From NCBI GenBank assembly GCA_964291625.2, contig OZ220089.1, positions 4,448,001-4,512,000 on the forward strand: a stretch of 64,000 bases of DNA, given 5' to 3'. The translations under genes and the position numbers were made by a program. Under the pieces are notes generated by a model. The model searched no databases, was not told the origin of the DNA, and was given only the letters and a program-made list of their open reading frames with translations. The stretch comes from Candidatus Latescibacterota bacterium. GTDB lineage: Bacteria > Latescibacterota > UBA2968 > UBA8231. Of this stretch, positions 1-64,000 are shown in pieces; the first letter of the stretch is position 1; each line of letters starts with the position of its first letter.

Positions 1-1
1 G

Positions 2-2716
2 CTTCTCGTAGCCCAGGTTGACGTTGATCTGGTAGCCCACGTAGGTCGAGGTGTTGCTCAGCAGCGCCAGGTAGACCTGGGAATCGAAGTCGACCCCCGG
101 GGCCGCCTCGTTGCGGTACGTGGCCGGGAGGAAGGGGAAGCCCTGTGCGCCGAGCTTGATCTCGGTGCGTGAGGAGAGGGGGTACTCCAGCCTCAGGATC
201 GGGTAGACGTAGTCCTCGGCGATTTCCAGGATCCGCTCCTCGTCGTCCTGCAGGCGCTGCCGCATCCACTTGAGCTGGGGAACGACACGCAGCCGGCTCC
301 AGGGATTCCACGTGTAGTCGGCCTTGAACACGGTGGCCAGGTCGGAGATGCTGTTCTCGGGCTGCAGGTCGGTGCTCTGCTGGAGGTTGGTCTCGTACTT
401 GATCGACAGCTCGACATTGAGGTTCGACGTGCCGATGTAGCGCGTCCTCGTGTAGAGCGTGTTCACCCAGCTGTCGCGCATGGTCAGCGGGTCTCTCAGC
501 AGCTCCGCCTCCCCCAGGGGATTGAAGATCTGCTCCTCCGTGAGGGGGACGATGGATATGATGTCCGGCTCGAAGTAGATGGGGTCCCGCCCCAGGCCGA
601 AGATGTCGTCGGCCACATCGTCCCGCACGCGTTTGAGCCGCTCCACCCCGTAGATCTCCGCCAGGAAAGGGATCCGGCGCTCGTACTCGACCTTGCCGTA
701 GGTCGCCTCGGCCCGGCCGCCTCCGAATAGCGCCCAGGACCTGTGATGGCCGGCGGTCACGGTGGCCCGGCCGTGAAAGAGCCGGGAGAACCCGTGGAAT
801 CCGCGGCGGTCGATGTCGTAGGGGTAATCGGACTTCAGATCGTTTTCACGCTCGTCGATCTTGCCGTTGTTGTTGAGGTCCTCGCCCCACTCGTAGGCGT
901 CGGGATTGACCTTGTAGAGCAGGAAGGGCTCGTAGTAATCGGGGATCAGGTTGCTGTTCTCGTTGATGTCCGGGCGGCCGTTCAGGTCGGCGTCCAGCCC
1001 GGGGAACACGCCGTCCGGATCCTGGATGAAACGTCCCCCCGTTTCCGGGTTGGTGGTCTTGCGCAGGTAGTAGGTGTCCGGGTACTGGTCCTTGTCGTCG
1101 TTGTCGTCGACGGTGTCGAACTCGCGCGTGTAGGTCTGGTCGGTGATGTTGCGGCCGATCTTCGTCGGCAGCCGCGGCTCGTGAATCTGCTGCGGGTAGT
1201 TGAAGGGCGCCGAGGGGAAGCCGGCGCTGGTGTTGAAAGCGTCGTCCTGCACCGTCAGCACGGTGGAATAGTCGGCGTCCACGTTGAACACCTCGCCGCC
1301 GACGGAGAAGCCATTCCAGTCGCGCCGGAGCACGGCGAACCAGGCCTGGCTGTCGTTCTGGTAGTGCTCGAGCTCCGTGCTCAACAGCGCCGGATAGGCG
1401 CGGAAGGCGAAGTTGCGCACGTACTCCGTGTGCAGCATGAAGCCTTTGACGTCCAGGTTCAGGTGGGCGCTGGCCAGGGTGCGGCCGGTCTGGCGGCCGT
1501 AATGGGCCCGTACGCGGCGGAAGTCGGCCAGGTTGTCCGGCCGGCCCCGCGACCGGGCAGCGGTGTAGAAGTAGGTCGCCGGGTTGTTGGAGATGCCGTC
1601 GAAGACCTCCGACAGCTCGATCACGTAGTCCCCGGCCACGTCCAGGTCGACGTAAGCCTGGTTGATCACGTCGGCCTCGCCGGCGTCATCGAAGGCGTGG
1701 GGGACCCGGAACCAGAAGAGCAGGCTCCCCGGGCCGCGGGTCTCGTAGAAGCCCTGGGGTGTGGGGGACACGTGGTCGTGCTCTATGATGGGATCCTGGG
1801 CATCCCGCCAGAGGATCGGCGGGATGATCGTCCGGTCGGAGTGCTCGGTCACCGTGAGGGTAGGGGCGTCCGGATCCAGGTTGTCATACGGTCCGAGATG
1901 GTGCTGCAGCCGGCGCCCGTTGAGGGTGATGGCGGGCACCTTGACGCGCACGCCCACCTCGTCGTCGGGCTCCTGATCGGCCACCCTCACGACGATCCAC
2001 TCGGGAGGGGCGCCGGTGGTCGGGAGGGTGCCCTTCCAGCTGTTGTCGTTCAGATCCTTGAAGCTGTCGGTGCGGTACTGGTTGACCCAGCTCAACCCCA
2101 TGTCCAGGCCCGGCAACTGGGTGCGCAGGTCGCCGCCGAGCAGGTAGGTCGCCCATCGGGGCCGGGTCTCGTAGCGCTCCTCCACGCCGTGGACGCGGTG
2201 GTCGACGTTCTGCTGCCCCAGGGCCTCGAAGATCGGCCGGTCCACGCGGGAGACGGCCAGGATCAGGGAGCCGCTCTCGAAGCTGGTGTCGAAGCGCAGT
2301 CCGTTCATCGACGCCATGTCGAGGGTCAGGGAGGTGAACTTCGTGCGCACGTGGTCGCCGATGATGAGCTTGCTCGTGGCCCCGGCGTAGGCGTCGTCGG
2401 CGATGAGCAGGCGGTTCAGGTAGTTCTGGTAGAGCCTGGGCTTGGAGATGAGGGTGCCCGGCGCGGGTGCGACCGTCCGAGTCTCCTGGAGCTTGAAGAC
2501 CTGGGTGCCGTTCATCACGAACTGGCCGAGGGGATCGAAGACGGGCAGGCGGTCCCGGGCGAAGATCAGGTTCTGGTAGCTGCGGTAGCCCTCGTAGGCA
2601 TAGTTGACGTACGGCTCCCCGGGCTTGAACAGGAGCTGGGCCTCGCCGGGGGATGCCGTCAGGGTCACCAGCCAGCAGGCCGCGGCTACCGCCGCATGTC
2701 GAAGGATGGGCGTCAT
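2..2716 (-). CDS. Secreted/outer-membrane protein of unknown family, >905 aa, truncated at the left window edge; paralog of 2718..5414
   Basis: Not in the ORF track because it is open at the edge. Translated by hand from ATG 2716: MTPILRHAAVAAACWLVTLTASPGEAQLLFKP... (signal peptide), KLIIGDHVRTKFTSLTLD, ADYTWNPWSRLRVVPQLK, RTEIKLGAQGFPF. These motifs are colinear with the neighbouring gene, and the frame is the same at both ends. Confidence 0.88.
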   Translation of the reverse strand, partial: MTPILRHAAVAAACWLVTLTASPGEAQLLFKPGEPYVNYAYEGYRSYQNLIFARDRLPVFDPLGQFVMNGTQVFKLQETRTVAPAPGTLISKPRLYQNYLNRLLIADDAYAGATSKLIIGDHVRTKFTSLTLDMASMNGLRFDTSFESGSLILAVSRVDRPIFEALGQQNVDHRVHGVEERYETRPRWATYLLGGDLRTQLPGLDMGLSWVNQYRTDSFKDLNDNSWKGTLPTTGAPPEWIVVRVADQEPDDEVGVRVKVPAITLNGRRLQHHLGPYDNLDPDAPTLTVTEHSDRTIIPPILWRDAQDPIIEHDHVSPTPQGFYETRGPGSLLFWFRVPHAFDDAGEADVINQAYVDLDVAGDYVIELSEVFDGISNNPATYFYTAARSRGRPDNLADFRRVRAHYGRQTGRTLASAHLNLDVKGFMLHTEYVRNFAFRAYPALLSTELEHYQNDSQAWFAVLRRDWNGFSVGGEVFNVDADYSTVLTVQDDAFNTSAGFPSAPFNYPQQIHEPRLPTKIGRNITDQTYTREFDTVDDNDDKDQYPDTYYLRKTTNPETGGRFIQDPDGVFPGLDADLNGRPDINENSNLIPDYYEPFLLYKVNPDAYEWGEDLNNNGKIDERENDLKSDYPYDIDRRGFHGFSRLFHGRATVTAGHHRSWALFGGGRAEATYGKVEYERRIPFLAEIYGVERLKRVRDDVADDIFGLGRDPIYFEPDIISIVPLTEEQIFNPLGEAELLRDPLTMRDSWVNTLYTRTRYIGTSNLNVELSIKYETNLQQSTDLQPENSISDLATVFKADYTWNPWSRLRVVPQLKWMRQRLQDDEERILEIAEDYVYPILRLEYPLSSRTEIKLGAQGFPFLPATYRNEAAPGVDFDSQVYLALLSNTSTYVGYQINVNLGYEK

Positions 2717-2717
2717 C

Positions 2718-5414
2718 TCAGCCGATGAAGATCCTGAAGAAGTACTGCAGGGAGCCGCTGCCGGGCCGCTCGGATCCGGTGTACTGATACTCGACGCGGT
2801 AGGTGCCCATGAGCAGGACCAGGTCGTAGCCCAGGTAGTTGCTCCGGTTCTGGATCATCGCCGTGTAGGTCAGGCGCGTGTACTGACTCTCGGGCCGCAC
2901 CGCGTAGGAGACCTTCTCGCGCCAGAAGGGGAACCCCTGGATGCCGGTCTTGAGCTCGGTCCTGGGGGTGATCTCGTAGTCGGCGCGCAGAATCGGCATG
3001 ACCCGTCGGCTCTGGGAAGAGGGCAGTTGCCGCTCCGGCGAGGTGCTGCGGTAGTAGAGGTGCTTGAACTGGGGCCGGACGGTCAGCCTTCCCCGCCTCC
3101 AGGTGTAGTCGATCTTGTTCATCATCGAGACGCCGGTGTAGCGGCCCGGCCTGGTGATGAAGGGATCGGCCACGGGGTCCCCCTCCAGCTCGGAGAAGCC
3201 GAAGGTGATGATGTTGCGGAGGTTGACCTCGGGCACGGCCATCAGGCCGGTCTCGAAGAAGGTGTAGTTGCTGACCGTGTCCCGGCTTCCCAGCCGGTCC
3301 GGTCGGAGGGAGCCGACGCTGCCGATGTTGTAGACCGTGTTGCGGATGTCGTCCTCCATCCACTTGACCCGGTGGTTCAGCCGAAGGTAGCCCAGTCCCG
3401 GCCAGTCCCGGCGGTACTGCCCCTCCACGTACTGGGTGCTGTTGCGGCCCCCGACGACCGGCTGGCGCACCCGGTACCACCCCGTCTTCAACTGGGTCCG
3501 CTGGCTCACCTCCACGGTGCCGAAGGCGTGGAAGCCGCGGTGGTCCTGGGGGTAGGCGTAGTCCGGCAGGTTGTCGTTCTCGCGGTAGTCGATGACCCCG
3601 TTGTTGTCGAAGTCGTCGCCGTAGACGAAACCGGACGGCTCGGAGTAGTAACCGAGGAAGGGCTGGCCCGAATCACCGCCGTGCTCGAGGTCCAGGTTGA
3701 AGTCCAGGACCCCGTCGTTGTCCGGATCGAGGCCGGGATAGACGCCCTTGCCGGGATAGCCGAACTGGCCGGCCAGGGGGTCGGAGTAGGGAGCCAGGGG
3801 ATCGTTGTGCTCCACCCGGTCGGGCCAGAAGTCGAGATCGTCGTTGTCCTCCACGAGGGCGAAGGGCGTGTAGAGCCTGCCGCCGACGGACTTCGTGGTG
3901 CGCTGGTTCAGGAAGAGGGGGAACTCCGTGGTATAGTCGTCGGGAACGTCGAAGTACTCGAAACCGAGCCCGGTCCGTTTGCCCACGGGGCGGCTGAGCC
4001 GGAAGTAGAAGGTCGAGCTCTCCCGGCGGTGGCGCTCGGCATCACGGTTGGGGACCTGGAGGAAGCGCAGGCTGCGGGCGAATTCCCCCTCCAGCTGGAA
4101 CCCCAGGGCCTTGAGGTCCCAGTCGAGACCGGCGATGGTCAGACCCGTGGGGAAGCCGTAGCGAAAGTCGACCCGGCGCCGGTTCGATCCCTCCCCGGGG
4201 CGGCCCCTGGCGCGCCGGGCGTTGTACCAGTCGTAGTAGAAGTCGTCCTCGCCCGGGGCCAGGATCGGCACCTGCATGGCCCCCACCACGTCGACGTTGT
4301 AGTCGTCGGCGAGGACGGCGCTGAAGTCGAGGGCGGCCACCGTGTCCGGGATCTCGTACTCGAAGTAGACCACGTCGGTCCCGTCGGCGCGCAGGGGCGC
4401 TCCCCGGGTGGCCAGGGCCTCGGCGGTGATGTCGGTGGTGATGTCGTCCAGCAGGGAGGCGAAGAACCGGTCGCGGCTGGCCTCGACCACGGCCCGCAGC
4501 CAGGAGCGGTTGCGGCGGAGGTAGTCGACCTCGTGGGGCTCGAGCAGGATGGTGCTGGTCGGATCGGAGGTGACCGGGATCTGGCTGATGAGCCCGTCGA
4601 TCCGGCCCACCCGCATAGGCATCACCGGTGTGCCGTCGACGGTCATGGTCAACTCGTGGACCGCGGCGCCCGCGAAGGCGTCGTGGGGGGAGTCGTCGGA
4701 GAAGAACACGAAGACCTTGCGCAGGCCCCCCCGCATGACCCCGGGTATCGTCCCCTTGAGGCTGTTGACCTTGGCGGCGGCCTCGGAGTCGAAGCGATGG
4801 GCGTTGACGTAGGTGGTCCCCAGCTTGAGGAGGCCGCCGATCTGGCTCTCCCAATGGACGCCGAAGAGGCTGCCCCCCCAGATCCGGCGCTCCTCGATGT
4901 TCTGGTCCACCGCCAGGCCCCCGCCGAGAACCACCGGGTCCCGCAGGTGGCTGGCGATGACGCTGAAGCGGCTCTTCCGGGAGGCGCCGTCCCAGCGGAT
5001 CCCGTTGTAGTTGGGCAGGTTCAGCGTCATGGGGGTGAAGAAGGTGCGGATGTGGTCCCCGATGATCAGGCGCGTTGACCAGTTGCCGAAGCCCTCGTTG
5101 GCGATGACCAGCTTCTTGAAGAAGCGCTCGTAGCGGGCGTTGCGGGTCTCGAAGCTGCCCCGGATGCCGGGGGCGTCCCGCCGGATCTCGCTGTACTCGA
5201 TGATGTCGACGCCGTCGATGAGGAGATCGCCGAAGAGGTCGAAGCGCCGGTTCTCCTCCTCCAGGTCGTAGTCCCGGTATCCCGCGGCCCCGTAGTTCTC
5301 GAAGATCTGGTTGGCCCAGAGCCGCCGGAAGTCCCGGGACAGGAACTGCCCATCCGCCAGGTCCGGCGTCAGCCACAGCAGGGTCAGGAGGGTGAGGGCG
5401 AGGGGGGCGCGCAT
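2718..5414 (-). CDS. Secreted/outer-membrane protein of unknown family (898 aa) with Asp-rich Ca-binding-like motifs and a probable C-terminal beta-barrel
   Basis: Signal peptide; motifs DPDNDGVLD and DDFDNNGVID; alternating aromatic/hydrophobic strands ending YFFRIFIG; stop 1 nt from the next start. Confidence 0.85.
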   Translation of the reverse strand: MRAPLALTLLTLLWLTPDLADGQFLSRDFRRLWANQIFENYGAAGYRDYDLEEENRRFDLFGDLLIDGVDIIEYSEIRRDAPGIRGSFETRNARYERFFKKLVIANEGFGNWSTRLIIGDHIRTFFTPMTLNLPNYNGIRWDGASRKSRFSVIASHLRDPVVLGGGLAVDQNIEERRIWGGSLFGVHWESQIGGLLKLGTTYVNAHRFDSEAAAKVNSLKGTIPGVMRGGLRKVFVFFSDDSPHDAFAGAAVHELTMTVDGTPVMPMRVGRIDGLISQIPVTSDPTSTILLEPHEVDYLRRNRSWLRAVVEASRDRFFASLLDDITTDITAEALATRGAPLRADGTDVVYFEYEIPDTVAALDFSAVLADDYNVDVVGAMQVPILAPGEDDFYYDWYNARRARGRPGEGSNRRRVDFRYGFPTGLTIAGLDWDLKALGFQLEGEFARSLRFLQVPNRDAERHRRESSTFYFRLSRPVGKRTGLGFEYFDVPDDYTTEFPLFLNQRTTKSVGGRLYTPFALVEDNDDLDFWPDRVEHNDPLAPYSDPLAGQFGYPGKGVYPGLDPDNDGVLDFNLDLEHGGDSGQPFLGYYSEPSGFVYGDDFDNNGVIDYRENDNLPDYAYPQDHRGFHAFGTVEVSQRTQLKTGWYRVRQPVVGGRNSTQYVEGQYRRDWPGLGYLRLNHRVKWMEDDIRNTVYNIGSVGSLRPDRLGSRDTVSNYTFFETGLMAVPEVNLRNIITFGFSELEGDPVADPFITRPGRYTGVSMMNKIDYTWRRGRLTVRPQFKHLYYRSTSPERQLPSSQSRRVMPILRADYEITPRTELKTGIQGFPFWREKVSYAVRPESQYTRLTYTAMIQNRSNYLGYDLVLLMGTYRVEYQYTGSERPGSGSLQYFFRIFIG

Positions 5415-5444
5415 GGATTTCCCGAGAGTGGCTGGTCCCCGACC

Positions 5445-7616
5445 CTAGTAGGCGACTCCGACCACGCCCGTGGCCACCTCGTCCGGTTCCAGATCGACGA
5501 CGATCCGATACAGGTAGAGCCCCGGCGGCGCCAGCCTGCCCTCGTCATCCAGGCCGTCCCAACGACCCGGGAGGGCCTCGTCCCGGGCGGCGATCGGGGA
5601 GTAGTTGCCGGGGTTGAGGCGGCTCGGCGGCAGGCTGCGCACCAGTCGGCCGCCGACGTCGTAGATCTCTACATGGACATAAGACCCTGACACCCGCCCA
5701 AGGGTGAAGCCCAGGACCGCGAAGTCGTTGGCGCCGTCCCCGTTGGGGGTGAAGACCCCGGGATGGGCCTGCACGTGGTCGAGGATGGGGATGTCGAAGT
5801 CCGCCGCCTCGGCAACGGTCGTGTACGGGAGCTCGGTGGCCGGATCGGTCCCCTGGCGCCTGTCGATCTGGAGGGAGGCGGCCTGCCCCGGAGCGAAGAC
5901 CAGCGCCTTGAACTCGTGGTTGGCGGAGAGCAGGCGCGTGGTGAAGGGGATGACGACCTCCGTCGTCCCGGTAGCCGAGGTGATCGGCGGGTCGAAGGTC
6001 AGCACGAGGGAGTCGGAGGTGGCGTAGCTGGAGGCGATGGCCGCCTCTCCCAGACCTTGCACGCCGCCGGCCTCGAGCCGGGCCGGCCAGGGGGTCAGGA
6101 TGGCCAGACGCTCCACGCCCGCATCGTCCTCCCCCACCTCGAGCTGCAGGGTATAGGTGAAGAGCGTATCGACACCGATGGACGCCCGCGCCGGGGAGAT
6201 GGAGCCGGCCGCAAGGGTGGCGGGAAAGGGACCCTCCTCGAACCAGATCACCAGGCTGTCCAGCCGCGGCGTGGCGTCGAGGATCCGGGCCAGCATGCGC
6301 GCCTCGAACTGGAGGTAGTTCCGCGGCTCGGGCACGGTCAGAGCGACCTCGGACCGGCCGCTCCAGGGCGACCACTCGCTCCAGCTCTCCCCGTCGTCGC
6401 CGCTGCGGAAGCGAAGCTCCATCTCGGTGTTGTCGGGGACCTCGCCATGGCGGACGGCGCGCTCGAAGTTCTTGGTCGTCGAGGTGCCCAGGTCCAGCGG
6501 CGGGGAGAGGTATGATCCCCTGTCGTCCCGCCCCCGGGCGAAGACCTCCAACTCGCCGACTTTGGGGTTGGCGTCCCTCGAGCTGAACTCGGTGATGTAG
6601 AGCCTGACGTGACGGGCAGGGGTCGGCGGAAAGGAGACCTCGCTCTCGCGGTAGGTCGTGATCTGGTGGCGCGCCCCCACTTCGCGGTATCCGATGCCGT
6701 TCTGGCTGATCAGGACGCTGTAGCCTCTCAGGGAGAGGTCCTCGTAGGTGTCGTTGCGGCCCGGGGGCTCGGTGATGACGCGCACCCGCTCCAGGAGCAG
6801 GAGCCGGCCGAGGTCGGTGCGGAAGCCCTGCCCCAGGGAAGCCGATCCCTTGCGGAAGGCGACGCCCTTGGTGATGTCACCATCCACGAGGTTCGGGTCG
6901 GAGGTCCGGGAGTTGAGGGCCATGTTCTGGCCCTCCAGACTGCGCAACTGCAGCCCCTGCTCCTGGCCCGACAGGCCTCCCGGGAAACCGGCGACACTGC
7001 CGGCCCGGGTCAGGTCGAGATCCTCGAACTCCACGAAGTCCCCTGGCTCCAGGGTCCCCTGCTGCGCGGCCTGCCAGGTGATGAGCCGCCCGTCCTCCTC
7101 GTGCTCGTCCAGCTTGCTCAGCTTCAGCTTGGTCCAGCCGTCCTCCTCGTTGGGCAGGCGATCTCCGGACCAGAACCAGGGCATGGAGCGGTCCGTGGGA
7201 GAGCTTACGAACTGCTCCGTCTCCCCGTCGACGACGAGATAGACGCCGTACGGGCTCAGGGTGCCGTCGTGGTCGACGACCACGGCCACCTGGTTCTCCT
7301 TCCTCTTGAAAGAGAGGTCGGTCCAGACCTCGACGGTGACGGGATCGTCATCGCTCCCCACCAGCTCGCCGTTGAGGTAGAGGGAATAGGTCCCGCCCGC
7401 GGTGATCCGGATCTGGCCGTCCTGCTTCTCGAGAAACTCGGGGAAGCCGAGGTAGTGAGTCGTGGAGGGCCAGGTGGAGATCGAGACGCTGGACAGGTCC
7501 TGGGCGGCGAGCCCGCTGCAGGACAGGAAGAGTCCCGCAGCGGCCAGGGCTCGCGCCCAACGGCCGGGGTGTCTGGAATTCTTCACTGGTACACCTCGTG
7601 TGGAGAAGGGAGTCAT
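5445..7616 (-). CDS. Secreted discoidin/F5-8-like domain protein with FlgD-Ig/CHU_C-like (T9SS type-B-like) C-terminal domain
   Basis: Signal peptide; TDLGR...ARHVRLYI...VGELEVF discoidin-like segment; C-terminal FTPNGDGANDF...WDGLDDEGRLAPPGLYLY. The start may be the GTG about 30 nt downstream. Confidence 0.8.
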   Translation of the reverse strand: MTPFSTRGVPVKNSRHPGRWARALAAAGLFLSCSGLAAQDLSSVSISTWPSTTHYLGFPEFLEKQDGQIRITAGGTYSLYLNGELVGSDDDPVTVEVWTDLSFKRKENQVAVVVDHDGTLSPYGVYLVVDGETEQFVSSPTDRSMPWFWSGDRLPNEEDGWTKLKLSKLDEHEEDGRLITWQAAQQGTLEPGDFVEFEDLDLTRAGSVAGFPGGLSGQEQGLQLRSLEGQNMALNSRTSDPNLVDGDITKGVAFRKGSASLGQGFRTDLGRLLLLERVRVITEPPGRNDTYEDLSLRGYSVLISQNGIGYREVGARHQITTYRESEVSFPPTPARHVRLYITEFSSRDANPKVGELEVFARGRDDRGSYLSPPLDLGTSTTKNFERAVRHGEVPDNTEMELRFRSGDDGESWSEWSPWSGRSEVALTVPEPRNYLQFEARMLARILDATPRLDSLVIWFEEGPFPATLAAGSISPARASIGVDTLFTYTLQLEVGEDDAGVERLAILTPWPARLEAGGVQGLGEAAIASSYATSDSLVLTFDPPITSATGTTEVVIPFTTRLLSANHEFKALVFAPGQAASLQIDRRQGTDPATELPYTTVAEAADFDIPILDHVQAHPGVFTPNGDGANDFAVLGFTLGRVSGSYVHVEIYDVGGRLVRSLPPSRLNPGNYSPIAARDEALPGRWDGLDDEGRLAPPGLYLYRIVVDLEPDEVATGVVGVAY

Positions 7617-7700
7617 CGCTGAACCGGTCTCGCCGCCGGACCGAGAAGCAGAATCAAGGCGGGACGTACCGACTCACCACGCCGGAAGTCCCGAAAAAGG

Positions 7701-7738
7701 AAAAAAAAAGGTGCCGCCGGCAGCGAGCCGGCGACACC
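7701..7738 (-). terminator. Rho-independent terminator of 7751..9643
   Basis: Minus strand GGTGTCGCCGGC-TCGCT-GCCGGCGGCACC (12-bp stem, one G-U pair) followed by T9, 12 nt after the stop codon. Confidence 0.9.
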
Positions 7739-7750
7739 TCCAGTTCCCTC

Positions 7751-9643
7751 TTACTTGAGGAGGGTGACCTTCTTGTTCAGTCTCAGATCGGGGCCCTCGA
7801 TCCGATACAGATATACACCGGAGGCGACGGCGGCCCCACTCTCGTCGGTGCCGTCCCAGGTGATGTCGAAGTTGCCCGGGCCCAGGCGCTCGTCGGCGAG
7901 GGTGGCAACCTTCTGTCCCTGCTCGTTGAAGACCGTTACCCGGATGTCGGCCGACCAAGGAAGGGAGAAGTGGACCGTGGTCTCCGGGTTGAAGGGATTG
8001 GGGTAGGCCTCGCTCACCTTGTAGTCACTGGGCACCGGCCCGAACACTTCCGAGATGCTGCTGGGCACGCCCAGGTTCACCTTCTTCTGGTCGTACGGAT
8101 AGTGGGCGAGGGGATGGGTCGGCGAGATGGTGACGTCGTTGGAGACCCAGTCGTTGGACGGGATGGCGTCGCCGAAGCCGCCGATCTGCATGTGCAGGCC
8201 GTCCCAATCGGTGTCGTCGTCGATGATACAGACGTACTGGGACCAAGTGAGAGGCGTGTTCTTGGGCTCGAACTTGAAGAGGCCGGAGCCGTCCTGGCCC
8301 AGCATGGCGCCGAAGCTGGTGTTGTCGCGGCCGTTCTCGCAGACCGAGACCCACCCGTCGGGGGCCGAGAACAGGGAGTACTTGAAGTTCGGGGCCTCGG
8401 TGTGGCCGTAGATCAGGTCGCCGAAGGTGCCGTCGGCGCTGTTGTAGGCCTGTGTGTCGCCGAAGCCGTCACCGTTGCGGTTGGCCCACTTGAGGTTGCC
8501 GTCGTAGTCGAAGCGGGCGATCACCGAGGTGTGGTGGGAGGTCATGGTGAGACCCCAGGGATCGGGCGAGCCATCGTAGAAGGCGGCCAGCTCCATGGGT
8601 CCGCCCACGCGGTCGGCGCCCTTGTTGTCGTACAGGAAGAGGTCGGTCATGTCCCAGCTGGAGACCTTCTCGCCCGTCTCGATGGAGTACCCGGCGAGCT
8701 GGGCCTCGGTGCCCGAGACGCCCGCGGTGAGGTAGGCGATGCTCTTGTCGGGATTGCTGGCGATCGTCCTCTGACCGGCGCTGCCTCCGAGGTCCTCGAC
8801 GTTGATGACGCCGTTGACGCCGCCGAAGTCTTCGCCCCAGTCCTCGACGGTGGAAACGCGGTTGGCGTCCCAGTCGATGGTCAGGCGCTCGAGGAAGTTG
8901 CTCTGGCCGATGGCGATGGCCTCGCTGTAGTCGTCATTGAGGAAGACCGCCGAGAGGGGCCTGGCGCCGCCGGCGTCGGAAACGGCCGACAGGTCCATGG
9001 TGTCGTAGCCCTCGAAGTTCTCGACCCAGTCGTTGTTCATGTCGTTGACGAAGTTGAAGTCGAAGATCTGCTCCCGGCCGAGGTCCCAGTACGGGCGCCC
9101 GGGGGCCCCCAGCTTGCGGAAGACGGCGCCGGCCACCAGGTGGGGGAAGGCCTCGTCGTCCCAGGCGGCCAGGTGCAGGGTGTAGGAGCCGGCGGGGACG
9201 ACGTTGCCGTCGTTGTCGCGGCCGTTCCAGGTGATCGTGTTCTCGCCCTCGTCCATGCGCTCGCCCGCGGACTTGTAGACGAGGTAGTCGACGCCTTCGT
9301 ACACGTGCCAGCCGGGCTGGTCGCGCACGGGATCCTTGTAAGGAGCATCACCCTCGCCCTCGATGGTCAGGGGCGGGTTCTGGCCGGAGGTGTAGACGAT
9401 GAGCCAGACGGTGGCCCCGCTGCCTTCGAGCGAGAAGTTGACCTCGAGATCCGAGCCGTCGAAGGCATAGTCGGGGAAGTCCGACAGGCCTTCGATCTTG
9501 AGCACGGTCGGCGGGCCACCGCTGGTCATGTCCGAAAGGGACGTGACGTCGGGGTTGCCGGCGTGCAGGAACTGGGCGCTCGCGGTTCCTGCGAGGAACA
9601 GGAGCGTTGCCGCACCCGCGATGCCGATGCGTCTGAGATGCAT
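7751..9643 (-). CDS. Secreted acidic protein with an N-terminal FlgD-Ig-like domain and a C-terminal FlgD-Ig/T9SS type-A-like sorting domain
   Basis: ATG 9643 (MHLRRIGIAG...ASA signal peptide) after GGAGAG; ITWNGRDNDGNVVPAGSY near the N-terminus; AYPNPFNPET...WDGTDESGAAVASGVYLY...KKVTLLK at the C-terminus. Confidence 0.85.
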   Translation of the reverse strand: MHLRRIGIAGAATLLFLAGTASAQFLHAGNPDVTSLSDMTSGGPPTVLKIEGLSDFPDYAFDGSDLEVNFSLEGSGATVWLIVYTSGQNPPLTIEGEGDAPYKDPVRDQPGWHVYEGVDYLVYKSAGERMDEGENTITWNGRDNDGNVVPAGSYTLHLAAWDDEAFPHLVAGAVFRKLGAPGRPYWDLGREQIFDFNFVNDMNNDWVENFEGYDTMDLSAVSDAGGARPLSAVFLNDDYSEAIAIGQSNFLERLTIDWDANRVSTVEDWGEDFGGVNGVINVEDLGGSAGQRTIASNPDKSIAYLTAGVSGTEAQLAGYSIETGEKVSSWDMTDLFLYDNKGADRVGGPMELAAFYDGSPDPWGLTMTSHHTSVIARFDYDGNLKWANRNGDGFGDTQAYNSADGTFGDLIYGHTEAPNFKYSLFSAPDGWVSVCENGRDNTSFGAMLGQDGSGLFKFEPKNTPLTWSQYVCIIDDDTDWDGLHMQIGGFGDAIPSNDWVSNDVTISPTHPLAHYPYDQKKVNLGVPSSISEVFGPVPSDYKVSEAYPNPFNPETTVHFSLPWSADIRVTVFNEQGQKVATLADERLGPGNFDITWDGTDESGAAVASGVYLYRIEGPDLRLNKKVTLLK

Positions 9644-9815
9644 GAGACTGTCTCTCCGGAATTGGATGGAAGGGGGATGGTGAGCGATCGTGAGCGATCT
9701 CGGTTGTTCGCCCCGAGACACGGAACTGGCGAACCCTCTCTGATGTTACGCGAAAACAGTCAGTTACGGGCTCTGGCCAAAGCGCACGCCGGGCCGAACC
9801 GGGAAAACAGTGCGA

Positions 9816-9843
9816 AAGGTAGGTCCCCTACCCCGGAAGTCAA
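9816..9843 (-). promoter_or_regulatory. Putative sigma70-type promoter for 7751..9643
   Basis: TTGACT (9843-9838), 16 bp spacer, TACCTT (9821-9816). Confidence 0.5.
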
Positions 9844-9857
9844 GCGATTTCCTCCCG

Positions 9858-10736
9858 TCAGCGGGAGTCGGAGGCCCCGGTGGCGCGCTCGGAGAACACG
9901 GCGACTCCGAACCGCTCGGGAACGTGGAACTGGGGCTTCGGGGTCCCCGAGTCGGACCACATGGCGTACTGACCCGCCGTCCTGCCGGCGCAGCGGTTCA
10001 GGTTGAGGCGCCAGCGGTCGCCGTGGCGGGGCGGGATGCGGCCGCCGAGGTGGCGGAAGTTGTCGAAGGGGATGGCGATCTCGAGGATCCAGCCCGAGTC
10101 CTTGTCGGAATGGTCGTTGAGGGTGCCATCGATGCTGGTTGCGATGCGCACCCCCTCGCTCTGCCACCCGGCTCCCCCGGTGAGCCTCTGGCCGTCCCGC
10201 CAGAAGGTGACGTAGTCCAGCAGAGTCCCGAGCACGTTCATCTCGTAGCCGTAGTAGTTGAAGACGTCATCGGCGTTGGGGGTGGCGAAGATCTCCACCG
10301 TGTCCTCGAGGTAGGTGGCCCCGTCGTGCTCGACGATCTCGGCCCCGATGTAGGGATCTGCGCATTTGTACACGATGAAGAGGTCGGCGGAGCTCCAGAG
10401 CATGCGCGCCTCCGTGGCCTGAACGGGCTCGGCCTCGTCGTGGAGCCAGGGGACGATCAGCTCGATGGGGGCCGCGGCCTGCCAGTCTCGCTCATCGGCG
10501 CGGCCGTCGACGGTGATCCCCGAGGAGACGCGCTCGATCGTGTACGAGGGAAGCCCGGAGGGAAGCGGGAGGACCCGCCCCGGGAGGTCGGAGGCTTCCA
10601 GGCGGAGTCCGGCGCCGAGACAGAGGGCGGCGACCCAACAGGCGAGCGCAGGGCACCCCGCCCGCGCGCGGTCCTCTCCGGGAGAGCGCGGTGGCGTCCG
10701 AGTGCGGCGCGGCCACCGCCGCGGGAGCGCTCTCAT
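9858..10736 (-). CDS. CBM9-like/DOMON carbohydrate-binding protein (292 aa)
   Basis: ATG 10736 overlaps the upstream stop (ATGA); motifs ITVDGRADERDW, DTVEIF, YYGYEMN, WILEIAIPF, WRLNLNR, FHVPERFG. Confidence 0.85.
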   Translation of the reverse strand: MRALPRRWPRRTRTPPRSPGEDRARAGCPALACWVAALCLGAGLRLEASDLPGRVLPLPSGLPSYTIERVSSGITVDGRADERDWQAAAPIELIVPWLHDEAEPVQATEARMLWSSADLFIVYKCADPYIGAEIVEHDGATYLEDTVEIFATPNADDVFNYYGYEMNVLGTLLDYVTFWRDGQRLTGGAGWQSEGVRIATSIDGTLNDHSDKDSGWILEIAIPFDNFRHLGGRIPPRHGDRWRLNLNRCAGRTAGQYAMWSDSGTPKPQFHVPERFGVAVFSERATGASDSR

Positions 10737-12820
10737 GCCACCAGGCTCACGGAGCTGACGACGCCCGTCCACCCGGAGCCGTTTCGGCTGCGCACCTCCA
10801 GAGTGTTCATCCCCGGGCGCAGGGACCACTCGAAGGGGGCCGCCGTCTCCCGCCAGTGGCCACGGTCGAAGCGGGCCTCGTACGCGGCGAAGTCGGGGGT
10901 CTCGGTCTCGAGGTGCACCTGGAGGCTCATGGCGTCGGCGGTGCTCTCCACGGTCATGCGGGTCTGGTTCAGGGTGGGGTAGAAGTCCGCCCGGCGGTTG
11001 GTGTGGTGGGAGAAGTGCGGCAACGGGGGCACCTCGTCGTCCGCCCAGTTGAGGTAGCCGTCCCAGGACCAGACCTCGGTCCCCTGGCTCACCGGCAGGG
11101 GCCGCTGGCGGCTGAAGACGTCGAAGCGCGGGACCACGCGGAAGTGGCAGAAGCTGCGGAACAGGAAGAGGGCCCCGTGGTCCCCCGCGTTGCAGGGGTG
11201 CTCGTAGTCGCCGTCCCAGAAGGCGATGGGCAGGTCCTCCACGAGCTTCTCGAGATCCTGGTGAAACAGGTACGGCCGGTCCCAGCGCTCGACGCGGTCG
11301 AGGCGGTCCACGAGGGCCCGGTGGATCTCCTCCGTGTCGAGGGGAACCAGGGTCCTGCGGTCGAACCAGTAGTAGTCGCGGGTGGCGTCCAGGTGGATCC
11401 ACTTGCCGTGATCGTTGGACCAGACCTCGGCGATCTCGTGTCCCGTCATGCCCTCGCTGTGGAAGTTCAGGTGGCGGGCGGGGATGCCGAAGCTCTGCAG
11501 GGCGGCCACGAGGACCACGTTCGGGTAGAGGCACATCCGGTCCCGCCGCCGCTGCGAGTACTCGTTCATCACGATTTGGCAGTCCGGCCCCCGCTCGAGG
11601 TGGATCCAGGAGAGCACGTCCCAGGGGAAGTGGCGGCAGTCCCCGAGGGGGATGTGGTAGGCCCAGCGATGCAGCCGCTGTATCGCCTCGAACTCGGTCT
11701 GGGCGCCGGCGACGACGGCATCGAGCTCGCACGCCCGCCGCAACTGCACGAGGGGCCGGCAACGGGGGGTCTCGTGGGGCATCTCCCAGGAGGAGCGCAG
11801 GATGGCGGGGTTGCGGGCATGCGCCACGCGCAGCGCCGGCTCCGGGCCGGGCAGGACGTCCGCCTCCATCTCGACCCGGCGCAGGGCCGGGGTCACCGTG
11901 GGGTCGGCGGTCTGGAAGCGCGCCTCCCACTGCAGGTAGCGGCCCCGCAGGCCGGCCACGGGGCGGCCGGCCTCGCACGGCTGCCAGTCGCTCCAGCCCC
12001 CCGCGTCGGGACAGGGCCGGGCGCCGCTTCGACAGGCCAGGTCCAGCCCGGCCGGCCCCGGGGTGTCGGCATCCCAGGCGATGCGGACCGATTCCACCCG
12101 GTGACGGCCGCGGACCACGGCCCCGCATTCGCCGGCCGCGTCGAGAACGGGCGAGAGCAGCCTGCCCGAGGGGCGGTAGCGGTCGAGGGCGATACGCAGG
12201 ACGAGCTCGCCCCGCTCGCCGCTCCAGGTGCGGCCTCCGTCGTCGCTGCGTTCCGTGGCGTGAGGCAGGACGACGGGATCCTCCATGCCTTTGTGGAAGT
12301 CGCGGTAGTCGGCCACCATGAGCTGCCACCCGGGGCTCCCGCCGTCGCACCGAACGGTGATCTCGTTCTCCCCCGGCCGCAGGGCGCCGGCGGGGATGTC
12401 CACGTAGTACCAGCGGCTCCAGGTGAGCTCCTGGTACTGACGCGCCTCGGGAGCCGCCTCACGGGAGGGAGGCCGGCGGACCTCCCGGCCGTTGACCGAG
12501 AAGCGGAGGGTGGCCGCGTTCTCCTCGGCCTCGAGGGCGATGAAGGCGAGCTGCGCCCCGTGGCACGCGGGATCGTCCAGGTGGAGGCGCTTGCGGAACA
12601 CCGTCTCCCCCGACAACTGCGCGAAGGGCTCGATCCCCGGCTCGTCGGAGCGCCCCGAGCCGGGGGAGTCGTTCTCCGCCACCTCTCCGCGGAAGAGGTG
12701 GATCTCCTCCTCCGCGTCGCCTTTCCACAACCCGCCCGCGGACTCGGCCTCGGCGTACAGGGCCTCCGCCTCCCACGACTGCCGGATGGTCCGAAGCCCG
12801 GTGCCCGTCTCTGTGGTCAT
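10733..12820 (-). CDS. Transglutaminase-like domain protein (695 aa)
   Basis: ATG 12820 after GGAGGAGAGG; Cys-His-Asp triad context RMCLY...FGIPAR...GHEIAEVWSNDHGKWIHLDAT. Confidence 0.85.
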   Translation of the reverse strand: MTTETGTGLRTIRQSWEAEALYAEAESAGGLWKGDAEEEIHLFRGEVAENDSPGSGRSDEPGIEPFAQLSGETVFRKRLHLDDPACHGAQLAFIALEAEENAATLRFSVNGREVRRPPSREAAPEARQYQELTWSRWYYVDIPAGALRPGENEITVRCDGGSPGWQLMVADYRDFHKGMEDPVVLPHATERSDDGGRTWSGERGELVLRIALDRYRPSGRLLSPVLDAAGECGAVVRGRHRVESVRIAWDADTPGPAGLDLACRSGARPCPDAGGWSDWQPCEAGRPVAGLRGRYLQWEARFQTADPTVTPALRRVEMEADVLPGPEPALRVAHARNPAILRSSWEMPHETPRCRPLVQLRRACELDAVVAGAQTEFEAIQRLHRWAYHIPLGDCRHFPWDVLSWIHLERGPDCQIVMNEYSQRRRDRMCLYPNVVLVAALQSFGIPARHLNFHSEGMTGHEIAEVWSNDHGKWIHLDATRDYYWFDRRTLVPLDTEEIHRALVDRLDRVERWDRPYLFHQDLEKLVEDLPIAFWDGDYEHPCNAGDHGALFLFRSFCHFRVVPRFDVFSRQRPLPVSQGTEVWSWDGYLNWADDEVPPLPHFSHHTNRRADFYPTLNQTRMTVESTADAMSLQVHLETETPDFAAYEARFDRGHWRETAAPFEWSLRPGMNTLEVRSRNGSGWTGVVSSVSLVA

Positions 12821-12890
12821 CCTCTCCTCCCCGTGCTTGTCACCCGGTGGCGCCGCCACTATCTCAACTCCGGAAGACGGGCCGAAACCT

Positions 12891-14840
12891 ATGTCGACCA
12901 CGACCCCCCACGCCACCCGCCAGTCCGGCATCACCCTCCGCTCCCTGCTGGTGGGCTCGCTGATGACCGCGTGCATCGGTATCGGCGCCCCTTACAGCAA
13001 CATGATCCTCCGGGGCTCCAACTTCGCCCTCGATTTCAGCACCGCCGGAGCGATCTTCCTGTTCTTCGTGTTCGTCCTCGGGGTGCAGACGCTCCTGCGC
13101 CTCGTCCATCCCGCCCTCGGACTGCGGCGGGAGGAGCTCGTCGTCGTCTACGTGATGGCCATGGTGGGCTGCGCCATCCCGAGCATGGGGCTCACCGAGT
13201 ACCTGCTGCCGATCACGGCGGGGGCCGTCTACTACGCCACCCCGGAGAACGACTGGGCCACCGTCGTCCACCCCTTCATCCGCGACGGGCTGGTCCCGGA
13301 GCCGCGGGCGGCGAAGGACTTCTACGAAGGTCTCCCGGAGGGCGCCTCCGTGCCGTGGGAGGCGTGGGTCGTGCCGCTGGCCTGGTGGATCCCGCTGATC
13401 CTGGCCGTGTACCTGGCCATGATCTGCATCGTCGTCGTCCTGCGGCGCCCGTGGATCGAGACCGAGCGCCTGAACTTCCCCCTCGTGCAGGTGCCGAGCG
13501 CCATGATCGAGGAGGGGCCCCGTCCGGGCGCCTTGAACCCGTTCTTCCGCAACCCGGTCATGTGGGCCGGCTTCGCCGTTCCCTTCGTCATCGGCTGCGT
13601 CAAGGCCCTGCACAACTACTACGACTTCATCCCCGACATCGTCCTCGACACGACGGTGCCCCTGTTCCGGGGGACGACGCAGCAGAAGATCGCCCTGAGC
13701 TTTCCCATGGTCGGCTTCGCCTACCTGGTGAACCTCGACATCGCCTTCAGCATCTGGTTCTTCAACCTCGTGGGCCGCCTGCAGGAGGGGACCTTCGGCA
13801 TCCTCGGCGTGGCCAGCACCGAGCGCCTCAACTTCGCCTCCTTCCCGGTCTTCGCCCACCAGGGAATGGGCGCGATGATCGTCCTCGTCCTCCTCGGTCT
13901 GTGGACGGCGCGGGGGCACATCCGCCGGGTGGTGCGCAAGGCCCTGCGCGGTGATCCGGAGGTCGACGACAGCGACGAGATCCTCTCCTACCGCACCGCC
14001 GTCCTGGGACTGCTGGCCAGCGCCCTCTTCGTCGGCGCCTGGCTCTGGCGCGCCGGCATGGCCCTGTGGGTCGTGCCGATCTACCTCTTCGCCATGTTCC
14101 TGCTCTTCGCCGGCATCACCCGGGTCGTGGCCGAGGGAGGGGTCGCCGCCACCCGGGCGCCGCTCATCGCCTCCGACTTCGTCACCTCCGGCTTCGGCAG
14201 CGCCGTCCTCGGGGCCCAGACGCTCACCGCCATGGGCTTCACCTACGTGTGGGCCGCCGACATCCGCACCTTCGTCATGGCCTCCTGCGCCAACGGACTC
14301 AAGCTCGCCCAGGAACACCTCGGCCGGCGCCGGCGGGGCCTGTTCTGGGCGATGGTCCTGGCCATCGGCCTGAGCCTGGTCTCGTCGATCTGGGCGGTCA
14401 TGTACTGGAGCTATACCCACGGAGGGGTAAACCTGGAGCCCTGGTTCTTCCTCAGCGGGCCCCAGGTGCCGTTCAACTTCGTCGCCCGCGAGGCGGCCGC
14501 CCCGGACGGGCCGGACCTGGTGGGGTGGATCTCGACCGGCGTCGGCGGCGCGGTCATGGCCGTCCTCATGCTGGCGCGCCAGCACTTCTTCTGGTGGCCC
14601 CTGCACCCGCTGGGGTACGCGGTCAGCGCCAGCACCTACCTGACGAACCACATCTCCTTCAGCGTCTTCCTGGCGTGGCTCCTCAAGGCGGTGATCCTCA
14701 AGTACGGCGGCCCCACCCTCTACCGCGCCGCTCGGCCCTTCTTCCTCGGCCTCATCGCCGGGCAGTTCACGGTGGCCGGCCTGTGGCTGGTGATCGACCA
14801 CTTCACCGGCATGAGCGGCAACAGCATCTACTGGGTCTGA
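12891..14840 (+). CDS. DUF6785/DUF6784-type multi-pass membrane protein (putative transporter), copy 1
   Basis: About 649 aa, many TM segments; motifs YYATPENDW, ERLNFPL, WWPLHPLG, KYGG..LY...PFFLG. Confidence 0.85.
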   Translation: MSTTTPHATRQSGITLRSLLVGSLMTACIGIGAPYSNMILRGSNFALDFSTAGAIFLFFVFVLGVQTLLRLVHPALGLRREELVVVYVMAMVGCAIPSMGLTEYLLPITAGAVYYATPENDWATVVHPFIRDGLVPEPRAAKDFYEGLPEGASVPWEAWVVPLAWWIPLILAVYLAMICIVVVLRRPWIETERLNFPLVQVPSAMIEEGPRPGALNPFFRNPVMWAGFAVPFVIGCVKALHNYYDFIPDIVLDTTVPLFRGTTQQKIALSFPMVGFAYLVNLDIAFSIWFFNLVGRLQEGTFGILGVASTERLNFASFPVFAHQGMGAMIVLVLLGLWTARGHIRRVVRKALRGDPEVDDSDEILSYRTAVLGLLASALFVGAWLWRAGMALWVVPIYLFAMFLLFAGITRVVAEGGVAATRAPLIASDFVTSGFGSAVLGAQTLTAMGFTYVWAADIRTFVMASCANGLKLAQEHLGRRRRGLFWAMVLAIGLSLVSSIWAVMYWSYTHGGVNLEPWFFLSGPQVPFNFVAREAAAPDGPDLVGWISTGVGGAVMAVLMLARQHFFWWPLHPLGYAVSASTYLTNHISFSVFLAWLLKAVILKYGGPTLYRAARPFFLGLIAGQFTVAGLWLVIDHFTGMSGNSIYWV

Positions 14841-17800
14841 CCGTCCGGGGCGGCGCGGCGGACCTCGCCGATGGCGGCGGCGGCCCGCTGGTGCCCGGGG
14901 TCCAGGCGCAGGACCGTCTCCCACTCGGCCACCGCCTCCCGCAGGCGCCCCTGCCGGGCGTAGACCTGGCCGAGGGCCTCGTGGAGGTCGATCGAGTCCG
15001 GAGCTCTCTCCAGGCCCTGGCGGAAGGCCTCGGCCGCGGCCTCGAAGCGGCCGGCCATGGCGTGGGCCATGCCGAGGTTGCCGTAGACGAGGGGCCGCTC
15101 CGGGTCGAGGGCGAGGGCGCGCTGGTAGGCCTCCACCGCCAGGTCGTAGCGGCCCGCCCCGTGGTAGGCGGTGCCGAGATCGACGTGCGCATCCAGCAGC
15201 TCCGGGTCCAGCTCGCAGGCCCGCTCCAGGGACCGGACGGCCTGGGGCAGCCGGCCCCGGGCCTGCAGCACCCGCCCGATGGCGTGGTGGGCGGCGGCGA
15301 ATCCGGGATCGAGCTCCAGGATCTGCTGAAATACCTCCAGGGCCTCCGGGACGCGCCCCTGCTCGAGGTAGACGAGCCCGAGAAGCTGGCGCGCATGGGG
15401 GCTGTCCGGATAGTCGCCGACCTTGCGCTCGTAGAGCTCGGCGCGGTCTTGCAGGGGGCGCAGGCGGGCGAAGATCCGGCGCTCCCGGCCGCTCTCTCCG
15501 GGGCGGCCCTGGCGGTCGTACAACCGGGCCAGGTGGAGACGGGGCCCGGGGCTCCAGGGGGCCGCCCGCACCGCCTGGCGGAAGGCGGTCTCGGCGTCGT
15601 CCGTCCGTCCGGCCCGGAGATAGGCCAGACCGAGCCAGTCGGCGTATTCCCAGGAGCCCGGGGAAAGGCGCAGGGCCGCCTCCAGGGCGGCGACGGCCTC
15701 GGGCAGCCGGCCCTGGTTCAGGTAGAGCTTGCCGAGGACGTGCCGGGCGCCGGCGTTGCCGGAGTCCCGCGACACGGCCTTCTCCAGGACCCTTCGGGCT
15801 TCCTCCTCCTCGCCGAGCCCCGAAGCCAGCACCAGTCCCAGGTTGACGTAGGAACCGATCTCTTCCGGGTCGAGCTCGATCGCCCGCTCGAGGGCGGTCC
15901 TCGCCTCGGCGTAGCGGCCCCGGCGGTAGAGGTCCTCCCCGGTCTCGCGGTAGCGGTCGGCGCTCCAGTCCTCTCCCCCCGGGTCGGGTGAGGCGGCCGG
16001 CGCAGGAGTGGGCCTGGTCCGGCGAAGAGCCGCAGGGGCCGCGCCTGCCGGCGCGGGGGCGGCGTAGGCGGGCTCCAGCCGTCCCTCGCCTTCGCGCAGA
16101 CGCCAGTACCGGTTCACCGACTCCGGGACCACCCTCTCGCGGGACCCGGAGGGCCAGGAGACGACGAGGCTGTCCACCGCGGACTCCGGCCCGAGTCCGA
16201 AGACCAGGCGGGGGTCGTGGCTGGACTGGAAGCCGTAGCCCCGCTGCACCTCCCGCAGTTGCCGGTGGCCCGCGGACCACAGCTCCACCCGGGCGCCGGT
16301 CGCCTCGGGGTCGCCCTCTCCGGCGGCCAGCTCCAGTCCGATCCAGCGGTTGCCGCCGCGGCCGTCGTTGCGCAGCAGGGCGGGCCGGTCGTTGAGGTTG
16401 ACGAGGAGGATGTCCGGGTCGCCGTCGTCGTCGTAGTCGGCCACCGCGGCGGCCCGGCTGACGCCTTCGGCCCGCCAGTCCCCTCCGGCCTCGGCGCCGA
16501 CCTCTTCGAAGCGGCCGCCGAGGTTGCGGTAGAGGAGGTTGCGCTGGGCGTAACGGAGTCCGGAGGGCAGCTCCCGCAGCTGTGGGTAGACGTGGCCGTT
16601 GGCGACGAACAGGTCCAGCCAGCCGTCGTTGTCGAAGTCGAGAAAGGCGGTGCTCCACCCCAGGAAGGGCTGCACCACCCCGCCGAGTCCGGCGGCATGG
16701 GTAGCGTCGGCGAAGGTGCCGTCCCCGCGGTTGGCGTAGAGGGTGTTGAAGTCGTCGGAGAAGTTGGTGACGAAGAGGTCGAGGTCGCCGTCGCGGTCGT
16801 AGTCCCCCGAGTGGACGCCCATGCCCGCCTGGGCGCGGCCGTCCTCGCTGTAGGCCAGCCCCGCGGCGGTGCCGACTTCGCGGAAGCGGAAGCCGCCGTC
16901 GTTGAGGAACAGCAGATTCGCCTCGGAGTCGTTGGCCACGTAGATGTCGGGGTCGCCGTCGCCGTCGAGATCGGAGAGCACCACCCCGAGTCCCGGCAGG
17001 CGGTGGCGGGAGATCCCGGCCGGGTCCCCGGCCTCCGAGAAGCGGCCGCCGCCGAGATTGCGGTAGAGGCGGTCGGCCTGGCCGGGGATTCCCTCGGGCC
17101 CGCAGTAGCTGCTCAGACCCTTGTACCGGCACCCGAGCCAGCCGCCGGGGGGATCGTCGAGATCGAACTCCACGTAGTTGGCCACGTACAGGTCCAGAAG
17201 CCCGTCGCCGTCGAGATCCCCGAAGGCGGCGCTCGAGCCCCAGCCGCCGTCGTCCACCCCCGCCGGCCGCCCGGCCTCGGAGAAGGACTCTCCGCCGCGG
17301 TTGAGGTACAGGCGGTTGGCGCCCCAGTAGGTGACGTAGAGATCGGGGTCGCCGTCGTTGTCGGCGTCGCCCACGGCGCAGCCCATGCCCCAGCCGGTGT
17401 GAGCGAGCCCGAGCTCCGCCGTCGCTTCCTCGAAGAGCGGGGCGGCCCCCGGTCCGCGGTGGCGGTAGAAGCGGTTGCCGGCGGCGGCGGGAGGGTCCCG
17501 GAGGCGGGTGCCGTTCACCAGGTAGAGGTCCTGGTCGCCGTCGCCCTCGACATCGAGGAAGGCCGCCCCGGCGGAGATCGTCTCGAGGATGTAGCCCTGC
17601 TCGGGGCTTCCGGAGACGTTCTCGTAGTCGATGCCGCTCTCCCGGGCCACTTCGACGAAGTACACCTCTGGCTCGCCGGCCCCGGCCGTGGGGACGGAGG
17701 CCGCGGCCTCGACCGCCGGTGGATCCCCGGGCCCCCGGGCGGCGGCCTCGCTCTCCTCCGGCGGGTCGGCGGCGGCCGGAGCGGTGAGCGGCGGGTCGGC

Positions 17801-17986
17801 AGGCGGAGCCGCCGGGTGGCTCTCCGGGCTCCGGGGGGCGGGCTCGGGATCGGGGGCGCAGGCGACGGCGAGGAAGGGCAGGAGAACCGCGGTCCTCCAT
17901 CCGGTTCGCCGGGACCGGGCCGCGCCGTTACCGTTGACCCCGGGGGCGCCGGCGAGGTCCGCCGATGGAGTGCCGCGAATGAGCAT
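14828..17986 (-). CDS. CRTAC1-like FG-GAP/ASPIC-UnbV lipoprotein with C-terminal TPR repeats
   Basis: Lipobox LAVAC; repeated DxDxDGDxDLYV motifs; GYGFQSSHDPRLVFGLG (UnbV); many TPR units. Start codon uncertain. Confidence 0.88.
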   Translation of the reverse strand: MLIRGTPSADLAGAPGVNGNGAARSRRTGWRTAVLLPFLAVACAPDPEPAPRSPESHPAAPPADPPLTAPAAADPPEESEAAARGPGDPPAVEAAASVPTAGAGEPEVYFVEVARESGIDYENVSGSPEQGYILETISAGAAFLDVEGDGDQDLYLVNGTRLRDPPAAAGNRFYRHRGPGAAPLFEEATAELGLAHTGWGMGCAVGDADNDGDPDLYVTYWGANRLYLNRGGESFSEAGRPAGVDDGGWGSSAAFGDLDGDGLLDLYVANYVEFDLDDPPGGWLGCRYKGLSSYCGPEGIPGQADRLYRNLGGGRFSEAGDPAGISRHRLPGLGVVLSDLDGDGDPDIYVANDSEANLLFLNDGGFRFREVGTAAGLAYSEDGRAQAGMGVHSGDYDRDGDLDLFVTNFSDDFNTLYANRGDGTFADATHAAGLGGVVQPFLGWSTAFLDFDNDGWLDLFVANGHVYPQLRELPSGLRYAQRNLLYRNLGGRFEEVGAEAGGDWRAEGVSRAAAVADYDDDGDPDILLVNLNDRPALLRNDGRGGNRWIGLELAAGEGDPEATGARVELWSAGHRQLREVQRGYGFQSSHDPRLVFGLGPESAVDSLVVSWPSGSRERVVPESVNRYWRLREGEGRLEPAYAAPAPAGAAPAALRRTRPTPAPAASPDPGGEDWSADRYRETGEDLYRRGRYAEARTALERAIELDPEEIGSYVNLGLVLASGLGEEEEARRVLEKAVSRDSGNAGARHVLGKLYLNQGRLPEAVAALEAALRLSPGSWEYADWLGLAYLRAGRTDDAETAFRQAVRAAPWSPGPRLHLARLYDRQGRPGESGRERRIFARLRPLQDRAELYERKVGDYPDSPHARQLLGLVYLEQGRVPEALEVFQQILELDPGFAAAHHAIGRVLQARGRLPQAVRSLERACELDPELLDAHVDLGTAYHGAGRYDLAVEAYQRALALDPERPLVYGNLGMAHAMAGRFEAAAEAFRQGLERAPDSIDLHEALGQVYARQGRLREAVAEWETVLRLDPGHQRAAAAIGEVRRAAPDGQTQ

Positions 17987-20900
17987 GGCGCAGCGAGCCG
18001 TGGATACGTCTCTCAGCAGGGGAGCAGGGACCGTCGATTGCCGCGGGAGTGGTGACTGCAAGTTCCGCCGCCCGGGACCGGTCTGTCAACGCCGGCTCGA
18101 CGGCCTGCGCCCGGGCCCTGCCGGGACCAGGAGGCGGCCCCCGGGGGCCGCCGGCCGGGGGCGCGGCGGAACACCCTCGCCCCGCGCGGGCCCGCCCTGG
18201 CTCCTCGCGCTCCTGGCGGCGGCCGGCCTGCTGTGGGCCCACGGCGCCGGCGCCTCCGAGCGCCGGGTCCTGGAGAACGAGCGCGCCCGGGTGACCCTCG
18301 CCCCCCGGGAGGGAGCGGCCATCGTCCAGTACCTGGACCGCCGCAGCGGCGTCGAGTACTCCACCGCCGGGGCCCGGCCCCCCGGTCCCGGCCTGCGCGA
18401 CCTCACCCTCGGAGTCGACGGGGTCGCCCATCGCCTCGAGGCCCGCGACGGCGCCGGGTACAAGGGCGTCGTGGCCCGCGCCACGGCTCCGGGAACACTG
18501 CAGGAGGGGGGTCGGATCGTCGGTCTGTCGGCGTCCTCCCGCGTCTCCGTGGAGCGGGAGATGCGCCTGGCCGACGGCAGCACCCGCCTCACCGTGGTGC
18601 TGCGCTACACCAACATCGGGGAGGAGGCGGTTCCCCTGTGGATCCGCTGGCATCCCTACCTGATGCTGGACGATCCCTACGGCGAGCACTCGGTCATCGT
18701 CGCTCCGGGCCCCGGGCGGGGGCAGATGCGCCGCATCCGCGTGGGACTGGGGCGCGACACCCACTTCCTCGACGTGCCCGGCTACTGGATGGCCATCAAT
18801 CCGCGCACCGGCCACGGCGTGTGGATGACCTTCCGGGAGGCAGACGCGCAAGTCTGCGCCACCTGGACCGACTACCACCGCGAGAAGCGTCCGGAGCGCG
18901 GCTGGTTCACCGTGGAGCCGCGCCGGGCCAAGCAGCTCCTGGGGCCCGGCGAGCGGGTGGAGATGCACCTGACCTACCAGCCCTTCGCGCCGGGGGACCG
19001 TCTCCATCCCGGGTTCGTCGAGCCGGAGGAGCGCTCCGCGGCGCAGCGCTTCGCGCGCCTTGTGCGTGAGAACGCCGCCGTCATCGCCGCACACACGATG
19101 GTGCCCTGGCCCAACGAGGGCCACAGCGCCGCCGCGCAGAACCGCTTCTACTTCAACAATCTGCGCCGCGACCGCTTCGGTCTGGCCGACGCCGGCATCG
19201 CCGACGCCCTCATGGCGGTCCCCGGGATCCAGTCGATCCCTCTGAGGATGCGGCACTACGCGCGCCTCTTCGACAGCTGCTACGACCGCACGCCGGTCCG
19301 CTTCCGGATGGCGGTGACGGACGCGCTCGGCCGAATCGTGCTCCGGGAGGCCTGGACGTACGACCTGAAGCCGATGGAGACCCGCACCCTCGACCGCCGC
19401 GTGGAGCTCGACCTCGGAGAGCTCGAGGACGGCCGCTACACCTTCCGTCTCGACGTCGATCTGGGAGAGGAGGAAGCCCTCCACTCCTACGAGGAGGAAC
19501 GCGTCCTCGCCGGCCGCGCCCGGGGCCGCGCCGCGGAGGCCAGGCGCTCGGCCGGGTCCCTCGTCGAGAGGGAGCGCCCCTTCGTCACCGCCCTGCGCCA
19601 GGTGGAGCTCCCCGGCGGCGGCCGGGTGCCCATCGGCGTCGAGGAAGCGGCCGGACTGACACGCGTCGACTGGCCCATGCGGGTGGGGGTTCCCTTTGCC
19701 CGGGGAGCGTTCCGCGTGGGCGCGGGGATCGCCCTGAGCGACGCCCTCGGACGGCGGCTCGACACGCAGACGAAGGTCATGGGCACCTGGCCGGACGGCA
19801 GCGTGCGCTGGCTCCTCGTCGACTTCCAGAGCGACGTCGTCGGCGGCGGGCACACCTTCCTCGCCCTCGACCCGTCCGACGACCGGACCCGGGGGCCGGC
19901 CATGGCCGGACGCCGGGGGGACGGTGTCGCCGTCGACGTGGGCACCCGCGTCTGGGTCTTCGGGGCCGACGGCACCATCGAGGGCCTCCTGCAGCCGGGG
20001 GACCTGTGGTGGAGGACCGGGGAAGGGCGCACCTACCGGTTTTCGGTCGCCGGTCCGGAGGCCGGGGTCCGCATCGTGGAGAACGGGCCCCTCCGCTGCC
20101 GGGTCCGGGTCACCGGCTGGTACCACCCCGCCAAGGGGGAAGGGGACCCGGTGGCGCGCGGCGAGCTCGATGCCGAGTTCTACCGCGGCAGTCCCTTCTT
20201 CCGCCTGTACCACACCTGGACCTACACGGGGGATCCGTGGGAGGACACCCTCGGCGGCGCCGGGATCCGCTTCCGTCCGGAGGGCCCCTTCTGGAAGGAG
20301 GCGGCCGTCGACCTCGACGGCGAGGAGGTGTCCAGCGACAGCCTGGTGGTGGTCCGGCAGCTCGACGACGAGCACGCCGAGGCGGCGACGGCGCGGCTGA
20401 GCCGGCAGGGCTCGCGGTCCACCGGCACCGTGAGGATGCGCCGCAAGGAGCGCGATCTCGTCATCCATCACCGGGACTTCTGGCGGCTCTTCCCCAAGCG
20501 CGTCGAGGCCTCCGTGGAGGAGGGCACGGTGACCTTCCACTACTGGCCGGAGGAGCGGGGGGCCATGGACTGGCGCCCGCGGGAGGACGGCATGCTGACC
20601 TCCAGCAGCGCTCCCACCTGGTCCCTGGCGGCCGGGGTCTCCCGCACCCACGAGTTCATCATCGACCCCGCGGCGTGGTTCGAGCTACCCCTGTACGAGC
20701 GGATCTTCGGCGAGCCCGTGGTCTGCGCCGTGCCCCCGCGGTACCTGACGGCCACCGGGGCGCTGATGCACCTGCAGCCCTACGACCCGGAGGTCTGCCC
20801 CGATCTCGAGGCCCTGGTGGAGGAGGCGCTGGAGAGCTACCTGCTCAACCAGCGCGTCTATCGCTGGTACGGCCAGTGGGTGTGGGGATCGCTGCCGGCG

Positions 20901-21743
20901 GCTTACGTGGCCAGCCAGGGGCGCTGGGAGAACCACGGCCGCTACGGTCACCTGCTGAACGAGCAGAACATCGCTCACGTCCCGTGGCTCGCCTTCCTGC
21001 GCTCCGGCGACCGCCGCTGGCTCCGGCTGGCCTCGGCCCACACCCGCCACCTGCTGGAGGTGGGCACCATCCGCCACGATCCGCGGGACCCCTCGGCGAG
21101 CGGCCTGAGCCGCCGCCACCACGAGTGCATCTGGCTCTCCCCCGGCGACTCGGGCCACTCGATGGTGGACCCCTTCCTGGAGATGTACCACGTCACCGGC
21201 TACCTGCCGGCCTGGGAGGCGAGCCGGCGCATGGCGCGGGCCATGGCCCATCCCGGCGCCGCCTTCCACGACTACGGCTGGCGCTACCTGTCCAACCCCA
21301 TCGCCGGGCTCGCGCGGATGTACCTGGAGACCGGGGAGGAGGCCTGGCGGCAGGAGGCCGACCGCCTCTGGAGCACGTATGCCCGGCCCGACCGCAACCG
21401 CTGGTACGCCGGCGGCCACGGGGCCCGCATGGCCCTCTGGTACGGCCGGATCAACGAGGAGGTCCGGCGCCTGTGGATCGAGCGCACCGGGGCCGGGGAG
21501 GAGGACCGCGCCTTCCACCACCTCGACGCGCTGGCGGCCCTGTACGAGGAGACGGGAGACCCGAAGTACGCCGACGCCATGGTGCCCGTCTTCGACAGCT
21601 ACGCCGCCGGCGCCCGGCGCCGCGACCCCGAACGCGAGGATCCCCTGCGCTGGGGGATCGCCCACGCCACCCAGCACATCCTGGCCGCCGTGCGCGAGAT
21701 GATGTACGCCTCCCGCGCCCTGGCGGAGGCCCGGAGAAAGTGA
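17979..21743 (+). CDS. Large secreted protein: galactose-mutarotase-like N-terminus plus exo-rhamnogalacturonan-lyase (PcRGLX/YetA)-like domains
   Basis: Signal-like WLLALLAAAGLLWAHGAGA; RRVLENERARVTL...; PMRVGVPFARG...WPDGSVRWLLVDF; IVENGPLRCRVRVTG; helical C-terminus. Start codon unclear. Confidence 0.7.
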   Translation: MSMAQRAVDTSLSRGAGTVDCRGSGDCKFRRPGPVCQRRLDGLRPGPAGTRRRPPGAAGRGRGGTPSPRAGPPWLLALLAAAGLLWAHGAGASERRVLENERARVTLAPREGAAIVQYLDRRSGVEYSTAGARPPGPGLRDLTLGVDGVAHRLEARDGAGYKGVVARATAPGTLQEGGRIVGLSASSRVSVEREMRLADGSTRLTVVLRYTNIGEEAVPLWIRWHPYLMLDDPYGEHSVIVAPGPGRGQMRRIRVGLGRDTHFLDVPGYWMAINPRTGHGVWMTFREADAQVCATWTDYHREKRPERGWFTVEPRRAKQLLGPGERVEMHLTYQPFAPGDRLHPGFVEPEERSAAQRFARLVRENAAVIAAHTMVPWPNEGHSAAAQNRFYFNNLRRDRFGLADAGIADALMAVPGIQSIPLRMRHYARLFDSCYDRTPVRFRMAVTDALGRIVLREAWTYDLKPMETRTLDRRVELDLGELEDGRYTFRLDVDLGEEEALHSYEEERVLAGRARGRAAEARRSAGSLVERERPFVTALRQVELPGGGRVPIGVEEAAGLTRVDWPMRVGVPFARGAFRVGAGIALSDALGRRLDTQTKVMGTWPDGSVRWLLVDFQSDVVGGGHTFLALDPSDDRTRGPAMAGRRGDGVAVDVGTRVWVFGADGTIEGLLQPGDLWWRTGEGRTYRFSVAGPEAGVRIVENGPLRCRVRVTGWYHPAKGEGDPVARGELDAEFYRGSPFFRLYHTWTYTGDPWEDTLGGAGIRFRPEGPFWKEAAVDLDGEEVSSDSLVVVRQLDDEHAEAATARLSRQGSRSTGTVRMRRKERDLVIHHRDFWRLFPKRVEASVEEGTVTFHYWPEERGAMDWRPREDGMLTSSSAPTWSLAAGVSRTHEFIIDPAAWFELPLYERIFGEPVVCAVPPRYLTATGALMHLQPYDPEVCPDLEALVEEALESYLLNQRVYRWYGQWVWGSLPAAYVASQGRWENHGRYGHLLNEQNIAHVPWLAFLRSGDRRWLRLASAHTRHLLEVGTIRHDPRDPSASGLSRRHHECIWLSPGDSGHSMVDPFLEMYHVTGYLPAWEASRRMARAMAHPGAAFHDYGWRYLSNPIAGLARMYLETGEEAWRQEADRLWSTYARPDRNRWYAGGHGARMALWYGRINEEVRRLWIERTGAGEEDRAFHHLDALAALYEETGDPKYADAMVPVFDSYAAGARRRDPEREDPLRWGIAHATQHILAAVREMMYASRALAEARRK

Positions 21744-22714
21744 TCGCTCCCATGGTGCCTGGAACCCGACCGACCCCGACGCGCTTCCGGATCCCCGTCC
21801 TCGCCCTGATGGCGGCCTGCGCCGCCCTCCCTCCAGCGGCGCACCCGGAGTCGGGGTACGTGGCCCGGGACGGCTCGGACGACTCGGACTGCAGCGATTC
21901 CTCTCCCTGCGCCAGTCTGGACCGGGCTGCCAGTCCCCTCGTTCCGGGGGACACCCTCCACGTCCTGCCCTCCGGCGAAGGCGACGAGGCCTGGCTCGGC
22001 GAGCTGTTCCGCGGCGCGAGCCGCCACTCCGGGCGCTACCGGGGGCTGATCGCGCGCACCGGCGAAGGCCGCAGGGACCTGCGGGGCTTCATCCGTCTGG
22101 CCACCGCCTGGGGCACCGGCCTCAGGCCGCGCTTCGACAGCGCCGCCCTGGCCATCCCCAATCTCGCCGACGCCCTCACGGAGCAGACCGGCATCGCCGC
22201 CTCCGTGGACCGCCACATCTTCATCGGCTCGCCGCAGTTCATGCGCAGCCCCTTCGTCTACATCACCGCCGACGAGGTCTTCGACCTCACCGACAGCGAG
22301 ACCCGGGCCCTCGGGGAGTACCTGCGCGGCGGCGGCTTCGTCTTCGCCGACAACGCCGTGCCCGGCCTGGAGTTCAGCCAGGCCGAGGCGGCCCTGCGCG
22401 GCCTCTTCCAGGAGGCCCTCGGCCACAGCGGGCGGCTGCGGCGCATACCGGACGGGCACCCGGTCTACAGCTGCTTCTACGACTTCAACGGGCCCCCTCC
22501 CGGCTGGGAGGAGGCCTGGCCGCGGCACTACCTGGAAGGGGTCTTCCTCGAGGGGCGCCTCGCCGGACTCTTCGCCGACAAGGGCTACGTCCACTTCTGG
22601 GCCCAGCCCTTCGGCAACGAGGCCCACCTGCGCCTGGGCATCAACGCCGTGGTCCACGCCATGACCACGGGGACCATGGCCCGGCAGCTCCACCTGGTGC
22701 TGCCGGAGCGCTGA
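21740..22714 (+). CDS. DUF4159 domain protein
   Basis: GTG 21740 overlaps the upstream stop (GTGA); alternative ATG at 21752. Motifs SPFVYIT, LGEYLRGGGFVFADN, IPDGHPVYSCFYDF, LRLGINAVVHAMT. Confidence 0.85.
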   Translation: MIAPMVPGTRPTPTRFRIPVLALMAACAALPPAAHPESGYVARDGSDDSDCSDSSPCASLDRAASPLVPGDTLHVLPSGEGDEAWLGELFRGASRHSGRYRGLIARTGEGRRDLRGFIRLATAWGTGLRPRFDSAALAIPNLADALTEQTGIAASVDRHIFIGSPQFMRSPFVYITADEVFDLTDSETRALGEYLRGGGFVFADNAVPGLEFSQAEAALRGLFQEALGHSGRLRRIPDGHPVYSCFYDFNGPPPGWEEAWPRHYLEGVFLEGRLAGLFADKGYVHFWAQPFGNEAHLRLGINAVVHAMTTGTMARQLHLVLPER

Positions 22715-22726
22715 CGCCCCGCGGGT

Positions 22727-25117
22727 TCAGCGCAGCAGGACCAGCCTCCGCGTCTGCACCTGTCCCGCCGATTCGAGCCGGTAGAGATAGACCCCGGTGG
22801 CCAGCTCCCGGCCGCCGTCGTCGCGGGCGTCCCAGAGGATGGAGCGGGTCCCGGCGGGGCCGTCGCCGTCCAGGAGGCTGGCGACCTTCTGGCCCAGCAG
22901 GTTGTAGATGGTGAGCCGCGCCGGTCCGCCGGGCAGGGTGAAGCCGATGCGCGTGGAGCCGTTGAAGGGGTTGGGGTGGTTCTGCTCCAGGGCGAAGGCG
23001 GAAGGCACCGCGGCCGCCTCTCCCACGGCCGTCGGGACGGCCCCCGTGAGGCGCAGGTCGTCGAGGAAGAAGCGGCCCCCGAAGTTGCCCGAGAACGTCA
23101 CCTCGCGGATCTCCTTCGGCGGTCCGAAGGCGGCGAGGGGCACTTCCACCACCTGCCAGCGGTCGTCGCCGAAGCGATGGCGGCCCGGCCGCGCGGGTTC
23201 GGTCTCCACCAGTCCCTCCGCCGCCAGGTCGATCACGGTCTCGGCCAGGTAGATCGTGAACCGCGGTTGTCCCCGGACCACGGAGAGGCCGGGATGGAAG
23301 GCGAAGCGCAGGTGGCCGTAGCCCGCCGGATCCAGGGGTTCGTCGGGGAGGAACTTCACGACCCAGTCCCAGTCCTCCCAGCGCACGGGGAAGGTGGCCG
23401 AGCGGCGGCCCTGGAAGACCTCCTCCCGCTCGGCCAGGTCGAAGGAGAAGTCGTCGAGCCAGGTGCCGTTGAAGACCGACCAGCCGTCGGCCAGACTCTC
23501 GTCGTAGATCACCAGATCGGGGACCACCTCGCCGGGCTCGACCATCACCGTGGCCGTCAACCGCGAGCCGTGGGTCTCGGAGCCGGCGCGCTGCTCGACG
23601 AGGACGGATACCGTCTTCAGCCCCGGCGTTGCGTCCACCTTGAGGGAGGTCCGCAGACGCCAGGTGCGCTCCCCCACCTCTTCCAGGGGCACCTTCGAGG
23701 CGCCTCCCAGGGCGCTGAGATCGGCGGTGACCGCGGGGCTCTCCCCGCCGGGGGCCAGCCGCTCGACACGGACGCCGGCCTCCACCGCCAGGGTGGCGCC
23801 GTTCACGATCGAACCCGGGAAGGTGTGCTCCCAGGAGGCGGCGACGGGTCCGTGGGTGATCCTCAGGATGGCGCGCACGTGCCGGTCGCTGGAGACGTAG
23901 AGATTCCCCGCCTCGTCGCTGACGATCCCCACCGGGAACCCCCAGACGTCGGAGACCTCGGTACCGGTCTGGAAGCCGGTGGCGAAGTCGGCGATGCGGG
24001 CGTCGGACCCGTCGGGCTCGCTGAAGAGGACGGCGACGTTGTACCCGGGGACCGGCGCCAACTTGGCGTGCCCGGCGTGGATGGCGACGAAGGCCGCCCC
24101 GCGGTACCGGGCCGGGAACTGGTCGCGGGTGTAGAAGTGCAGCCCCATGGGCGCCAGGTGGGCGGGGATCAGCGCGGCGGGGCGCACCATGCTCTCCACC
24201 AGGGTCGAGTCCTCGGGCGAGAGCGGCAGGTTCTCCCGGTACCTGGGCAGGTCGGTGTCGACGTAGACCTGGTAGCCGTAGGCCAGGGGGGTGCCGTAGA
24301 AGCCGCCGTCGCGGATGATGTCGATCCACTCCGGCGGCAGGCTGGCGCCCTCGGTGTCGTGGCCGTTGTTGGTCGCCCACAGCTGGTTGGTCACCGGGTG
24401 CAGGGCCATGCCGATGGGGTTGCGGATGCCGCTGGCGAAGACGCGGCGGCCGCTGCCGTCGGCGTTGAAGCGCAGCACCGTCCCGCGCTCGGGGTCGGGG
24501 TGGCGGCACATGTCGCAGGGCCAGCCGACGCCGACGTAGAAGTGGTCCTGGGCCTCGTCGAAGACGATGGTGCGCGTCGAGTGCCATCCCCCCTCGGGAA
24601 GGGAGGGGACGATGTTCTCCCGTTCCTCGTAGACGCCGTCGCCGTCGCCGTCGGTGAGACGCACGATGCGGTTGGTGTCGGCCACGTACATCGCCCCCTT
24701 GTAGAAGGCCAGGCTGTGGGCGCGGGTGAAGCCGCGGGCGGCGACGATCGCCTCGTCGGCGACGCCGTCGCCGTCCCGGTCGGGCAGGGCGACGATCGTC
24801 CTGGCCCTCATGTCGGCCACATGGAGCACGCCCCCGGGACTCACCGCCATGAAGCGCGGCTGGGTGAAGTCGTAGGCCGCGAAGACGGAGGCGGAGAAGC
24901 CGGGGGGCAGGTTGAGGACGAGGTCGCGGGGGATGCCGCTGAAGCGATCCGGCACGTGGACGGGAACGGGCTGCAACCCGAGGTCCACCGTGGGCGTCAG
25001 CTGAAACGTGCCGGGCGGGTAGTCCTCCTCGCCGCCGGCGCCTTCCGTCGTCAGGCCCAGGAGCAGCAGGGCGAGGCCGGGGGCGGTCGTCCTCCAGAGT
25101 GAGCGAGGGCTGGTCAT
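22727..25117 (-). CDS. PQQ-dependent sugar/sorbosone dehydrogenase family protein with C-terminal FlgD-Ig/T9SS-like domain
   Basis: LPPGFSASVFA, HSTRTI, FASGIRNPIG, AHLAPMGLHFY; C-terminal QNHPNPFN...WDARDDGGRELATGVYLY. Confidence 0.88.
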   Translation of the reverse strand: MTSPRSLWRTTAPGLALLLLGLTTEGAGGEEDYPPGTFQLTPTVDLGLQPVPVHVPDRFSGIPRDLVLNLPPGFSASVFAAYDFTQPRFMAVSPGGVLHVADMRARTIVALPDRDGDGVADEAIVAARGFTRAHSLAFYKGAMYVADTNRIVRLTDGDGDGVYEERENIVPSLPEGGWHSTRTIVFDEAQDHFYVGVGWPCDMCRHPDPERGTVLRFNADGSGRRVFASGIRNPIGMALHPVTNQLWATNNGHDTEGASLPPEWIDIIRDGGFYGTPLAYGYQVYVDTDLPRYRENLPLSPEDSTLVESMVRPAALIPAHLAPMGLHFYTRDQFPARYRGAAFVAIHAGHAKLAPVPGYNVAVLFSEPDGSDARIADFATGFQTGTEVSDVWGFPVGIVSDEAGNLYVSSDRHVRAILRITHGPVAASWEHTFPGSIVNGATLAVEAGVRVERLAPGGESPAVTADLSALGGASKVPLEEVGERTWRLRTSLKVDATPGLKTVSVLVEQRAGSETHGSRLTATVMVEPGEVVPDLVIYDESLADGWSVFNGTWLDDFSFDLAEREEVFQGRRSATFPVRWEDWDWVVKFLPDEPLDPAGYGHLRFAFHPGLSVVRGQPRFTIYLAETVIDLAAEGLVETEPARPGRHRFGDDRWQVVEVPLAAFGPPKEIREVTFSGNFGGRFFLDDLRLTGAVPTAVGEAAAVPSAFALEQNHPNPFNGSTRIGFTLPGGPARLTIYNLLGQKVASLLDGDGPAGTRSILWDARDDGGRELATGVYLYRLESAGQVQTRRLVLLR

Positions 25118-25277
25118 GGGCTGACTCCTTTCGCGGACCGGGCGCGGCCGTGGACTGCCGGCGAATCTCGCTCCGTCCTCGAGACTCCGTCAAACAACCC
25201 GATCTTGACCACCTCGCGGTCAGGCCCGTTTATCCCGCCCCCTGCCCCTTGCCACGGCTCCCGGAGGAGGCGATCCG

Positions 25278-26222
25278 ATGACGGTGCAGCACCACCTGAC
25301 CCTCGACGACCTCAGCGACGACACCCTCGGGACCCTGAAGGCGATCGGCGTGGACTACGTGGCGATCATGCACCCGCCTCCGCCCCGGGCCGGAGAGGAC
25401 CGCAGCGGGCTGTGGAAGGACGCCTGCCGCAAGGTCGACGCCCACGGGATGAAGCTCTACAACGTCGGCCTCCGGCCGGAGCGCCAGATCATCCATGGCC
25501 GGGCCGGCCGCGACGAGGGCATCGAGGGCTGGTGCACGATGATCCGCAACCTCGGCGCCGCCGGGATCCCCACCCTGGGCTACAACTTCAGGGGCATCGG
25601 CAACTTCCGGACCGAGCCGACCATCGGCCGGGGGGGCGCGCGCTACAGCACCTTCGATCACGACGAGTTCCGGGCCAACCCGCAGGACCATCCGGAGCTG
25701 CGCATCTCCGAGGAACGCCTGCGGGAGAACCTGAGGACCTTCGTCGAGCGCATCGTCCCGGTGGCCGAGGAGAGCGGCGTGCTCCTCACCGCGCATCCGG
25801 ACGACCCGCCGATCCGCGAGCCCCTCGGGGGAGCGGCCCGGGTCCTGTCCACCCTCGATGACTTCGAGACCCTCTTCGGCCTGGCCCCCAGCGGGGCGAA
25901 TGCCATGCTCTTCTGCCAGGGCTGCGTCGCCGAGATGGGGGAGGAGATCCCCGCCGCCATCCGCCGCATCGGCGGCCTCGGCAAGATCGGCACCGTCCAC
26001 TTCCGCAACATCCGCGGCGGCCTCGGGAAGTTCCAGGAGGTCTTCGTCGACGAGGGGGACATGGACATGTACCTGGCCATGCGGACCTACCGGGAGATCG
26101 GCTTCGACGGCCCCTTCATGCTCGATCACACTCCCGGCATCGCCGCCGAGGGCGCCCGGTGGGCGGGCACGGCCTACGCGATCGGCTACATCCGCGCCAT
26201 GATCCAGGCCGTCTTCCGCTGA
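25278..26222 (+). CDS. uxuA: Mannonate dehydratase (UxuA) family protein
   Basis: GIPTLGYNF, GRGGARYSTFD, HPDDPP, FCQG, VHFRNI, FQEVFVDEGDMDM, DHTP, AYAIGYIRA; RBS GGAGGAGG. Confidence 0.85.
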   Translation: MTVQHHLTLDDLSDDTLGTLKAIGVDYVAIMHPPPPRAGEDRSGLWKDACRKVDAHGMKLYNVGLRPERQIIHGRAGRDEGIEGWCTMIRNLGAAGIPTLGYNFRGIGNFRTEPTIGRGGARYSTFDHDEFRANPQDHPELRISEERLRENLRTFVERIVPVAEESGVLLTAHPDDPPIREPLGGAARVLSTLDDFETLFGLAPSGANAMLFCQGCVAEMGEEIPAAIRRIGGLGKIGTVHFRNIRGGLGKFQEVFVDEGDMDMYLAMRTYREIGFDGPFMLDHTPGIAAEGARWAGTAYAIGYIRAMIQAVFR

Positions 26223-26228
26223 CCCGGG

Positions 26229-28457
26229 GTGTCTCTCGAGGGCCCGCACATCCCGAGCAGCCTCTCCGCGGCGGTCCTCGCCGGCCTCCTCCTGCTGCCG
26301 GGGCCGGCGGACTCGCAGGCGCCGTGCGGGAACTGGTCGGCCCTGACCCGGATGCGGCCGGTCAACGCTCTCGTCGCCGATTCCGGCGGCGTGTGGGCGG
26401 CCACCGACGGAGGGGTGCTGCACTTCGACCGGGAGACCGGCCGCTACGCCCGGTTCACCCGCCTGCAGGGCCTGCCCGAGGGCCGCATCACCGCCATCGC
26501 CGCCGACCCGGCGGGAGATCTGTGGTTCGGTTCCGACTTCGGCGGCATCAGCCGCTACCGGCCGGCCGGCTCACGCTTCGACCCGCTCCTGACGATCTTC
26601 GCCGACCTCGGTGTGAGGACCCTCCTCCAGGTGCGGGACAGGATGTACGTGGGCAGCGACGCCGGCATCAGCGTCCTCCTCACCGACGTCCTGCGGGTGC
26701 AGGAGAACTACTGGCAGCTGGGCGACTTCCCCCGCAACACGGGGGTGACGGGCCTGGTGGAGCACTCGGGACTCCTGGTGGCCGGCACCCCCGAGGGCGT
26801 GGCCTGGGCCGACCTGGCGGCGGAGAACCTGCAGAATCCGGACTCCTGGCTCACGGAGGACAGGCCCGGGGCGGTCGCGGCGCTCGTCTCCGCCGGGGGC
26901 GACCTGCTGGCCCTGGGTGAGACCGGGCCGTGGCGCCTGGAGGAGGGAGCCTGGCAACCGGAGCCCGCCCCGGTCGGCGTGCGCGTGCTGGGGCGCGGGG
27001 GCGGTGCGCTCCTGGCGGCCACCCGCAGCATCGTCTACGAGCGCCGCGGCGCCGGAGAGTGGACGGTGGTGGGCGCCGCGCCGGCCGAGCCGCTGGCCAT
27101 CGCCAAGGGAGCGGGGGAGACCTGGGTGGGGACGAGGGGCGGGCTCCGCTCCCTGGGAGGCCCGCCCCTTCCCGACGCCGGGGATCCCCCGGCCACCAGC
27201 TTCCACGACCTGGCCTCGACCCCGGACGGAGAGCTCTGGGCGGCGGTGGTGCCCAACGATCGGGAGGGGAGCCCCATCGGGGTGGCGCACTTGACACCCA
27301 TGGGCTGGAGGGTCCACGGAGTCGGCTCCGGCCTGCCCTCGGACGTGGCCGTGGCCGTGGAGGTCACCGGGGACGGCGGCGTGTGGGCGGGGACCTGGGG
27401 CCAGGGGATCGGGGTCCGGGCCCCGGGCGGCGGCTGGCGGCGGCTGGACCAGACGAACTCCGCTCTCCGGGGGGTCGTCGCTTCCCCCAGCTACGTCGTG
27501 GTGAACGACCTGACCGTCGATGACGGCGGCCGGGTGTGGGCCCTCAACCTGCAGGCCGGGCTGGCCGTCTTCGACCCGCGCACCGGCGCCAGCCACCTCC
27601 ACGATCTCGAGAGCCTGGGACTGACCCGGGGCCGCGAGTTGAACGAGGTCGTCGCCGACGGCAGGGGGCTGCTGCTGATGGCCGCCGTCCTCGACGGCGT
27701 CCTCCTCTTCGACGACGGCGGCACCCCCTTCGACCCGGGGGACGATCACGTCATCTCCCTCGATTCCGCCACCGAGCCGCGGATGACCAGCGACGAGGTC
27801 AGGAGCCTGGCCGCCACCGGCGAGGTCCTCTACATCGGCACGCCCGAAGGCCTGTTCCGGGCCCGCTACCGGTACGACCGCGCCACGAGGGTCTTCGAGA
27901 TCGTCAGCTGGCGGGCCTACCGGCGCGACCACGGCCTGGCCTCCCCGGTGATCACCGACATCGAGCTCGACGGCCGCGGGTCGGTCTGGGTCGGTACCGA
28001 GGGAGGTCTGACCCGGCTCCACGACTCCGGCCGCCTGGTGGAGACCTACACCGCCGACAACAGCTGCCTGGTGGACGACCACGTGCTGACCCTGCGGTTC
28101 GACGAGACCAGCGGCCAGCTCTGGATCGGCACCCGCGGGGGCCTCGGAGGGCTGCGGGTGGCCGCCGGGAGCGGAGACCTGGACGAGGGGGTGCGGATCT
28201 ACCCCAATCCCTTCGTCTCCGGGGCCGGCGCCCGGGTCACCTTCGAGGGCCTGCCGCCGGGCGCCCAGGTCCGCCTGTTCGCCGCCGACGGCCGCCTCGT
28301 GCGCACCCTGGAGTCCGACCTCGGGGGGGCGGTCGTCTGGGACGGGAGGAACGACGGCGGCTCCGCCGTCGCCTCGGGGGTGTACTACTACACCCTCGGC
28401 CTGGGCGGCGCGGAGGCGGGCGCGCGGGGGAAGCTGGCGGTGATCCGCGATGACTGA
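26229..28457 (+). CDS. porZ: PorZ-like protein (two beta-propellers plus FlgD-Ig C-terminal domain)
   Basis: Signal peptide; Reg_prop repeats (VWAATDGG, GLPSD, VWVGTEGGL); IYPNPF...VWDGRNDGGSAVASGVY...GKLAVIR; directly upstream of a C25 peptidase. Confidence 0.75.
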   Translation: MSLEGPHIPSSLSAAVLAGLLLLPGPADSQAPCGNWSALTRMRPVNALVADSGGVWAATDGGVLHFDRETGRYARFTRLQGLPEGRITAIAADPAGDLWFGSDFGGISRYRPAGSRFDPLLTIFADLGVRTLLQVRDRMYVGSDAGISVLLTDVLRVQENYWQLGDFPRNTGVTGLVEHSGLLVAGTPEGVAWADLAAENLQNPDSWLTEDRPGAVAALVSAGGDLLALGETGPWRLEEGAWQPEPAPVGVRVLGRGGGALLAATRSIVYERRGAGEWTVVGAAPAEPLAIAKGAGETWVGTRGGLRSLGGPPLPDAGDPPATSFHDLASTPDGELWAAVVPNDREGSPIGVAHLTPMGWRVHGVGSGLPSDVAVAVEVTGDGGVWAGTWGQGIGVRAPGGGWRRLDQTNSALRGVVASPSYVVVNDLTVDDGGRVWALNLQAGLAVFDPRTGASHLHDLESLGLTRGRELNEVVADGRGLLLMAAVLDGVLLFDDGGTPFDPGDDHVISLDSATEPRMTSDEVRSLAATGEVLYIGTPEGLFRARYRYDRATRVFEIVSWRAYRRDHGLASPVITDIELDGRGSVWVGTEGGLTRLHDSGRLVETYTADNSCLVDDHVLTLRFDETSGQLWIGTRGGLGGLRVAAGSGDLDEGVRIYPNPFVSGAGARVTFEGLPPGAQVRLFAADGRLVRTLESDLGGAVVWDGRNDGGSAVASGVYYYTLGLGGAEAGARGKLAVIRDD

Positions 28458-31400
28458 GGGCGGTCCGAGGCTTCCTTTCCTGCTGCTGGCCGCCGCGGCG
28501 GCGGCCGCGGCCGACGTCCGGCTGGTGGGCCTCGATGACTCTTCGCTGCGCCTGGAGCACCGCGTCACCGGCCCCTGCGCCGCCTCCGAGAGCGTGCTCG
28601 TCGGCCTCCCTCCGGGCGCCGAGCCCACCCTGCACCTGCTGACTCTCGAGGAGCGGCCGGGCGGGGTGGTCTGCGGCCAGGGGTCCGAGCCGGAGCCGGA
28701 GGCGTGGGTCTCGCCGCCGCCGGCCGCCGAGCTGCTGGAGGTGGGCCGCTTCCGCCGCCAGCGCGTGGCCCGCATCCGGTTCTCCGGACGGCACGGGCAG
28801 CAACCCCTGGGCCGGGTCGTGGCCGAGATCCGCTTCGGCTCCCGCCGCGGCCCGGGACGGTCCTCCTCCCCGGGGGCGGACGAGGCCCTCTACGCCGGGA
28901 CCGTCCTCAACCACGAGCAGGCCCGCCGGTGGCGGCTGGCGCGCCGGCCGCCGGAGGCCCCGAGGCGCGCCGCCGGCGCCGCGGCCGGCCCCGTGTACAA
29001 GGTCACCATCCGCAGCACCGGGCTCTACCGCCTCACCGGCGCCGACCTGCCCGGGGCCCGGGGCGCGGCCAGCTCCGGCCTGACCCTGCTCTACGGCGGC
29101 GGCCGCCCCCTCGACCCGGACGAGCTTCGGGGGCCTCTTCCCCTCGCGCCCGTGGCGGTGATCGTCGAGGACGGGGGAGACGGCACCTTCGACGCGGAGG
29201 ACGAGCTGATGTTCTACGGCGAGGCCTCCTCCCGCTGGGAGGGGGAGGGGGAGGACAGCCGGTGGCTGCACAACCCCTTCACCGGGGAGAACGCGTACTG
29301 GCTCGCCACCGCCGATCCCGAGCGCGCCCTGCGCCGGGAGCCCCGCCCACCTCCCGCGGCGGCGGCCGCGGCCGCCGACCGCTTCACCGAGCGGGTTCGC
29401 CTCGAGGGCGAGCACTTCCCGACCCACACCACGCCGGAGAAGATCGCCAGCGGCACCGAGTGGTACTGGCTGCGGATGTCCGCCGGCGACGAGGAGACCT
29501 TCCCCGCCCTGCTGCGGTCGCCCGCCGAGGAGACGCCGGTCCTCATCCGCATGCGGGGCATCTCCCAGACGAAGGACGGGGAGTCCCTGCGATTGCGCTG
29601 GAACGGGCGTTGGGCCGGGAACGCCCGGGCCAGCGAGGACGGTCCCTTCGTCTCCGAGGTGCGGACCACGGGGGCGGTGGAGGGGATCAACGAGCTCCAC
29701 GTCCGTCACCTCCGGGGGTGGCGGGTCCTGATCGACTGGTTCGAGCTGGAGTACGAGCGCCGCCCTCACGCCGAGGCGGGGCAGCTGTTCCTGCCGGCCC
29801 GCGGGGGCGCCGCGACCTACCGGGCCACGGGTTTCGAGGAGGCTCCGCGCGTCTTCGCCGTGGAGGACGGCGGCCTGCGCGAGGTCGCCGGGCTGGAGTA
29901 CTCCCCGGCCGAGGGCCGCGTGACCTTCACCGACAGCGCCGGCCCCGGCGCCCGCTACGCCGTGGCCGGGCCCGCGGGGATCCGCCGCCCCGCGAGGATC
30001 GAGGAGCGGCCGCCCCACCGGCTCGTCGACAGGTTCTCGGGAGCGGACTACCTCGTCCTCACCCACCCCGACCTCGAGACGGAGGCCGTCCGCCTGGCGG
30101 CCTGGCGCGCCGCCGACGACCGCCACGGCCTGCCCTTCTCCACCGAGGTGGTGCTCACGGACGAGATCTACGACGCCTTCTCCGGGGGGCTCCTCGACCC
30201 GACGGCGCTGCGCAACTTCCTCCATCACGCCTTCGAGGAGGGGCGGCCTTCCCCGGGCTTCGTCCTCCTCCTCGGCGACGGCAACTTCGACTACCGGGAC
30301 AACCTGGGGACGGGGGTCGGCAACTGGGTTCCTCCCTACGAGGAGGAGGAGAGCACCTACGACGAGTGGTACGTGCGCGTCTCCGGCGCCGACGACCTGC
30401 CGGACATGGCCGTGGGACGGATCCCGGTCCGCTCCTCCGAGGAGGCCGCCGCCGTGGTCGACAAGCTGATCGCCTACGACCGCGAGCCGGAGCAGGGCCC
30501 CTGGCGCAGCCGCATGCTGCTGGCCGCCGACGACACGTACCACGCGGACAAGCCGGAGCGGGTGGAGGCGGACTTCGTCGTGGACGCGGAGAAGCTGGCG
30601 GCGGAACTGCCCCCGGATCTCGACGTGGAGAAGCTCTACCTCGTCGACTACCCCCTCGAGGGCCGCTTCAAGCCGCGCGCCCGGGAGGACTTCCTCGAGA
30701 GCTTCTCCCGGGGTTCGCTGCTGCTCACCTGGGTGGGGCACGGCAACTCCCAGGTCCTGTCCCACGAGGTCATCTTCCGCCTCAGCCAGGACCTGCAGGA
30801 GGTGAACAACGGGCGCCGCCTGCCCCTGGCCTACGGCGCCGCCAGCCAGCTGGGCATCTTCGACGATCCCAACCGGGACTCGATGCCGGAGGCCCTCCTG
30901 AAGCGGCGCGAGGGCGGCGTGGTGGCGATGATCGCCGCCACCCGCGTCGGGTTCCACCCCAGCAACATGGAGCTGGCCCGGCACTTCCACGCCAGGCTGC
31001 TCACCAGTGGCCGCGAGGGCGTCCCCGTGGGGCAGGCCCTGCTCGAGGCCAAGCTGCGGTCGGTGCAGAACCGCGACAACACGCGCCGCTTCAGCCTCTT
31101 CGGAGATCCGGGGACGCGGCTGGCGCTCCCCCGTCTGCGGGTGGAGCTGGAGGTGGCCGACACCCTGCGCGCCCTGGAGATGGCCCGCCTCGTGGGGCGG
31201 ATCACCCGCGGCGGCGAGGCGGTCCCCTCCTTCGACGGCCGGGTCCGCCTCCAGGTCTTCGACTCCAGCTCGCTGCGGCGCCGCGTCGAGCAGGGCGTCA
31301 CCCTGGAGTACCAGCGGCCGGGGAACCCGCTCTTCCGGGGGCTCTACCCCGTCGCCTCGGGCCGCTTCTCGGTGGACTTCCTCGTCCCCCGCGACATCAC

Positions 31401-32130
31401 CTACCGCGGCCTCGCCGGCAGGGCGAGCGCCCTGGCCTGGGGCCCGGGCGGCTCGGCCTACGGAGCCGCCGGGCCGCTGGCCTTCACCGGGCTCTCGGGG
31501 ACCGCGGCCGCCGAGGACGACGAGGGACCGGCGATCGCCTTCGAGCAGGCCGGCCGCGTCCTCGAGGAGGGCCACGTCCTGCGCGGCGACGCCTCGCTGC
31601 GGGCGACGCTGCGGGACGCCAGCGGCGTCAACATCACCGGCGACGTGGGCCACGGCATCCGCCTGCACCTCGACGAGGCGGTCCTCGACGTCACCCGCGA
31701 CTATCACGCCGTGGGCGACTTCCGCCAGGGGGAGGTCCTCTTCGACCTGCCCGGCTTCGAGCCGGGCCGCCACCGCATCCGCCTGGAGGCCTGGGACGCG
31801 CGCAACAACTGGGGCGAGGGGGAACTCGAGGTGCGGGTCTCGGAGGAGGTCGATGCGGATCTGGACGACCTCCTCTTCCATCCCAACCCGCTGGCCGCCG
31901 AGGGGGGCCACTTCTCCTATACCCTCAGCGCTCCCGCGGGGCGGGTGAGGATCTCCGTCCACACCCTGGCGGGACGCCTCGTCGACGAAGTGACGGCAAG
32001 CGGCGAAGCCGGGTACAACGCGCTCTCCTGGGAGGCGCCGGCCGGCCTGGCCAACGGCGCCTATCTCTTCAGCGCCCGGGTGGACGGCGGCGAGACCCGG
32101 CGGAGGGGCGTCCTCGTCGTCGCCCGCTAG
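28450..32130 (+). CDS. porU: PorU-like peptidase C25 (gingipain family) sortase homolog
   Basis: YKVTIRSTGLYRL, DYLVLTH, LLLGDGNFDYR, PDMAVGRIP, WRSRMLLAADD, WVGHG, LFGDP, DDEGPAI, DASGVNITGDVGH, AWDARNN, HPNP C-terminal domain. Confidence 0.85.
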   Translation: MTEGGPRLPFLLLAAAAAAAADVRLVGLDDSSLRLEHRVTGPCAASESVLVGLPPGAEPTLHLLTLEERPGGVVCGQGSEPEPEAWVSPPPAAELLEVGRFRRQRVARIRFSGRHGQQPLGRVVAEIRFGSRRGPGRSSSPGADEALYAGTVLNHEQARRWRLARRPPEAPRRAAGAAAGPVYKVTIRSTGLYRLTGADLPGARGAASSGLTLLYGGGRPLDPDELRGPLPLAPVAVIVEDGGDGTFDAEDELMFYGEASSRWEGEGEDSRWLHNPFTGENAYWLATADPERALRREPRPPPAAAAAAADRFTERVRLEGEHFPTHTTPEKIASGTEWYWLRMSAGDEETFPALLRSPAEETPVLIRMRGISQTKDGESLRLRWNGRWAGNARASEDGPFVSEVRTTGAVEGINELHVRHLRGWRVLIDWFELEYERRPHAEAGQLFLPARGGAATYRATGFEEAPRVFAVEDGGLREVAGLEYSPAEGRVTFTDSAGPGARYAVAGPAGIRRPARIEERPPHRLVDRFSGADYLVLTHPDLETEAVRLAAWRAADDRHGLPFSTEVVLTDEIYDAFSGGLLDPTALRNFLHHAFEEGRPSPGFVLLLGDGNFDYRDNLGTGVGNWVPPYEEEESTYDEWYVRVSGADDLPDMAVGRIPVRSSEEAAAVVDKLIAYDREPEQGPWRSRMLLAADDTYHADKPERVEADFVVDAEKLAAELPPDLDVEKLYLVDYPLEGRFKPRAREDFLESFSRGSLLLTWVGHGNSQVLSHEVIFRLSQDLQEVNNGRRLPLAYGAASQLGIFDDPNRDSMPEALLKRREGGVVAMIAATRVGFHPSNMELARHFHARLLTSGREGVPVGQALLEAKLRSVQNRDNTRRFSLFGDPGTRLALPRLRVELEVADTLRALEMARLVGRITRGGEAVPSFDGRVRLQVFDSSSLRRRVEQGVTLEYQRPGNPLFRGLYPVASGRFSVDFLVPRDITYRGLAGRASALAWGPGGSAYGAAGPLAFTGLSGTAAAEDDEGPAIAFEQAGRVLEEGHVLRGDASLRATLRDASGVNITGDVGHGIRLHLDEAVLDVTRDYHAVGDFRQGEVLFDLPGFEPGRHRIRLEAWDARNNWGEGELEVRVSEEVDADLDDLLFHPNPLAAEGGHFSYTLSAPAGRVRISVHTLAGRLVDEVTASGEAGYNALSWEAPAGLANGAYLFSARVDGGETRRRGVLVVAR

Positions 32131-32145
32131 GCGGACTCCCGCCCT

Positions 32146-34117
32146 TCAGTAGACCGGGATCCGGTTGCCCACGGTCCCGGTGAAGCCGTCGATCACCAGC
32201 CACAGACCGCCGACGACGAACTGGCCGAGGACGATGCCCAGGAAGAAGGGGCGCGTCGAACGGTAGAGGCCGGGCCCGCCGTACTTGAGGACCACCACCT
32301 TGATCAGCCAGGCGAGGAAGATGGAGAACCAGATGTTGTTGAGGGCCCAGCCCGGGCTCACCGCGAAGCCGAGGGGATGGAGGGGCCACCAGGGGAAGCG
32401 GTGGCGCGCCATCATGAGCAGGGCCATGACGCCGCCGCCGCCGCCGGTCCAGAGCCACCCGACCAGGTTCGGGCCGGTGGGGGTGGCCAGCTTCTTGGCG
32501 GCGAAGCTGGAGGGGTACTGGGCGAAGCCGCCGAAGTACTGCCGGTGCAGGTTGAGGGCGCCGTCGCGGTAGGCGAGGTGCAGCAGCATCCACGCCGACA
32601 GGACCAGGCCGACGGCCATGGCCACGGCGATGGCGATGGCCAGCCAGCGGCGCCTCGCCGTGGCCTCGGAGCCGAGGCGCATGGCGTTGGCCAGGGGCGC
32701 GGTCATGAAGACCAGCAGGTCTCCCATCCAGGCCAGGGTGTAGCCGGTGGCCACCATGCCCTGCATGCCGAGGGCGGGGACCCCCACCCCCGAGACCACG
32801 AACCCCGCGGGCACCATCTCCGGCGTCACCGTGGGCAGGCCCGCCTCGGCGATGACCCGCGCCAGGCCGATGAGGATCACCAGGGCCGAGAGGATGAAGA
32901 GGGGCACGATGTGCGGCGGGATGCCGCTCTTCCACAGCCAGTAGCCCATGAACAGGACGCCGACGATCAGGCCGCCGAGGGCGCCCCGGTAGGAGAGGAT
33001 CTCGCCGCTGTCGTCGACCTCGGGGGCGCGGCCCAGGGCCTTGCGCGCCACCTGCTTCAGGTGGCCGCGGGCGGTCCACAGGCTGAAGAACACGAGCACG
33101 AAGAGGGCGCCCATCATCTGGTGCCCCATGATCGCCCCCACCGGCCCGGAGCCGGTCCACGGCCCGAGCTCCTCGGCGTTGTGGATCCCGACGACGCGGA
33201 AGAGGCCCTCCTGCAGGGTGTTGAGGAGGTAGAAGAACCACAGGCTGAAGGCGATCCCCGAGTTGATGAAGTAGGCGAAGCCGAACATCAGGTAGTTGAT
33301 GCGCAGCCGCAGGATCACCGAGTCCCGGAAGAGGGGCACGGAGGCGGCGGGGTTGATGGGCGAGATGAAGTGGAAGTAGTGGCTCAGGGCGTTGACGCTG
33401 CCCAGGACCAGGGGGATGGCCATCCCGCACCACATGACCGGCGACTTGAAGAAGGGCTTGAGGATCTCGCCGCGGTCGCCGCGGCGGTCCTCGATCATGG
33501 CCAGGGAGAGCTGGGCCAGGGGGAAGACGAGGCGCTCGTGCTCGACCCACGGGCGCCGCAGGATGACCATGGCGCAGACGAGGACGAGCCAGAACCCCGC
33601 GAAGAAGGAGAACCAGCGCAGCAGGGGAGGCGCCCAGACGTCCAGGGGGATCCCGGAGCCGCTGGTGGTGCCCTCGTAGAACTCCTTCACCGCCGTCGGG
33701 TGGTAGACGACCATCCAGTCCGAGAGCAGGGGGTGGATCAGGGTCGCCCAGTCGTTCTCCGGCGTGGCGTAGTAGAAGGTCCCCGTGATCATGGGCAGCA
33801 GCATGCCCGTGACCCCGCGGGTGGGGATGGCGGTGGCCACGGCCATCATGATGAAGACGGTGACCAGCTCGGCCGCGGCTCAGGGCCCAGGTGCGGCGCA
33901 CGGCCCCGAGCGCGACCTGCACCGTGAGGAGCAGGACGAAGAGCAGGAAGAAGGCCGCCGGCGTGCACGAGCTGAGGCCCAGGCGCGTGCCCTGGATCAC
34001 CATGGCGCCGTAGGGGACGCCCACGGCGATGACCGCGCACATGACGGCGCCCACGGCCAGGCCCCGGAGGGTTACGGGGTGGCTCGCGGTCTCGGCGCGG
34101 GACGGGGTCGACGGCAT
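32146..34117 (-). CDS. DUF6785/DUF6784-type membrane protein, copy 2; +1 frameshift near 33872 (probable sequencing error or pseudogene)
   Basis: The N-terminus (MPSTP...) and body (MMAVAT...) lie in different frames. Removing one base from AGC CGC GGC C GAG CTG restores LSR-ELVTVFIM, matching the paralogs. Confidence 0.82.
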
Positions 34118-34138
34118 GGCGCTGGCTCGGGGGCGGCT

Positions 34139-35167
34139 TCAGCCCGGCGGGGTCTCCAGAAGGCTCTCCCCGTAGGTGAAGACCAGGGGTGTGCCGCCGG
34201 TGTGCACGAAGACGATGTCGGCGTCCTCGGCCCAGCGGCCCTCGCGGATCCCGGCCAGCAGGCCGGTGAAGGCCTTGCCCGTGTACGTGGGATCGACCAG
34301 GACCCCCTCGGTGCGGGCCAGCAGGCCGATCGCCTCGCGGGTGGGCCCGTCGAGGATCCCGAAGGCGGGGCCGACCCAGCGGTCGTCCACACGGATGCCG
34401 TCCGCCGTCGGCATCGGATCGCAGGCCAGACCCAGGCGGTCGATCGTCTCGGACGCCCTCGCAACGACCGAACCGGCGGCGGAGCCGGCGTCGGCCAGGT
34501 GGCCCTGGGGCGTGCCGGTGAAGGGGGTCGGGCGGCCCAGCAGCCGGAAGCCCGCCACCAGGCCGGCGAGGCTGTTGCCGCCGGAGCCGACGAAGACCTC
34601 GGCCGGCTCGAGGCCGGCGCCGTCGCACTGGGCGGCCAGCTCCAGGGCGCACTGCACGTAGGCGACCCGGGACAGAACCGCCGAGACCCCCGTGAAGGGG
34701 GACCGGCCCCGCCGCCGGAGGCGCTCCATCTCCTCCTCGATCAGCGCTCCGACCCCCTCCGGCGGCGCCAGGCGGACCCGGGCGCCGAAGAGGTGGTGCA
34801 GGAGGAGGTTGCCGGTCACCGGGTCGGTGAGGCCCATGGGGGTGTCGCTCCGGCGCAACACGACCACCGCCTCCAGGCCCAGGCGGGCGGCGGCGGCGGC
34901 GAACTGCCGGCAGTGGTTGGAGTGCACCACGGCGCTGAGCACCACGGCGTCGGCGCCCTGCTCGATCGCCTCGGCGAGGGTGAACTCGAGGTAGCGCGAC
35001 TTGTTGCCGCCGAAGGCCAGCCCCGTCAGGTCGTCGCGCTTCACCCAGACCCGGGGGCCGCCGACGACCTCCCGGAGGCGGTCCAGCGGCTGCAGGGGGG
35101 TGGGCAGGTGCAGCAGCCGCCGGCGGGGGCAGCGGTCGATGGCGGCCTGGATCTCGTCGGGTCGCAT
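34139..35167 (-). CDS. D-cysteine desulfhydrase/ACC deaminase family PLP enzyme
   Basis: PTPLQ, VWVKRDDLTGLAFGGNKSR, SNHCRQ, EGVLVDPTYTGKA, FVHTGG; ATG 35167 after GAGG. Confidence 0.9.
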   Translation of the reverse strand: MRPDEIQAAIDRCPRRRLLHLPTPLQPLDRLREVVGGPRVWVKRDDLTGLAFGGNKSRYLEFTLAEAIEQGADAVVLSAVVHSNHCRQFAAAAARLGLEAVVVLRRSDTPMGLTDPVTGNLLLHHLFGARVRLAPPEGVGALIEEEMERLRRRGRSPFTGVSAVLSRVAYVQCALELAAQCDGAGLEPAEVFVGSGGNSLAGLVAGFRLLGRPTPFTGTPQGHLADAGSAAGSVVARASETIDRLGLACDPMPTADGIRVDDRWVGPAFGILDGPTREAIGLLARTEGVLVDPTYTGKAFTGLLAGIREGRWAEDADIVFVHTGGTPLVFTYGESLLETPPG

Positions 35168-35298
35168 GTGGCGGTTTCCTCTGGGTGAATGCCTTTGCAG
35201 GGCGCCTGCCGCGGGCGGCGGCGGCACAATTACGGTCTTTGCCCGCCCCCCGTCACGGAGGGATGAACTCGCCCCGGGGGGCGGCCGGCGGCGGGCGG

Positions 35299-36459
35299 CT
35301 ACTCCCGCCGCCAGGCGGCGGGCAGGGTCTCCCGCCAGTCGGGGAAGGAGCGGCCGTGCAGGTCCCACACCACCTCGCCGGCGCGCAGGGTCATGTGGCA
35401 CTGCAGGCGGTGCCGTCCCGGCATGGTGCTGCGGGTGCTGTCGACGAACCGGAAGTCGCCGGGGACCCGCTCGAGGACGGCGATGTCGGCCTCGGCGCCC
35501 ACTCCCAGGTGGCCCAGCTCCGGGCGGCCGATGACCTGCGCCGGGCGCCAGGTGGAGCGGAGCACGACCTCCTGCAGGGGCATCCCCAGGGCCAGCATCT
35601 TCGACATGACCGCGTCCATGGTGGCGTTGGAGAGCAGGCGGCTGCGGCGGTGCAGGTCGGTGCTGATCGTGTCGGGCGGGAAACCCTGCTCCATGGCCGG
35701 CACCGCCAGGTGCCAGTAGAAGCTCATGTTGCCGTGGCCCACGTCGAAGACGACGCCGCGCTCGCGGGCGGCCCACACGTAGTCGGCGACCGTTCGCGTC
35801 TCCTTGTCGACCAGGGGCGTGCGCGTCGAGTAGAGGTGGGTGTGGATGTCGCCGGCGTCGAAGCGCTCGAGGAGCTCGGCGTAGGTGCGGGTGGGCCGCG
35901 GCGAGAAGTCGACCATGGCGATCGTGCCGCTCCGGCGGGCGGCCTCGATGGCGCCTCCGGCAGACTCCCACCCCGGCCCCCCGAAGTGGGCGGACTTGGT
36001 GCCCACGATGCGGTCCCGGTGGCGTCCCACCGTCTCGGCGCAGGGCCGCGGGTCCATGTCGGTCGTGTCCTGCTCCGGAGGCCCGGTCATGCCGGCGCCG
36101 ACGATGTTGAGGAAGGCGAGGACCCGGGTCGTCGACGGCTCCATGATCGTCTCCCGGAAGCGCTCGAAGTCCTTGAAGCCGCTGCTGCCGGTGTCGACGG
36201 CGGTGGTGACCCCGCAGCTCAGGCAGTACGGGTCGGGGAACAACCAGGCGTCGAAGCCGCCGAAGGCGTGGAGGTGGATGTCGATCAGCCCCGGCGTGAC
36301 GTAGAGGCCGGCCACGTCGACGCGGCGGGCGGCGCCGGCGCCCAGGCCGGGGCCCACGGCGGCGATGCGGCCGTCGCGGAGGGCCACGTCCATGGGGCCG
36401 TCGAGGCCGTTGCGCGGGTCGATGACGTGGCCGCCCGTGAGGACGAGGTCGAAGGCCAT
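35299..36459 (-). CDS. Amidohydrolase/deacetylase family metallohydrolase (dihydroorotase-like)
   Basis: PGLIDIHLH, GVTTAVDTGS, DIHTH, FDVGHG, PDTISTDLH; TGATG coupling to the upstream gene. Confidence 0.9.
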   Translation of the reverse strand: MAFDLVLTGGHVIDPRNGLDGPMDVALRDGRIAAVGPGLGAGAARRVDVAGLYVTPGLIDIHLHAFGGFDAWLFPDPYCLSCGVTTAVDTGSSGFKDFERFRETIMEPSTTRVLAFLNIVGAGMTGPPEQDTTDMDPRPCAETVGRHRDRIVGTKSAHFGGPGWESAGGAIEAARRSGTIAMVDFSPRPTRTYAELLERFDAGDIHTHLYSTRTPLVDKETRTVADYVWAARERGVVFDVGHGNMSFYWHLAVPAMEQGFPPDTISTDLHRRSRLLSNATMDAVMSKMLALGMPLQEVVLRSTWRPAQVIGRPELGHLGVGAEADIAVLERVPGDFRFVDSTRSTMPGRHRLQCHMTLRAGEVVWDLHGRSFPDWRETLPAAWRRE

Positions 36460-37358
36460 CAGGATCCTCCGTCGATGGATGCTGCAAGTTGGCGGATGTT
36501 GGACAGGGTGCGGCGCAGGGCATCGTCCGGCCCCCGGGGAGAAGAGCCGGCGCTCTTGATGGAGAGCCAGCCCTCCCAGCCGCCCTCCCGCAGGAGGCGC
36601 AGGCAGGCGCCGTGGTCGACCTCGCCCTCGCCGAAGACGGCCGCCTCCCAGGGGTTCAGCCGTCCGTGGCCGGCGAACTCGGCGGCCACGAGGTCCCGCT
36701 CCCGGGGGCGCCAGTCCCCGAGGCGCACGGCGGCGGCCCGTCCGCGCAGCCGCCGGGTGGCGGCCACCGGGTCCTCGCCCTCGTAGTAGAGGTAGTTGCC
36801 CGGGTCGAGGCAGGCGCCGGCGTTGGCGGCGTCCACCAGCCGCACCACCCACTCCTGGTGCCAGCTGGTGCAGGCGAAGGAGCCGTGGTTGAGGAGGGCC
36901 ACCTGCACCTCCCGCTCGCCGGCGTACGCGGCCAGTTCCCGCATCTGCCGGACCAGGGGTCCCGCGGCGCCGGCGAAGGGCAGGCCGCCCTCGGTCGGGT
37001 CCCGGCCGGCGGGCAGGGGCTGGGAGTCGATGGCGGCGAAGGTCACCACGCGGGCGCCCACGGCGGCTGCCGCGTCGACCTGCCGCCGGAGCGTCGCCAT
37101 GGCCGCCGCCGCGCGCCCGTCGTGGTATCCGAGCTTCGCCGCCGACCCGATGGCGAAGAGCCGCACCCCGGAGGCGGCGGCCGTCTCGGCGAGGGCGGGG
37201 GCCGCCTCCAGGTCTCCCGGGGACCCGCCCCAGTCGGACTCGTAGAACTCGACCCCCTCCAGGCCGAGGCGGGCGGCCTCGCGCACGATCCGCTCCGGGG
37301 TCCGCTCGCCGTCGATCGATCGCCCCAGGGCGATGCTCATGGCGCCGATGGGGAACAC
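36459..37358 (-). CDS. Sugar phosphate isomerase/epimerase (xylose-isomerase-like TIM barrel)
   Basis: GLEGVEF, LLNHG, CLDPGN, GEGEVD, GWEGWLSIK. Start at GTG 37358 or ATG 37340. Confidence 0.8.
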   Translation of the reverse strand: MFPIGAMSIALGRSIDGERTPERIVREAARLGLEGVEFYESDWGGSPGDLEAAPALAETAAASGVRLFAIGSAAKLGYHDGRAAAAMATLRRQVDAAAAVGARVVTFAAIDSQPLPAGRDPTEGGLPFAGAAGPLVRQMRELAAYAGEREVQVALLNHGSFACTSWHQEWVVRLVDAANAGACLDPGNYLYYEGEDPVAATRRLRGRAAAVRLGDWRPRERDLVAAEFAGHGRLNPWEAAVFGEGEVDHGACLRLLREGGWEGWLSIKSAGSSPRGPDDALRRTLSNIRQLAASIDGGS

Positions 37359-37360
37359 GA

Positions 37361-38371
37361 TCAGCCTTCCGGGCCCGAGGGTCCGGGGTCGACGGCGACG
37401 ACGCGGCCGCTGCGGCCCGACTCCCCGGCGGCGCAGGTCAGCGCCACCGTGTGGCGGACTTCGGCGCCGGCCGCCTGGGCCAGGGGGCGGCCGTCGCGGA
37501 TGGCGGTGAAGAACTCGCGGTGGATGTCCTCCTCGCCGGGCAGGGCCACCGACTCTTCCGGCTCGAGGGTTTCGCCGTCGACGACCAGGGCTCCGCTGGT
37601 GGAGGCGAGCTGGATCACCCCGCCGGTGCCGGCCACGGTCCACTCGTAGCCCGCCCGGTGATGGAAGGAGAGGGCCACGTTGAGGACCGCCCCCCGCCGG
37701 GTGACGGCCACCATGGAGACCTCGTCCTCGATGTCGACGGCGGGGTGGGGGTCGATGGCCCGCACCACGGCGTAGGCCGTGGCCGCCCGGTCCCCGAGCC
37801 ACCAGAGGAGGATGTCGAAGGAGTGGGACCCGATCCCCGGCAGGATCCCGCCGGACTCGGCCTGGCGGGCGAACCAGCTGGCCTCGTCGCCGCCGCGGCC
37901 GGGGCTCATGCGCCGGTGGAGGACGTGGCGCACCTCGCCGATGCGGCCGCTGTCGAGGAGCGCCTTCACCTGCCGCAGGCGGGGCTCGAAGCGCAGGGTC
38001 TGTCCCGACATGAGCAGTCGCCCGCCGGCCTCGGCGGCGGCCACCATCTCATCCGCGTCGGCCACGGTCAGGGCCAGGGGTTTCTCGACGAAGACGTGCC
38101 GGCCGGAGCGCAGGCCGGCGAGGGCGTAACGGGCGTGCAGGTGGTTCGGCGTGCAGACGAAGACGGCCTCCGCCGGCTCCGCCTCGAGGGCCGAGTCCAG
38201 GTCGTCGTAGAGCCGCTCGATGCCGTGGTCCCGCCGCAGGCGCTCGTGGTGCGCCTCGTGGGGCTCGACGGCGGCGGTCACCGCGGCCAGCTCCGGGATG
38301 CGGGCGATCCCCTGCAGGTGGGCGGTCCCCATTCGGCCGCCGCCGACGAGGAGGGTGGGGACCGGGCTCAT
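37361..38371 (-). CDS. Gfo/Idh/MocA family oxidoreductase
   Basis: VGGGRMG, CTPNHLH, HVFVEKPL, GGILPGIGSHSFD; ATGA coupling. Confidence 0.92.
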   Translation of the reverse strand: MSPVPTLLVGGGRMGTAHLQGIARIPELAAVTAAVEPHEAHHERLRRDHGIERLYDDLDSALEAEPAEAVFVCTPNHLHARYALAGLRSGRHVFVEKPLALTVADADEMVAAAEAGGRLLMSGQTLRFEPRLRQVKALLDSGRIGEVRHVLHRRMSPGRGGDEASWFARQAESGGILPGIGSHSFDILLWWLGDRAATAYAVVRAIDPHPAVDIEDEVSMVAVTRRGAVLNVALSFHHRAGYEWTVAGTGGVIQLASTSGALVVDGETLEPEESVALPGEEDIHREFFTAIRDGRPLAQAAGAEVRHTVALTCAAGESGRSGRVVAVDPGPSGPEG

Positions 38372-39291
38372 GACGGCGACTCCCCTTGGCCTGCCAGGAC
38401 CAGCTCGTAGGCGAACAGCTCCCGGTGGACCTCGAAGCCCAGGCGATGGTAGAGGCCCACCGCCGCCTCGAAGCGGCGCGAGGTGTTCAGCCAGGCCTCG
38501 GAGTAGCCCCGCTCCGCCAGCTGCCGCAGGGCGCGCGCGTTCAGGGCCTTGGCCAGGCCGGCGCCGCGGTGCCGCGGATGCACCCCGACCCAGTGGATGA
38601 GGCCTCCCGGGGCGGCTCCGTAGTCGGCCTCCCAGGCGATGGTCGTGCCGGCGAGCCGCCCTTCCCGCGTGGCCACCAGGATCCTGTCCAGGTCGTACAC
38701 GGGGCTGTCGGCCAGCTCGCGCCCGTAGCGCTGCGGCGGCCAGGGGTCGTCGGGGAAGCAGGCGTTCCTCAGGTCGACCCAGGCCTCCTCCTCCCCGGGC
38801 CGGAGGCACCGCAACTGGTAACCGGGAGGAACGGGGTGGTCGGGCAGCTCGACCTTCAGCCGCCGGCGCATGCGCAGGGACCCGAGGGAGCGGCCCTCGA
38901 AGCCCAGGGATTCGAGGAGGGAGCGCCACGGCCTCTCGCGGCTCGACACCGGTTCGGCCTGGACCTCGGCCTGCCCTCGCTCGCGCAGGGAGGAGACCGC
39001 CGCCGTCAACAGGGCCCTGCCGAGGCCGCGGCGCCGGTCACCCTCCCGGACGATGAGCATCTCGAGGCGCGAAGCGGAGCCCTCCGTGGCGCACACCACG
39101 AGGCCGGCGGGGTCCTCCCGGCGGCCGGCGAAGAGACTGGCCTGCGGATCGAAGCGGCCCTCCTCGAGGACTGTCCGGCAGCTGTCGAGGCGGGACTTGA
39201 GATCCTCCGGGGGGTGCGGCAGGAGCCTCTCGAGCCAGGCGGTGGCGGACCGGCCCGAGGGCCGCGCGCCGAGCCGCCGCAGGGTCTCCAT
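38368..39291 (-). CDS. Tandem GNAT family N-acetyltransferase
   Basis: Two acetyl-CoA motifs (RRRGLGRAL; HRGAGLAKAL), AVGLYHRLGF; TGATG coupling. Confidence 0.88.
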   Translation of the reverse strand: METLRRLGARPSGRSATAWLERLLPHPPEDLKSRLDSCRTVLEEGRFDPQASLFAGRREDPAGLVVCATEGSASRLEMLIVREGDRRRGLGRALLTAAVSSLRERGQAEVQAEPVSSRERPWRSLLESLGFEGRSLGSLRMRRRLKVELPDHPVPPGYQLRCLRPGEEEAWVDLRNACFPDDPWPPQRYGRELADSPVYDLDRILVATREGRLAGTTIAWEADYGAAPGGLIHWVGVHPRHRGAGLAKALNARALRQLAERGYSEAWLNTSRRFEAAVGLYHRLGFEVHRELFAYELVLAGQGESPS

Positions 39292-40317
39292 CAGAAGTCG
39301 AGGGTCACCGGCACCGGACGGCCGGCTTCGATCGATTCGGCCATGGCGCAGCAGACGGCCAGGGAGCGCGCCCCCTCGACGGCGTCGATCGCCGGGGTCG
39401 CGCCCGACTCGACGCAGTCGAGGAAGTGGTCCAGCTCCTCGGCGCAGGTGTGGTCCTCGGCCCGGATCGGCACGGGCAGCCGCATGAACTCCTCCACGTG
39501 GGGGATGCCGTCGAGGAAGAGGCGGTCGTTGACCACCGAGCCCCGGGTGCCGTAGTAGGAGAGGTTCATGGCGTAGGGGACCTTGGCGCCGCACGAGACC
39601 AGGCACTTGCCCAGGGCGCCGCTGGCGAAGCGGAGGTTGGCGATCACCGTGTCGTGCCAGGGCGCCTCGGGGATGTTGCGGCGGGCGCCGAAGGCGCTGA
39701 CCTCGACGATCTCGCCGGCGATCCAGCGCATCAGGTCCACGGGGTGGCAGGCGCCGCCGAGGATCGGCAACGGGCCCTCCTTGGCCGCGTCCATCCACCA
39801 GTCGTGGCCCGGCAGGCCGAGGAAGGGGCCCAGATCGTGGACGTAGTCGCCCTCGACGAAGCAGGCCTCGCCGAGCCGGCCGCTGCGCACCAGCTCGTGG
39901 ATGGCGATGAAGATGCGGCTGAAGCGGGCCCCGTGGCCGACCATGACCCGGGTGCCGGCGGCGCCGGCGGCGGCCACGATGCGGCGGGCCTCGCGCCACG
40001 GTGACGGCCAGGGGCTTCTCGACGAAGAGGTGCTTGCCCGCCTCCAGGGCGGCCACCGCCTGGGCTTCGTGCAGCGAGTTCGGGGTGCACAGGTAGACGA
40101 CGTCCACCCGGTGGTCGCTCAGGACATCCTCGTAGACGGTGGTGGTGCGACCCGCCCCGTGGGTGGCGGCGAGCTCCTCGGCGAGGCCGCGGCTGCGCTC
40201 GGTGGAGCAGATCGCCTCCAGGCGGGCCCGGGGGCTGGCGGCGACGGCCCCCATGTGCTCGCCGCCGATGTAGCCGGTGCCGACGACGGCGATGCCGTGG
40301 CAGGTGACTGGGCTCAT
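39291..40317 (-). CDS. Gfo/Idh/MocA family oxidoreductase; +1 frameshift near 39994
   Basis: VVGTGYIG, HLFVEKPLAVTVA, then GCG C GAG GCC; deleting one base restores EARRIVAAA and joins the frame containing GGACHPVDL. Confidence 0.85.
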
Positions 40318-40442
40318 GGCGCAGAAGCTCTGCAGAGCCGCACCGGGGAGCAAGCGGTGACGAAGTGCCTCGCCGGGCCTAAGATTCTCGGAACCTCACA
40401 CACCCGGCCGCGAGAGCGGCATGACGGCGAGGGAGGCCACAG

Positions 40443-41798
40443 ATGGCACAGGGTGACGTTCTGCGTTCGGAGAAACGGGAGTACCGGGAGCCGGCGACGG
40501 GCGTGAGGGTGGTGCAGCTCACCGACGCGCCGTGCCACAACGTGCACCCGTACTACAACCAGGAGGGGTTCGTCGGCGGGTCCGAGCGCTACGTGTTCGC
40601 TTCCAACCGGTCGGGCATCGGCCAGATCTACGCGATGGAGATCGCCTCCGGCGCGATGGTACAGCTCACCGACTCCGACGAGCCGCCGGTACTGGCCGGC
40701 ATCGACAAGCGACCCGGCGGGGGAGCAGGGTCGGGCGGCCTCACCTGCGACCCGGAGCGCGGACGCATCTACTACAGTCGGGGCAAGCGGGTCTGCTGCC
40801 TGGACATCGAGAGCCTGCGCGAGGAGGTCGTGGCCGAGTCGCCGCCGGGATGCGGCTCGTTGGGCGGCCCCGACCTGTCGAGCTGCGGGCGCTACATGGT
40901 GCTGAGCTGCCGGCCGGAGGGCGTGTCGGACTGGCCGTGGCGGGACGAGAACCGCTACCGGCACGGCAGCGAGACGCTGGTGGTGCTGTGCGACCTGCAG
41001 GAAGGGCGGCAGGCGGTCGTCTACCACGGCCCGAGCGCGGAGAACCGTGCGGCGGCGGACAGTCACCTGTTCATCTGCCGGGGCGACCCGTCCTACCTGT
41101 TCTTCGGCAGCTATACCCGCACCCAGCCCACCGGGCTGAAGACGATGTGGTTCATGCGGGTCGACCTGGAGCGGATGGTGCCGCTTGCGGACCCGATGCC
41201 GATCTTCGCTCAGCAGCCGTTCGAGATGGTCAACCACTACTATCCGGCGCCGGACAACCACGTCGAGTCGCTGCTGTTCACCCTTCCCCAGCACGACCGC
41301 GACGGCGTCCCGGTGAGCCCGGTGCGGCGCGCGGAGATGATCGACGTCGACCTGGTCAACCGCGTGGACCGCCGCTGGGTCTTTCCCGGCCGCGAGCCCA
41401 TCCACTTCAAGTGCAACTCGAAGGCCGACCTCTGGGTGGGGGACGCCGCCGACCCCGGCCCGTTCTGGTTCGAGGGACGCGGCGACCTGGAGCGGTACGT
41501 GCGGGAAGGGGAAGGCGAGGCCGCCGAGGGCCCCGTGTCGTCGGCGCGCCGCGATCCCCAGGCGATCGGACCTGAAGGCTACCGCTGGCCGGAGGCGCAC
41601 CGCTGGATCGGCGTGTTCCGCAAGCGGGGACCGTTCCTGGAGGTGCGGCCGCTGGTGCGCCACGACACGGTGTGGCGCTGCATCCATCCGCACCCGGCGT
41701 TCTCTCCCGACGACCGCTGGACGGTCTATGGAGCGGGCGGCGCCCGGCAGTCGCAGCTCTTCCTGGCCGAGGCGGTCTGGCCGCGGTGGATGACCTGA
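40443..41798 (+). CDS. Oligogalacturonate lyase (Ogl)-like beta-propeller protein
   Basis: EYREPATGVRVVQLT, HPYYNQ, VFASNRSG, HPHPAFSPDDRW; RBS GGAGG. Confidence 0.82.
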   Translation: MAQGDVLRSEKREYREPATGVRVVQLTDAPCHNVHPYYNQEGFVGGSERYVFASNRSGIGQIYAMEIASGAMVQLTDSDEPPVLAGIDKRPGGGAGSGGLTCDPERGRIYYSRGKRVCCLDIESLREEVVAESPPGCGSLGGPDLSSCGRYMVLSCRPEGVSDWPWRDENRYRHGSETLVVLCDLQEGRQAVVYHGPSAENRAAADSHLFICRGDPSYLFFGSYTRTQPTGLKTMWFMRVDLERMVPLADPMPIFAQQPFEMVNHYYPAPDNHVESLLFTLPQHDRDGVPVSPVRRAEMIDVDLVNRVDRRWVFPGREPIHFKCNSKADLWVGDAADPGPFWFEGRGDLERYVREGEGEAAEGPVSSARRDPQAIGPEGYRWPEAHRWIGVFRKRGPFLEVRPLVRHDTVWRCIHPHPAFSPDDRWTVYGAGGARQSQLFLAEAVWPRWMT

Positions 41799-41877
41799 GT
41801 CCGGCGGGCGCCGCCGCGGGCGACGTACGGCTGCCCAGGCTCTCCCTCCTCCCGCGCCGGCCCCTCCGCGCCCTCGT

Positions 41878-41964
41878 CCGGCGCGAACCAGTAGCCCTCC
41901 CGCTCGACCCGCTCCCGTGGCCGCCGATGTAGCCGGTGCCGACGATGGCGATGCCGTGGCTCAT
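41878..41964 (-). pseudogene. Chimeric remnant: 5' end of a Gfo/Idh/MocA gene fused to the 3' end of an enolase-family gene
   Basis: 41920-41960 matches 40261-40301 at 40/41 nt; 41878-41917 matches 43043-43082 at about 33/40 nt. Confidence 0.8.
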
Positions 41965-41985
41965 CCCAGGGAACGCCGGAACGGG

Positions 41986-42996
41986 TCAGCCGCAGGAATC
42001 GCGCACGATCAGCCGGTGGGTCAGGGTCACCTGTCGAGGAGGGGCGTCGCCCCGAAGCTGTTCCAGCATCAGGTCCATCGCCGCCTCGGCGATCTGGTCG
42101 TAGGGGATGGCCAGCGTGGTCAGGGCCGGAGTGGAATAGGCGGACACGTCCAGATCGCCGCAACCGACGACGGCCACATCCTCGGGGACGCGAAGCCCCG
42201 ACTCCTGGAGGCCGCGGCAGAGGCCGATGGCCACGTGGTCGCTTCGGCAGACAAAGGCCGTGAACCGGTCCGCCACCGACTTGCCCAGCTCATAGGCAGC
42301 TTGCATGGGGGGAGGCGATGGCAGGTGCTCCGGTGCCAGGCCGCGCTTCTCCATGGCACGAAGGTACCCGCGGGCCTTGGCAGCCCCGGGGCCATCGTGG
42401 GTCCAATGGGTTCCGATGAACCCGATCCGCTCGTGCCCCCGGCGTATCAGATGCGAGGTGGCCTCGAAGATGCCCTCCCCCTCGTCCAGGGCGACGCCGC
42501 ACAAGTCCGGGCTCGAGGGGTGGAAGAAGGTCACCACCGGCACCCTCCCCTTCACCGTCTGGAGAATGAGCTCGGACTCTCCCTCGGTCCCTCGCGCATG
42601 GATGAGCAGTCCGTCCACACCTCGGGACATCATCTGGTGGATCTGGCGGTCCTGGTCCTCCGGCGCGTCCGAGGGGCTGGCGGCCAGGGTCACCAGGATC
42701 TGGTAGTCCTGCCGGTCCGCGGCCCGGAGAATCATGTCGGCCTGACGGCCGAAGGGCTCGCAGTTGATCCCGCAGGTCAGCAGGCCGAGGGTGTTCGTCC
42801 TTCCCGTGACGAACCCCCTGGCCATCAGGTTGGGCGTGTAGCCGAGGTCGGCAGCCAGCTTCCTGATCCGGTCCCGAGTCTTCCGGGTAACCAGGGCCGC
42901 GGTCTTGGGGTCCGGCGACAGGGCCCGCGAGACCGTCATGTGAGAGACGCCCAGTTCCCGGGCGATGTCCTTGATGGTGACCTGTTTCGTTCTCAT
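41986..42996 (-). CDS. LacI family transcriptional regulator
   Basis: VTIKDIARELGVSHMTVSRALS, LGYTPNLMARG, GLRVPEDVAVVG, PALTT, LIVRDS. Confidence 0.95.
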   Translation of the reverse strand: MRTKQVTIKDIARELGVSHMTVSRALSPDPKTAALVTRKTRDRIRKLAADLGYTPNLMARGFVTGRTNTLGLLTCGINCEPFGRQADMILRAADRQDYQILVTLAASPSDAPEDQDRQIHQMMSRGVDGLLIHARGTEGESELILQTVKGRVPVVTFFHPSSPDLCGVALDEGEGIFEATSHLIRRGHERIGFIGTHWTHDGPGAAKARGYLRAMEKRGLAPEHLPSPPPMQAAYELGKSVADRFTAFVCRSDHVAIGLCRGLQESGLRVPEDVAVVGCGDLDVSAYSTPALTTLAIPYDQIAEAAMDLMLEQLRGDAPPRQVTLTHRLIVRDSCG

Positions 42997-43025
42997 GCCT
43001 TCCGTTCCGAAGTAGGGGAGCCAAA

Positions 43026-44261
43026 CTAGACCAGGGGCCCGGCCGGCGCGAACCAATAGCCTCCCTGGGAGACCCGCTCCCGGACGCGGCGGAACTCCTC
43101 CGAGCCGTCGTCCTCCCAGACCTCGAAGTCGACGCCGCGGAGGGTACCCTCCTCGAAGCCGAGGAGCTGGCTCACGTCGGGGATCGAGGGCGTGTAGAGG
43201 ACGCGGCCGCCGGCCAGGCGCAGGACCCCCACGTGCTCGGGGAGCCGCGGCGCCGGCCGGGACGCCAACTCGCCCAGGGCCTCCTCGTCCACCTCGATCC
43301 CCAGTCCCGGCCCTTCGGGCACGGGAGAGCTGCCGCCGTCGATGGGGATGACCTGGCGGGTCACGTCGTCCTCGTACTGGTCCACGAGGTTGATCGTGTG
43401 CCCCTTGGGCAGGGTGCAGGCGAAGTGCAGGGCGAAGGCCTTGGTGAGCATGCCGCCGGTGAGCTGCACCACGTTGAGCAGGCCGGCGCGGGCGTAGGCG
43501 TGACCGCGGATCAGGGCGTCGCCGAAGCCGCCGCAGTACTCGCCGATGATGTAGCCGTCGGCGCAGCCCATGAGCATCTCCTGGATGCCGTTCAGGGGCG
43601 GCACGTGCATCAGCACCGGCACGGGCAGACGCTCCCGCAGGCGCCGCCAGCCCTCGAGGTCGCTCAGGACGACGGGGTCCTCGACGCAGGCGACGCGCGC
43701 CATGGGCAGCTGCTCGAGAATGGGCAGCACCCCCGCCAGGGTGCGGTTGTGGTTGAAGTCGTAGTGCATGCGGAAGTCGGGGGGCGCCGCGTCGTCGATG
43801 GCGCGGTGCTGCTCCAGCAGGTCGTGGTGCTGGCAGGTGTGGACCTTGAAGAGCAGGTAGCCCTCGGCGGCGGCGCGCTCGATCTCCGCCGCCATCACCG
43901 CCGGCGAGCCCGGGCGCGTCCAGGCGCAGACCGGCACGCGCTGCCGCTGCCGCGTGCCCATGAGCTGCCAGGCGGGGATCCCCAGGTGCTTGCCGGCGGC
44001 GTCGTGGCAGGCGGCGCCCAGGCCCAGGGGCAGGCTCTCGTCGCGCAGAAAGGCGAAGGGGCTGCGGCCGAGCATGGCGTCGGCCACCGACTGCGGCGGC
44101 GGCGCGCAGCGGTAGTCGCCGTAGCCGACGACGCCGTTGTCGCAGGTGACGCGGAAGACCGTGCGCTGATCGATGGAGCGCATGCGGATCTCGTGGCCCT
44201 CGTAGCGGCGGGCGAAGCGCGGGCGGATGGGGATGATGTCGACCTGGTCGATGCGCATCAT
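43026..44261 (-). CDS. Mandelate racemase/muconate lactonizing enzyme (enolase superfamily) protein
   Basis: MRIDQVDIIP, DAAGKHLGIPAWQLMG, YDFN, VEDP, PEGPGLGIEVDE; ATGA coupling. Confidence 0.9.
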   Translation of the reverse strand: MMRIDQVDIIPIRPRFARRYEGHEIRMRSIDQRTVFRVTCDNGVVGYGDYRCAPPPQSVADAMLGRSPFAFLRDESLPLGLGAACHDAAGKHLGIPAWQLMGTRQRQRVPVCAWTRPGSPAVMAAEIERAAAEGYLLFKVHTCQHHDLLEQHRAIDDAAPPDFRMHYDFNHNRTLAGVLPILEQLPMARVACVEDPVVLSDLEGWRRLRERLPVPVLMHVPPLNGIQEMLMGCADGYIIGEYCGGFGDALIRGHAYARAGLLNVVQLTGGMLTKAFALHFACTLPKGHTINLVDQYEDDVTRQVIPIDGGSSPVPEGPGLGIEVDEEALGELASRPAPRLPEHVGVLRLAGGRVLYTPSIPDVSQLLGFEEGTLRGVDFEVWEDDGSEEFRRVRERVSQGGYWFAPAGPLV

Positions 44262-46420
44262 ATCCAGAATATGGAATTCCCGACCATTCCGGTCAGGTAG
44301 TCCACCACGAGCCAGCCGCCGCTGATGAGCATGCGGCCCACGATCATGCCGAGAAAGAAGTCGCGGCTGCGGGTGTAGAGGGCGGCGCCGCCGTACTTGA
44401 GGACCGTCACCTTCACGAGCCAGGCGAAGAACACGCTGAACCACATCCAGTCGATGACCCAGCTCGTCATGATGGGGAACCCGATCGGGTGCAGGGGCCA
44501 CCACAGGAAGCGCTGGCGCAGCCAGGTGAGGACCACCATGCCCGCCGCGCCGATGCCGGCGAAGCCGAGTCCGGCCCAGTAGACGCCGAGGGTCTCCATG
44601 CCCTTCAGGGCCGTGTTGCCCATGCGCAGGGGCAGGCTCTTGAAGAACCAGCCGCTGAAGTTGATGCCGCCGTCGCGGTAGGAGAGCTCCAGCACCGTGT
44701 AGAGAGAGCCGATGACGCCGCAGAACAGGGCGATGAGGATCGCCTGCATCACCACCCGGCGGCTCTGCTTGCTCATGCCCTCGATCAGCTTGAGGCCGTT
44801 GGCGACGACGCCCATGAGGAAGATGCGCAGGTCGGCGAGGAAGATGTAGCCGAGGGAGAAGTTGGCGATCGCCTTGACGCCCACCAGCTTCGAGCCGAGG
44901 CCGAACATCATGAAGTCGGGAGCGTTCATGGGAGTGATGATGGCCGCCACCCCCGACTCGGCCACGACCCGCGTGAGGGCCGTGAAGATGGCCATGACGA
45001 GCACGATGAAGAGCAGGCTGGCCCACAGGGGCGTGCCGATGAAGGCGAACCACGCCACCATCACCGCCGTGCCGAGGAGGGTGGCCAGCACGGCGGTGCG
45101 GTAGGACATGATCTCATCGTCGTCGCTCAGCGGCGTGTCGAGGCCGAGGCAGCACCGGCCCACCTGCTTCAGGTGCTCGCGGCCGACCCACAGGCCGAGG
45201 GCGACGAAGAGGAGCAGGGCGCCGAGGCCCTGGTAGTTCATCAGCTCCGTGACGTGCACGCCCCACACGTCCTGCTGCTTGGTCACGCCATTGGCGACGA
45301 AGACCATCTTCTCCAGCTTCGACAGCAGGGCGAAGCCCCAGATGCCCGCGGCGATGTCCGGTCCGATGAGGTAGGAGAACCCGACGACGGCGAAGCTGAG
45401 GGTCATGTTGAGGGACTGGCCGAAGCCGATGGGGATCGTCCAGGCCGTGGGAATGATCGGAAAGGCCCCGAGGTACTTGTTGAGGCCGGTGAGCAGGCCC
45501 ACGAGCATGGGCACGGAGGCGCCGGCCCACATGACGCGGCTCCGGAAGAAGGGGTTGACCAGCCGGCCGGGCTCCTCGCCGCGGATCATGACCTGGGCCG
45601 CCTGCACCAGCGGGTAGGAGAGCCGCTCGCGGTCCATCCACTGGCGCCGCAGGATGACGGCGATGCCGACCATGGCCAGGTAGAGGGCGACGAGGAAGAT
45701 GCCCCACAGGGCCACCGGCCGCAGCCACAGCTCCCAGGGCACGCTGTAGGCGTCGGCGCCGAGGCCCTCGAAGAACGCTTCGTTGCCGTTGCCGTCGTCG
45801 ACGGTGAGGGCCCCCGGCAGGTGGGGGAAGAGGAGCTCCTGCCACTTGTTCTCGGGGTTGGCGTAGTAGAAGAAGCCGCTGATCGACGGCAGGATCGCCT
45901 CGCACACGCCCATGGTGGAGACCGAGGCGACGACGATGAGCATGATGTAGACGACGATCAGCTCCGAGCGGTTGAGGGCCAGGCTGCGGCCGCCGGCGGC
46001 GAGAACGGTGTTGACCGCCATCGCCGTCAGCAGGAACCCGCAGAGGAGCACGGCGGGGGAGTACAGGGGCAGTTGGTCGAAGGGGGCGAAGCGGTAGCCG
46101 CAGGCCAGGGCCAGGGCGCCCGTGACCAGGGCCGAGACCCACCAGGCGCGGGCCGTCGCCTTGAACAGGGTGTTGAGGACCCCCACGAGGAAGAGGAACA
46201 GGAAGATCGCCCCCGGCGTGCTCATGTCGAGGGTCATGTAGCTGCCCTTGATCACGATGTCGCCGTAGTTGGAGCCGACGCCGAGGAAGAAGGAGAGGAA
46301 GGTGCCCACCGCCAGGGCCCGGGCGCTCAGGGGCTGGTGGTCGGCCTCGCTCTCCCGCGTCACCGAGGCGCCCCGCAGGGACAGGTAGCGGCGGAAGTCC
46401 TGGGGGATTCCGATTCTCAT
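44258..46420 (-). CDS. DUF6785/DUF6784-type membrane protein, copy 3 (extra N-terminal TM pair)
   Basis: YYANPENKW, ERLSYPL, WWPLHPIG, KYGGAALY...FFLG. Confidence 0.87.
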   Translation of the reverse strand: MRIGIPQDFRRYLSLRGASVTRESEADHQPLSARALAVGTFLSFFLGVGSNYGDIVIKGSYMTLDMSTPGAIFLFLFLVGVLNTLFKATARAWWVSALVTGALALACGYRFAPFDQLPLYSPAVLLCGFLLTAMAVNTVLAAGGRSLALNRSELIVVYIMLIVVASVSTMGVCEAILPSISGFFYYANPENKWQELLFPHLPGALTVDDGNGNEAFFEGLGADAYSVPWELWLRPVALWGIFLVALYLAMVGIAVILRRQWMDRERLSYPLVQAAQVMIRGEEPGRLVNPFFRSRVMWAGASVPMLVGLLTGLNKYLGAFPIIPTAWTIPIGFGQSLNMTLSFAVVGFSYLIGPDIAAGIWGFALLSKLEKMVFVANGVTKQQDVWGVHVTELMNYQGLGALLLFVALGLWVGREHLKQVGRCCLGLDTPLSDDDEIMSYRTAVLATLLGTAVMVAWFAFIGTPLWASLLFIVLVMAIFTALTRVVAESGVAAIITPMNAPDFMMFGLGSKLVGVKAIANFSLGYIFLADLRIFLMGVVANGLKLIEGMSKQSRRVVMQAILIALFCGVIGSLYTVLELSYRDGGINFSGWFFKSLPLRMGNTALKGMETLGVYWAGLGFAGIGAAGMVVLTWLRQRFLWWPLHPIGFPIMTSWVIDWMWFSVFFAWLVKVTVLKYGGAALYTRSRDFFLGMIVGRMLISGGWLVVDYLTGMVGNSIFWI

Positions 46421-46559
46421 GGCTGCACAACGGTAGACCCCGCGGCGGGGGGCGCCAAACCAGGGGGCTCGCGCTCCCGGGAAGGGGCCCTATCTTCCTG
46501 CGACCCGGCCTCCCCGGGGGCCGTCGACAGCGCAGACAACCGAAGGACGAGGAGAGATC

Positions 46560-47579
46560 ATGCCCTACCACGTGTACGTGTCGAACGCCGGCAGCGACTT
46601 CCTGTCCCACTTCCTGATGGACGAGGAGAGCGGCCTCCTGGAGGCGCGGGCCGACATCGCCCTGGGGGGCTCGCCGGGAGCCCTGGCCACCAACCGCGAC
46701 GGCAGCCGCCTCTTCGCCTGCCTGCGCTCCCGGGGGGAGTACGTCAGCTACGACCTCGACCGCGGCAGCGGCGCCTTGTCGAGGATCGACGCCACGAGCG
46801 TCTCCGAGGGGGCCCCCTACCTCGCCACGGACAACACCGACCGATTCCTGCTGGCCACCTACTACGGGGCGGGAGGCGTCTCCGTCCACGGCATCGGGGC
46901 CGACGGCAGCCTGTCGCCGGAGCCGCTGCAGTGGATCGAGACCGATGCCCACGCCCACAGTATCCAGACCGACCGCTCCAACCGCTTCGCGTACGTGCCG
47001 CACACCGTGCCGGGCAACGCCATCTTCCAGTTCCGCTTCGACGAGGCCACGGGGGCCCTGACGGCCATCGACCCGCCGAAGATCCAGCCCGACACCGCCG
47101 AAGGCCCCCGCCACTTCGTCTTCCACCCGTCCCTGCACGTCCTCTACTCCATCAACGAGGACGGCTGCACCGTCTCCGCCCACCACTTCGACGCGGAGAC
47201 CGGCCGCCTCTCCTCCTTCCAGATGCTGCCCACCCTGCCGCACGGCGCCCCCGTCGAGGGCGACTCCACGGCGGAGATCGCCATCACACCCGACGGCCGG
47301 CACCTGTACGGCTCCAACCGCGGCCACGACAGCCTCGCCCTCTTCGAGGTCGCCGGCGACGGCCGGCTCACTCCCAAGGGGCACACGCCCACCGAGGCCA
47401 CGCCCCGGTTCTTCGACCTGGACCCGACGGGGAGGTATCTCTATTCGGCGGGGCAGAATTCGGGGAAGGTGGCGGTCTTCCGCATCGACGCCGGCAGCGG
47501 CGCCCTGGAGCGGATCCAGACCTGCGAGGTCGGCCAGAGCCCCCTGTGGATCCAGTTCGTCGAGCAGGACCGCTCCTGA
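46560..47579 (+). CDS. pgl: 6-phosphogluconolactonase / lactonase family beta-propeller
   Basis: HAHSIQTD, GPRHFVFHP, AEIAITPDGRHLYGSNRGHDSL, TPRFF; RBS GAGGAG. Confidence 0.9.
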   Translation: MPYHVYVSNAGSDFLSHFLMDEESGLLEARADIALGGSPGALATNRDGSRLFACLRSRGEYVSYDLDRGSGALSRIDATSVSEGAPYLATDNTDRFLLATYYGAGGVSVHGIGADGSLSPEPLQWIETDAHAHSIQTDRSNRFAYVPHTVPGNAIFQFRFDEATGALTAIDPPKIQPDTAEGPRHFVFHPSLHVLYSINEDGCTVSAHHFDAETGRLSSFQMLPTLPHGAPVEGDSTAEIAITPDGRHLYGSNRGHDSLALFEVAGDGRLTPKGHTPTEATPRFFDLDPTGRYLYSAGQNSGKVAVFRIDAGSGALERIQTCEVGQSPLWIQFVEQDRS

Positions 47580-47699
47580 GGGCTCAGTCCACGGGCCGCC
47601 GGCGGAGGACCCGGAAGCGGGTCGTGCCGACGTCGGCGTAGCACGCCCCGGTAAGGCTCGGGAAGGACCCGCCGTCGGGGGAGAGGGTGGCCGGGCAGG

Positions 47700-48962
47700 T
47701 CACGCCTCCGTCTCCCAGATCGGCCAGTCCTGCTGCTGCAGGCGGTTCCAGGTGCGGTCGAACTCCTCGCTGCCGTCGTCCTCGCGCTCGTCGAGGCGGA
47801 CGCCCGGGGCGAAGGCCTCGTCCACCCCCTGCTTCATCAGCCGCTCGGCCTGCTGCAGGTTGCGGTAGTAGTGCCTCAAGCCCCCCGGCAGGGTGACCAC
47901 CGAGAAGTGGCGCGGCCAGTCGGGGGCCGGCGTCTCCCGGAAGCGGGCCACCGCGTCCTCGTCCAGCTCGACCCCGAGGCCGGGGCCCTCGGGGACCTTC
48001 ATGAAGCCCCGCTGCATCACGTGGGCCTCGGCGATCAGGTCGTCGCGCGTGTGATGGGCGGTCACCCCCGGCAGGGTGGCCGTGTGCATGACCGCCCCCA
48101 GGTGGCAGGCGAAGGCGGCGGTGATCCCGGTGCCCACGTACTGCAGCAGGATCGGCGTGTTGGCGGCGGCGAAGGCCCACGAGGCGGCCATGGCGTTGCG
48201 CACGTTCTCGTGGCTGCACAGGGCGCCGTCGAAGTCGCCGGCCCGCAGCCCCAGCCAGGGGCCGGACGGCTGCCGGGAGGGCCCGTCGAAGATGGTGCTC
48301 ACGCCGTGCAGGTAGAAGGGGATGCGGACCTCCTGGTGCAGGCGCCGCCAGCCCTCCACGTCGTAGGCGAAGATCGGCTCCTCCACGCCCTTGACCACGG
48401 GGATCTCCTCCAGTTGCCGCAGGATCGGCAGGGCCCGCTCGACGTCGACCAGGGAGCCGTTGAAGTCGAACTCCACCCGAAAGTCGGGCGGCGCCGCCTC
48501 CTGCATCGCCCGGGACTGCTCGACCACGTCGTAGAAGGCGCGGGCCTTGCACTTGAGACCGCGGTAGCCGCGTTCGGCGGCGACCCGGACCTCCTCGGCC
48601 GAGTCCTCGGGAGACATGCACGGCATCCACCAGCCCATGCTCACCCACTGGCGCACCTGCTGCCCCATCACCTTCCACATGGGCACGCCGAGGTGCTTGC
48701 CCATCAGGTCGTAGCAGGCCATGTCCAGGTTGAAGGGGCCGGTGCCCATGACGTGGTCGAAGGGGTCGGTGCCGGCGTAGGCGTCGACCACGGCGGCCGC
48801 CATCGGCGGACCGGGGTTCTCGCCGAGGCCGACGAGGCCGGAGTCGGTGTGGAACTTGTAGACCGTCACCTCCTCCCCCATCTGGAAGTGGTGGTAGCGC
48901 CGGCGCAGACGGTCCTCGTAGGGGACGCGCAGGGGGATGACCTCGATCTCGGTGATGCGCAT
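47700..48962 (-). CDS. Mandelate racemase/muconate lactonizing enzyme family protein (paralog of 43026..44261)
   Basis: MRITEIEVIP, DLMGKHLGVP, LKCK, FDFN, VEEP, PEGPGLGVELDE. Confidence 0.9.
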   Translation of the reverse strand: MRITEIEVIPLRVPYEDRLRRRYHHFQMGEEVTVYKFHTDSGLVGLGENPGPPMAAAVVDAYAGTDPFDHVMGTGPFNLDMACYDLMGKHLGVPMWKVMGQQVRQWVSMGWWMPCMSPEDSAEEVRVAAERGYRGLKCKARAFYDVVEQSRAMQEAAPPDFRVEFDFNGSLVDVERALPILRQLEEIPVVKGVEEPIFAYDVEGWRRLHQEVRIPFYLHGVSTIFDGPSRQPSGPWLGLRAGDFDGALCSHENVRNAMAASWAFAAANTPILLQYVGTGITAAFACHLGAVMHTATLPGVTAHHTRDDLIAEAHVMQRGFMKVPEGPGLGVELDEDAVARFRETPAPDWPRHFSVVTLPGGLRHYYRNLQQAERLMKQGVDEAFAPGVRLDEREDDGSEEFDRTWNRLQQQDWPIWETEA

Positions 48963-49997
48963 TCAGCTTTCTCCGGTGTCGGGCGGTTTCGGCGCAGGGG
49001 CGGCGCGCGCCGTCTGCGGTCCGAAGAGGAAGGAGAGCAGCGAGAGCCGGCGGCCCCGGGTCACGGGCACGACCTCGTGGAGCAGGGCGCAGGAGAACAC
49101 CAGGGCCTCGCCGGCGGCGGGACGGTAGAGCGAGCCCCCGTACTCGGGGAAGCGCAGCTCGCCGCCGTCGTAGTCGTCGTTGAGATTGAGGGAGAGGGCG
49201 AACCGCCGATGGGCGGTGGCCGGGCTGAGGTTGTCGCGGTGGGGGGCGAAGAAGCCGCCCGAGGAGGCCTCGTAGCAGGCGACCTTGAAGCCCTCGAAGC
49301 GGTCGGCGCCGAAGGCGAAGACACGCCGCACCTCGGGCAGGAGGCGGCGGCCGAGGGTCCGGGTCAGCAGCCGCTGGAGTTCCGCCTCTTCGACCACGTG
49401 GTCCCGCCGGCGCTTGGACTCCGCCGCCAGGACCTCCCGCCGGCGGCCGCCGGCGGAGCGCTCGACGCCGGTGTCGGCGTGCGATCCGGACCAGAGCTGC
49501 CGCAGGTGCCCGCAGAGGTCGGCCTCGAGGACGCGGGGGACGAAGAGCACCGGCGCCTGGGCGGTGACGGTGGCGGCCGGGGCCTCGGCCGAGGCCTGGC
49601 TCAGCAGGCCCGCCAGACGGCCGGCGGCGGGCTCGCCGTCGAGGGCGAAGCCGTCGAGGACGCGCAGGTTGCGGTCGAGGACCACGGCGCGGGCGGACCC
49701 GTCCTCCGGCAGGCGGAAGGCGGCCCTCAGCTTGCCGTCGTCGCGGAACAGGTCGACGCCGGGAAGGGGTTCCGCTTCGGCGTCGTCCGGCACGACCAGG
49801 TGGCGGCTGGCGGCGTCCCCCACGGCGTCGAGGGAGGCCCTCGCCGCCGCACACACTCCCGCAGCGAAGACCAGGACGGCGGGCCTTCCCCCGGCCCGTC
49901 CGTAGAAGCGGGCGGGACCGGTACCCTCGAGGGGGGCCACGAAATCGGGCGCCCTCTCGCCGCGGGACAATCCGCTGGCCTGGTCTTCGTTCATCAC
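48963..49997 (-). CDS. Redoxin-like domain fused to a 2OG-Fe(II) oxygenase
   Basis: GERAPDF...AVVLDRNLRV (AhpC/TSA-like); PHRDN, YDGGELRF, LLHEV, RGRR. Confidence 0.88.
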   Translation of the reverse strand: MMNEDQASGLSRGERAPDFVAPLEGTGPARFYGRAGGRPAVLVFAAGVCAAARASLDAVGDAASRHLVVPDDAEAEPLPGVDLFRDDGKLRAAFRLPEDGSARAVVLDRNLRVLDGFALDGEPAAGRLAGLLSQASAEAPAATVTAQAPVLFVPRVLEADLCGHLRQLWSGSHADTGVERSAGGRRREVLAAESKRRRDHVVEEAELQRLLTRTLGRRLLPEVRRVFAFGADRFEGFKVACYEASSGGFFAPHRDNLSPATAHRRFALSLNLNDDYDGGELRFPEYGGSLYRPAAGEALVFSCALLHEVVPVTRGRRLSLLSFLFGPQTARAAPAPKPPDTGES

Positions 49998-50256
49998 CGC
50001 AGTCCTCCCCGAGCCGGAAGGAAGGGCAACGCCGGGAGAGGCTCAAGTAGGGGGGGAAGCCGGGGGGTGCCCGGCAGGCTCCCTTCCGGGGAGCCAGGTT
50101 GCACATTCTGGGAAGAGCCGTAGGTTTGCTGATGGCTCGACCCGGGCCAACCCACCATTTGTCCGGCACCATCCGAAAACGGCAAAGATTCCGGTCCACG
50201 TAAAACGTCAGGACGGGAACCGGACTCGGCGGGGACCGTCAACAAGAGGAGGAAGC

Positions 50257-52155
50257 ATGTCCATCCGAACCGCGCTGCTCCCGCTGCTCTGCCTCGGCCT
50301 GTGGGCCTGTGGAGACGACGATGGGCCAACGGCCCCGGTAGTCGACCCGAGAGAAGCGGCAGCCGACTCGATGATCGCGGCGGCGGATGCGATGGTGGCC
50401 GCCGCCGGTTCCATGGAGGCCGCGGCGGATTCCCTGGCGGCTGCCGAAGATGACGTCCTGCGGCCGAGCGGGGAGCTGCGGCCCTGGGACCTGTCGGCCA
50501 TCGTCTCCATCGACCAGGCTCGCTCCATGCCGCAGGGCATGCCCCTCTACATGCGGACCGAGTTCGCCAACGGCGAGCTCGCCGATCTCGAGATGAGGTT
50601 CGTGCAGGTGGTGGACGACTTCCTGCCGCCCATGCCGGTGATCATGGTGGAGGCCTCCGATCCGGTCCTGATCCAGCTCGGCGGCATCGCCCAGGGAATG
50701 AGCGGGTCCCCCGTGTTCTCGGAGGAGGGCACCTGGGGCGCCATCGCCTACGGGTTCACTGCCCAGGACAGCCCTCCCTACTACTTCTTCGCCACCCCCA
50801 TCGAGTGGGTCATCGGGCAACGCGGCACCCTGCCCGCGGGCAAGCCCGCGGCCGCCTGGGGCGGCGCCCGCATCACCCCCCTGGAGGTTCCCCTCGTGGT
50901 GACGGGGCTCAACCCCGGACAACCTCTGCCGGAGGGGAGGCCGTCCCCGTGGAGCGGGGCCGTCTCCGCCGCCCTGACCCAGGAGCCGCAGGAGAGCTTC
51001 GAGGCGGGCCGGCCCCTGGCCGTAGGCGTGCTGCTCGGCGAGATCACGGGAGGTTCCATAGGAACCATTTCGTACGTGGATGGCGATCGTGTGTACGGGT
51101 TCGGGCATCCGATGAATCAGGCGGGACCGGTGGCGCTGCCGATCATCGAGGCGAAGGTGCTCGGAGAGATCTCCAACCTCTCGGCGCCGTTCAAGTTCGC
51201 CGCCCTCAACCCGACGGTTCGCGGCACCCTCACCGAAGACCGGCTGCCCGCCGTGCGCGGTGTCCTCGGAGAGGGACCGGAGCTGGTGACGGTCACCGGC
51301 CGGTACACCTACCCGTCGGGAGGCGAGGAGGAGCTGGTGCACAGGATGCCCGCCCGCATCGATGCGAGCAACCTCCTGGCCATCGCCGTCTTCAGCCCCC
51401 TCTTCAACCGGCTCGAGAACGAGGGCAACCACAGCGTCCGGGTCACCACGGACATCTCCTTCTCGGGGACGGACTCGACCCTCTCCCGATCGCGCCTGTA
51501 CGCGGCTCCCAACGGGCGGCTCCTCGGTCTGATCTCAGCCGCTGATTTCGACCTCTTCGACGCCCTGGTACAGCTCATGTCGCGGAACGACTACGCCGTG
51601 CGGGTGCGGGAGGCGGAGGTACACGTCGAGATGATCCCCGAGCCCCGGTTCGCCCAGGTCGTGGAGGTCTCTGCCGACACCGTCGTCAGTCCGGGCGACG
51701 TGCTGACGGTCACGACCTCGCTGCGCGTGGGCCGGCGGAGGGACCGGGAGATCGAGGTGGACCTCAACCTGCCCGACACCCTTCCCCCCGGGGTCTACCA
51801 GTTGGAGGCCGGTTCGGCGGCGTCCCTGCCGGATGTCGGCGGGGAGGGCGACTCTTTCTTCGGGTTCTTCGACCCAGGCTTTGGAGGTGGCGACGGAGAG
51901 GAGACCCTGGAGGATGCCTTTGCGCGCCTGAACGTGGAGGACGGGAACGTCCAGCTGAAGGCGCGGATGACCTACGTCATGCCCCTTCCGGTAGAGGCGC
52001 CGGAAGGAGAGCCGCCGCCCGATTCAGGGGACCAGGGTTTCGGCGGCTTCTTCCCCCAGGATCCGGGCCCCCCGCCGACGGCTTCCACCCAGGAGCAGGT
52101 CGACCTCTATCTCGCGGGCACCTCGAGCCTGGAGGTCAAGGTCGTGGCGGAGTAG
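50257..52155 (+). CDS. SpoIVB/peptidase S55-like lipoprotein
   Basis: Lipobox LWAC; GIAQGMSGSPV; GTISYVDGDRVYGFGHP; RBS GAGGAGG. Confidence 0.82.
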   Translation: MSIRTALLPLLCLGLWACGDDDGPTAPVVDPREAAADSMIAAADAMVAAAGSMEAAADSLAAAEDDVLRPSGELRPWDLSAIVSIDQARSMPQGMPLYMRTEFANGELADLEMRFVQVVDDFLPPMPVIMVEASDPVLIQLGGIAQGMSGSPVFSEEGTWGAIAYGFTAQDSPPYYFFATPIEWVIGQRGTLPAGKPAAAWGGARITPLEVPLVVTGLNPGQPLPEGRPSPWSGAVSAALTQEPQESFEAGRPLAVGVLLGEITGGSIGTISYVDGDRVYGFGHPMNQAGPVALPIIEAKVLGEISNLSAPFKFAALNPTVRGTLTEDRLPAVRGVLGEGPELVTVTGRYTYPSGGEEELVHRMPARIDASNLLAIAVFSPLFNRLENEGNHSVRVTTDISFSGTDSTLSRSRLYAAPNGRLLGLISAADFDLFDALVQLMSRNDYAVRVREAEVHVEMIPEPRFAQVVEVSADTVVSPGDVLTVTTSLRVGRRRDREIEVDLNLPDTLPPGVYQLEAGSAASLPDVGGEGDSFFGFFDPGFGGGDGEETLEDAFARLNVEDGNVQLKARMTYVMPLPVEAPEGEPPPDSGDQGFGGFFPQDPGPPPTASTQEQVDLYLAGTSSLEVKVVAE

Positions 52156-52165
52156 GCCAGGGCCC

Positions 52166-53167
52166 TCAGGCCAGCTCCACCCGCCGGCCGCCGCGAGCCG
52201 ACTCGAAGGCCGCCTCCACCACCCGGAGGGTGCCCTCGGCGCGGTCGGCCATGTACGCAGGGGTCTCCTCCCCGCGCATGCACCGCTGGAAGAACTCGAT
52301 CGCCGGCTGAAACGACGGGGTCCCCGTGCGGGTCGTCTCGGTGCGGCCCTCGCCGGAGGCCGGGACGACCTCGAAGCGGCTCTCGGGGCCGGGATGGTAG
52401 GGGCTGGGCACCACCAGCCGGCCCTGGTCCCCGGTGATCCGGGCATGGGCGCCGCCGCGGCCCTGGAAGCCGCAGTACAGGGTCGCCGTGAGACCGTCCG
52501 GGAACTCGAGGATCAGCGACACCGCCACGTCCACCCCGGACCGCTCGTCGAAGCGCATGTGGGCCATCACGCTCACGGGGTCGGCGCCGGCGATGAAGCG
52601 GGCGAAGGTGATCGGGTAGACCCCGCCGTCGTAGATGCTGCCGCCCCCCAGCGCCTTGATCATGCGGATGTTCGCGGGATCGTCGACGTAGAAGGTCATG
52701 CCCGCGTCGATGTGGCGCAGGGCGCCGATCTCGCCCGTCCGGAGGATCTCCAGGAGGCGCCGGCTCTGGGGGTGGTGCATGAAGACGAAGGCCTCGAAGA
52801 GTAGCACCCCGGCCTCACGGCAGGCGTCGACCATCCGCCGGCCCTCCTCGGCGGTGACGGCCAGGGGCTTCTCGCAGAAGACGTGCTTGCCGGCCCGGGC
52901 GGCGGCGACGGTCCACTCGGCGTGGAGGGAGTTGGGCAGCGAGATGTAGACGGCGTCGATCTCGGGGTGTTCGAGCAGGGCCTGGTACCCGGCCAGGGCC
53001 ACGGGGATGTCGTGCTCGCGGGCCCAGGCCTCGGCCTTCTCCCGGCTGCGGCTGGCCACGGCCAGGACCCGGGCGCCGGGGGTGGCCCGGGCCGAGGGGA
53101 CGAAGGCGGTGGCGCCGATGCGGGCGGTGCTCAGGATTCCCCAGTTGATCGGGTGCGGGTCGGTCAT
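52166..53167 (-). CDS. Gfo/Idh/MocA family oxidoreductase (xylose dehydrogenase-like)
   Basis: WGILSTARIG, IDAVYISLPNSLH, HVFCEKP, GGGSIYDGGVY. Confidence 0.93.
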   Translation of the reverse strand: MTDPHPINWGILSTARIGATAFVPSARATPGARVLAVASRSREKAEAWAREHDIPVALAGYQALLEHPEIDAVYISLPNSLHAEWTVAAARAGKHVFCEKPLAVTAEEGRRMVDACREAGVLLFEAFVFMHHPQSRRLLEILRTGEIGALRHIDAGMTFYVDDPANIRMIKALGGGSIYDGGVYPITFARFIAGADPVSVMAHMRFDERSGVDVAVSLILEFPDGLTATLYCGFQGRGGAHARITGDQGRLVVPSPYHPGPESRFEVVPASGEGRTETTRTGTPSFQPAIEFFQRCMRGEETPAYMADRAEGTLRVVEAAFESARGGRRVELA

Positions 53168-53236
53168 CGAGTGTTCTCCGGAGTGGAGGGTGGGACGAGG
53201 GCAGGAGTGTACGCAACCTCAGGAGGGTTGAGCACC

Positions 53237-56200
53237 ATGGCGGCGAGCCGGACTGCATCGATGAAGGAGTTCCCGCGAGAGCGGGCGGCGCGCGGTCCCG
53301 GCCGGTTGGCCGCTGCGGCCTTCGCGGTGGGGCTGGCGGCGGGGCTCCTGGCCCCGGGGACTCCGCCCGCCGGGGCGGAGCCGCCGGCGCGGGTCGAGCC
53401 GCCCGTCGGCCGGACCGCCTTCGCCGTGCCCCTGTCGGGGATCACCGTCGACGGCCGGCTCGACGACTGGCCCGACGACATGGCGGTATTCACCCCCCGG
53501 GAGAACACCAACGTCTACGGCGCCACCGACCTGTCGGGGACCGACCTGGATACCAGCACCGACTTCAGCCCGAGCTTCCGCGTCGGCTACAGCGTCGAGA
53601 CGCAGAAGATCTACGTCGCCATGGAGCACCGCGACGACCGCGTGCATGCGGCCCGGCACAACGTGCGCGCCACCGACGCCGGCGAGATCAACCTGGCCGG
53701 GCTCCTGCACGTGCCGCCCTGGTGCTACAGCCTGGTGCCGCCCGGCGGAGGCTACTTCGAAGCCGGCAATCCCGCCGTCTACCACGAGCACCTGGACGAC
53801 GAGAAGTCGGCGGAGAGCGTCGGCACCCGGGCCGTCTTCGGCCGCCGCGGAGACGTCAGCATCTACGAGTGGGCCCTCACCGCCCTCGGCGAGTCGGCCG
53901 ACGAGCCGGTCGAGCTGAGGCCGGGGCGGATCCTCTCCTTCGACGTGGTCGCCGTGGACAACGACGGGCCCGGCGACACCTCGGCCTGGATCGCCTGGAC
54001 GCCCAACCGCGCCAAGCACCAGCCGCCCAACGTGGGCCGGCTCATCCTGGCGGACGGGCCGCTGGGCACGCTGCGGGTGGACGCCCGCGGCGGCGGGGGT
54101 CCACTGGAAGGGGCGCGGTACGAGGTCTGGCAGGGCGGCGGGCTGGTCCTGGCCGACGTCACCGACGCCCGCGGCCTCGCCCGCCAGCCGCTGCCCCCGG
54201 GGTCGTACACGGTGCGGCTGAACACCAACGGCTACCGGGCGCACGCCGAGGGCGTCGACATCGCCGCCGGCGAGACCTCGGCGGTGAGCGCCGCGCTGCG
54301 GGACCTGGGCACCCGCTTCCACGTCGACGACGACGCGGCCCCCGGCGGCGACGGCAGCGTCGAGCGTCCCTTCGCCACGATCCAGCAGTCCCTGGCGGCG
54401 ACCAGCTACGGCGACACCGTGCAGCTGGCCCCCGGTACCTACGCCGACCCCGTCGAGCTGATCAGCGGCGTCACCTTCGCCGGCGCCGGGTACGGCGAGA
54501 CCCTGGTCACCGGCGAGGCGGCCTGGGGCATGGCCCTGCGCCCCTTCATCGCCTACTTCAGCCGCCCCGGGGCGCCGCCGGGCGGCTGGTGGCGCATCGC
54601 CTTGCGCGACGTCTTCATGGAGGGGTTCCGCATCGACGCCGGCGAGCGCTATCCGCTGCGCGCCGCCAGTCAGGTGGCCGGCAGCCTGAACATGATGATG
54701 GCCGTCGACCGCGACGATCCCGAGGCCGTGGCCGCCCTGCTCGCGGAGGATGCGAGCCTGGCGTCGGCGAGGATCCACTCGCCCGACGCGCCGGTCCACG
54801 GCAGCACCTTCCTCCATCGCGTCGTCACGGTCTACACCAACGCCAGCGACGCCGAGTACGAGATCGCGCGGCTGCTGATCGACCACGGCGCCGACGTCAA
54901 CGCCAGGGGTGGCCAGGCCCGCGGCCAGGGCCGCACCGCCCTGGGCTACGCGGGGTTCTTCGGCAACCCGCGGCTGGTCGAGCTGTACCTCGCCCACGGC
55001 GGCGTGCCGGACGAGGAGGTCATGCACGGCATCGCCCGGGAGGGCTCCCAGGAGCGCAACAAGGAGAGCTACATCCCGGCCTTCGAGATGCTGATCGAGG
55101 CGGGCGGGCCCTACGACCTGGCCCATCTCGTCGCGCTCGGACACGTGGAGAGGCTGCTGGCCGAGGTCGACGAGGATCCCCGGCGCCTTCACGAGACGTC
55201 GCCGCTGATCCGGGACCGGGGAACGACGGGCGCGCCCCTGACCCACGCCGCCGCCGGCTGCGAGACCGAAGTCGCCGCGGCCCTCCTCGACCGCGGCGCC
55301 GACGTGAACGGGCGGGACAGCGAGGGCCGGACGCCGCTGCAGCGCGCCTTGGGCGGGGGCTGCGGTGAGGACCTCGTCGACCTGCTCCTCGACCGCGGCG
55401 CCGAGGTGGACTTCATCTCCGCGGTGATGACCGGCGATGTCGAGCGGGTGGGCGCGATCCTCTCCGAAGATCCGGCGCGGGTCCGGCAGCTGCGTTGGGA
55501 CGGGCGCTCCGCCCTCGATATCGCGGTGGACCGCGAGCACGCCGAGCTCGAGACCCTCCTGCGCGCGGCGGGGGGCACCTTCAGTCAGCGGGTGCAGTCG
55601 ATGCTGGCCGAGGCAGGCCCGTCAGACGGCGTGCACAGCGTGCTGTCGCAGGTCACGGTGACGCGCGGTGATCCGGGCTGGATGCACCTGGAGCCGGCGG
55701 CCTCCCTCGACATCCGCGACCGGATCACCATGGCGGCTTGGCTCTACCGGGTCGACGACAGCGGTGGCGCCGGTACCGTCATCGGCAAGTGGCGTCAGGC
55801 CGACCAGACCTGGTCGTACGTGCTGCACCTGCCCCGCGGCGGATTCATCCTGCGCTGGGAGGACGGGAGCCAGACCGGCCTGCGGGGCTACTGGCTGCCG
55901 TACCACGAGTGGGTCCACTACGCGGCCACGTACGACGGTGCCCACATGCGGGTCTTCGTCAACGGCGAGGTAGTGGCCGAGGAGCCTGTGGCCGGCAAGC
56001 GGATCAACTCGACGTCCAACCCGGTCTGGATCGGCGCCAGCGGCTACCTCGATCACACGGCGGCCCTGATCGACGACGTGCAGATCTGGAACGTGGCCCG
56101 CACACCGGAGCAGATCCGGGCGTCGATGCGCGACGGGCTGCGCGGCGACGAGCCGGGCCTGGTGGGCTGGTGGCCGATGGATGGCCAGGACCCGCTGGCC

Positions 56201-56341
56201 GACCGGTCGCCCCACGGCAACCACGGGCGCCTGGAGGGCTCGGCGGCGGTGCACGGCGCGGGCATCCCCGCCGACGGGCGCCACGCGCCGGCGCAGGTGC
56301 TCTGGCTGCTGCCGCTGGCGGAAGGGGCGGCCGGGCGCTGA
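53237..56341 (+). CDS. Secreted mosaic protein: CBM9/DOMON, carboxypeptidase-regulatory-like, DUF1565-like, ankyrin repeats, LamG
   Basis: ITVDGRLDDW; LPPGSYTV; GDGSVERPFATIQ...GDTVQLAPGTY; GADVNGRDSEGRTPL; ITMAAW...WVHYAATYDG...IDDVQIWN. Start 53237 or 53261. Confidence 0.85.
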   Translation: MAASRTASMKEFPRERAARGPGRLAAAAFAVGLAAGLLAPGTPPAGAEPPARVEPPVGRTAFAVPLSGITVDGRLDDWPDDMAVFTPRENTNVYGATDLSGTDLDTSTDFSPSFRVGYSVETQKIYVAMEHRDDRVHAARHNVRATDAGEINLAGLLHVPPWCYSLVPPGGGYFEAGNPAVYHEHLDDEKSAESVGTRAVFGRRGDVSIYEWALTALGESADEPVELRPGRILSFDVVAVDNDGPGDTSAWIAWTPNRAKHQPPNVGRLILADGPLGTLRVDARGGGGPLEGARYEVWQGGGLVLADVTDARGLARQPLPPGSYTVRLNTNGYRAHAEGVDIAAGETSAVSAALRDLGTRFHVDDDAAPGGDGSVERPFATIQQSLAATSYGDTVQLAPGTYADPVELISGVTFAGAGYGETLVTGEAAWGMALRPFIAYFSRPGAPPGGWWRIALRDVFMEGFRIDAGERYPLRAASQVAGSLNMMMAVDRDDPEAVAALLAEDASLASARIHSPDAPVHGSTFLHRVVTVYTNASDAEYEIARLLIDHGADVNARGGQARGQGRTALGYAGFFGNPRLVELYLAHGGVPDEEVMHGIAREGSQERNKESYIPAFEMLIEAGGPYDLAHLVALGHVERLLAEVDEDPRRLHETSPLIRDRGTTGAPLTHAAAGCETEVAAALLDRGADVNGRDSEGRTPLQRALGGGCGEDLVDLLLDRGAEVDFISAVMTGDVERVGAILSEDPARVRQLRWDGRSALDIAVDREHAELETLLRAAGGTFSQRVQSMLAEAGPSDGVHSVLSQVTVTRGDPGWMHLEPAASLDIRDRITMAAWLYRVDDSGGAGTVIGKWRQADQTWSYVLHLPRGGFILRWEDGSQTGLRGYWLPYHEWVHYAATYDGAHMRVFVNGEVVAEEPVAGKRINSTSNPVWIGASGYLDHTAALIDDVQIWNVARTPEQIRASMRDGLRGDEPGLVGWWPMDGQDPLADRSPHGNHGRLEGSAAVHGAGIPADGRHAPAQVLWLLPLAEGAAGR

Positions 56342-56565
56342 TCGATCATCCCATCGGCTGCACTGGAGGCGGCCAGCGGCGCAATGTCGGGCCGCTGGCG
56401 AAGGTGCCGCTGCGCGCTGATCGGCCATCCCGTCGGCTGCACTGGAGGCGGCCGGCGGCGCAATGTCGTGCCGCCGGCGGAAGGTGCCGCTGCGCGCTGA
56501 TCGACCATCCCATCGGCCGCACTGGAGGCGCCAGCGGGCCGCTGTCGGGAGCGCCGCTGATCGGC
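56311..56565. repeat. Tandem ~79-80 bp repeat (2 full copies plus partial/degenerate copies) with an internal hairpin, REP/BIME-like
   Basis: Units start with GCTGATCG at 56337, 56416, 56496 and 56556; 9-bp stems at 56372-56399 and 56451-56478. Confidence 0.9.
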
Positions 56566-56608
56566 AGCCGGTCGCGCGATGCCGTGCTGCCGGGGCCGCG
56601 CGTCCGCT

Positions 56609-57688
56609 CTACGCCGCCGGCGCGATCGACCGCACCGCCTCCGACCAGTCCCGCCACAAGTCGCCGCTGGGGTCCCGCTTGACCACCTCGTCCGGCACCG
56701 ACTCGGTCGTCTTGGCGAAGGCGTAGATCGTCGCCTGGCGGATCACGTCGCGGCGCCGGTTCTGACCGGCCATGTGGAGCAGGTTCGCGTGCCAGAGCAC
56801 GACCGAGCCCGTGGGGCCGGCGGTCTCCACCGGCTCGGTGTCGGCCTTGATCTCCGGGAGCGGCGGCGCGGTGTACCCGTCCCACTCGGGTGACCCCTCC
56901 GGCACGGCGGGCGGCGGGCAGTCCCGGTGCAGGGCCTCCCGGTGGTCCCAGATGCGCCGGTGGCTCCCCGGGAACAGGGTCAGGCCGCCGGCCTTCTCCG
57001 GCAGGTCGTCGATGTAGGCGGCGATCTGGATCCGCCAGCGCGTCTCGTAGAGGGCCTCGGCGTGGGCGCCGCGGTAGTGGGCGGGGGGCTCCGGGCTGTT
57101 CGGGAGGGTGCAGTACAGGCCGCGGGTGCCCTGGGCCGTCATCCACGTCGGCCCGGTCTTCGGCAGGCGCACCTGCTCGGTCCGGCCCGTGGCCGGGCCG
57201 GTCCACCTTTCGGGCTCGCCGCCGAGGTGGGGATCGAAGCCCTGGAGGGTCCCTTCGGTCAGCAGGCACGGGCCGGTGGTCTCGCCGTTCTCGTCGGCGC
57301 CCGCGGGCCACACCACCTCGCCCTCGCCCAGCAGCTGCTCGGCGACGCCCCACAGGGCGCGGGGCGCCAGGTCCAGCAGCAGCTCCTCGACCCCGTTGCG
57401 GATGTAGTACCGGTGGTTGCTGCCGGAGAAGTACGGATCGCCCCCGGTGTCGGCGCGAGGGTAGGAGGCCTTCTCCTCCTCCGAGAACGGGACCCAGGTG
57501 GCCGGGTCGCCGCGGCGCATGGCGGGGCGGTACTCGTCGATGATCTCCCACATCTGGTCCCGCGCCCGGCGGCACAGGTCCGGGTCGAGCACGCCCGGCA
57601 GGATCAACATGCCGTCGCGCTTGAACAGAGCGATCTGCTTCTCGGTGAGGGGATCGACCTGGTGCAGGTCGGGCGAGGGCTTGGTCAT
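56609..57688 (-). CDS. Phytanoyl-CoA dioxygenase (PhyH) family protein
   Basis: QIALFKRDGMLILPGVL, GGLTLFPGSH, GSVVLWHANLLHMAG; ATG 57688 after AGGAG. Confidence 0.87.
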   Translation of the reverse strand: MTKPSPDLHQVDPLTEKQIALFKRDGMLILPGVLDPDLCRRARDQMWEIIDEYRPAMRRGDPATWVPFSEEEKASYPRADTGGDPYFSGSNHRYYIRNGVEELLLDLAPRALWGVAEQLLGEGEVVWPAGADENGETTGPCLLTEGTLQGFDPHLGGEPERWTGPATGRTEQVRLPKTGPTWMTAQGTRGLYCTLPNSPEPPAHYRGAHAEALYETRWRIQIAAYIDDLPEKAGGLTLFPGSHRRIWDHREALHRDCPPPAVPEGSPEWDGYTAPPLPEIKADTEPVETAGPTGSVVLWHANLLHMAGQNRRRDVIRQATIYAFAKTTESVPDEVVKRDPSGDLWRDWSEAVRSIAPAA

Positions 57689-57733
57689 GGGACGGCTCCT
57701 GAGGGGTGGACGCATCGGCGGCGGGAGTGTCGT

Positions 57734-57762
57734 ATTGTGTGCTGCCGGGAGGCCGGGCTCAA
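57734..57762 (-). promoter_or_regulatory. Putative sigma70-type promoter for 56609..57688
   Basis: TTGAGC (57762-57757), 17 bp spacer, CACAAT (57739-57734). Confidence 0.45.
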
Positions 57763-57800
57763 GTGGCCGCCCGGACCCGCCTCGGAAGGAGGGTTTCCCG

Positions 57801-59167
57801 ATGAGCGACCGAGGGACCGCCACCAGGGGACGCAGGCACGCCCTCCTCCTCTTCCTGCAGGCCCTGGGCCTGAGCGCCTGCGGGCCGAGTCTCGACGACC
57901 TGGTGGAGCGGCTCGAAGACCCGGAAGAGCGGGAATCGGCGCGCCAGGAGCTGCTGCTGGCCACCGACCGCGCCGTGCCGCCGCTGCTGGCGGCCCTCGA
58001 GGATCCCGCCCGGGCCGAGGCGCGCCCGCACCTGGTTGGGGCCCTGCTCAGCCTGATGACGCGGGTCGAGGACGGACGCATCCTCCCCCGTCTGGAGCAC
58101 CACCTCCTCACCGACGGCGCCCCCGAGGTCCGGGCCCGCATCGCCCGGGGGCTGGGCGTGCAGGAACGGGTCGAGGCCGCGGGCGCTCTCGTCCAGGCCC
58201 TGGAGACGGAGACGGAGGCGGCAGTTCTCCATGAGTGCCTCCTGGCCCTGAACCGTCTCGACGATCTCGAAGAGGATCTGGGAGAGCGCGCCCACGCCGT
58301 GGCGCGGAGGCTGGCGGGATCCACCCACACCGGGACACGCATGGAGGCGCGGATCCGACTCGCCGGGGCCGTGGACAGGCTTCTGGAGGAGGCCCGCAAG
58401 GCCGAGCTCGAGGCCGACCTGGCCCTGGCGCTGGATCTCTACCGTCAGGCCGTCGCCGCCTTTCCCGGCAGCCGGCGGGCCAACCACCGGCTGGCCAGGC
58501 ACCTCTTCGACAACGGCCGCGTCGACGAAGGCCTGGAGCGCCTGCGGCAGCACGGCATGCTTCTGGACCTTCCCCGCTTCCCGTCGGCGCCGCGGATCGA
58601 CGGCCGGCTCGACGAGCCCCTGTGGGCCGCGGCGGCGCGGGCCGACACCTTCTACCAGTTCAGCAACCAACACAACGCCGCCGTGGCTTCCGATCTCCGG
58701 ACCGAGCTCCTCCTCGGCTACACCTCCGAGGCCCTGTTCCTCGGGTTCCGGGGGTTCGACGATCAGCTCGACAGCCTCGTCGTCACGGACAGCGGTCACG
58801 ACGAGCACATCTTCAGGGAGGACATGGTGGAGGTCTTCATCGACGCGGACCTCGATCGTCGGGACTACGTGCACAGCGGGGTCAACACGAGGGGGTCGTA
58901 TCGGACAGGTTCATATCCGGGAGAGGCCGTTTCGACCATGAATGGGAGGCCGACGGCCAGGCGGCCGCCCACGTCGGGGACGATCTCTGGTCGGTGGAAT
59001 ACCGGCTGGAGTTCGGACAGCCGGAGCTGCCGCGGCCGAAACCCGGGGCGGTCTGGGGGTTCAACTTCGTACGGACCTTCCGCGGGCGGGAGTACACGCA
59101 GTGGGTCCGCACCTTCGGCATGAACGCTCACGACCCCGACGACTTCGGCGACCTCCTGTTCCGCTGA
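57801..59167 (+). CDS. Lipoprotein with HEAT repeats, TPR and a CBM9-like domain; -1 frameshift in the G5 run at 58891-58895
   Basis: Lipobox LSAC; PRIDGRLDEPLW, DMVEVFID. Adding one G gives NTRGVVSD and joins WSVEYRL...WGFNFVR...FGDLLFR. Confidence 0.82.
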
Positions 59168-60332
59168 TGGACCCCGCGGAGAGGGTGAGGACCCGGGTGG
59201 AGGCCGCCTTCGAGCGGCGGGAGGGCCGCAAGCTGACCCCCCGGGAGAGGGAGTTCGTCACCGCCGCCGCCCACGAGGCGAGCGACGACAGCCACGCCGA
59301 GTGCGACGTTCCCCGGATGGAGGCCCTGCTGAAGCAGGACCCTTCCCTGGTGGCCACGGTCGGACCGCTGGCCCTGGTGCCGGCCGCCGTCTACCACGGG
59401 ACCCACGACGCGGTGCGGTTTCTGCTGGATCAGGGTGTCGACCAGCTCTACGACTGCCAGACGGGGATGGACCGCCGGCACGAGTACCACCCGGTCTTCC
59501 GGGCCTTCGCCAACGGCAACCTGCGGTCCCTGCGGACGCTCTTCGACGCGGGGGTCTCGAACGCCAACGTGGTCAACGCAAAGCCCCGGGGCATCCCCGG
59601 CAACGCCACCCTGCTCTACGGATGCATCGGCAGGCCGCGGGAGGTGGCGGAGTTCGTCCTCGAGCACGGGGGCGACCCGGAAGCCGAGCTCACCGGCAAC
59701 GGCGAACGGGGCCGCACGGTGCTCCAGGACGCCGTGGCCCCGCCCTTCGACGGCGCCTTCTCGCCCTGGCACAATCCCGGGCTGTGGGGGGAGCGGATGC
59801 GGTTCGCCGAGTTCCTCCTCGAGCGCGGGGCGTACTACGACCTCTACTCGGCCTGCGGCCGGGACGACCTGCCCCGCGTGCGGGAGCTGGTGTCGACTGG
59901 GGAGGACCGTCGGTCACGGATCTGGCTGCTGGCCGCCCACGGCGCCGCCACGAGGCCGGTCCTCGGCGCCGACACCTCGATGACGCCGCTCCACTGGGCG
60001 GTGCGGGGCGATGCCCGCCGCTGCGCGGCCTGGCTCCTGGCCGAGGGAGCCGAGGTCGATGCCGCGACCGGACCGACCGCACGCCCCTTCACCTGGCCGC
60101 GGAGTGGGGACGCACGGAGATGATCTGGCTGCTGGCCGCCCACGGCGCCGACCTGGACCAGCCCGACTCGAAGGGGCGCACGCCCCTGCACCGGTCGACC
60201 TACACCGGCGAGGTCGAGGCGGCGGAGATCCTGATCGTCCTCGGGGCCGACACCTCGGTCGAGACCCCCGCGGGCCGGACCGCCATCCAGCTGGCCCGGT
60301 TCGGATGCAGGTTCCTGAAGGAGTCGCCGTGA
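59167..60332 (+). CDS. Ankyrin repeat protein; -1 frameshift near 60068
   Basis: TGATG coupling; AVRFLLDQG, TPLHWA...LLAEGAEVDA; after the shift RTPLHLAA...HGADLD...GRTPLH. Confidence 0.82.
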
Positions 60333-60350
60333 ACGCGGGGCGGGGCAACC

Positions 60351-61618
60351 CTACTTCTGCGTGGGCACCCGGCGCGACCAGTCCTGCCCGTCGACCCCAC
60401 GACTGCTGGTCGCGGGCCATCTGCTGGCCCTTCTCGTAGTGGGCACCCGGCGCGACCAGTTGGTCGATTCGCCGACAGGGGGTGGTTGGCGCGGATCGCC
60501 CCCTCGGGAAAGAGGTACCAGTCCTCGCGGTCGACGCGGTAGCCTCGAATGTGGGCGCGGGGGGCGTCGTCGGTGACGTAGTTGACCACGTAGAGGGCGC
60601 CGTCGGGCAGCTGCACCCAGCCCGAGTAGCCGCTGTCCGCCGACAAGGCGCGGTCGTTGTCGAGAAAGGCGAAGCGGGCCTCGGTCTCCCCCTGGTACTG
60701 CTCCGGGTCGGCGGGAGCGCCGCCGGGGGCGGGAGCGCCGCGCAGGGCCTCGGCGGCGGTTTCCACGTATAGGCCGAGTGAGGTAGACAGCCCGCAGGCG
60801 ACCCGGTAGGTGACGGCCACCTCCCCCGAGCGCAGGCGCCCCACCGAGGGGCGGCCGAGGCAGCTCGTCATCCGGGTCCGCACCGGCGTCGACCAGGACC
60901 GGCCGCCGTCCCGGGAGAAGCTCTTCCAGGCGCTCAGGCCCTCGCCGTCCTCGCGCAGGTAGCAGACCAGGGTGCCGTCGTCCATCTCGGCGAAGTCCCC
61001 CTCGTTCAGCCGCCAGGGGCGGCCGGTCCAGGGGGATCCCTCGGGGTCCGGGATCCTGAAGGGCCCGTCCCAGGTGCGGCCCTGGTCGCCCGAGAGGAAG
61101 CAGGTCGGCGCCTCCACGTAGTCCTCCACGCCCTTCGGACCCGGCCACTGCTCGGTGACGCCGATGATCAGGTCGCCGCCGGACAGCTCCTTGATCGAGG
61201 GGACGATGCCCTCGGTGAGACCGGTCTCCTCCGGTCCCTCCCAGGTGGCCCCGTGGTCGCGGCTGCGCAGCAGCAGGTTCATGCACGGGTGCGGCTCCAG
61301 GTACTCCTCGAAGGTCTCCCTCAGAAGCAGGTCGACGACGAGCAGCAGGGTGCCGTCGCGGCAGGCGGCGATGCGCGAGCAGTTGAGCCGGCCCAGCCCC
61401 CGGGCCGTCTCCTCCTCGGTGCGCTCGACCACCACCTGGCGCGGGCCCCAGGTCAGGCCGCGGTCGAAGCTGCGTCGCACGATGACCCGCGAGAAGGGGC
61501 GCGAGCTGTGGCCCATGCTCTCGCGGTACGTGCAGACCAGGGTGCCGTCGTCGGCCCGGGCCACGTCGGCGAAGGCCTCGTAGATCTCGTCGTTGCGGGA
61601 TACGGTGATCGTCTGCAT
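60351..61618 (-). CDS. BNR/Asp-box sialidase-like protein; 3' end disrupted by a 22-bp duplication and frameshifts
   Basis: Asp boxes SFDRGLTW, SRDHGATW, SGDQGRTW, SRDGGRSW; DSGYSGWVQL. The natural C-terminus (...HYEKGQQMARDQQSW-VDGQDWSRRVPTQK*) is spread over three frames. Confidence 0.82.
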
Positions 61619-61624
61619 GCGGCC

Positions 61625-61686
61625 AAGGTCGGCAGCGGCGCGGCCGGGGTCAACGTTTGGAGGACCTCCGGGCCGGGCGGTATCTT
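61625..61686. promoter_or_regulatory. Back-to-back putative leaderless promoters
   Basis: Minus strand: TTGACC-17-GACCTT-6-ATG(61618). Plus strand: TTGGAG-18-TATCTT-8-ATG(61695). Neither gene has a Shine-Dalgarno sequence. Confidence 0.5.
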
Positions 61687-61694
61687 GAGCCGCC

Positions 61695-62573
61695 ATGAGC
61701 GACGGCAACGACAGCGGCGGCGGCTTCGAGCGGCCCTTCCCCGCCCTGACGCCGGCCCAGCGCTACCACTTGGACGTGTACGGCTACGTCGTCGTGCCGG
61801 GCACCTTGAGCGCCGACGAGACGGGGCGCCTGTTGGAGGCGATGCAGCGGCTCAAGGCCGATCTGATCGCCGCGGGCGACGGCGCCGTGGTGCGCGGCTG
61901 CCGGCTGAGCGCCGACCGGCCCCACCACCGTCACTTCGCGCACATCCTGGAGGCGGACCCGGCGATCTACGACTACCTCACGCACCCGAGGCTGGTGGGC
62001 ATGGCCGAGGAGCTGGTGGGCGGCGAGGTGCGGCTCGAGGAGTCGGAGGCGGTCATCAACGAGCGCGACCCGGGCAACCCGCCGCGGCCCGGCGACCGCT
62101 TCGGCTTCCACACCGGCACCCGGCCCGACCTGGGGACCTACACCGAGAACGGCCTCTTCCACTGCACCTTCGTCAAGACCCTGACCAACCTCACCGACCT
62201 CGGTCCCGACGACGGCGGCACGGTCTGCATCGCCGGCAGCCACAAGATCAAGGCGCCGCGCGACGAGATCATCGCCTGCGCGTACGAAGACCCGTCGCTG
62301 ATCCACCAGGTGGTGGCGCCGGCGGGCTCGACCCTGCTCTTCGGCGAGGCCCTGATCCACGCCACGGGACACATCCGCTCGGACCGCGAGCGGGTCATCG
62401 TCATCGGGGGATACACGCCGACCATGTTCCAGGCCTGGAACGGGCAGGAGCCGAGCCCCGAGTTCGTGGCCGCCGCGCCGGAGGAGCACCGGCCGCTGCT
62501 GTCGGGCAGCCGCCGCTGGAGCTGGGAGCAGAGGCACCGGACCCTGGCGGAGCCGCCCGCCGACGCCGGATGA
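61695..62573 (+). CDS. Phytanoyl-CoA dioxygenase (PhyH) family protein
   Basis: QRYHLDVYGYVVVPGTL, FHTG, LTDLGPDDGGTVCIAGSHK, AGSTLLFGEALIHAT. Confidence 0.9.
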   Translation: MSDGNDSGGGFERPFPALTPAQRYHLDVYGYVVVPGTLSADETGRLLEAMQRLKADLIAAGDGAVVRGCRLSADRPHHRHFAHILEADPAIYDYLTHPRLVGMAEELVGGEVRLEESEAVINERDPGNPPRPGDRFGFHTGTRPDLGTYTENGLFHCTFVKTLTNLTDLGPDDGGTVCIAGSHKIKAPRDEIIACAYEDPSLIHQVVAPAGSTLLFGEALIHATGHIRSDRERVIVIGGYTPTMFQAWNGQEPSPEFVAAAPEEHRPLLSGSRRWSWEQRHRTLAEPPADAG

Positions 62574-62581
62574 CCGCCGGC

Positions 62582-63589
62582 TCAGAACGCGGGCATCTCC
62601 ACCTTCTGCGGGCGGCCGCTGCCGATCGAGTCGATGATGCGCTCCACCAGCAGGGTGGAGCGGATGCCCTCGCGGGAGCTGATGGCGGGCCCCGTGCCGG
62701 CGCGGACGGCGGCCACCAGGTCGCCGATGCGCGGCACCCGTCCGGGCTTGACCGTCTCGCTCACCAGCTCGCCCGAATCGGGGTCGGGGGCGGTGAAGGT
62801 GGCGGTCCCGAAGTGCTCGTGGAGGACGGCGGTGCCGGCGCCGTCGAAGAACTCGAAGAACCACTTCGACAGCAGCTCGTTGCGGCCGGCGTCGGTCATC
62901 AGGAAGGTGGCCACCGAGCCGTTGCCGAAGCGCAGGGTGGCGGCCGCCGTGTCGACCATCTCGGCGCTGCCGAGCTGCCCGGGGTGGGTGACTTGGCCGC
63001 CGGTGGCGAAGACCTCCACCGGGTCGTCGTCGTGGAGCCAGCAGAGCAGGTCGAGGGCGTGGACGCCGACGTCGTAGAGGGGGCCGCCGCCGACCTCCGG
63101 GTGCCAGCGCCAGGTCGTCAGGTCGGCGGGCGCCTGGGTGCACTGGCCGTGGCTGACCAGGGGCCGGCCGAGGCGCTCGCGCACGGCGCGGGCGGCGCCG
63201 GAGAAGCGGATGGAGAAGTTCAGCATCAGGCGCCGGTCCGCGGCCTTGCGCGCCGCCTCGATGCGCAGGCAGTCGGCCACGGTCATGGCCATCGGCTTCT
63301 CGAGCCAGAGGTGCTTGCCGGCCTCGAGGGCGGCCACCGCCAGGTCGGCGTGGGAGTCGTGGGCCGTGGCGATGGAGAGGATGGCGATCCCGGGGTCGGA
63401 GAACAGCCGCTCCGGGTCGGTGGTGTGCACGGCGCCCTCGTGCTCCGCGGCGAGCCGCTCGGCGGACCGTGGGTCGACGTCGCAGAAGGCGCGCACGGCG
63501 ACTTCGGGGTGCTCCGCCGCGCCGCGGGCGTGGCCGCCGCCGGCGCCGCCGCAGCCGATGAGGCCCCAGCCAAGGGGCGTATCCGTCAT
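62582..63589 (-). CDS. Gfo/Idh/MocA family oxidoreductase
   Basis: LIGCGGAG, HLWLEKPM, GGGPLYDVGVHALD; ATG 63589 after AAGGAG. Confidence 0.92.
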   Translation of the reverse strand: MTDTPLGWGLIGCGGAGGGHARGAAEHPEVAVRAFCDVDPRSAERLAAEHEGAVHTTDPERLFSDPGIAILSIATAHDSHADLAVAALEAGKHLWLEKPMAMTVADCLRIEAARKAADRRLMLNFSIRFSGAARAVRERLGRPLVSHGQCTQAPADLTTWRWHPEVGGGPLYDVGVHALDLLCWLHDDDPVEVFATGGQVTHPGQLGSAEMVDTAAATLRFGNGSVATFLMTDAGRNELLSKWFFEFFDGAGTAVLHEHFGTATFTAPDPDSGELVSETVKPGRVPRIGDLVAAVRAGTGPAISSREGIRSTLLVERIIDSIGSGRPQKVEMPAF

Positions 63590-63637
63590 GTCATGGGCTC
63601 CTTTTCGAGGGGGGCCGGAGAATAGGGGAGAGGGAGG

Positions 63638-64000
63638 ATGAGACTCAAGTTCGCGTTTCTCGGCGCCTGGCACAGCCACGCCTCCATGCACGTGGAGGAG
63701 GCCCACCGCCGCCCGGAGGAGTTCGAGCTGCTGGGCATGTACGACCCCGACGACGGGGTCATCGCCAACAGGCAGGAGCGCTGGGCCGGGTTCGGGGCGC
63801 CACCGGTCTTCCCCTCCGTGGAGGCCGTGCTCGAGAGCGAGGCGGAGGCCGTCGTCGTCGAGGGCCACGTCTACCAGAACCTCGACTACGCCGAGGCGGC
63901 CCTGCGGGCCGGCAAGCACGTCCTGCTCGAGAAGCCGGCGGGCGTCGATCTGGCCCAGTTCTCGCGCATCCAGGATCTGGCGGGTCAGGCCGGTCTGCAA
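63638..64000 (+). CDS. Gfo/Idh/MocA family oxidoreductase, truncated at the right window edge
   Basis: Translated by hand: MRLKFAFLGAWHSHA...AALRAGKHVLLEKPAG; RBS GGGAGG. Confidence 0.88.
   Translation, partial: MRLKFAFLGAWHSHASMHVEEAHRRPEEFELLGMYDPDDGVIANRQERWAGFGAPPVFPSVEAVLESEAEAVVVEGHVYQNLDYAEAALRAGKHVLLEKPAGVDLAQFSRIQDLAGQAGLQ

Follow-up and report, generated by a model that had tools for sequence, protein, structure and literature searches.

Serine in Place of the Catalytic Cysteine in PorU-Like C25 Proteins of a Large Latescibacterota Lineage

Ser-type PorU, in which serine occupies the position of the catalytic cysteine of P. gingivalis PorU, is a trait of a large lineage of the Latescibacterota and not a private mutation of the genome in which it was noticed. 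The gene that led to this finding is located in a stretch of 64,000 nucleotides from a Candidatus Latescibacterota bacterium, which was analyzed as a whole and is called the window in the following. Its product retains the catalytic histidine and the remaining catalytic core, the serine is fixed throughout the lineage with few exceptions, and in some genomes the Ser-type protein is the sole C25 protein. As far as sequences can tell, we give an about even chance to a working Ser-His variant of the enzyme, which we favor over a non-catalytic scaffold. The evidence thus leans to the functional reading without deciding between enzyme and scaffold.

Results

The PorU Gene of the Window and Its Catalytic Positions

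The NCBIfam profile NF033707 (T9SS_sortase), which stands for "type IX secretion system sortase PorU," recognizes residues 178-1212 of the encoded protein with 536.4 bits, above the curated cut-off of 420, and the first-pass annotation of the gene as a PorU-like C25 sortase is therefore upheld. In a phmmer search, P. gingivalis PorU (6za2) is the single relative in the PDB (E 4e-51), and the alignment reaches residue 1217 of the window PorU. The frame is open across all 1226 codons, in line with the intact remainder of the gene that had been noted. The features of the window that are relevant here are the following.

22727..25117, minus strand: candidate T9SS cargo with a type A CTD (TIGR04183, 33 bits, cut-off 23) and GSDH and DUF7133 domains
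26229..28457, plus strand: PorZ-like gene (NF052228 PorZ, 139.8 bits, cut-off 260) with a Reg_prop propeller and an Ig-like tail
28450..32130, plus strand: PorU orthologue of the Ser type, 1226 aa (NF033707 profile and phmmer alignment to 6za2)
30049..31122, plus strand: Peptidase_C25 catalytic domain, residues 534-891 (Pfam PF01364, 257.5 bits)
30739..30741, plus strand: codon CAC of His764, the catalytic histidine of the dyad, opposite the histidine of "AGHGG" in 6za2 (phmmer)
30844..30846, plus strand: codon AGC of Ser799 at the nucleophile position, opposite the cysteine of "ITATCDF" in 6za2 (phmmer)
30943..30945, plus strand: codon of Arg832, which corresponds to the sortase-like Arg722 in the P. 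gingivalis protein, opposite "TTRV" of 6za2
30949..30957, plus strand: Gly834-Phe835-His836, loop after the next strand with residues specific to the Ser clade (conservation counts)
31906..32085, plus strand: putative C-terminal Ig-like domain, residues 1153-1212, the T9SS CTD-like tail of PorU (FlgD_ig match)

The FlgD_ig match on the tail scores 21.5 bits, under its cut-off of 27, and both the PorU profile and the alignment to 6za2 span this region.

The two catalytic positions had been located exactly in the first-pass annotation. CAC at 30739 is codon 764 within the intact His motif WVGHG, and AGC at 30844 is codon 799, a serine within LPLAYGAASQLGIFD. Its claim that serine replaces the catalytic cysteine is confirmed by the phmmer alignment to chain A of 6za2, in which Ser799 is aligned to C690 of P. 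gingivalis PorU. By count, the chain positions of 6za2 opposite Ser799 and His764 are 688 and 655, two below the published numbering, in which the catalytic histidine is H657. C690 is given as the catalytic cysteine of P. gingivalis PorU in the available portions of two studies (PMC5121618; PMC5562754), and Arg722, located 32 residues past the cysteine, is described as conserved and sortase-like in the accessible text of a third (PMC4560394). No alternative cysteine occupies the nucleophile position in the alignment to P. gingivalis PorU or in those to the homologues, and the catalytic domain of the window PorU (residues 519-900) contains no cysteine at all.

In an AlphaFold2 model of residues 520-900 (pLDDT 90, pTM 0.91), His764 follows strand 239-243 and Ser799 follows strand 274-278, the two strands being adjacent, and from this topology the arrangement of His764 and Ser799 is predicted to be that of clan CD. 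The best Foldseek match of the modeled domain is gingipain R (RgpB, 1cvr) with a TMq of 0.73, and Kgp reaches 0.66-0.68. 6za2 is also among the matches, with a poorer superposition. An entry of human separase C2029S is found among the Foldseek matches as well.

Serine Is Confined to One Clade and Is Encoded by AGY Codons

Among the close homologues of the window PorU, i.e., the best 120 matches in a protein database clustered at 90% together with the query, serine occupies the nucleophile column in 119 of the 121 aligned proteins and cysteine in 2, and histidine is present in 121/121. The source names of these homologues suggest Latescibacterota, plus some MAGs labeled Gemmatimonadetes. The wider set of the best 150 representatives at 50% clustering, which with the query comprises 151 rows, has cysteine in 133, serine in 13, and a gap in 5 of them at the nucleophile column, serine being restricted to the nearest representatives with an identity of at least 51%. 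For a comparison at the level of catalytic domains, 265 proteins matched the domain profile, of which the 259 covering more than 300 profile positions were kept and 6 were dropped. These 259 domains divide into 135 with cysteine, 123 with serine, and one with a gap, and 258 of them have the histidine and one a glycine; gap and glycine occur in the same odd row (P0262).

A FastTree phylogeny was built on the 258 domains other than P0262 after the nucleophile column had been masked. All 123 Ser domains are placed within a single clade (126 tips, support 1.0), in which the nucleophile column holds serine or cysteine exclusively. Three Cys forms belong to this clade: P0127 is placed at its poorly resolved base, and P0071 and P0097 are located 12 nodes deep in a group of four tips that includes two Ser forms (support 1.0). 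A match at E <= 1e-20 was obtained in 163 of the 168 species genomes of the phylum, including 75/75 genomes of the window's own family (f1), and the Ser type was confirmed in f1 as well as in f9, a family of another class. A search of genome contigs for related loci listed 8 loci, with two distant matches at 31% (L010 and L011).

At the level of DNA, 56 distinct Ser-type gene copies, from 48 genomes by count of the locus lists and all with their DNA fetched, employ AGC (41) or AGT (15) at the nucleophile position and TCN in no case; locus L062, for example, has serine encoded by AGT. The Cys-type PorUs of families f5-f8 and f10-f14 have TGC or TGT in 18/18 loci. The first-pass annotation had proposed to look for a serine conserved among relatives in both AGY and TCN codons. 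The conservation of serine holds, with AGY in 56/56 copies, but the mixture of codon families does not exist, and the exclusive use of AGY indicates one origin of the serine and not a repeated selection for it. The mixture of AGC and AGT with serine kept throughout fits a single change from Cys (TGY) to Ser (AGY) that was retained through synonymous turnover. TGC in close homologues, which had been named as a sign of error or private mutation, was not encountered, as both close and distant homologues show AGY. A single base change would turn AGC into a codon for Gly, Asn, Thr, Arg, or Ile.

The Catalytic Core Is Retained and Its Rim Is Remodeled in Ser-Type Domains

Of the 40 columns in which at least 90% of the 135 Cys-type domains agree, 38 show the same residue in at least 90% of the 123 Ser-type domains. 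This proportion partly reflects relatedness, since the grouping rests on the very feature that is counted and the Ser clade is less divergent, its mean depth being about 1 substitution per site. The remaining two columns are that of the nucleophile and that of P887, which reaches 0.89. Residues retained in the Ser group include G763-H764-G765, E773, N787, D805, E814, R832, and N839; the histidine is kept in every Ser-type domain (n=123), and R832 is conserved at 90% or more in the Ser group and the Cys group alike. Most Ser-type domains (102/123) are devoid of any cysteine, and the highest share of cysteine in any column is at most 6%.

Residues specific to the Ser clade (T760, A798, Q800, G834, and H836) cluster beside the catalytic pair. 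G834 is found at 1.00 in the Ser group vs. 0.02 in the Cys group, and H836 at 0.94 vs. 0.10. T760 is fixed in the Ser clade, whereas the Cys group has asparagine at 0.85 in this position. A798 and Q800, which flank Ser799, are likewise fixed in the Ser clade and seldom seen among Cys-type domains, as are H847, D677, and a few others.

Genomic Context and Complement of C25 Genes

The open reading frame upstream of the PorU gene overlaps its start by 8 nt. The coupling to porZ that had been suggested is thus correct as far as the arrangement is concerned, but the identity of the partner can be given only as PorZ-like, because its best NCBIfam match, PorZ, falls short of the cut-off (139.8 < 260). 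A PorZ-like homologue is situated directly upstream of PorU in five of the six related loci for which flanks of 3 kb were available, whereas the sixth locus is followed by a PorV-like gene. PorV-like genes, which score under the curated cut-off, are also found alongside the Ser-type paralogue and 22 related loci.

Three C25 genes are encoded in the window's genome, two for Ser-type PorUs and one for a Cys-type protein. The second PorU equivalog scores 571 bits, has its serine in "YTAASAVGVFDD" and is followed by a PorV-like gene. The Cys-type, PorU-related protein of 1870 aa stays under the cut-offs of both PorU (257 vs. 420) and PorU2 (206 vs. 450). The same genome encodes the SprA translocon (a frame of 2117 aa), and 100 of its 102 CTD matches are over the cut-off. 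Several relatives of the window's genome also carry a Cys-type PorU-related giant.

Whole-genome searches of five genomes that consist of a single contig, one from f9 (G010) and four from f1 (G129, G131, G133, and G144), identified the Ser-type PorU as the sole Peptidase_C25 match in 5/5. A PorV-like gene adjoins it in all five, and type A CTD matches at E <= 1e-5 number between 33 and 85 per genome. In the sister families f2-f4, the sole C25 gene is of the giant type with His and Cys in 5/5 tested genomes, with frames of 1905-1991 aa.

Discussion

A Working Serine Enzyme or a Conserved Scaffold

The first-pass annotation had offered two readings of the serine, a clan CD transpeptidase that uses serine as its nucleophile and a dead scaffold, and these are the two that survive the comparison, which excludes a sequencing error, a mutation of this genome alone, a pseudogene, and another cysteine in the role of nucleophile. 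To our knowledge, activity is known for no Ser-type C25 protein. In the explanation that we favor, one change from TGY to AGY swapped cysteine for serine in a common forebear of this large group of Latescibacterota, and the serine has persisted since. If the protein is a working enzyme, His764 would activate Ser799, possibly with help from the clade-specific Gln800, Thr760, or His836, and Ser799 would attack the peptide bond of the cargo in front of the CTD. The acyl-enzyme formed in this step would be an oxyester and not a thioester, and either water or an amine acceptor would then resolve it.

Above all, it is the genomes with a sole C25 gene in a porU-porV arrangement and with dozens of CTD cargo that make us favor a working enzyme. 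The strict alternative of serine or cysteine at the nucleophile column, the retained core with histidine and arginine, the nested Cys forms, and the remodeling of the rim of the active site argue in the same direction. Further points that we count for it are the synonymous turnover under which serine was kept, the lack of a substitute cysteine, the intact fold predicted for the domain (pLDDT 90, TMq 0.73 to RgpB), and the presence of SprA and of CTD cargo in the window's genome, whose two PorU equivalogs are both of the Ser type.

Cysteine and serine nucleophiles swap in the chymotrypsin fold. With a probability that we would place just short of even, the Ser-type PorU might represent the first natural serine-nucleophile enzyme on a caspase-like (clan CD) fold, that is, a T9SS sortase operating through an oxyester acyl-enzyme. 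Such an enzyme may have been made competent by the co-evolved Gln800, Thr760, and Gly834/His836 loop, the latter perhaps providing a second general base, and it would be oxidation-proof, as most members lack cysteine in the catalytic domain.

The main competitor is a conserved PorU without catalysis, i.e., a pseudopeptidase that binds the CTDs of cargo and organizes the attachment complex together with the PorV-like and PorZ-like proteins but does not cleave. Ser and His would then be kept for substrate binding, and the CTD would either stay in place or be removed by another enzyme. We regard this as a serious possibility, although one that is clearly short of an even chance. The chemistry of the clan CD fold speaks for it, and laboratory Cys-to-Ser mutants of clan CD enzymes serve as inactive forms. 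A tested natural precedent exists in T. brucei MCA4, a clan CD protein in which serine replaces cysteine and the histidine is kept; according to the part of the MCA4 study that is accessible, it is inactive yet functionally important, and its S219C variant is active (PMC3220528). In addition, PorU is, in the available text of PMC5562754, a structural member of the PorU-PorV-PorZ-PorQ attachment complex, and this structural role alone could explain the conservation of PorU.

The pattern of conservation itself is harder to reconcile with a protein that has given up catalysis. Only serine and cysteine occur in the 126 members of the clade in spite of the five other residues that are one base change from AGC, the histidine and 38/40 core columns are kept although members of the clade have diverged by about 1 substitution per site, and Cys forms are nested within the Ser clade. 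The complement of C25 genes bears on the question in both directions. The window's genome and several of its relatives also possess the Cys-type giant, and the occurrence of a giant as the sole C25 gene in 5/5 tested f2-f4 genomes means that the system in this class can rely on another C25 protein. However, the 5/5 tested single-contig genomes have no C25 gene besides that of the Ser-type PorU, so that there is no active partner there. Measured against an MCA4-like pseudopeptidase, the Ser-type PorU has lost the nucleophilic cysteine and retained the fold, whereas an active Cys paralogue alongside is missing from these five genomes; the window's genome has a Cys-type relative.

The probability left after these two readings goes, approximately, mainly to an active protein with a changed outcome of the reaction, which we consider improbable. 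One version of this explanation assumes another nucleophile, namely a relocated cysteine, and is ruled out by the 102/123 Ser-type domains without any cysteine and by the lack of any column with more than 6% cysteine. In the other version, the Ser site would run a different reaction, for example hydrolysis only, releasing cargo and not anchoring it. The balance of aminolysis and hydrolysis could indeed differ with a serine ester intermediate, but the sortase-type Arg832 is retained. Finally, an error of sequencing or assembly, a mutation private to this genome, or decay into a pseudogene has a negligible chance in view of the open frame of 1226 codons, the second PorU of the genome, which also has serine, the homologue alignments, and the 56 distinct copies that agree on serine in both AGC and AGT.

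Significance and Previous Reports

A lineage whose sole PorU has serine constitutes a natural test case. If the Ser-type PorU is active, it widens the chemistry that is thought possible on the clan CD scaffold and might serve as a sortase-like enzyme that resists oxidation. An inactive protein would mean that a type IX system handling dozens of CTD cargo operates with no signal peptidase of its own, and the model of cargo release and anchoring would have to be revised. The database names "type IX secretion system sortase PorU" and "C25 family cysteine peptidase" may misstate the chemistry of Ser-type proteins. No description of a Ser-type PorU in Latescibacterota was found in a search of the accessible literature. 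Among the full texts searched, only the paper on MCA4 mentions clan CD together with a serine nucleophile; as of 2011, according to its available text, no active serine form of the caspase-like fold was known (PMC3220528).

Comparison With Known Systems

The window PorU resembles P. gingivalis PorU (PG0026; 6za2; MEROPS C25) in its length class and full-length architecture (HMM 178-1212), in its C25 domain, in the catalytic histidine, in an arginine located 32-33 residues past the nucleophile, and probably in a C-terminal Ig-like tail of its own. The genomic linkage to partners of the attachment complex is shared too, the partner being PorZ-like here and PorV-like at the paralogue and in relatives. 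It differs in having Ser799 instead of Cys690, and, compared with Cys-type PorUs in general, the Ser clade has T760 for Asn, A798 for Thr, and Q800, G834, and H836. Furthermore, the host belongs to the Latescibacterota and not, as for PorU, to the Bacteroidota, and its genome contains two Ser-type copies.

The gingipains RgpB and Kgp (MEROPS C25) provide the best structural matches of the modeled domain. They employ cysteine where the window PorU has serine, they are cargo and, unlike PorU, not a component of the secretion system, and the arginine of PorU is absent from them according to the accessible portion of PMC4560394. The giant Cys-type C25 protein of the window's genome (1870 aa) has a C25 domain that is 39% identical to that of the window PorU and an Ig-like C-terminal tail as well. 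Giants carry histidine and cysteine ("SCLNG" in 6/6) and are about 650 aa longer than the window PorU.

The closest analogy for the exchange itself is T. brucei MCA4 (metacaspase 4; clan CD, family C14), which, as described in the available part of PMC3220528, combines a caspase-like fold and a retained histidine with serine at the nucleophile position. MCA4 coexists with active Cys paralogues that process it, whereas the Ser-type PorU is the sole C25 protein in all five single-contig genomes and, unlike MCA4, is fixed across a whole lineage.

Cys-type relatives of the Ser-type sortase

Two PorU proteins, P0071 and P0097, carry Cys (TATCQVGAFDDP and TAACQVGAFDDP, respectively) and are positioned deep within the Ser clade of PorU catalytic domains; these residues look like Ser-to-Cys reversions. 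The genome to which the window belongs (G000) also encodes a giant Cys-type protein of the C25 family:

G000:C1:2247186-2252798 (L082:3187-8799), minus strand, PorU-related C25 protein of 1870 aa with His and Cys present and an Ig-like C-terminal tail

This protein scores below the cut-offs for PorU and PorU2 alike. As the giant type is the sole C25 gene in all five genomes tested from the sister families f2-f4, the role of signal peptidase may fall to it in those families.

Genes surrounding the sortase loci

The PorZ-like/PorU pair of the window is adjoined by a protein which is a candidate T9SS cargo and whose match to the PVC-type haem-binding model is weak:

22727-25117, minus strand, 796-aa protein with GSDH/DUF7133 propeller and type A T9SS CTD

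Three paralogues combining DUF6785 and DUF6784 lie inside a 34-kb stretch of the window; one of them directly follows PorU but is encoded on the other strand:

12492-14840, plus strand, DUF6785 + DUF6784 protein
32146-33849, minus strand, DUF6785 + DUF6784 protein
44258-46420, minus strand, DUF6785 + DUF6784 protein

Two other ORFs of the window overlap at their 5' ends as listed, and therefore one of the starts was probably called too early:

14828-18061, minus strand, FG-GAP/ASPIC-UnbV protein of 1077 aa with a long TPR array
17631-21743, plus strand, PcRGLX-like (rhamnogalacturonan lyase-like) protein of 1370 aa

Downstream of the second PorU of the same genome and its PorV-like gene, a further gene is encountered:

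G000:C1:1098000-1100413 (L083:2-2413), minus strand, protein with an M6-like match below the cut-off

With 168.8 bits, under the cut-off of 600, its product matches NF052323, "T9SS-dependent M6-like inactivated metalloprotease".
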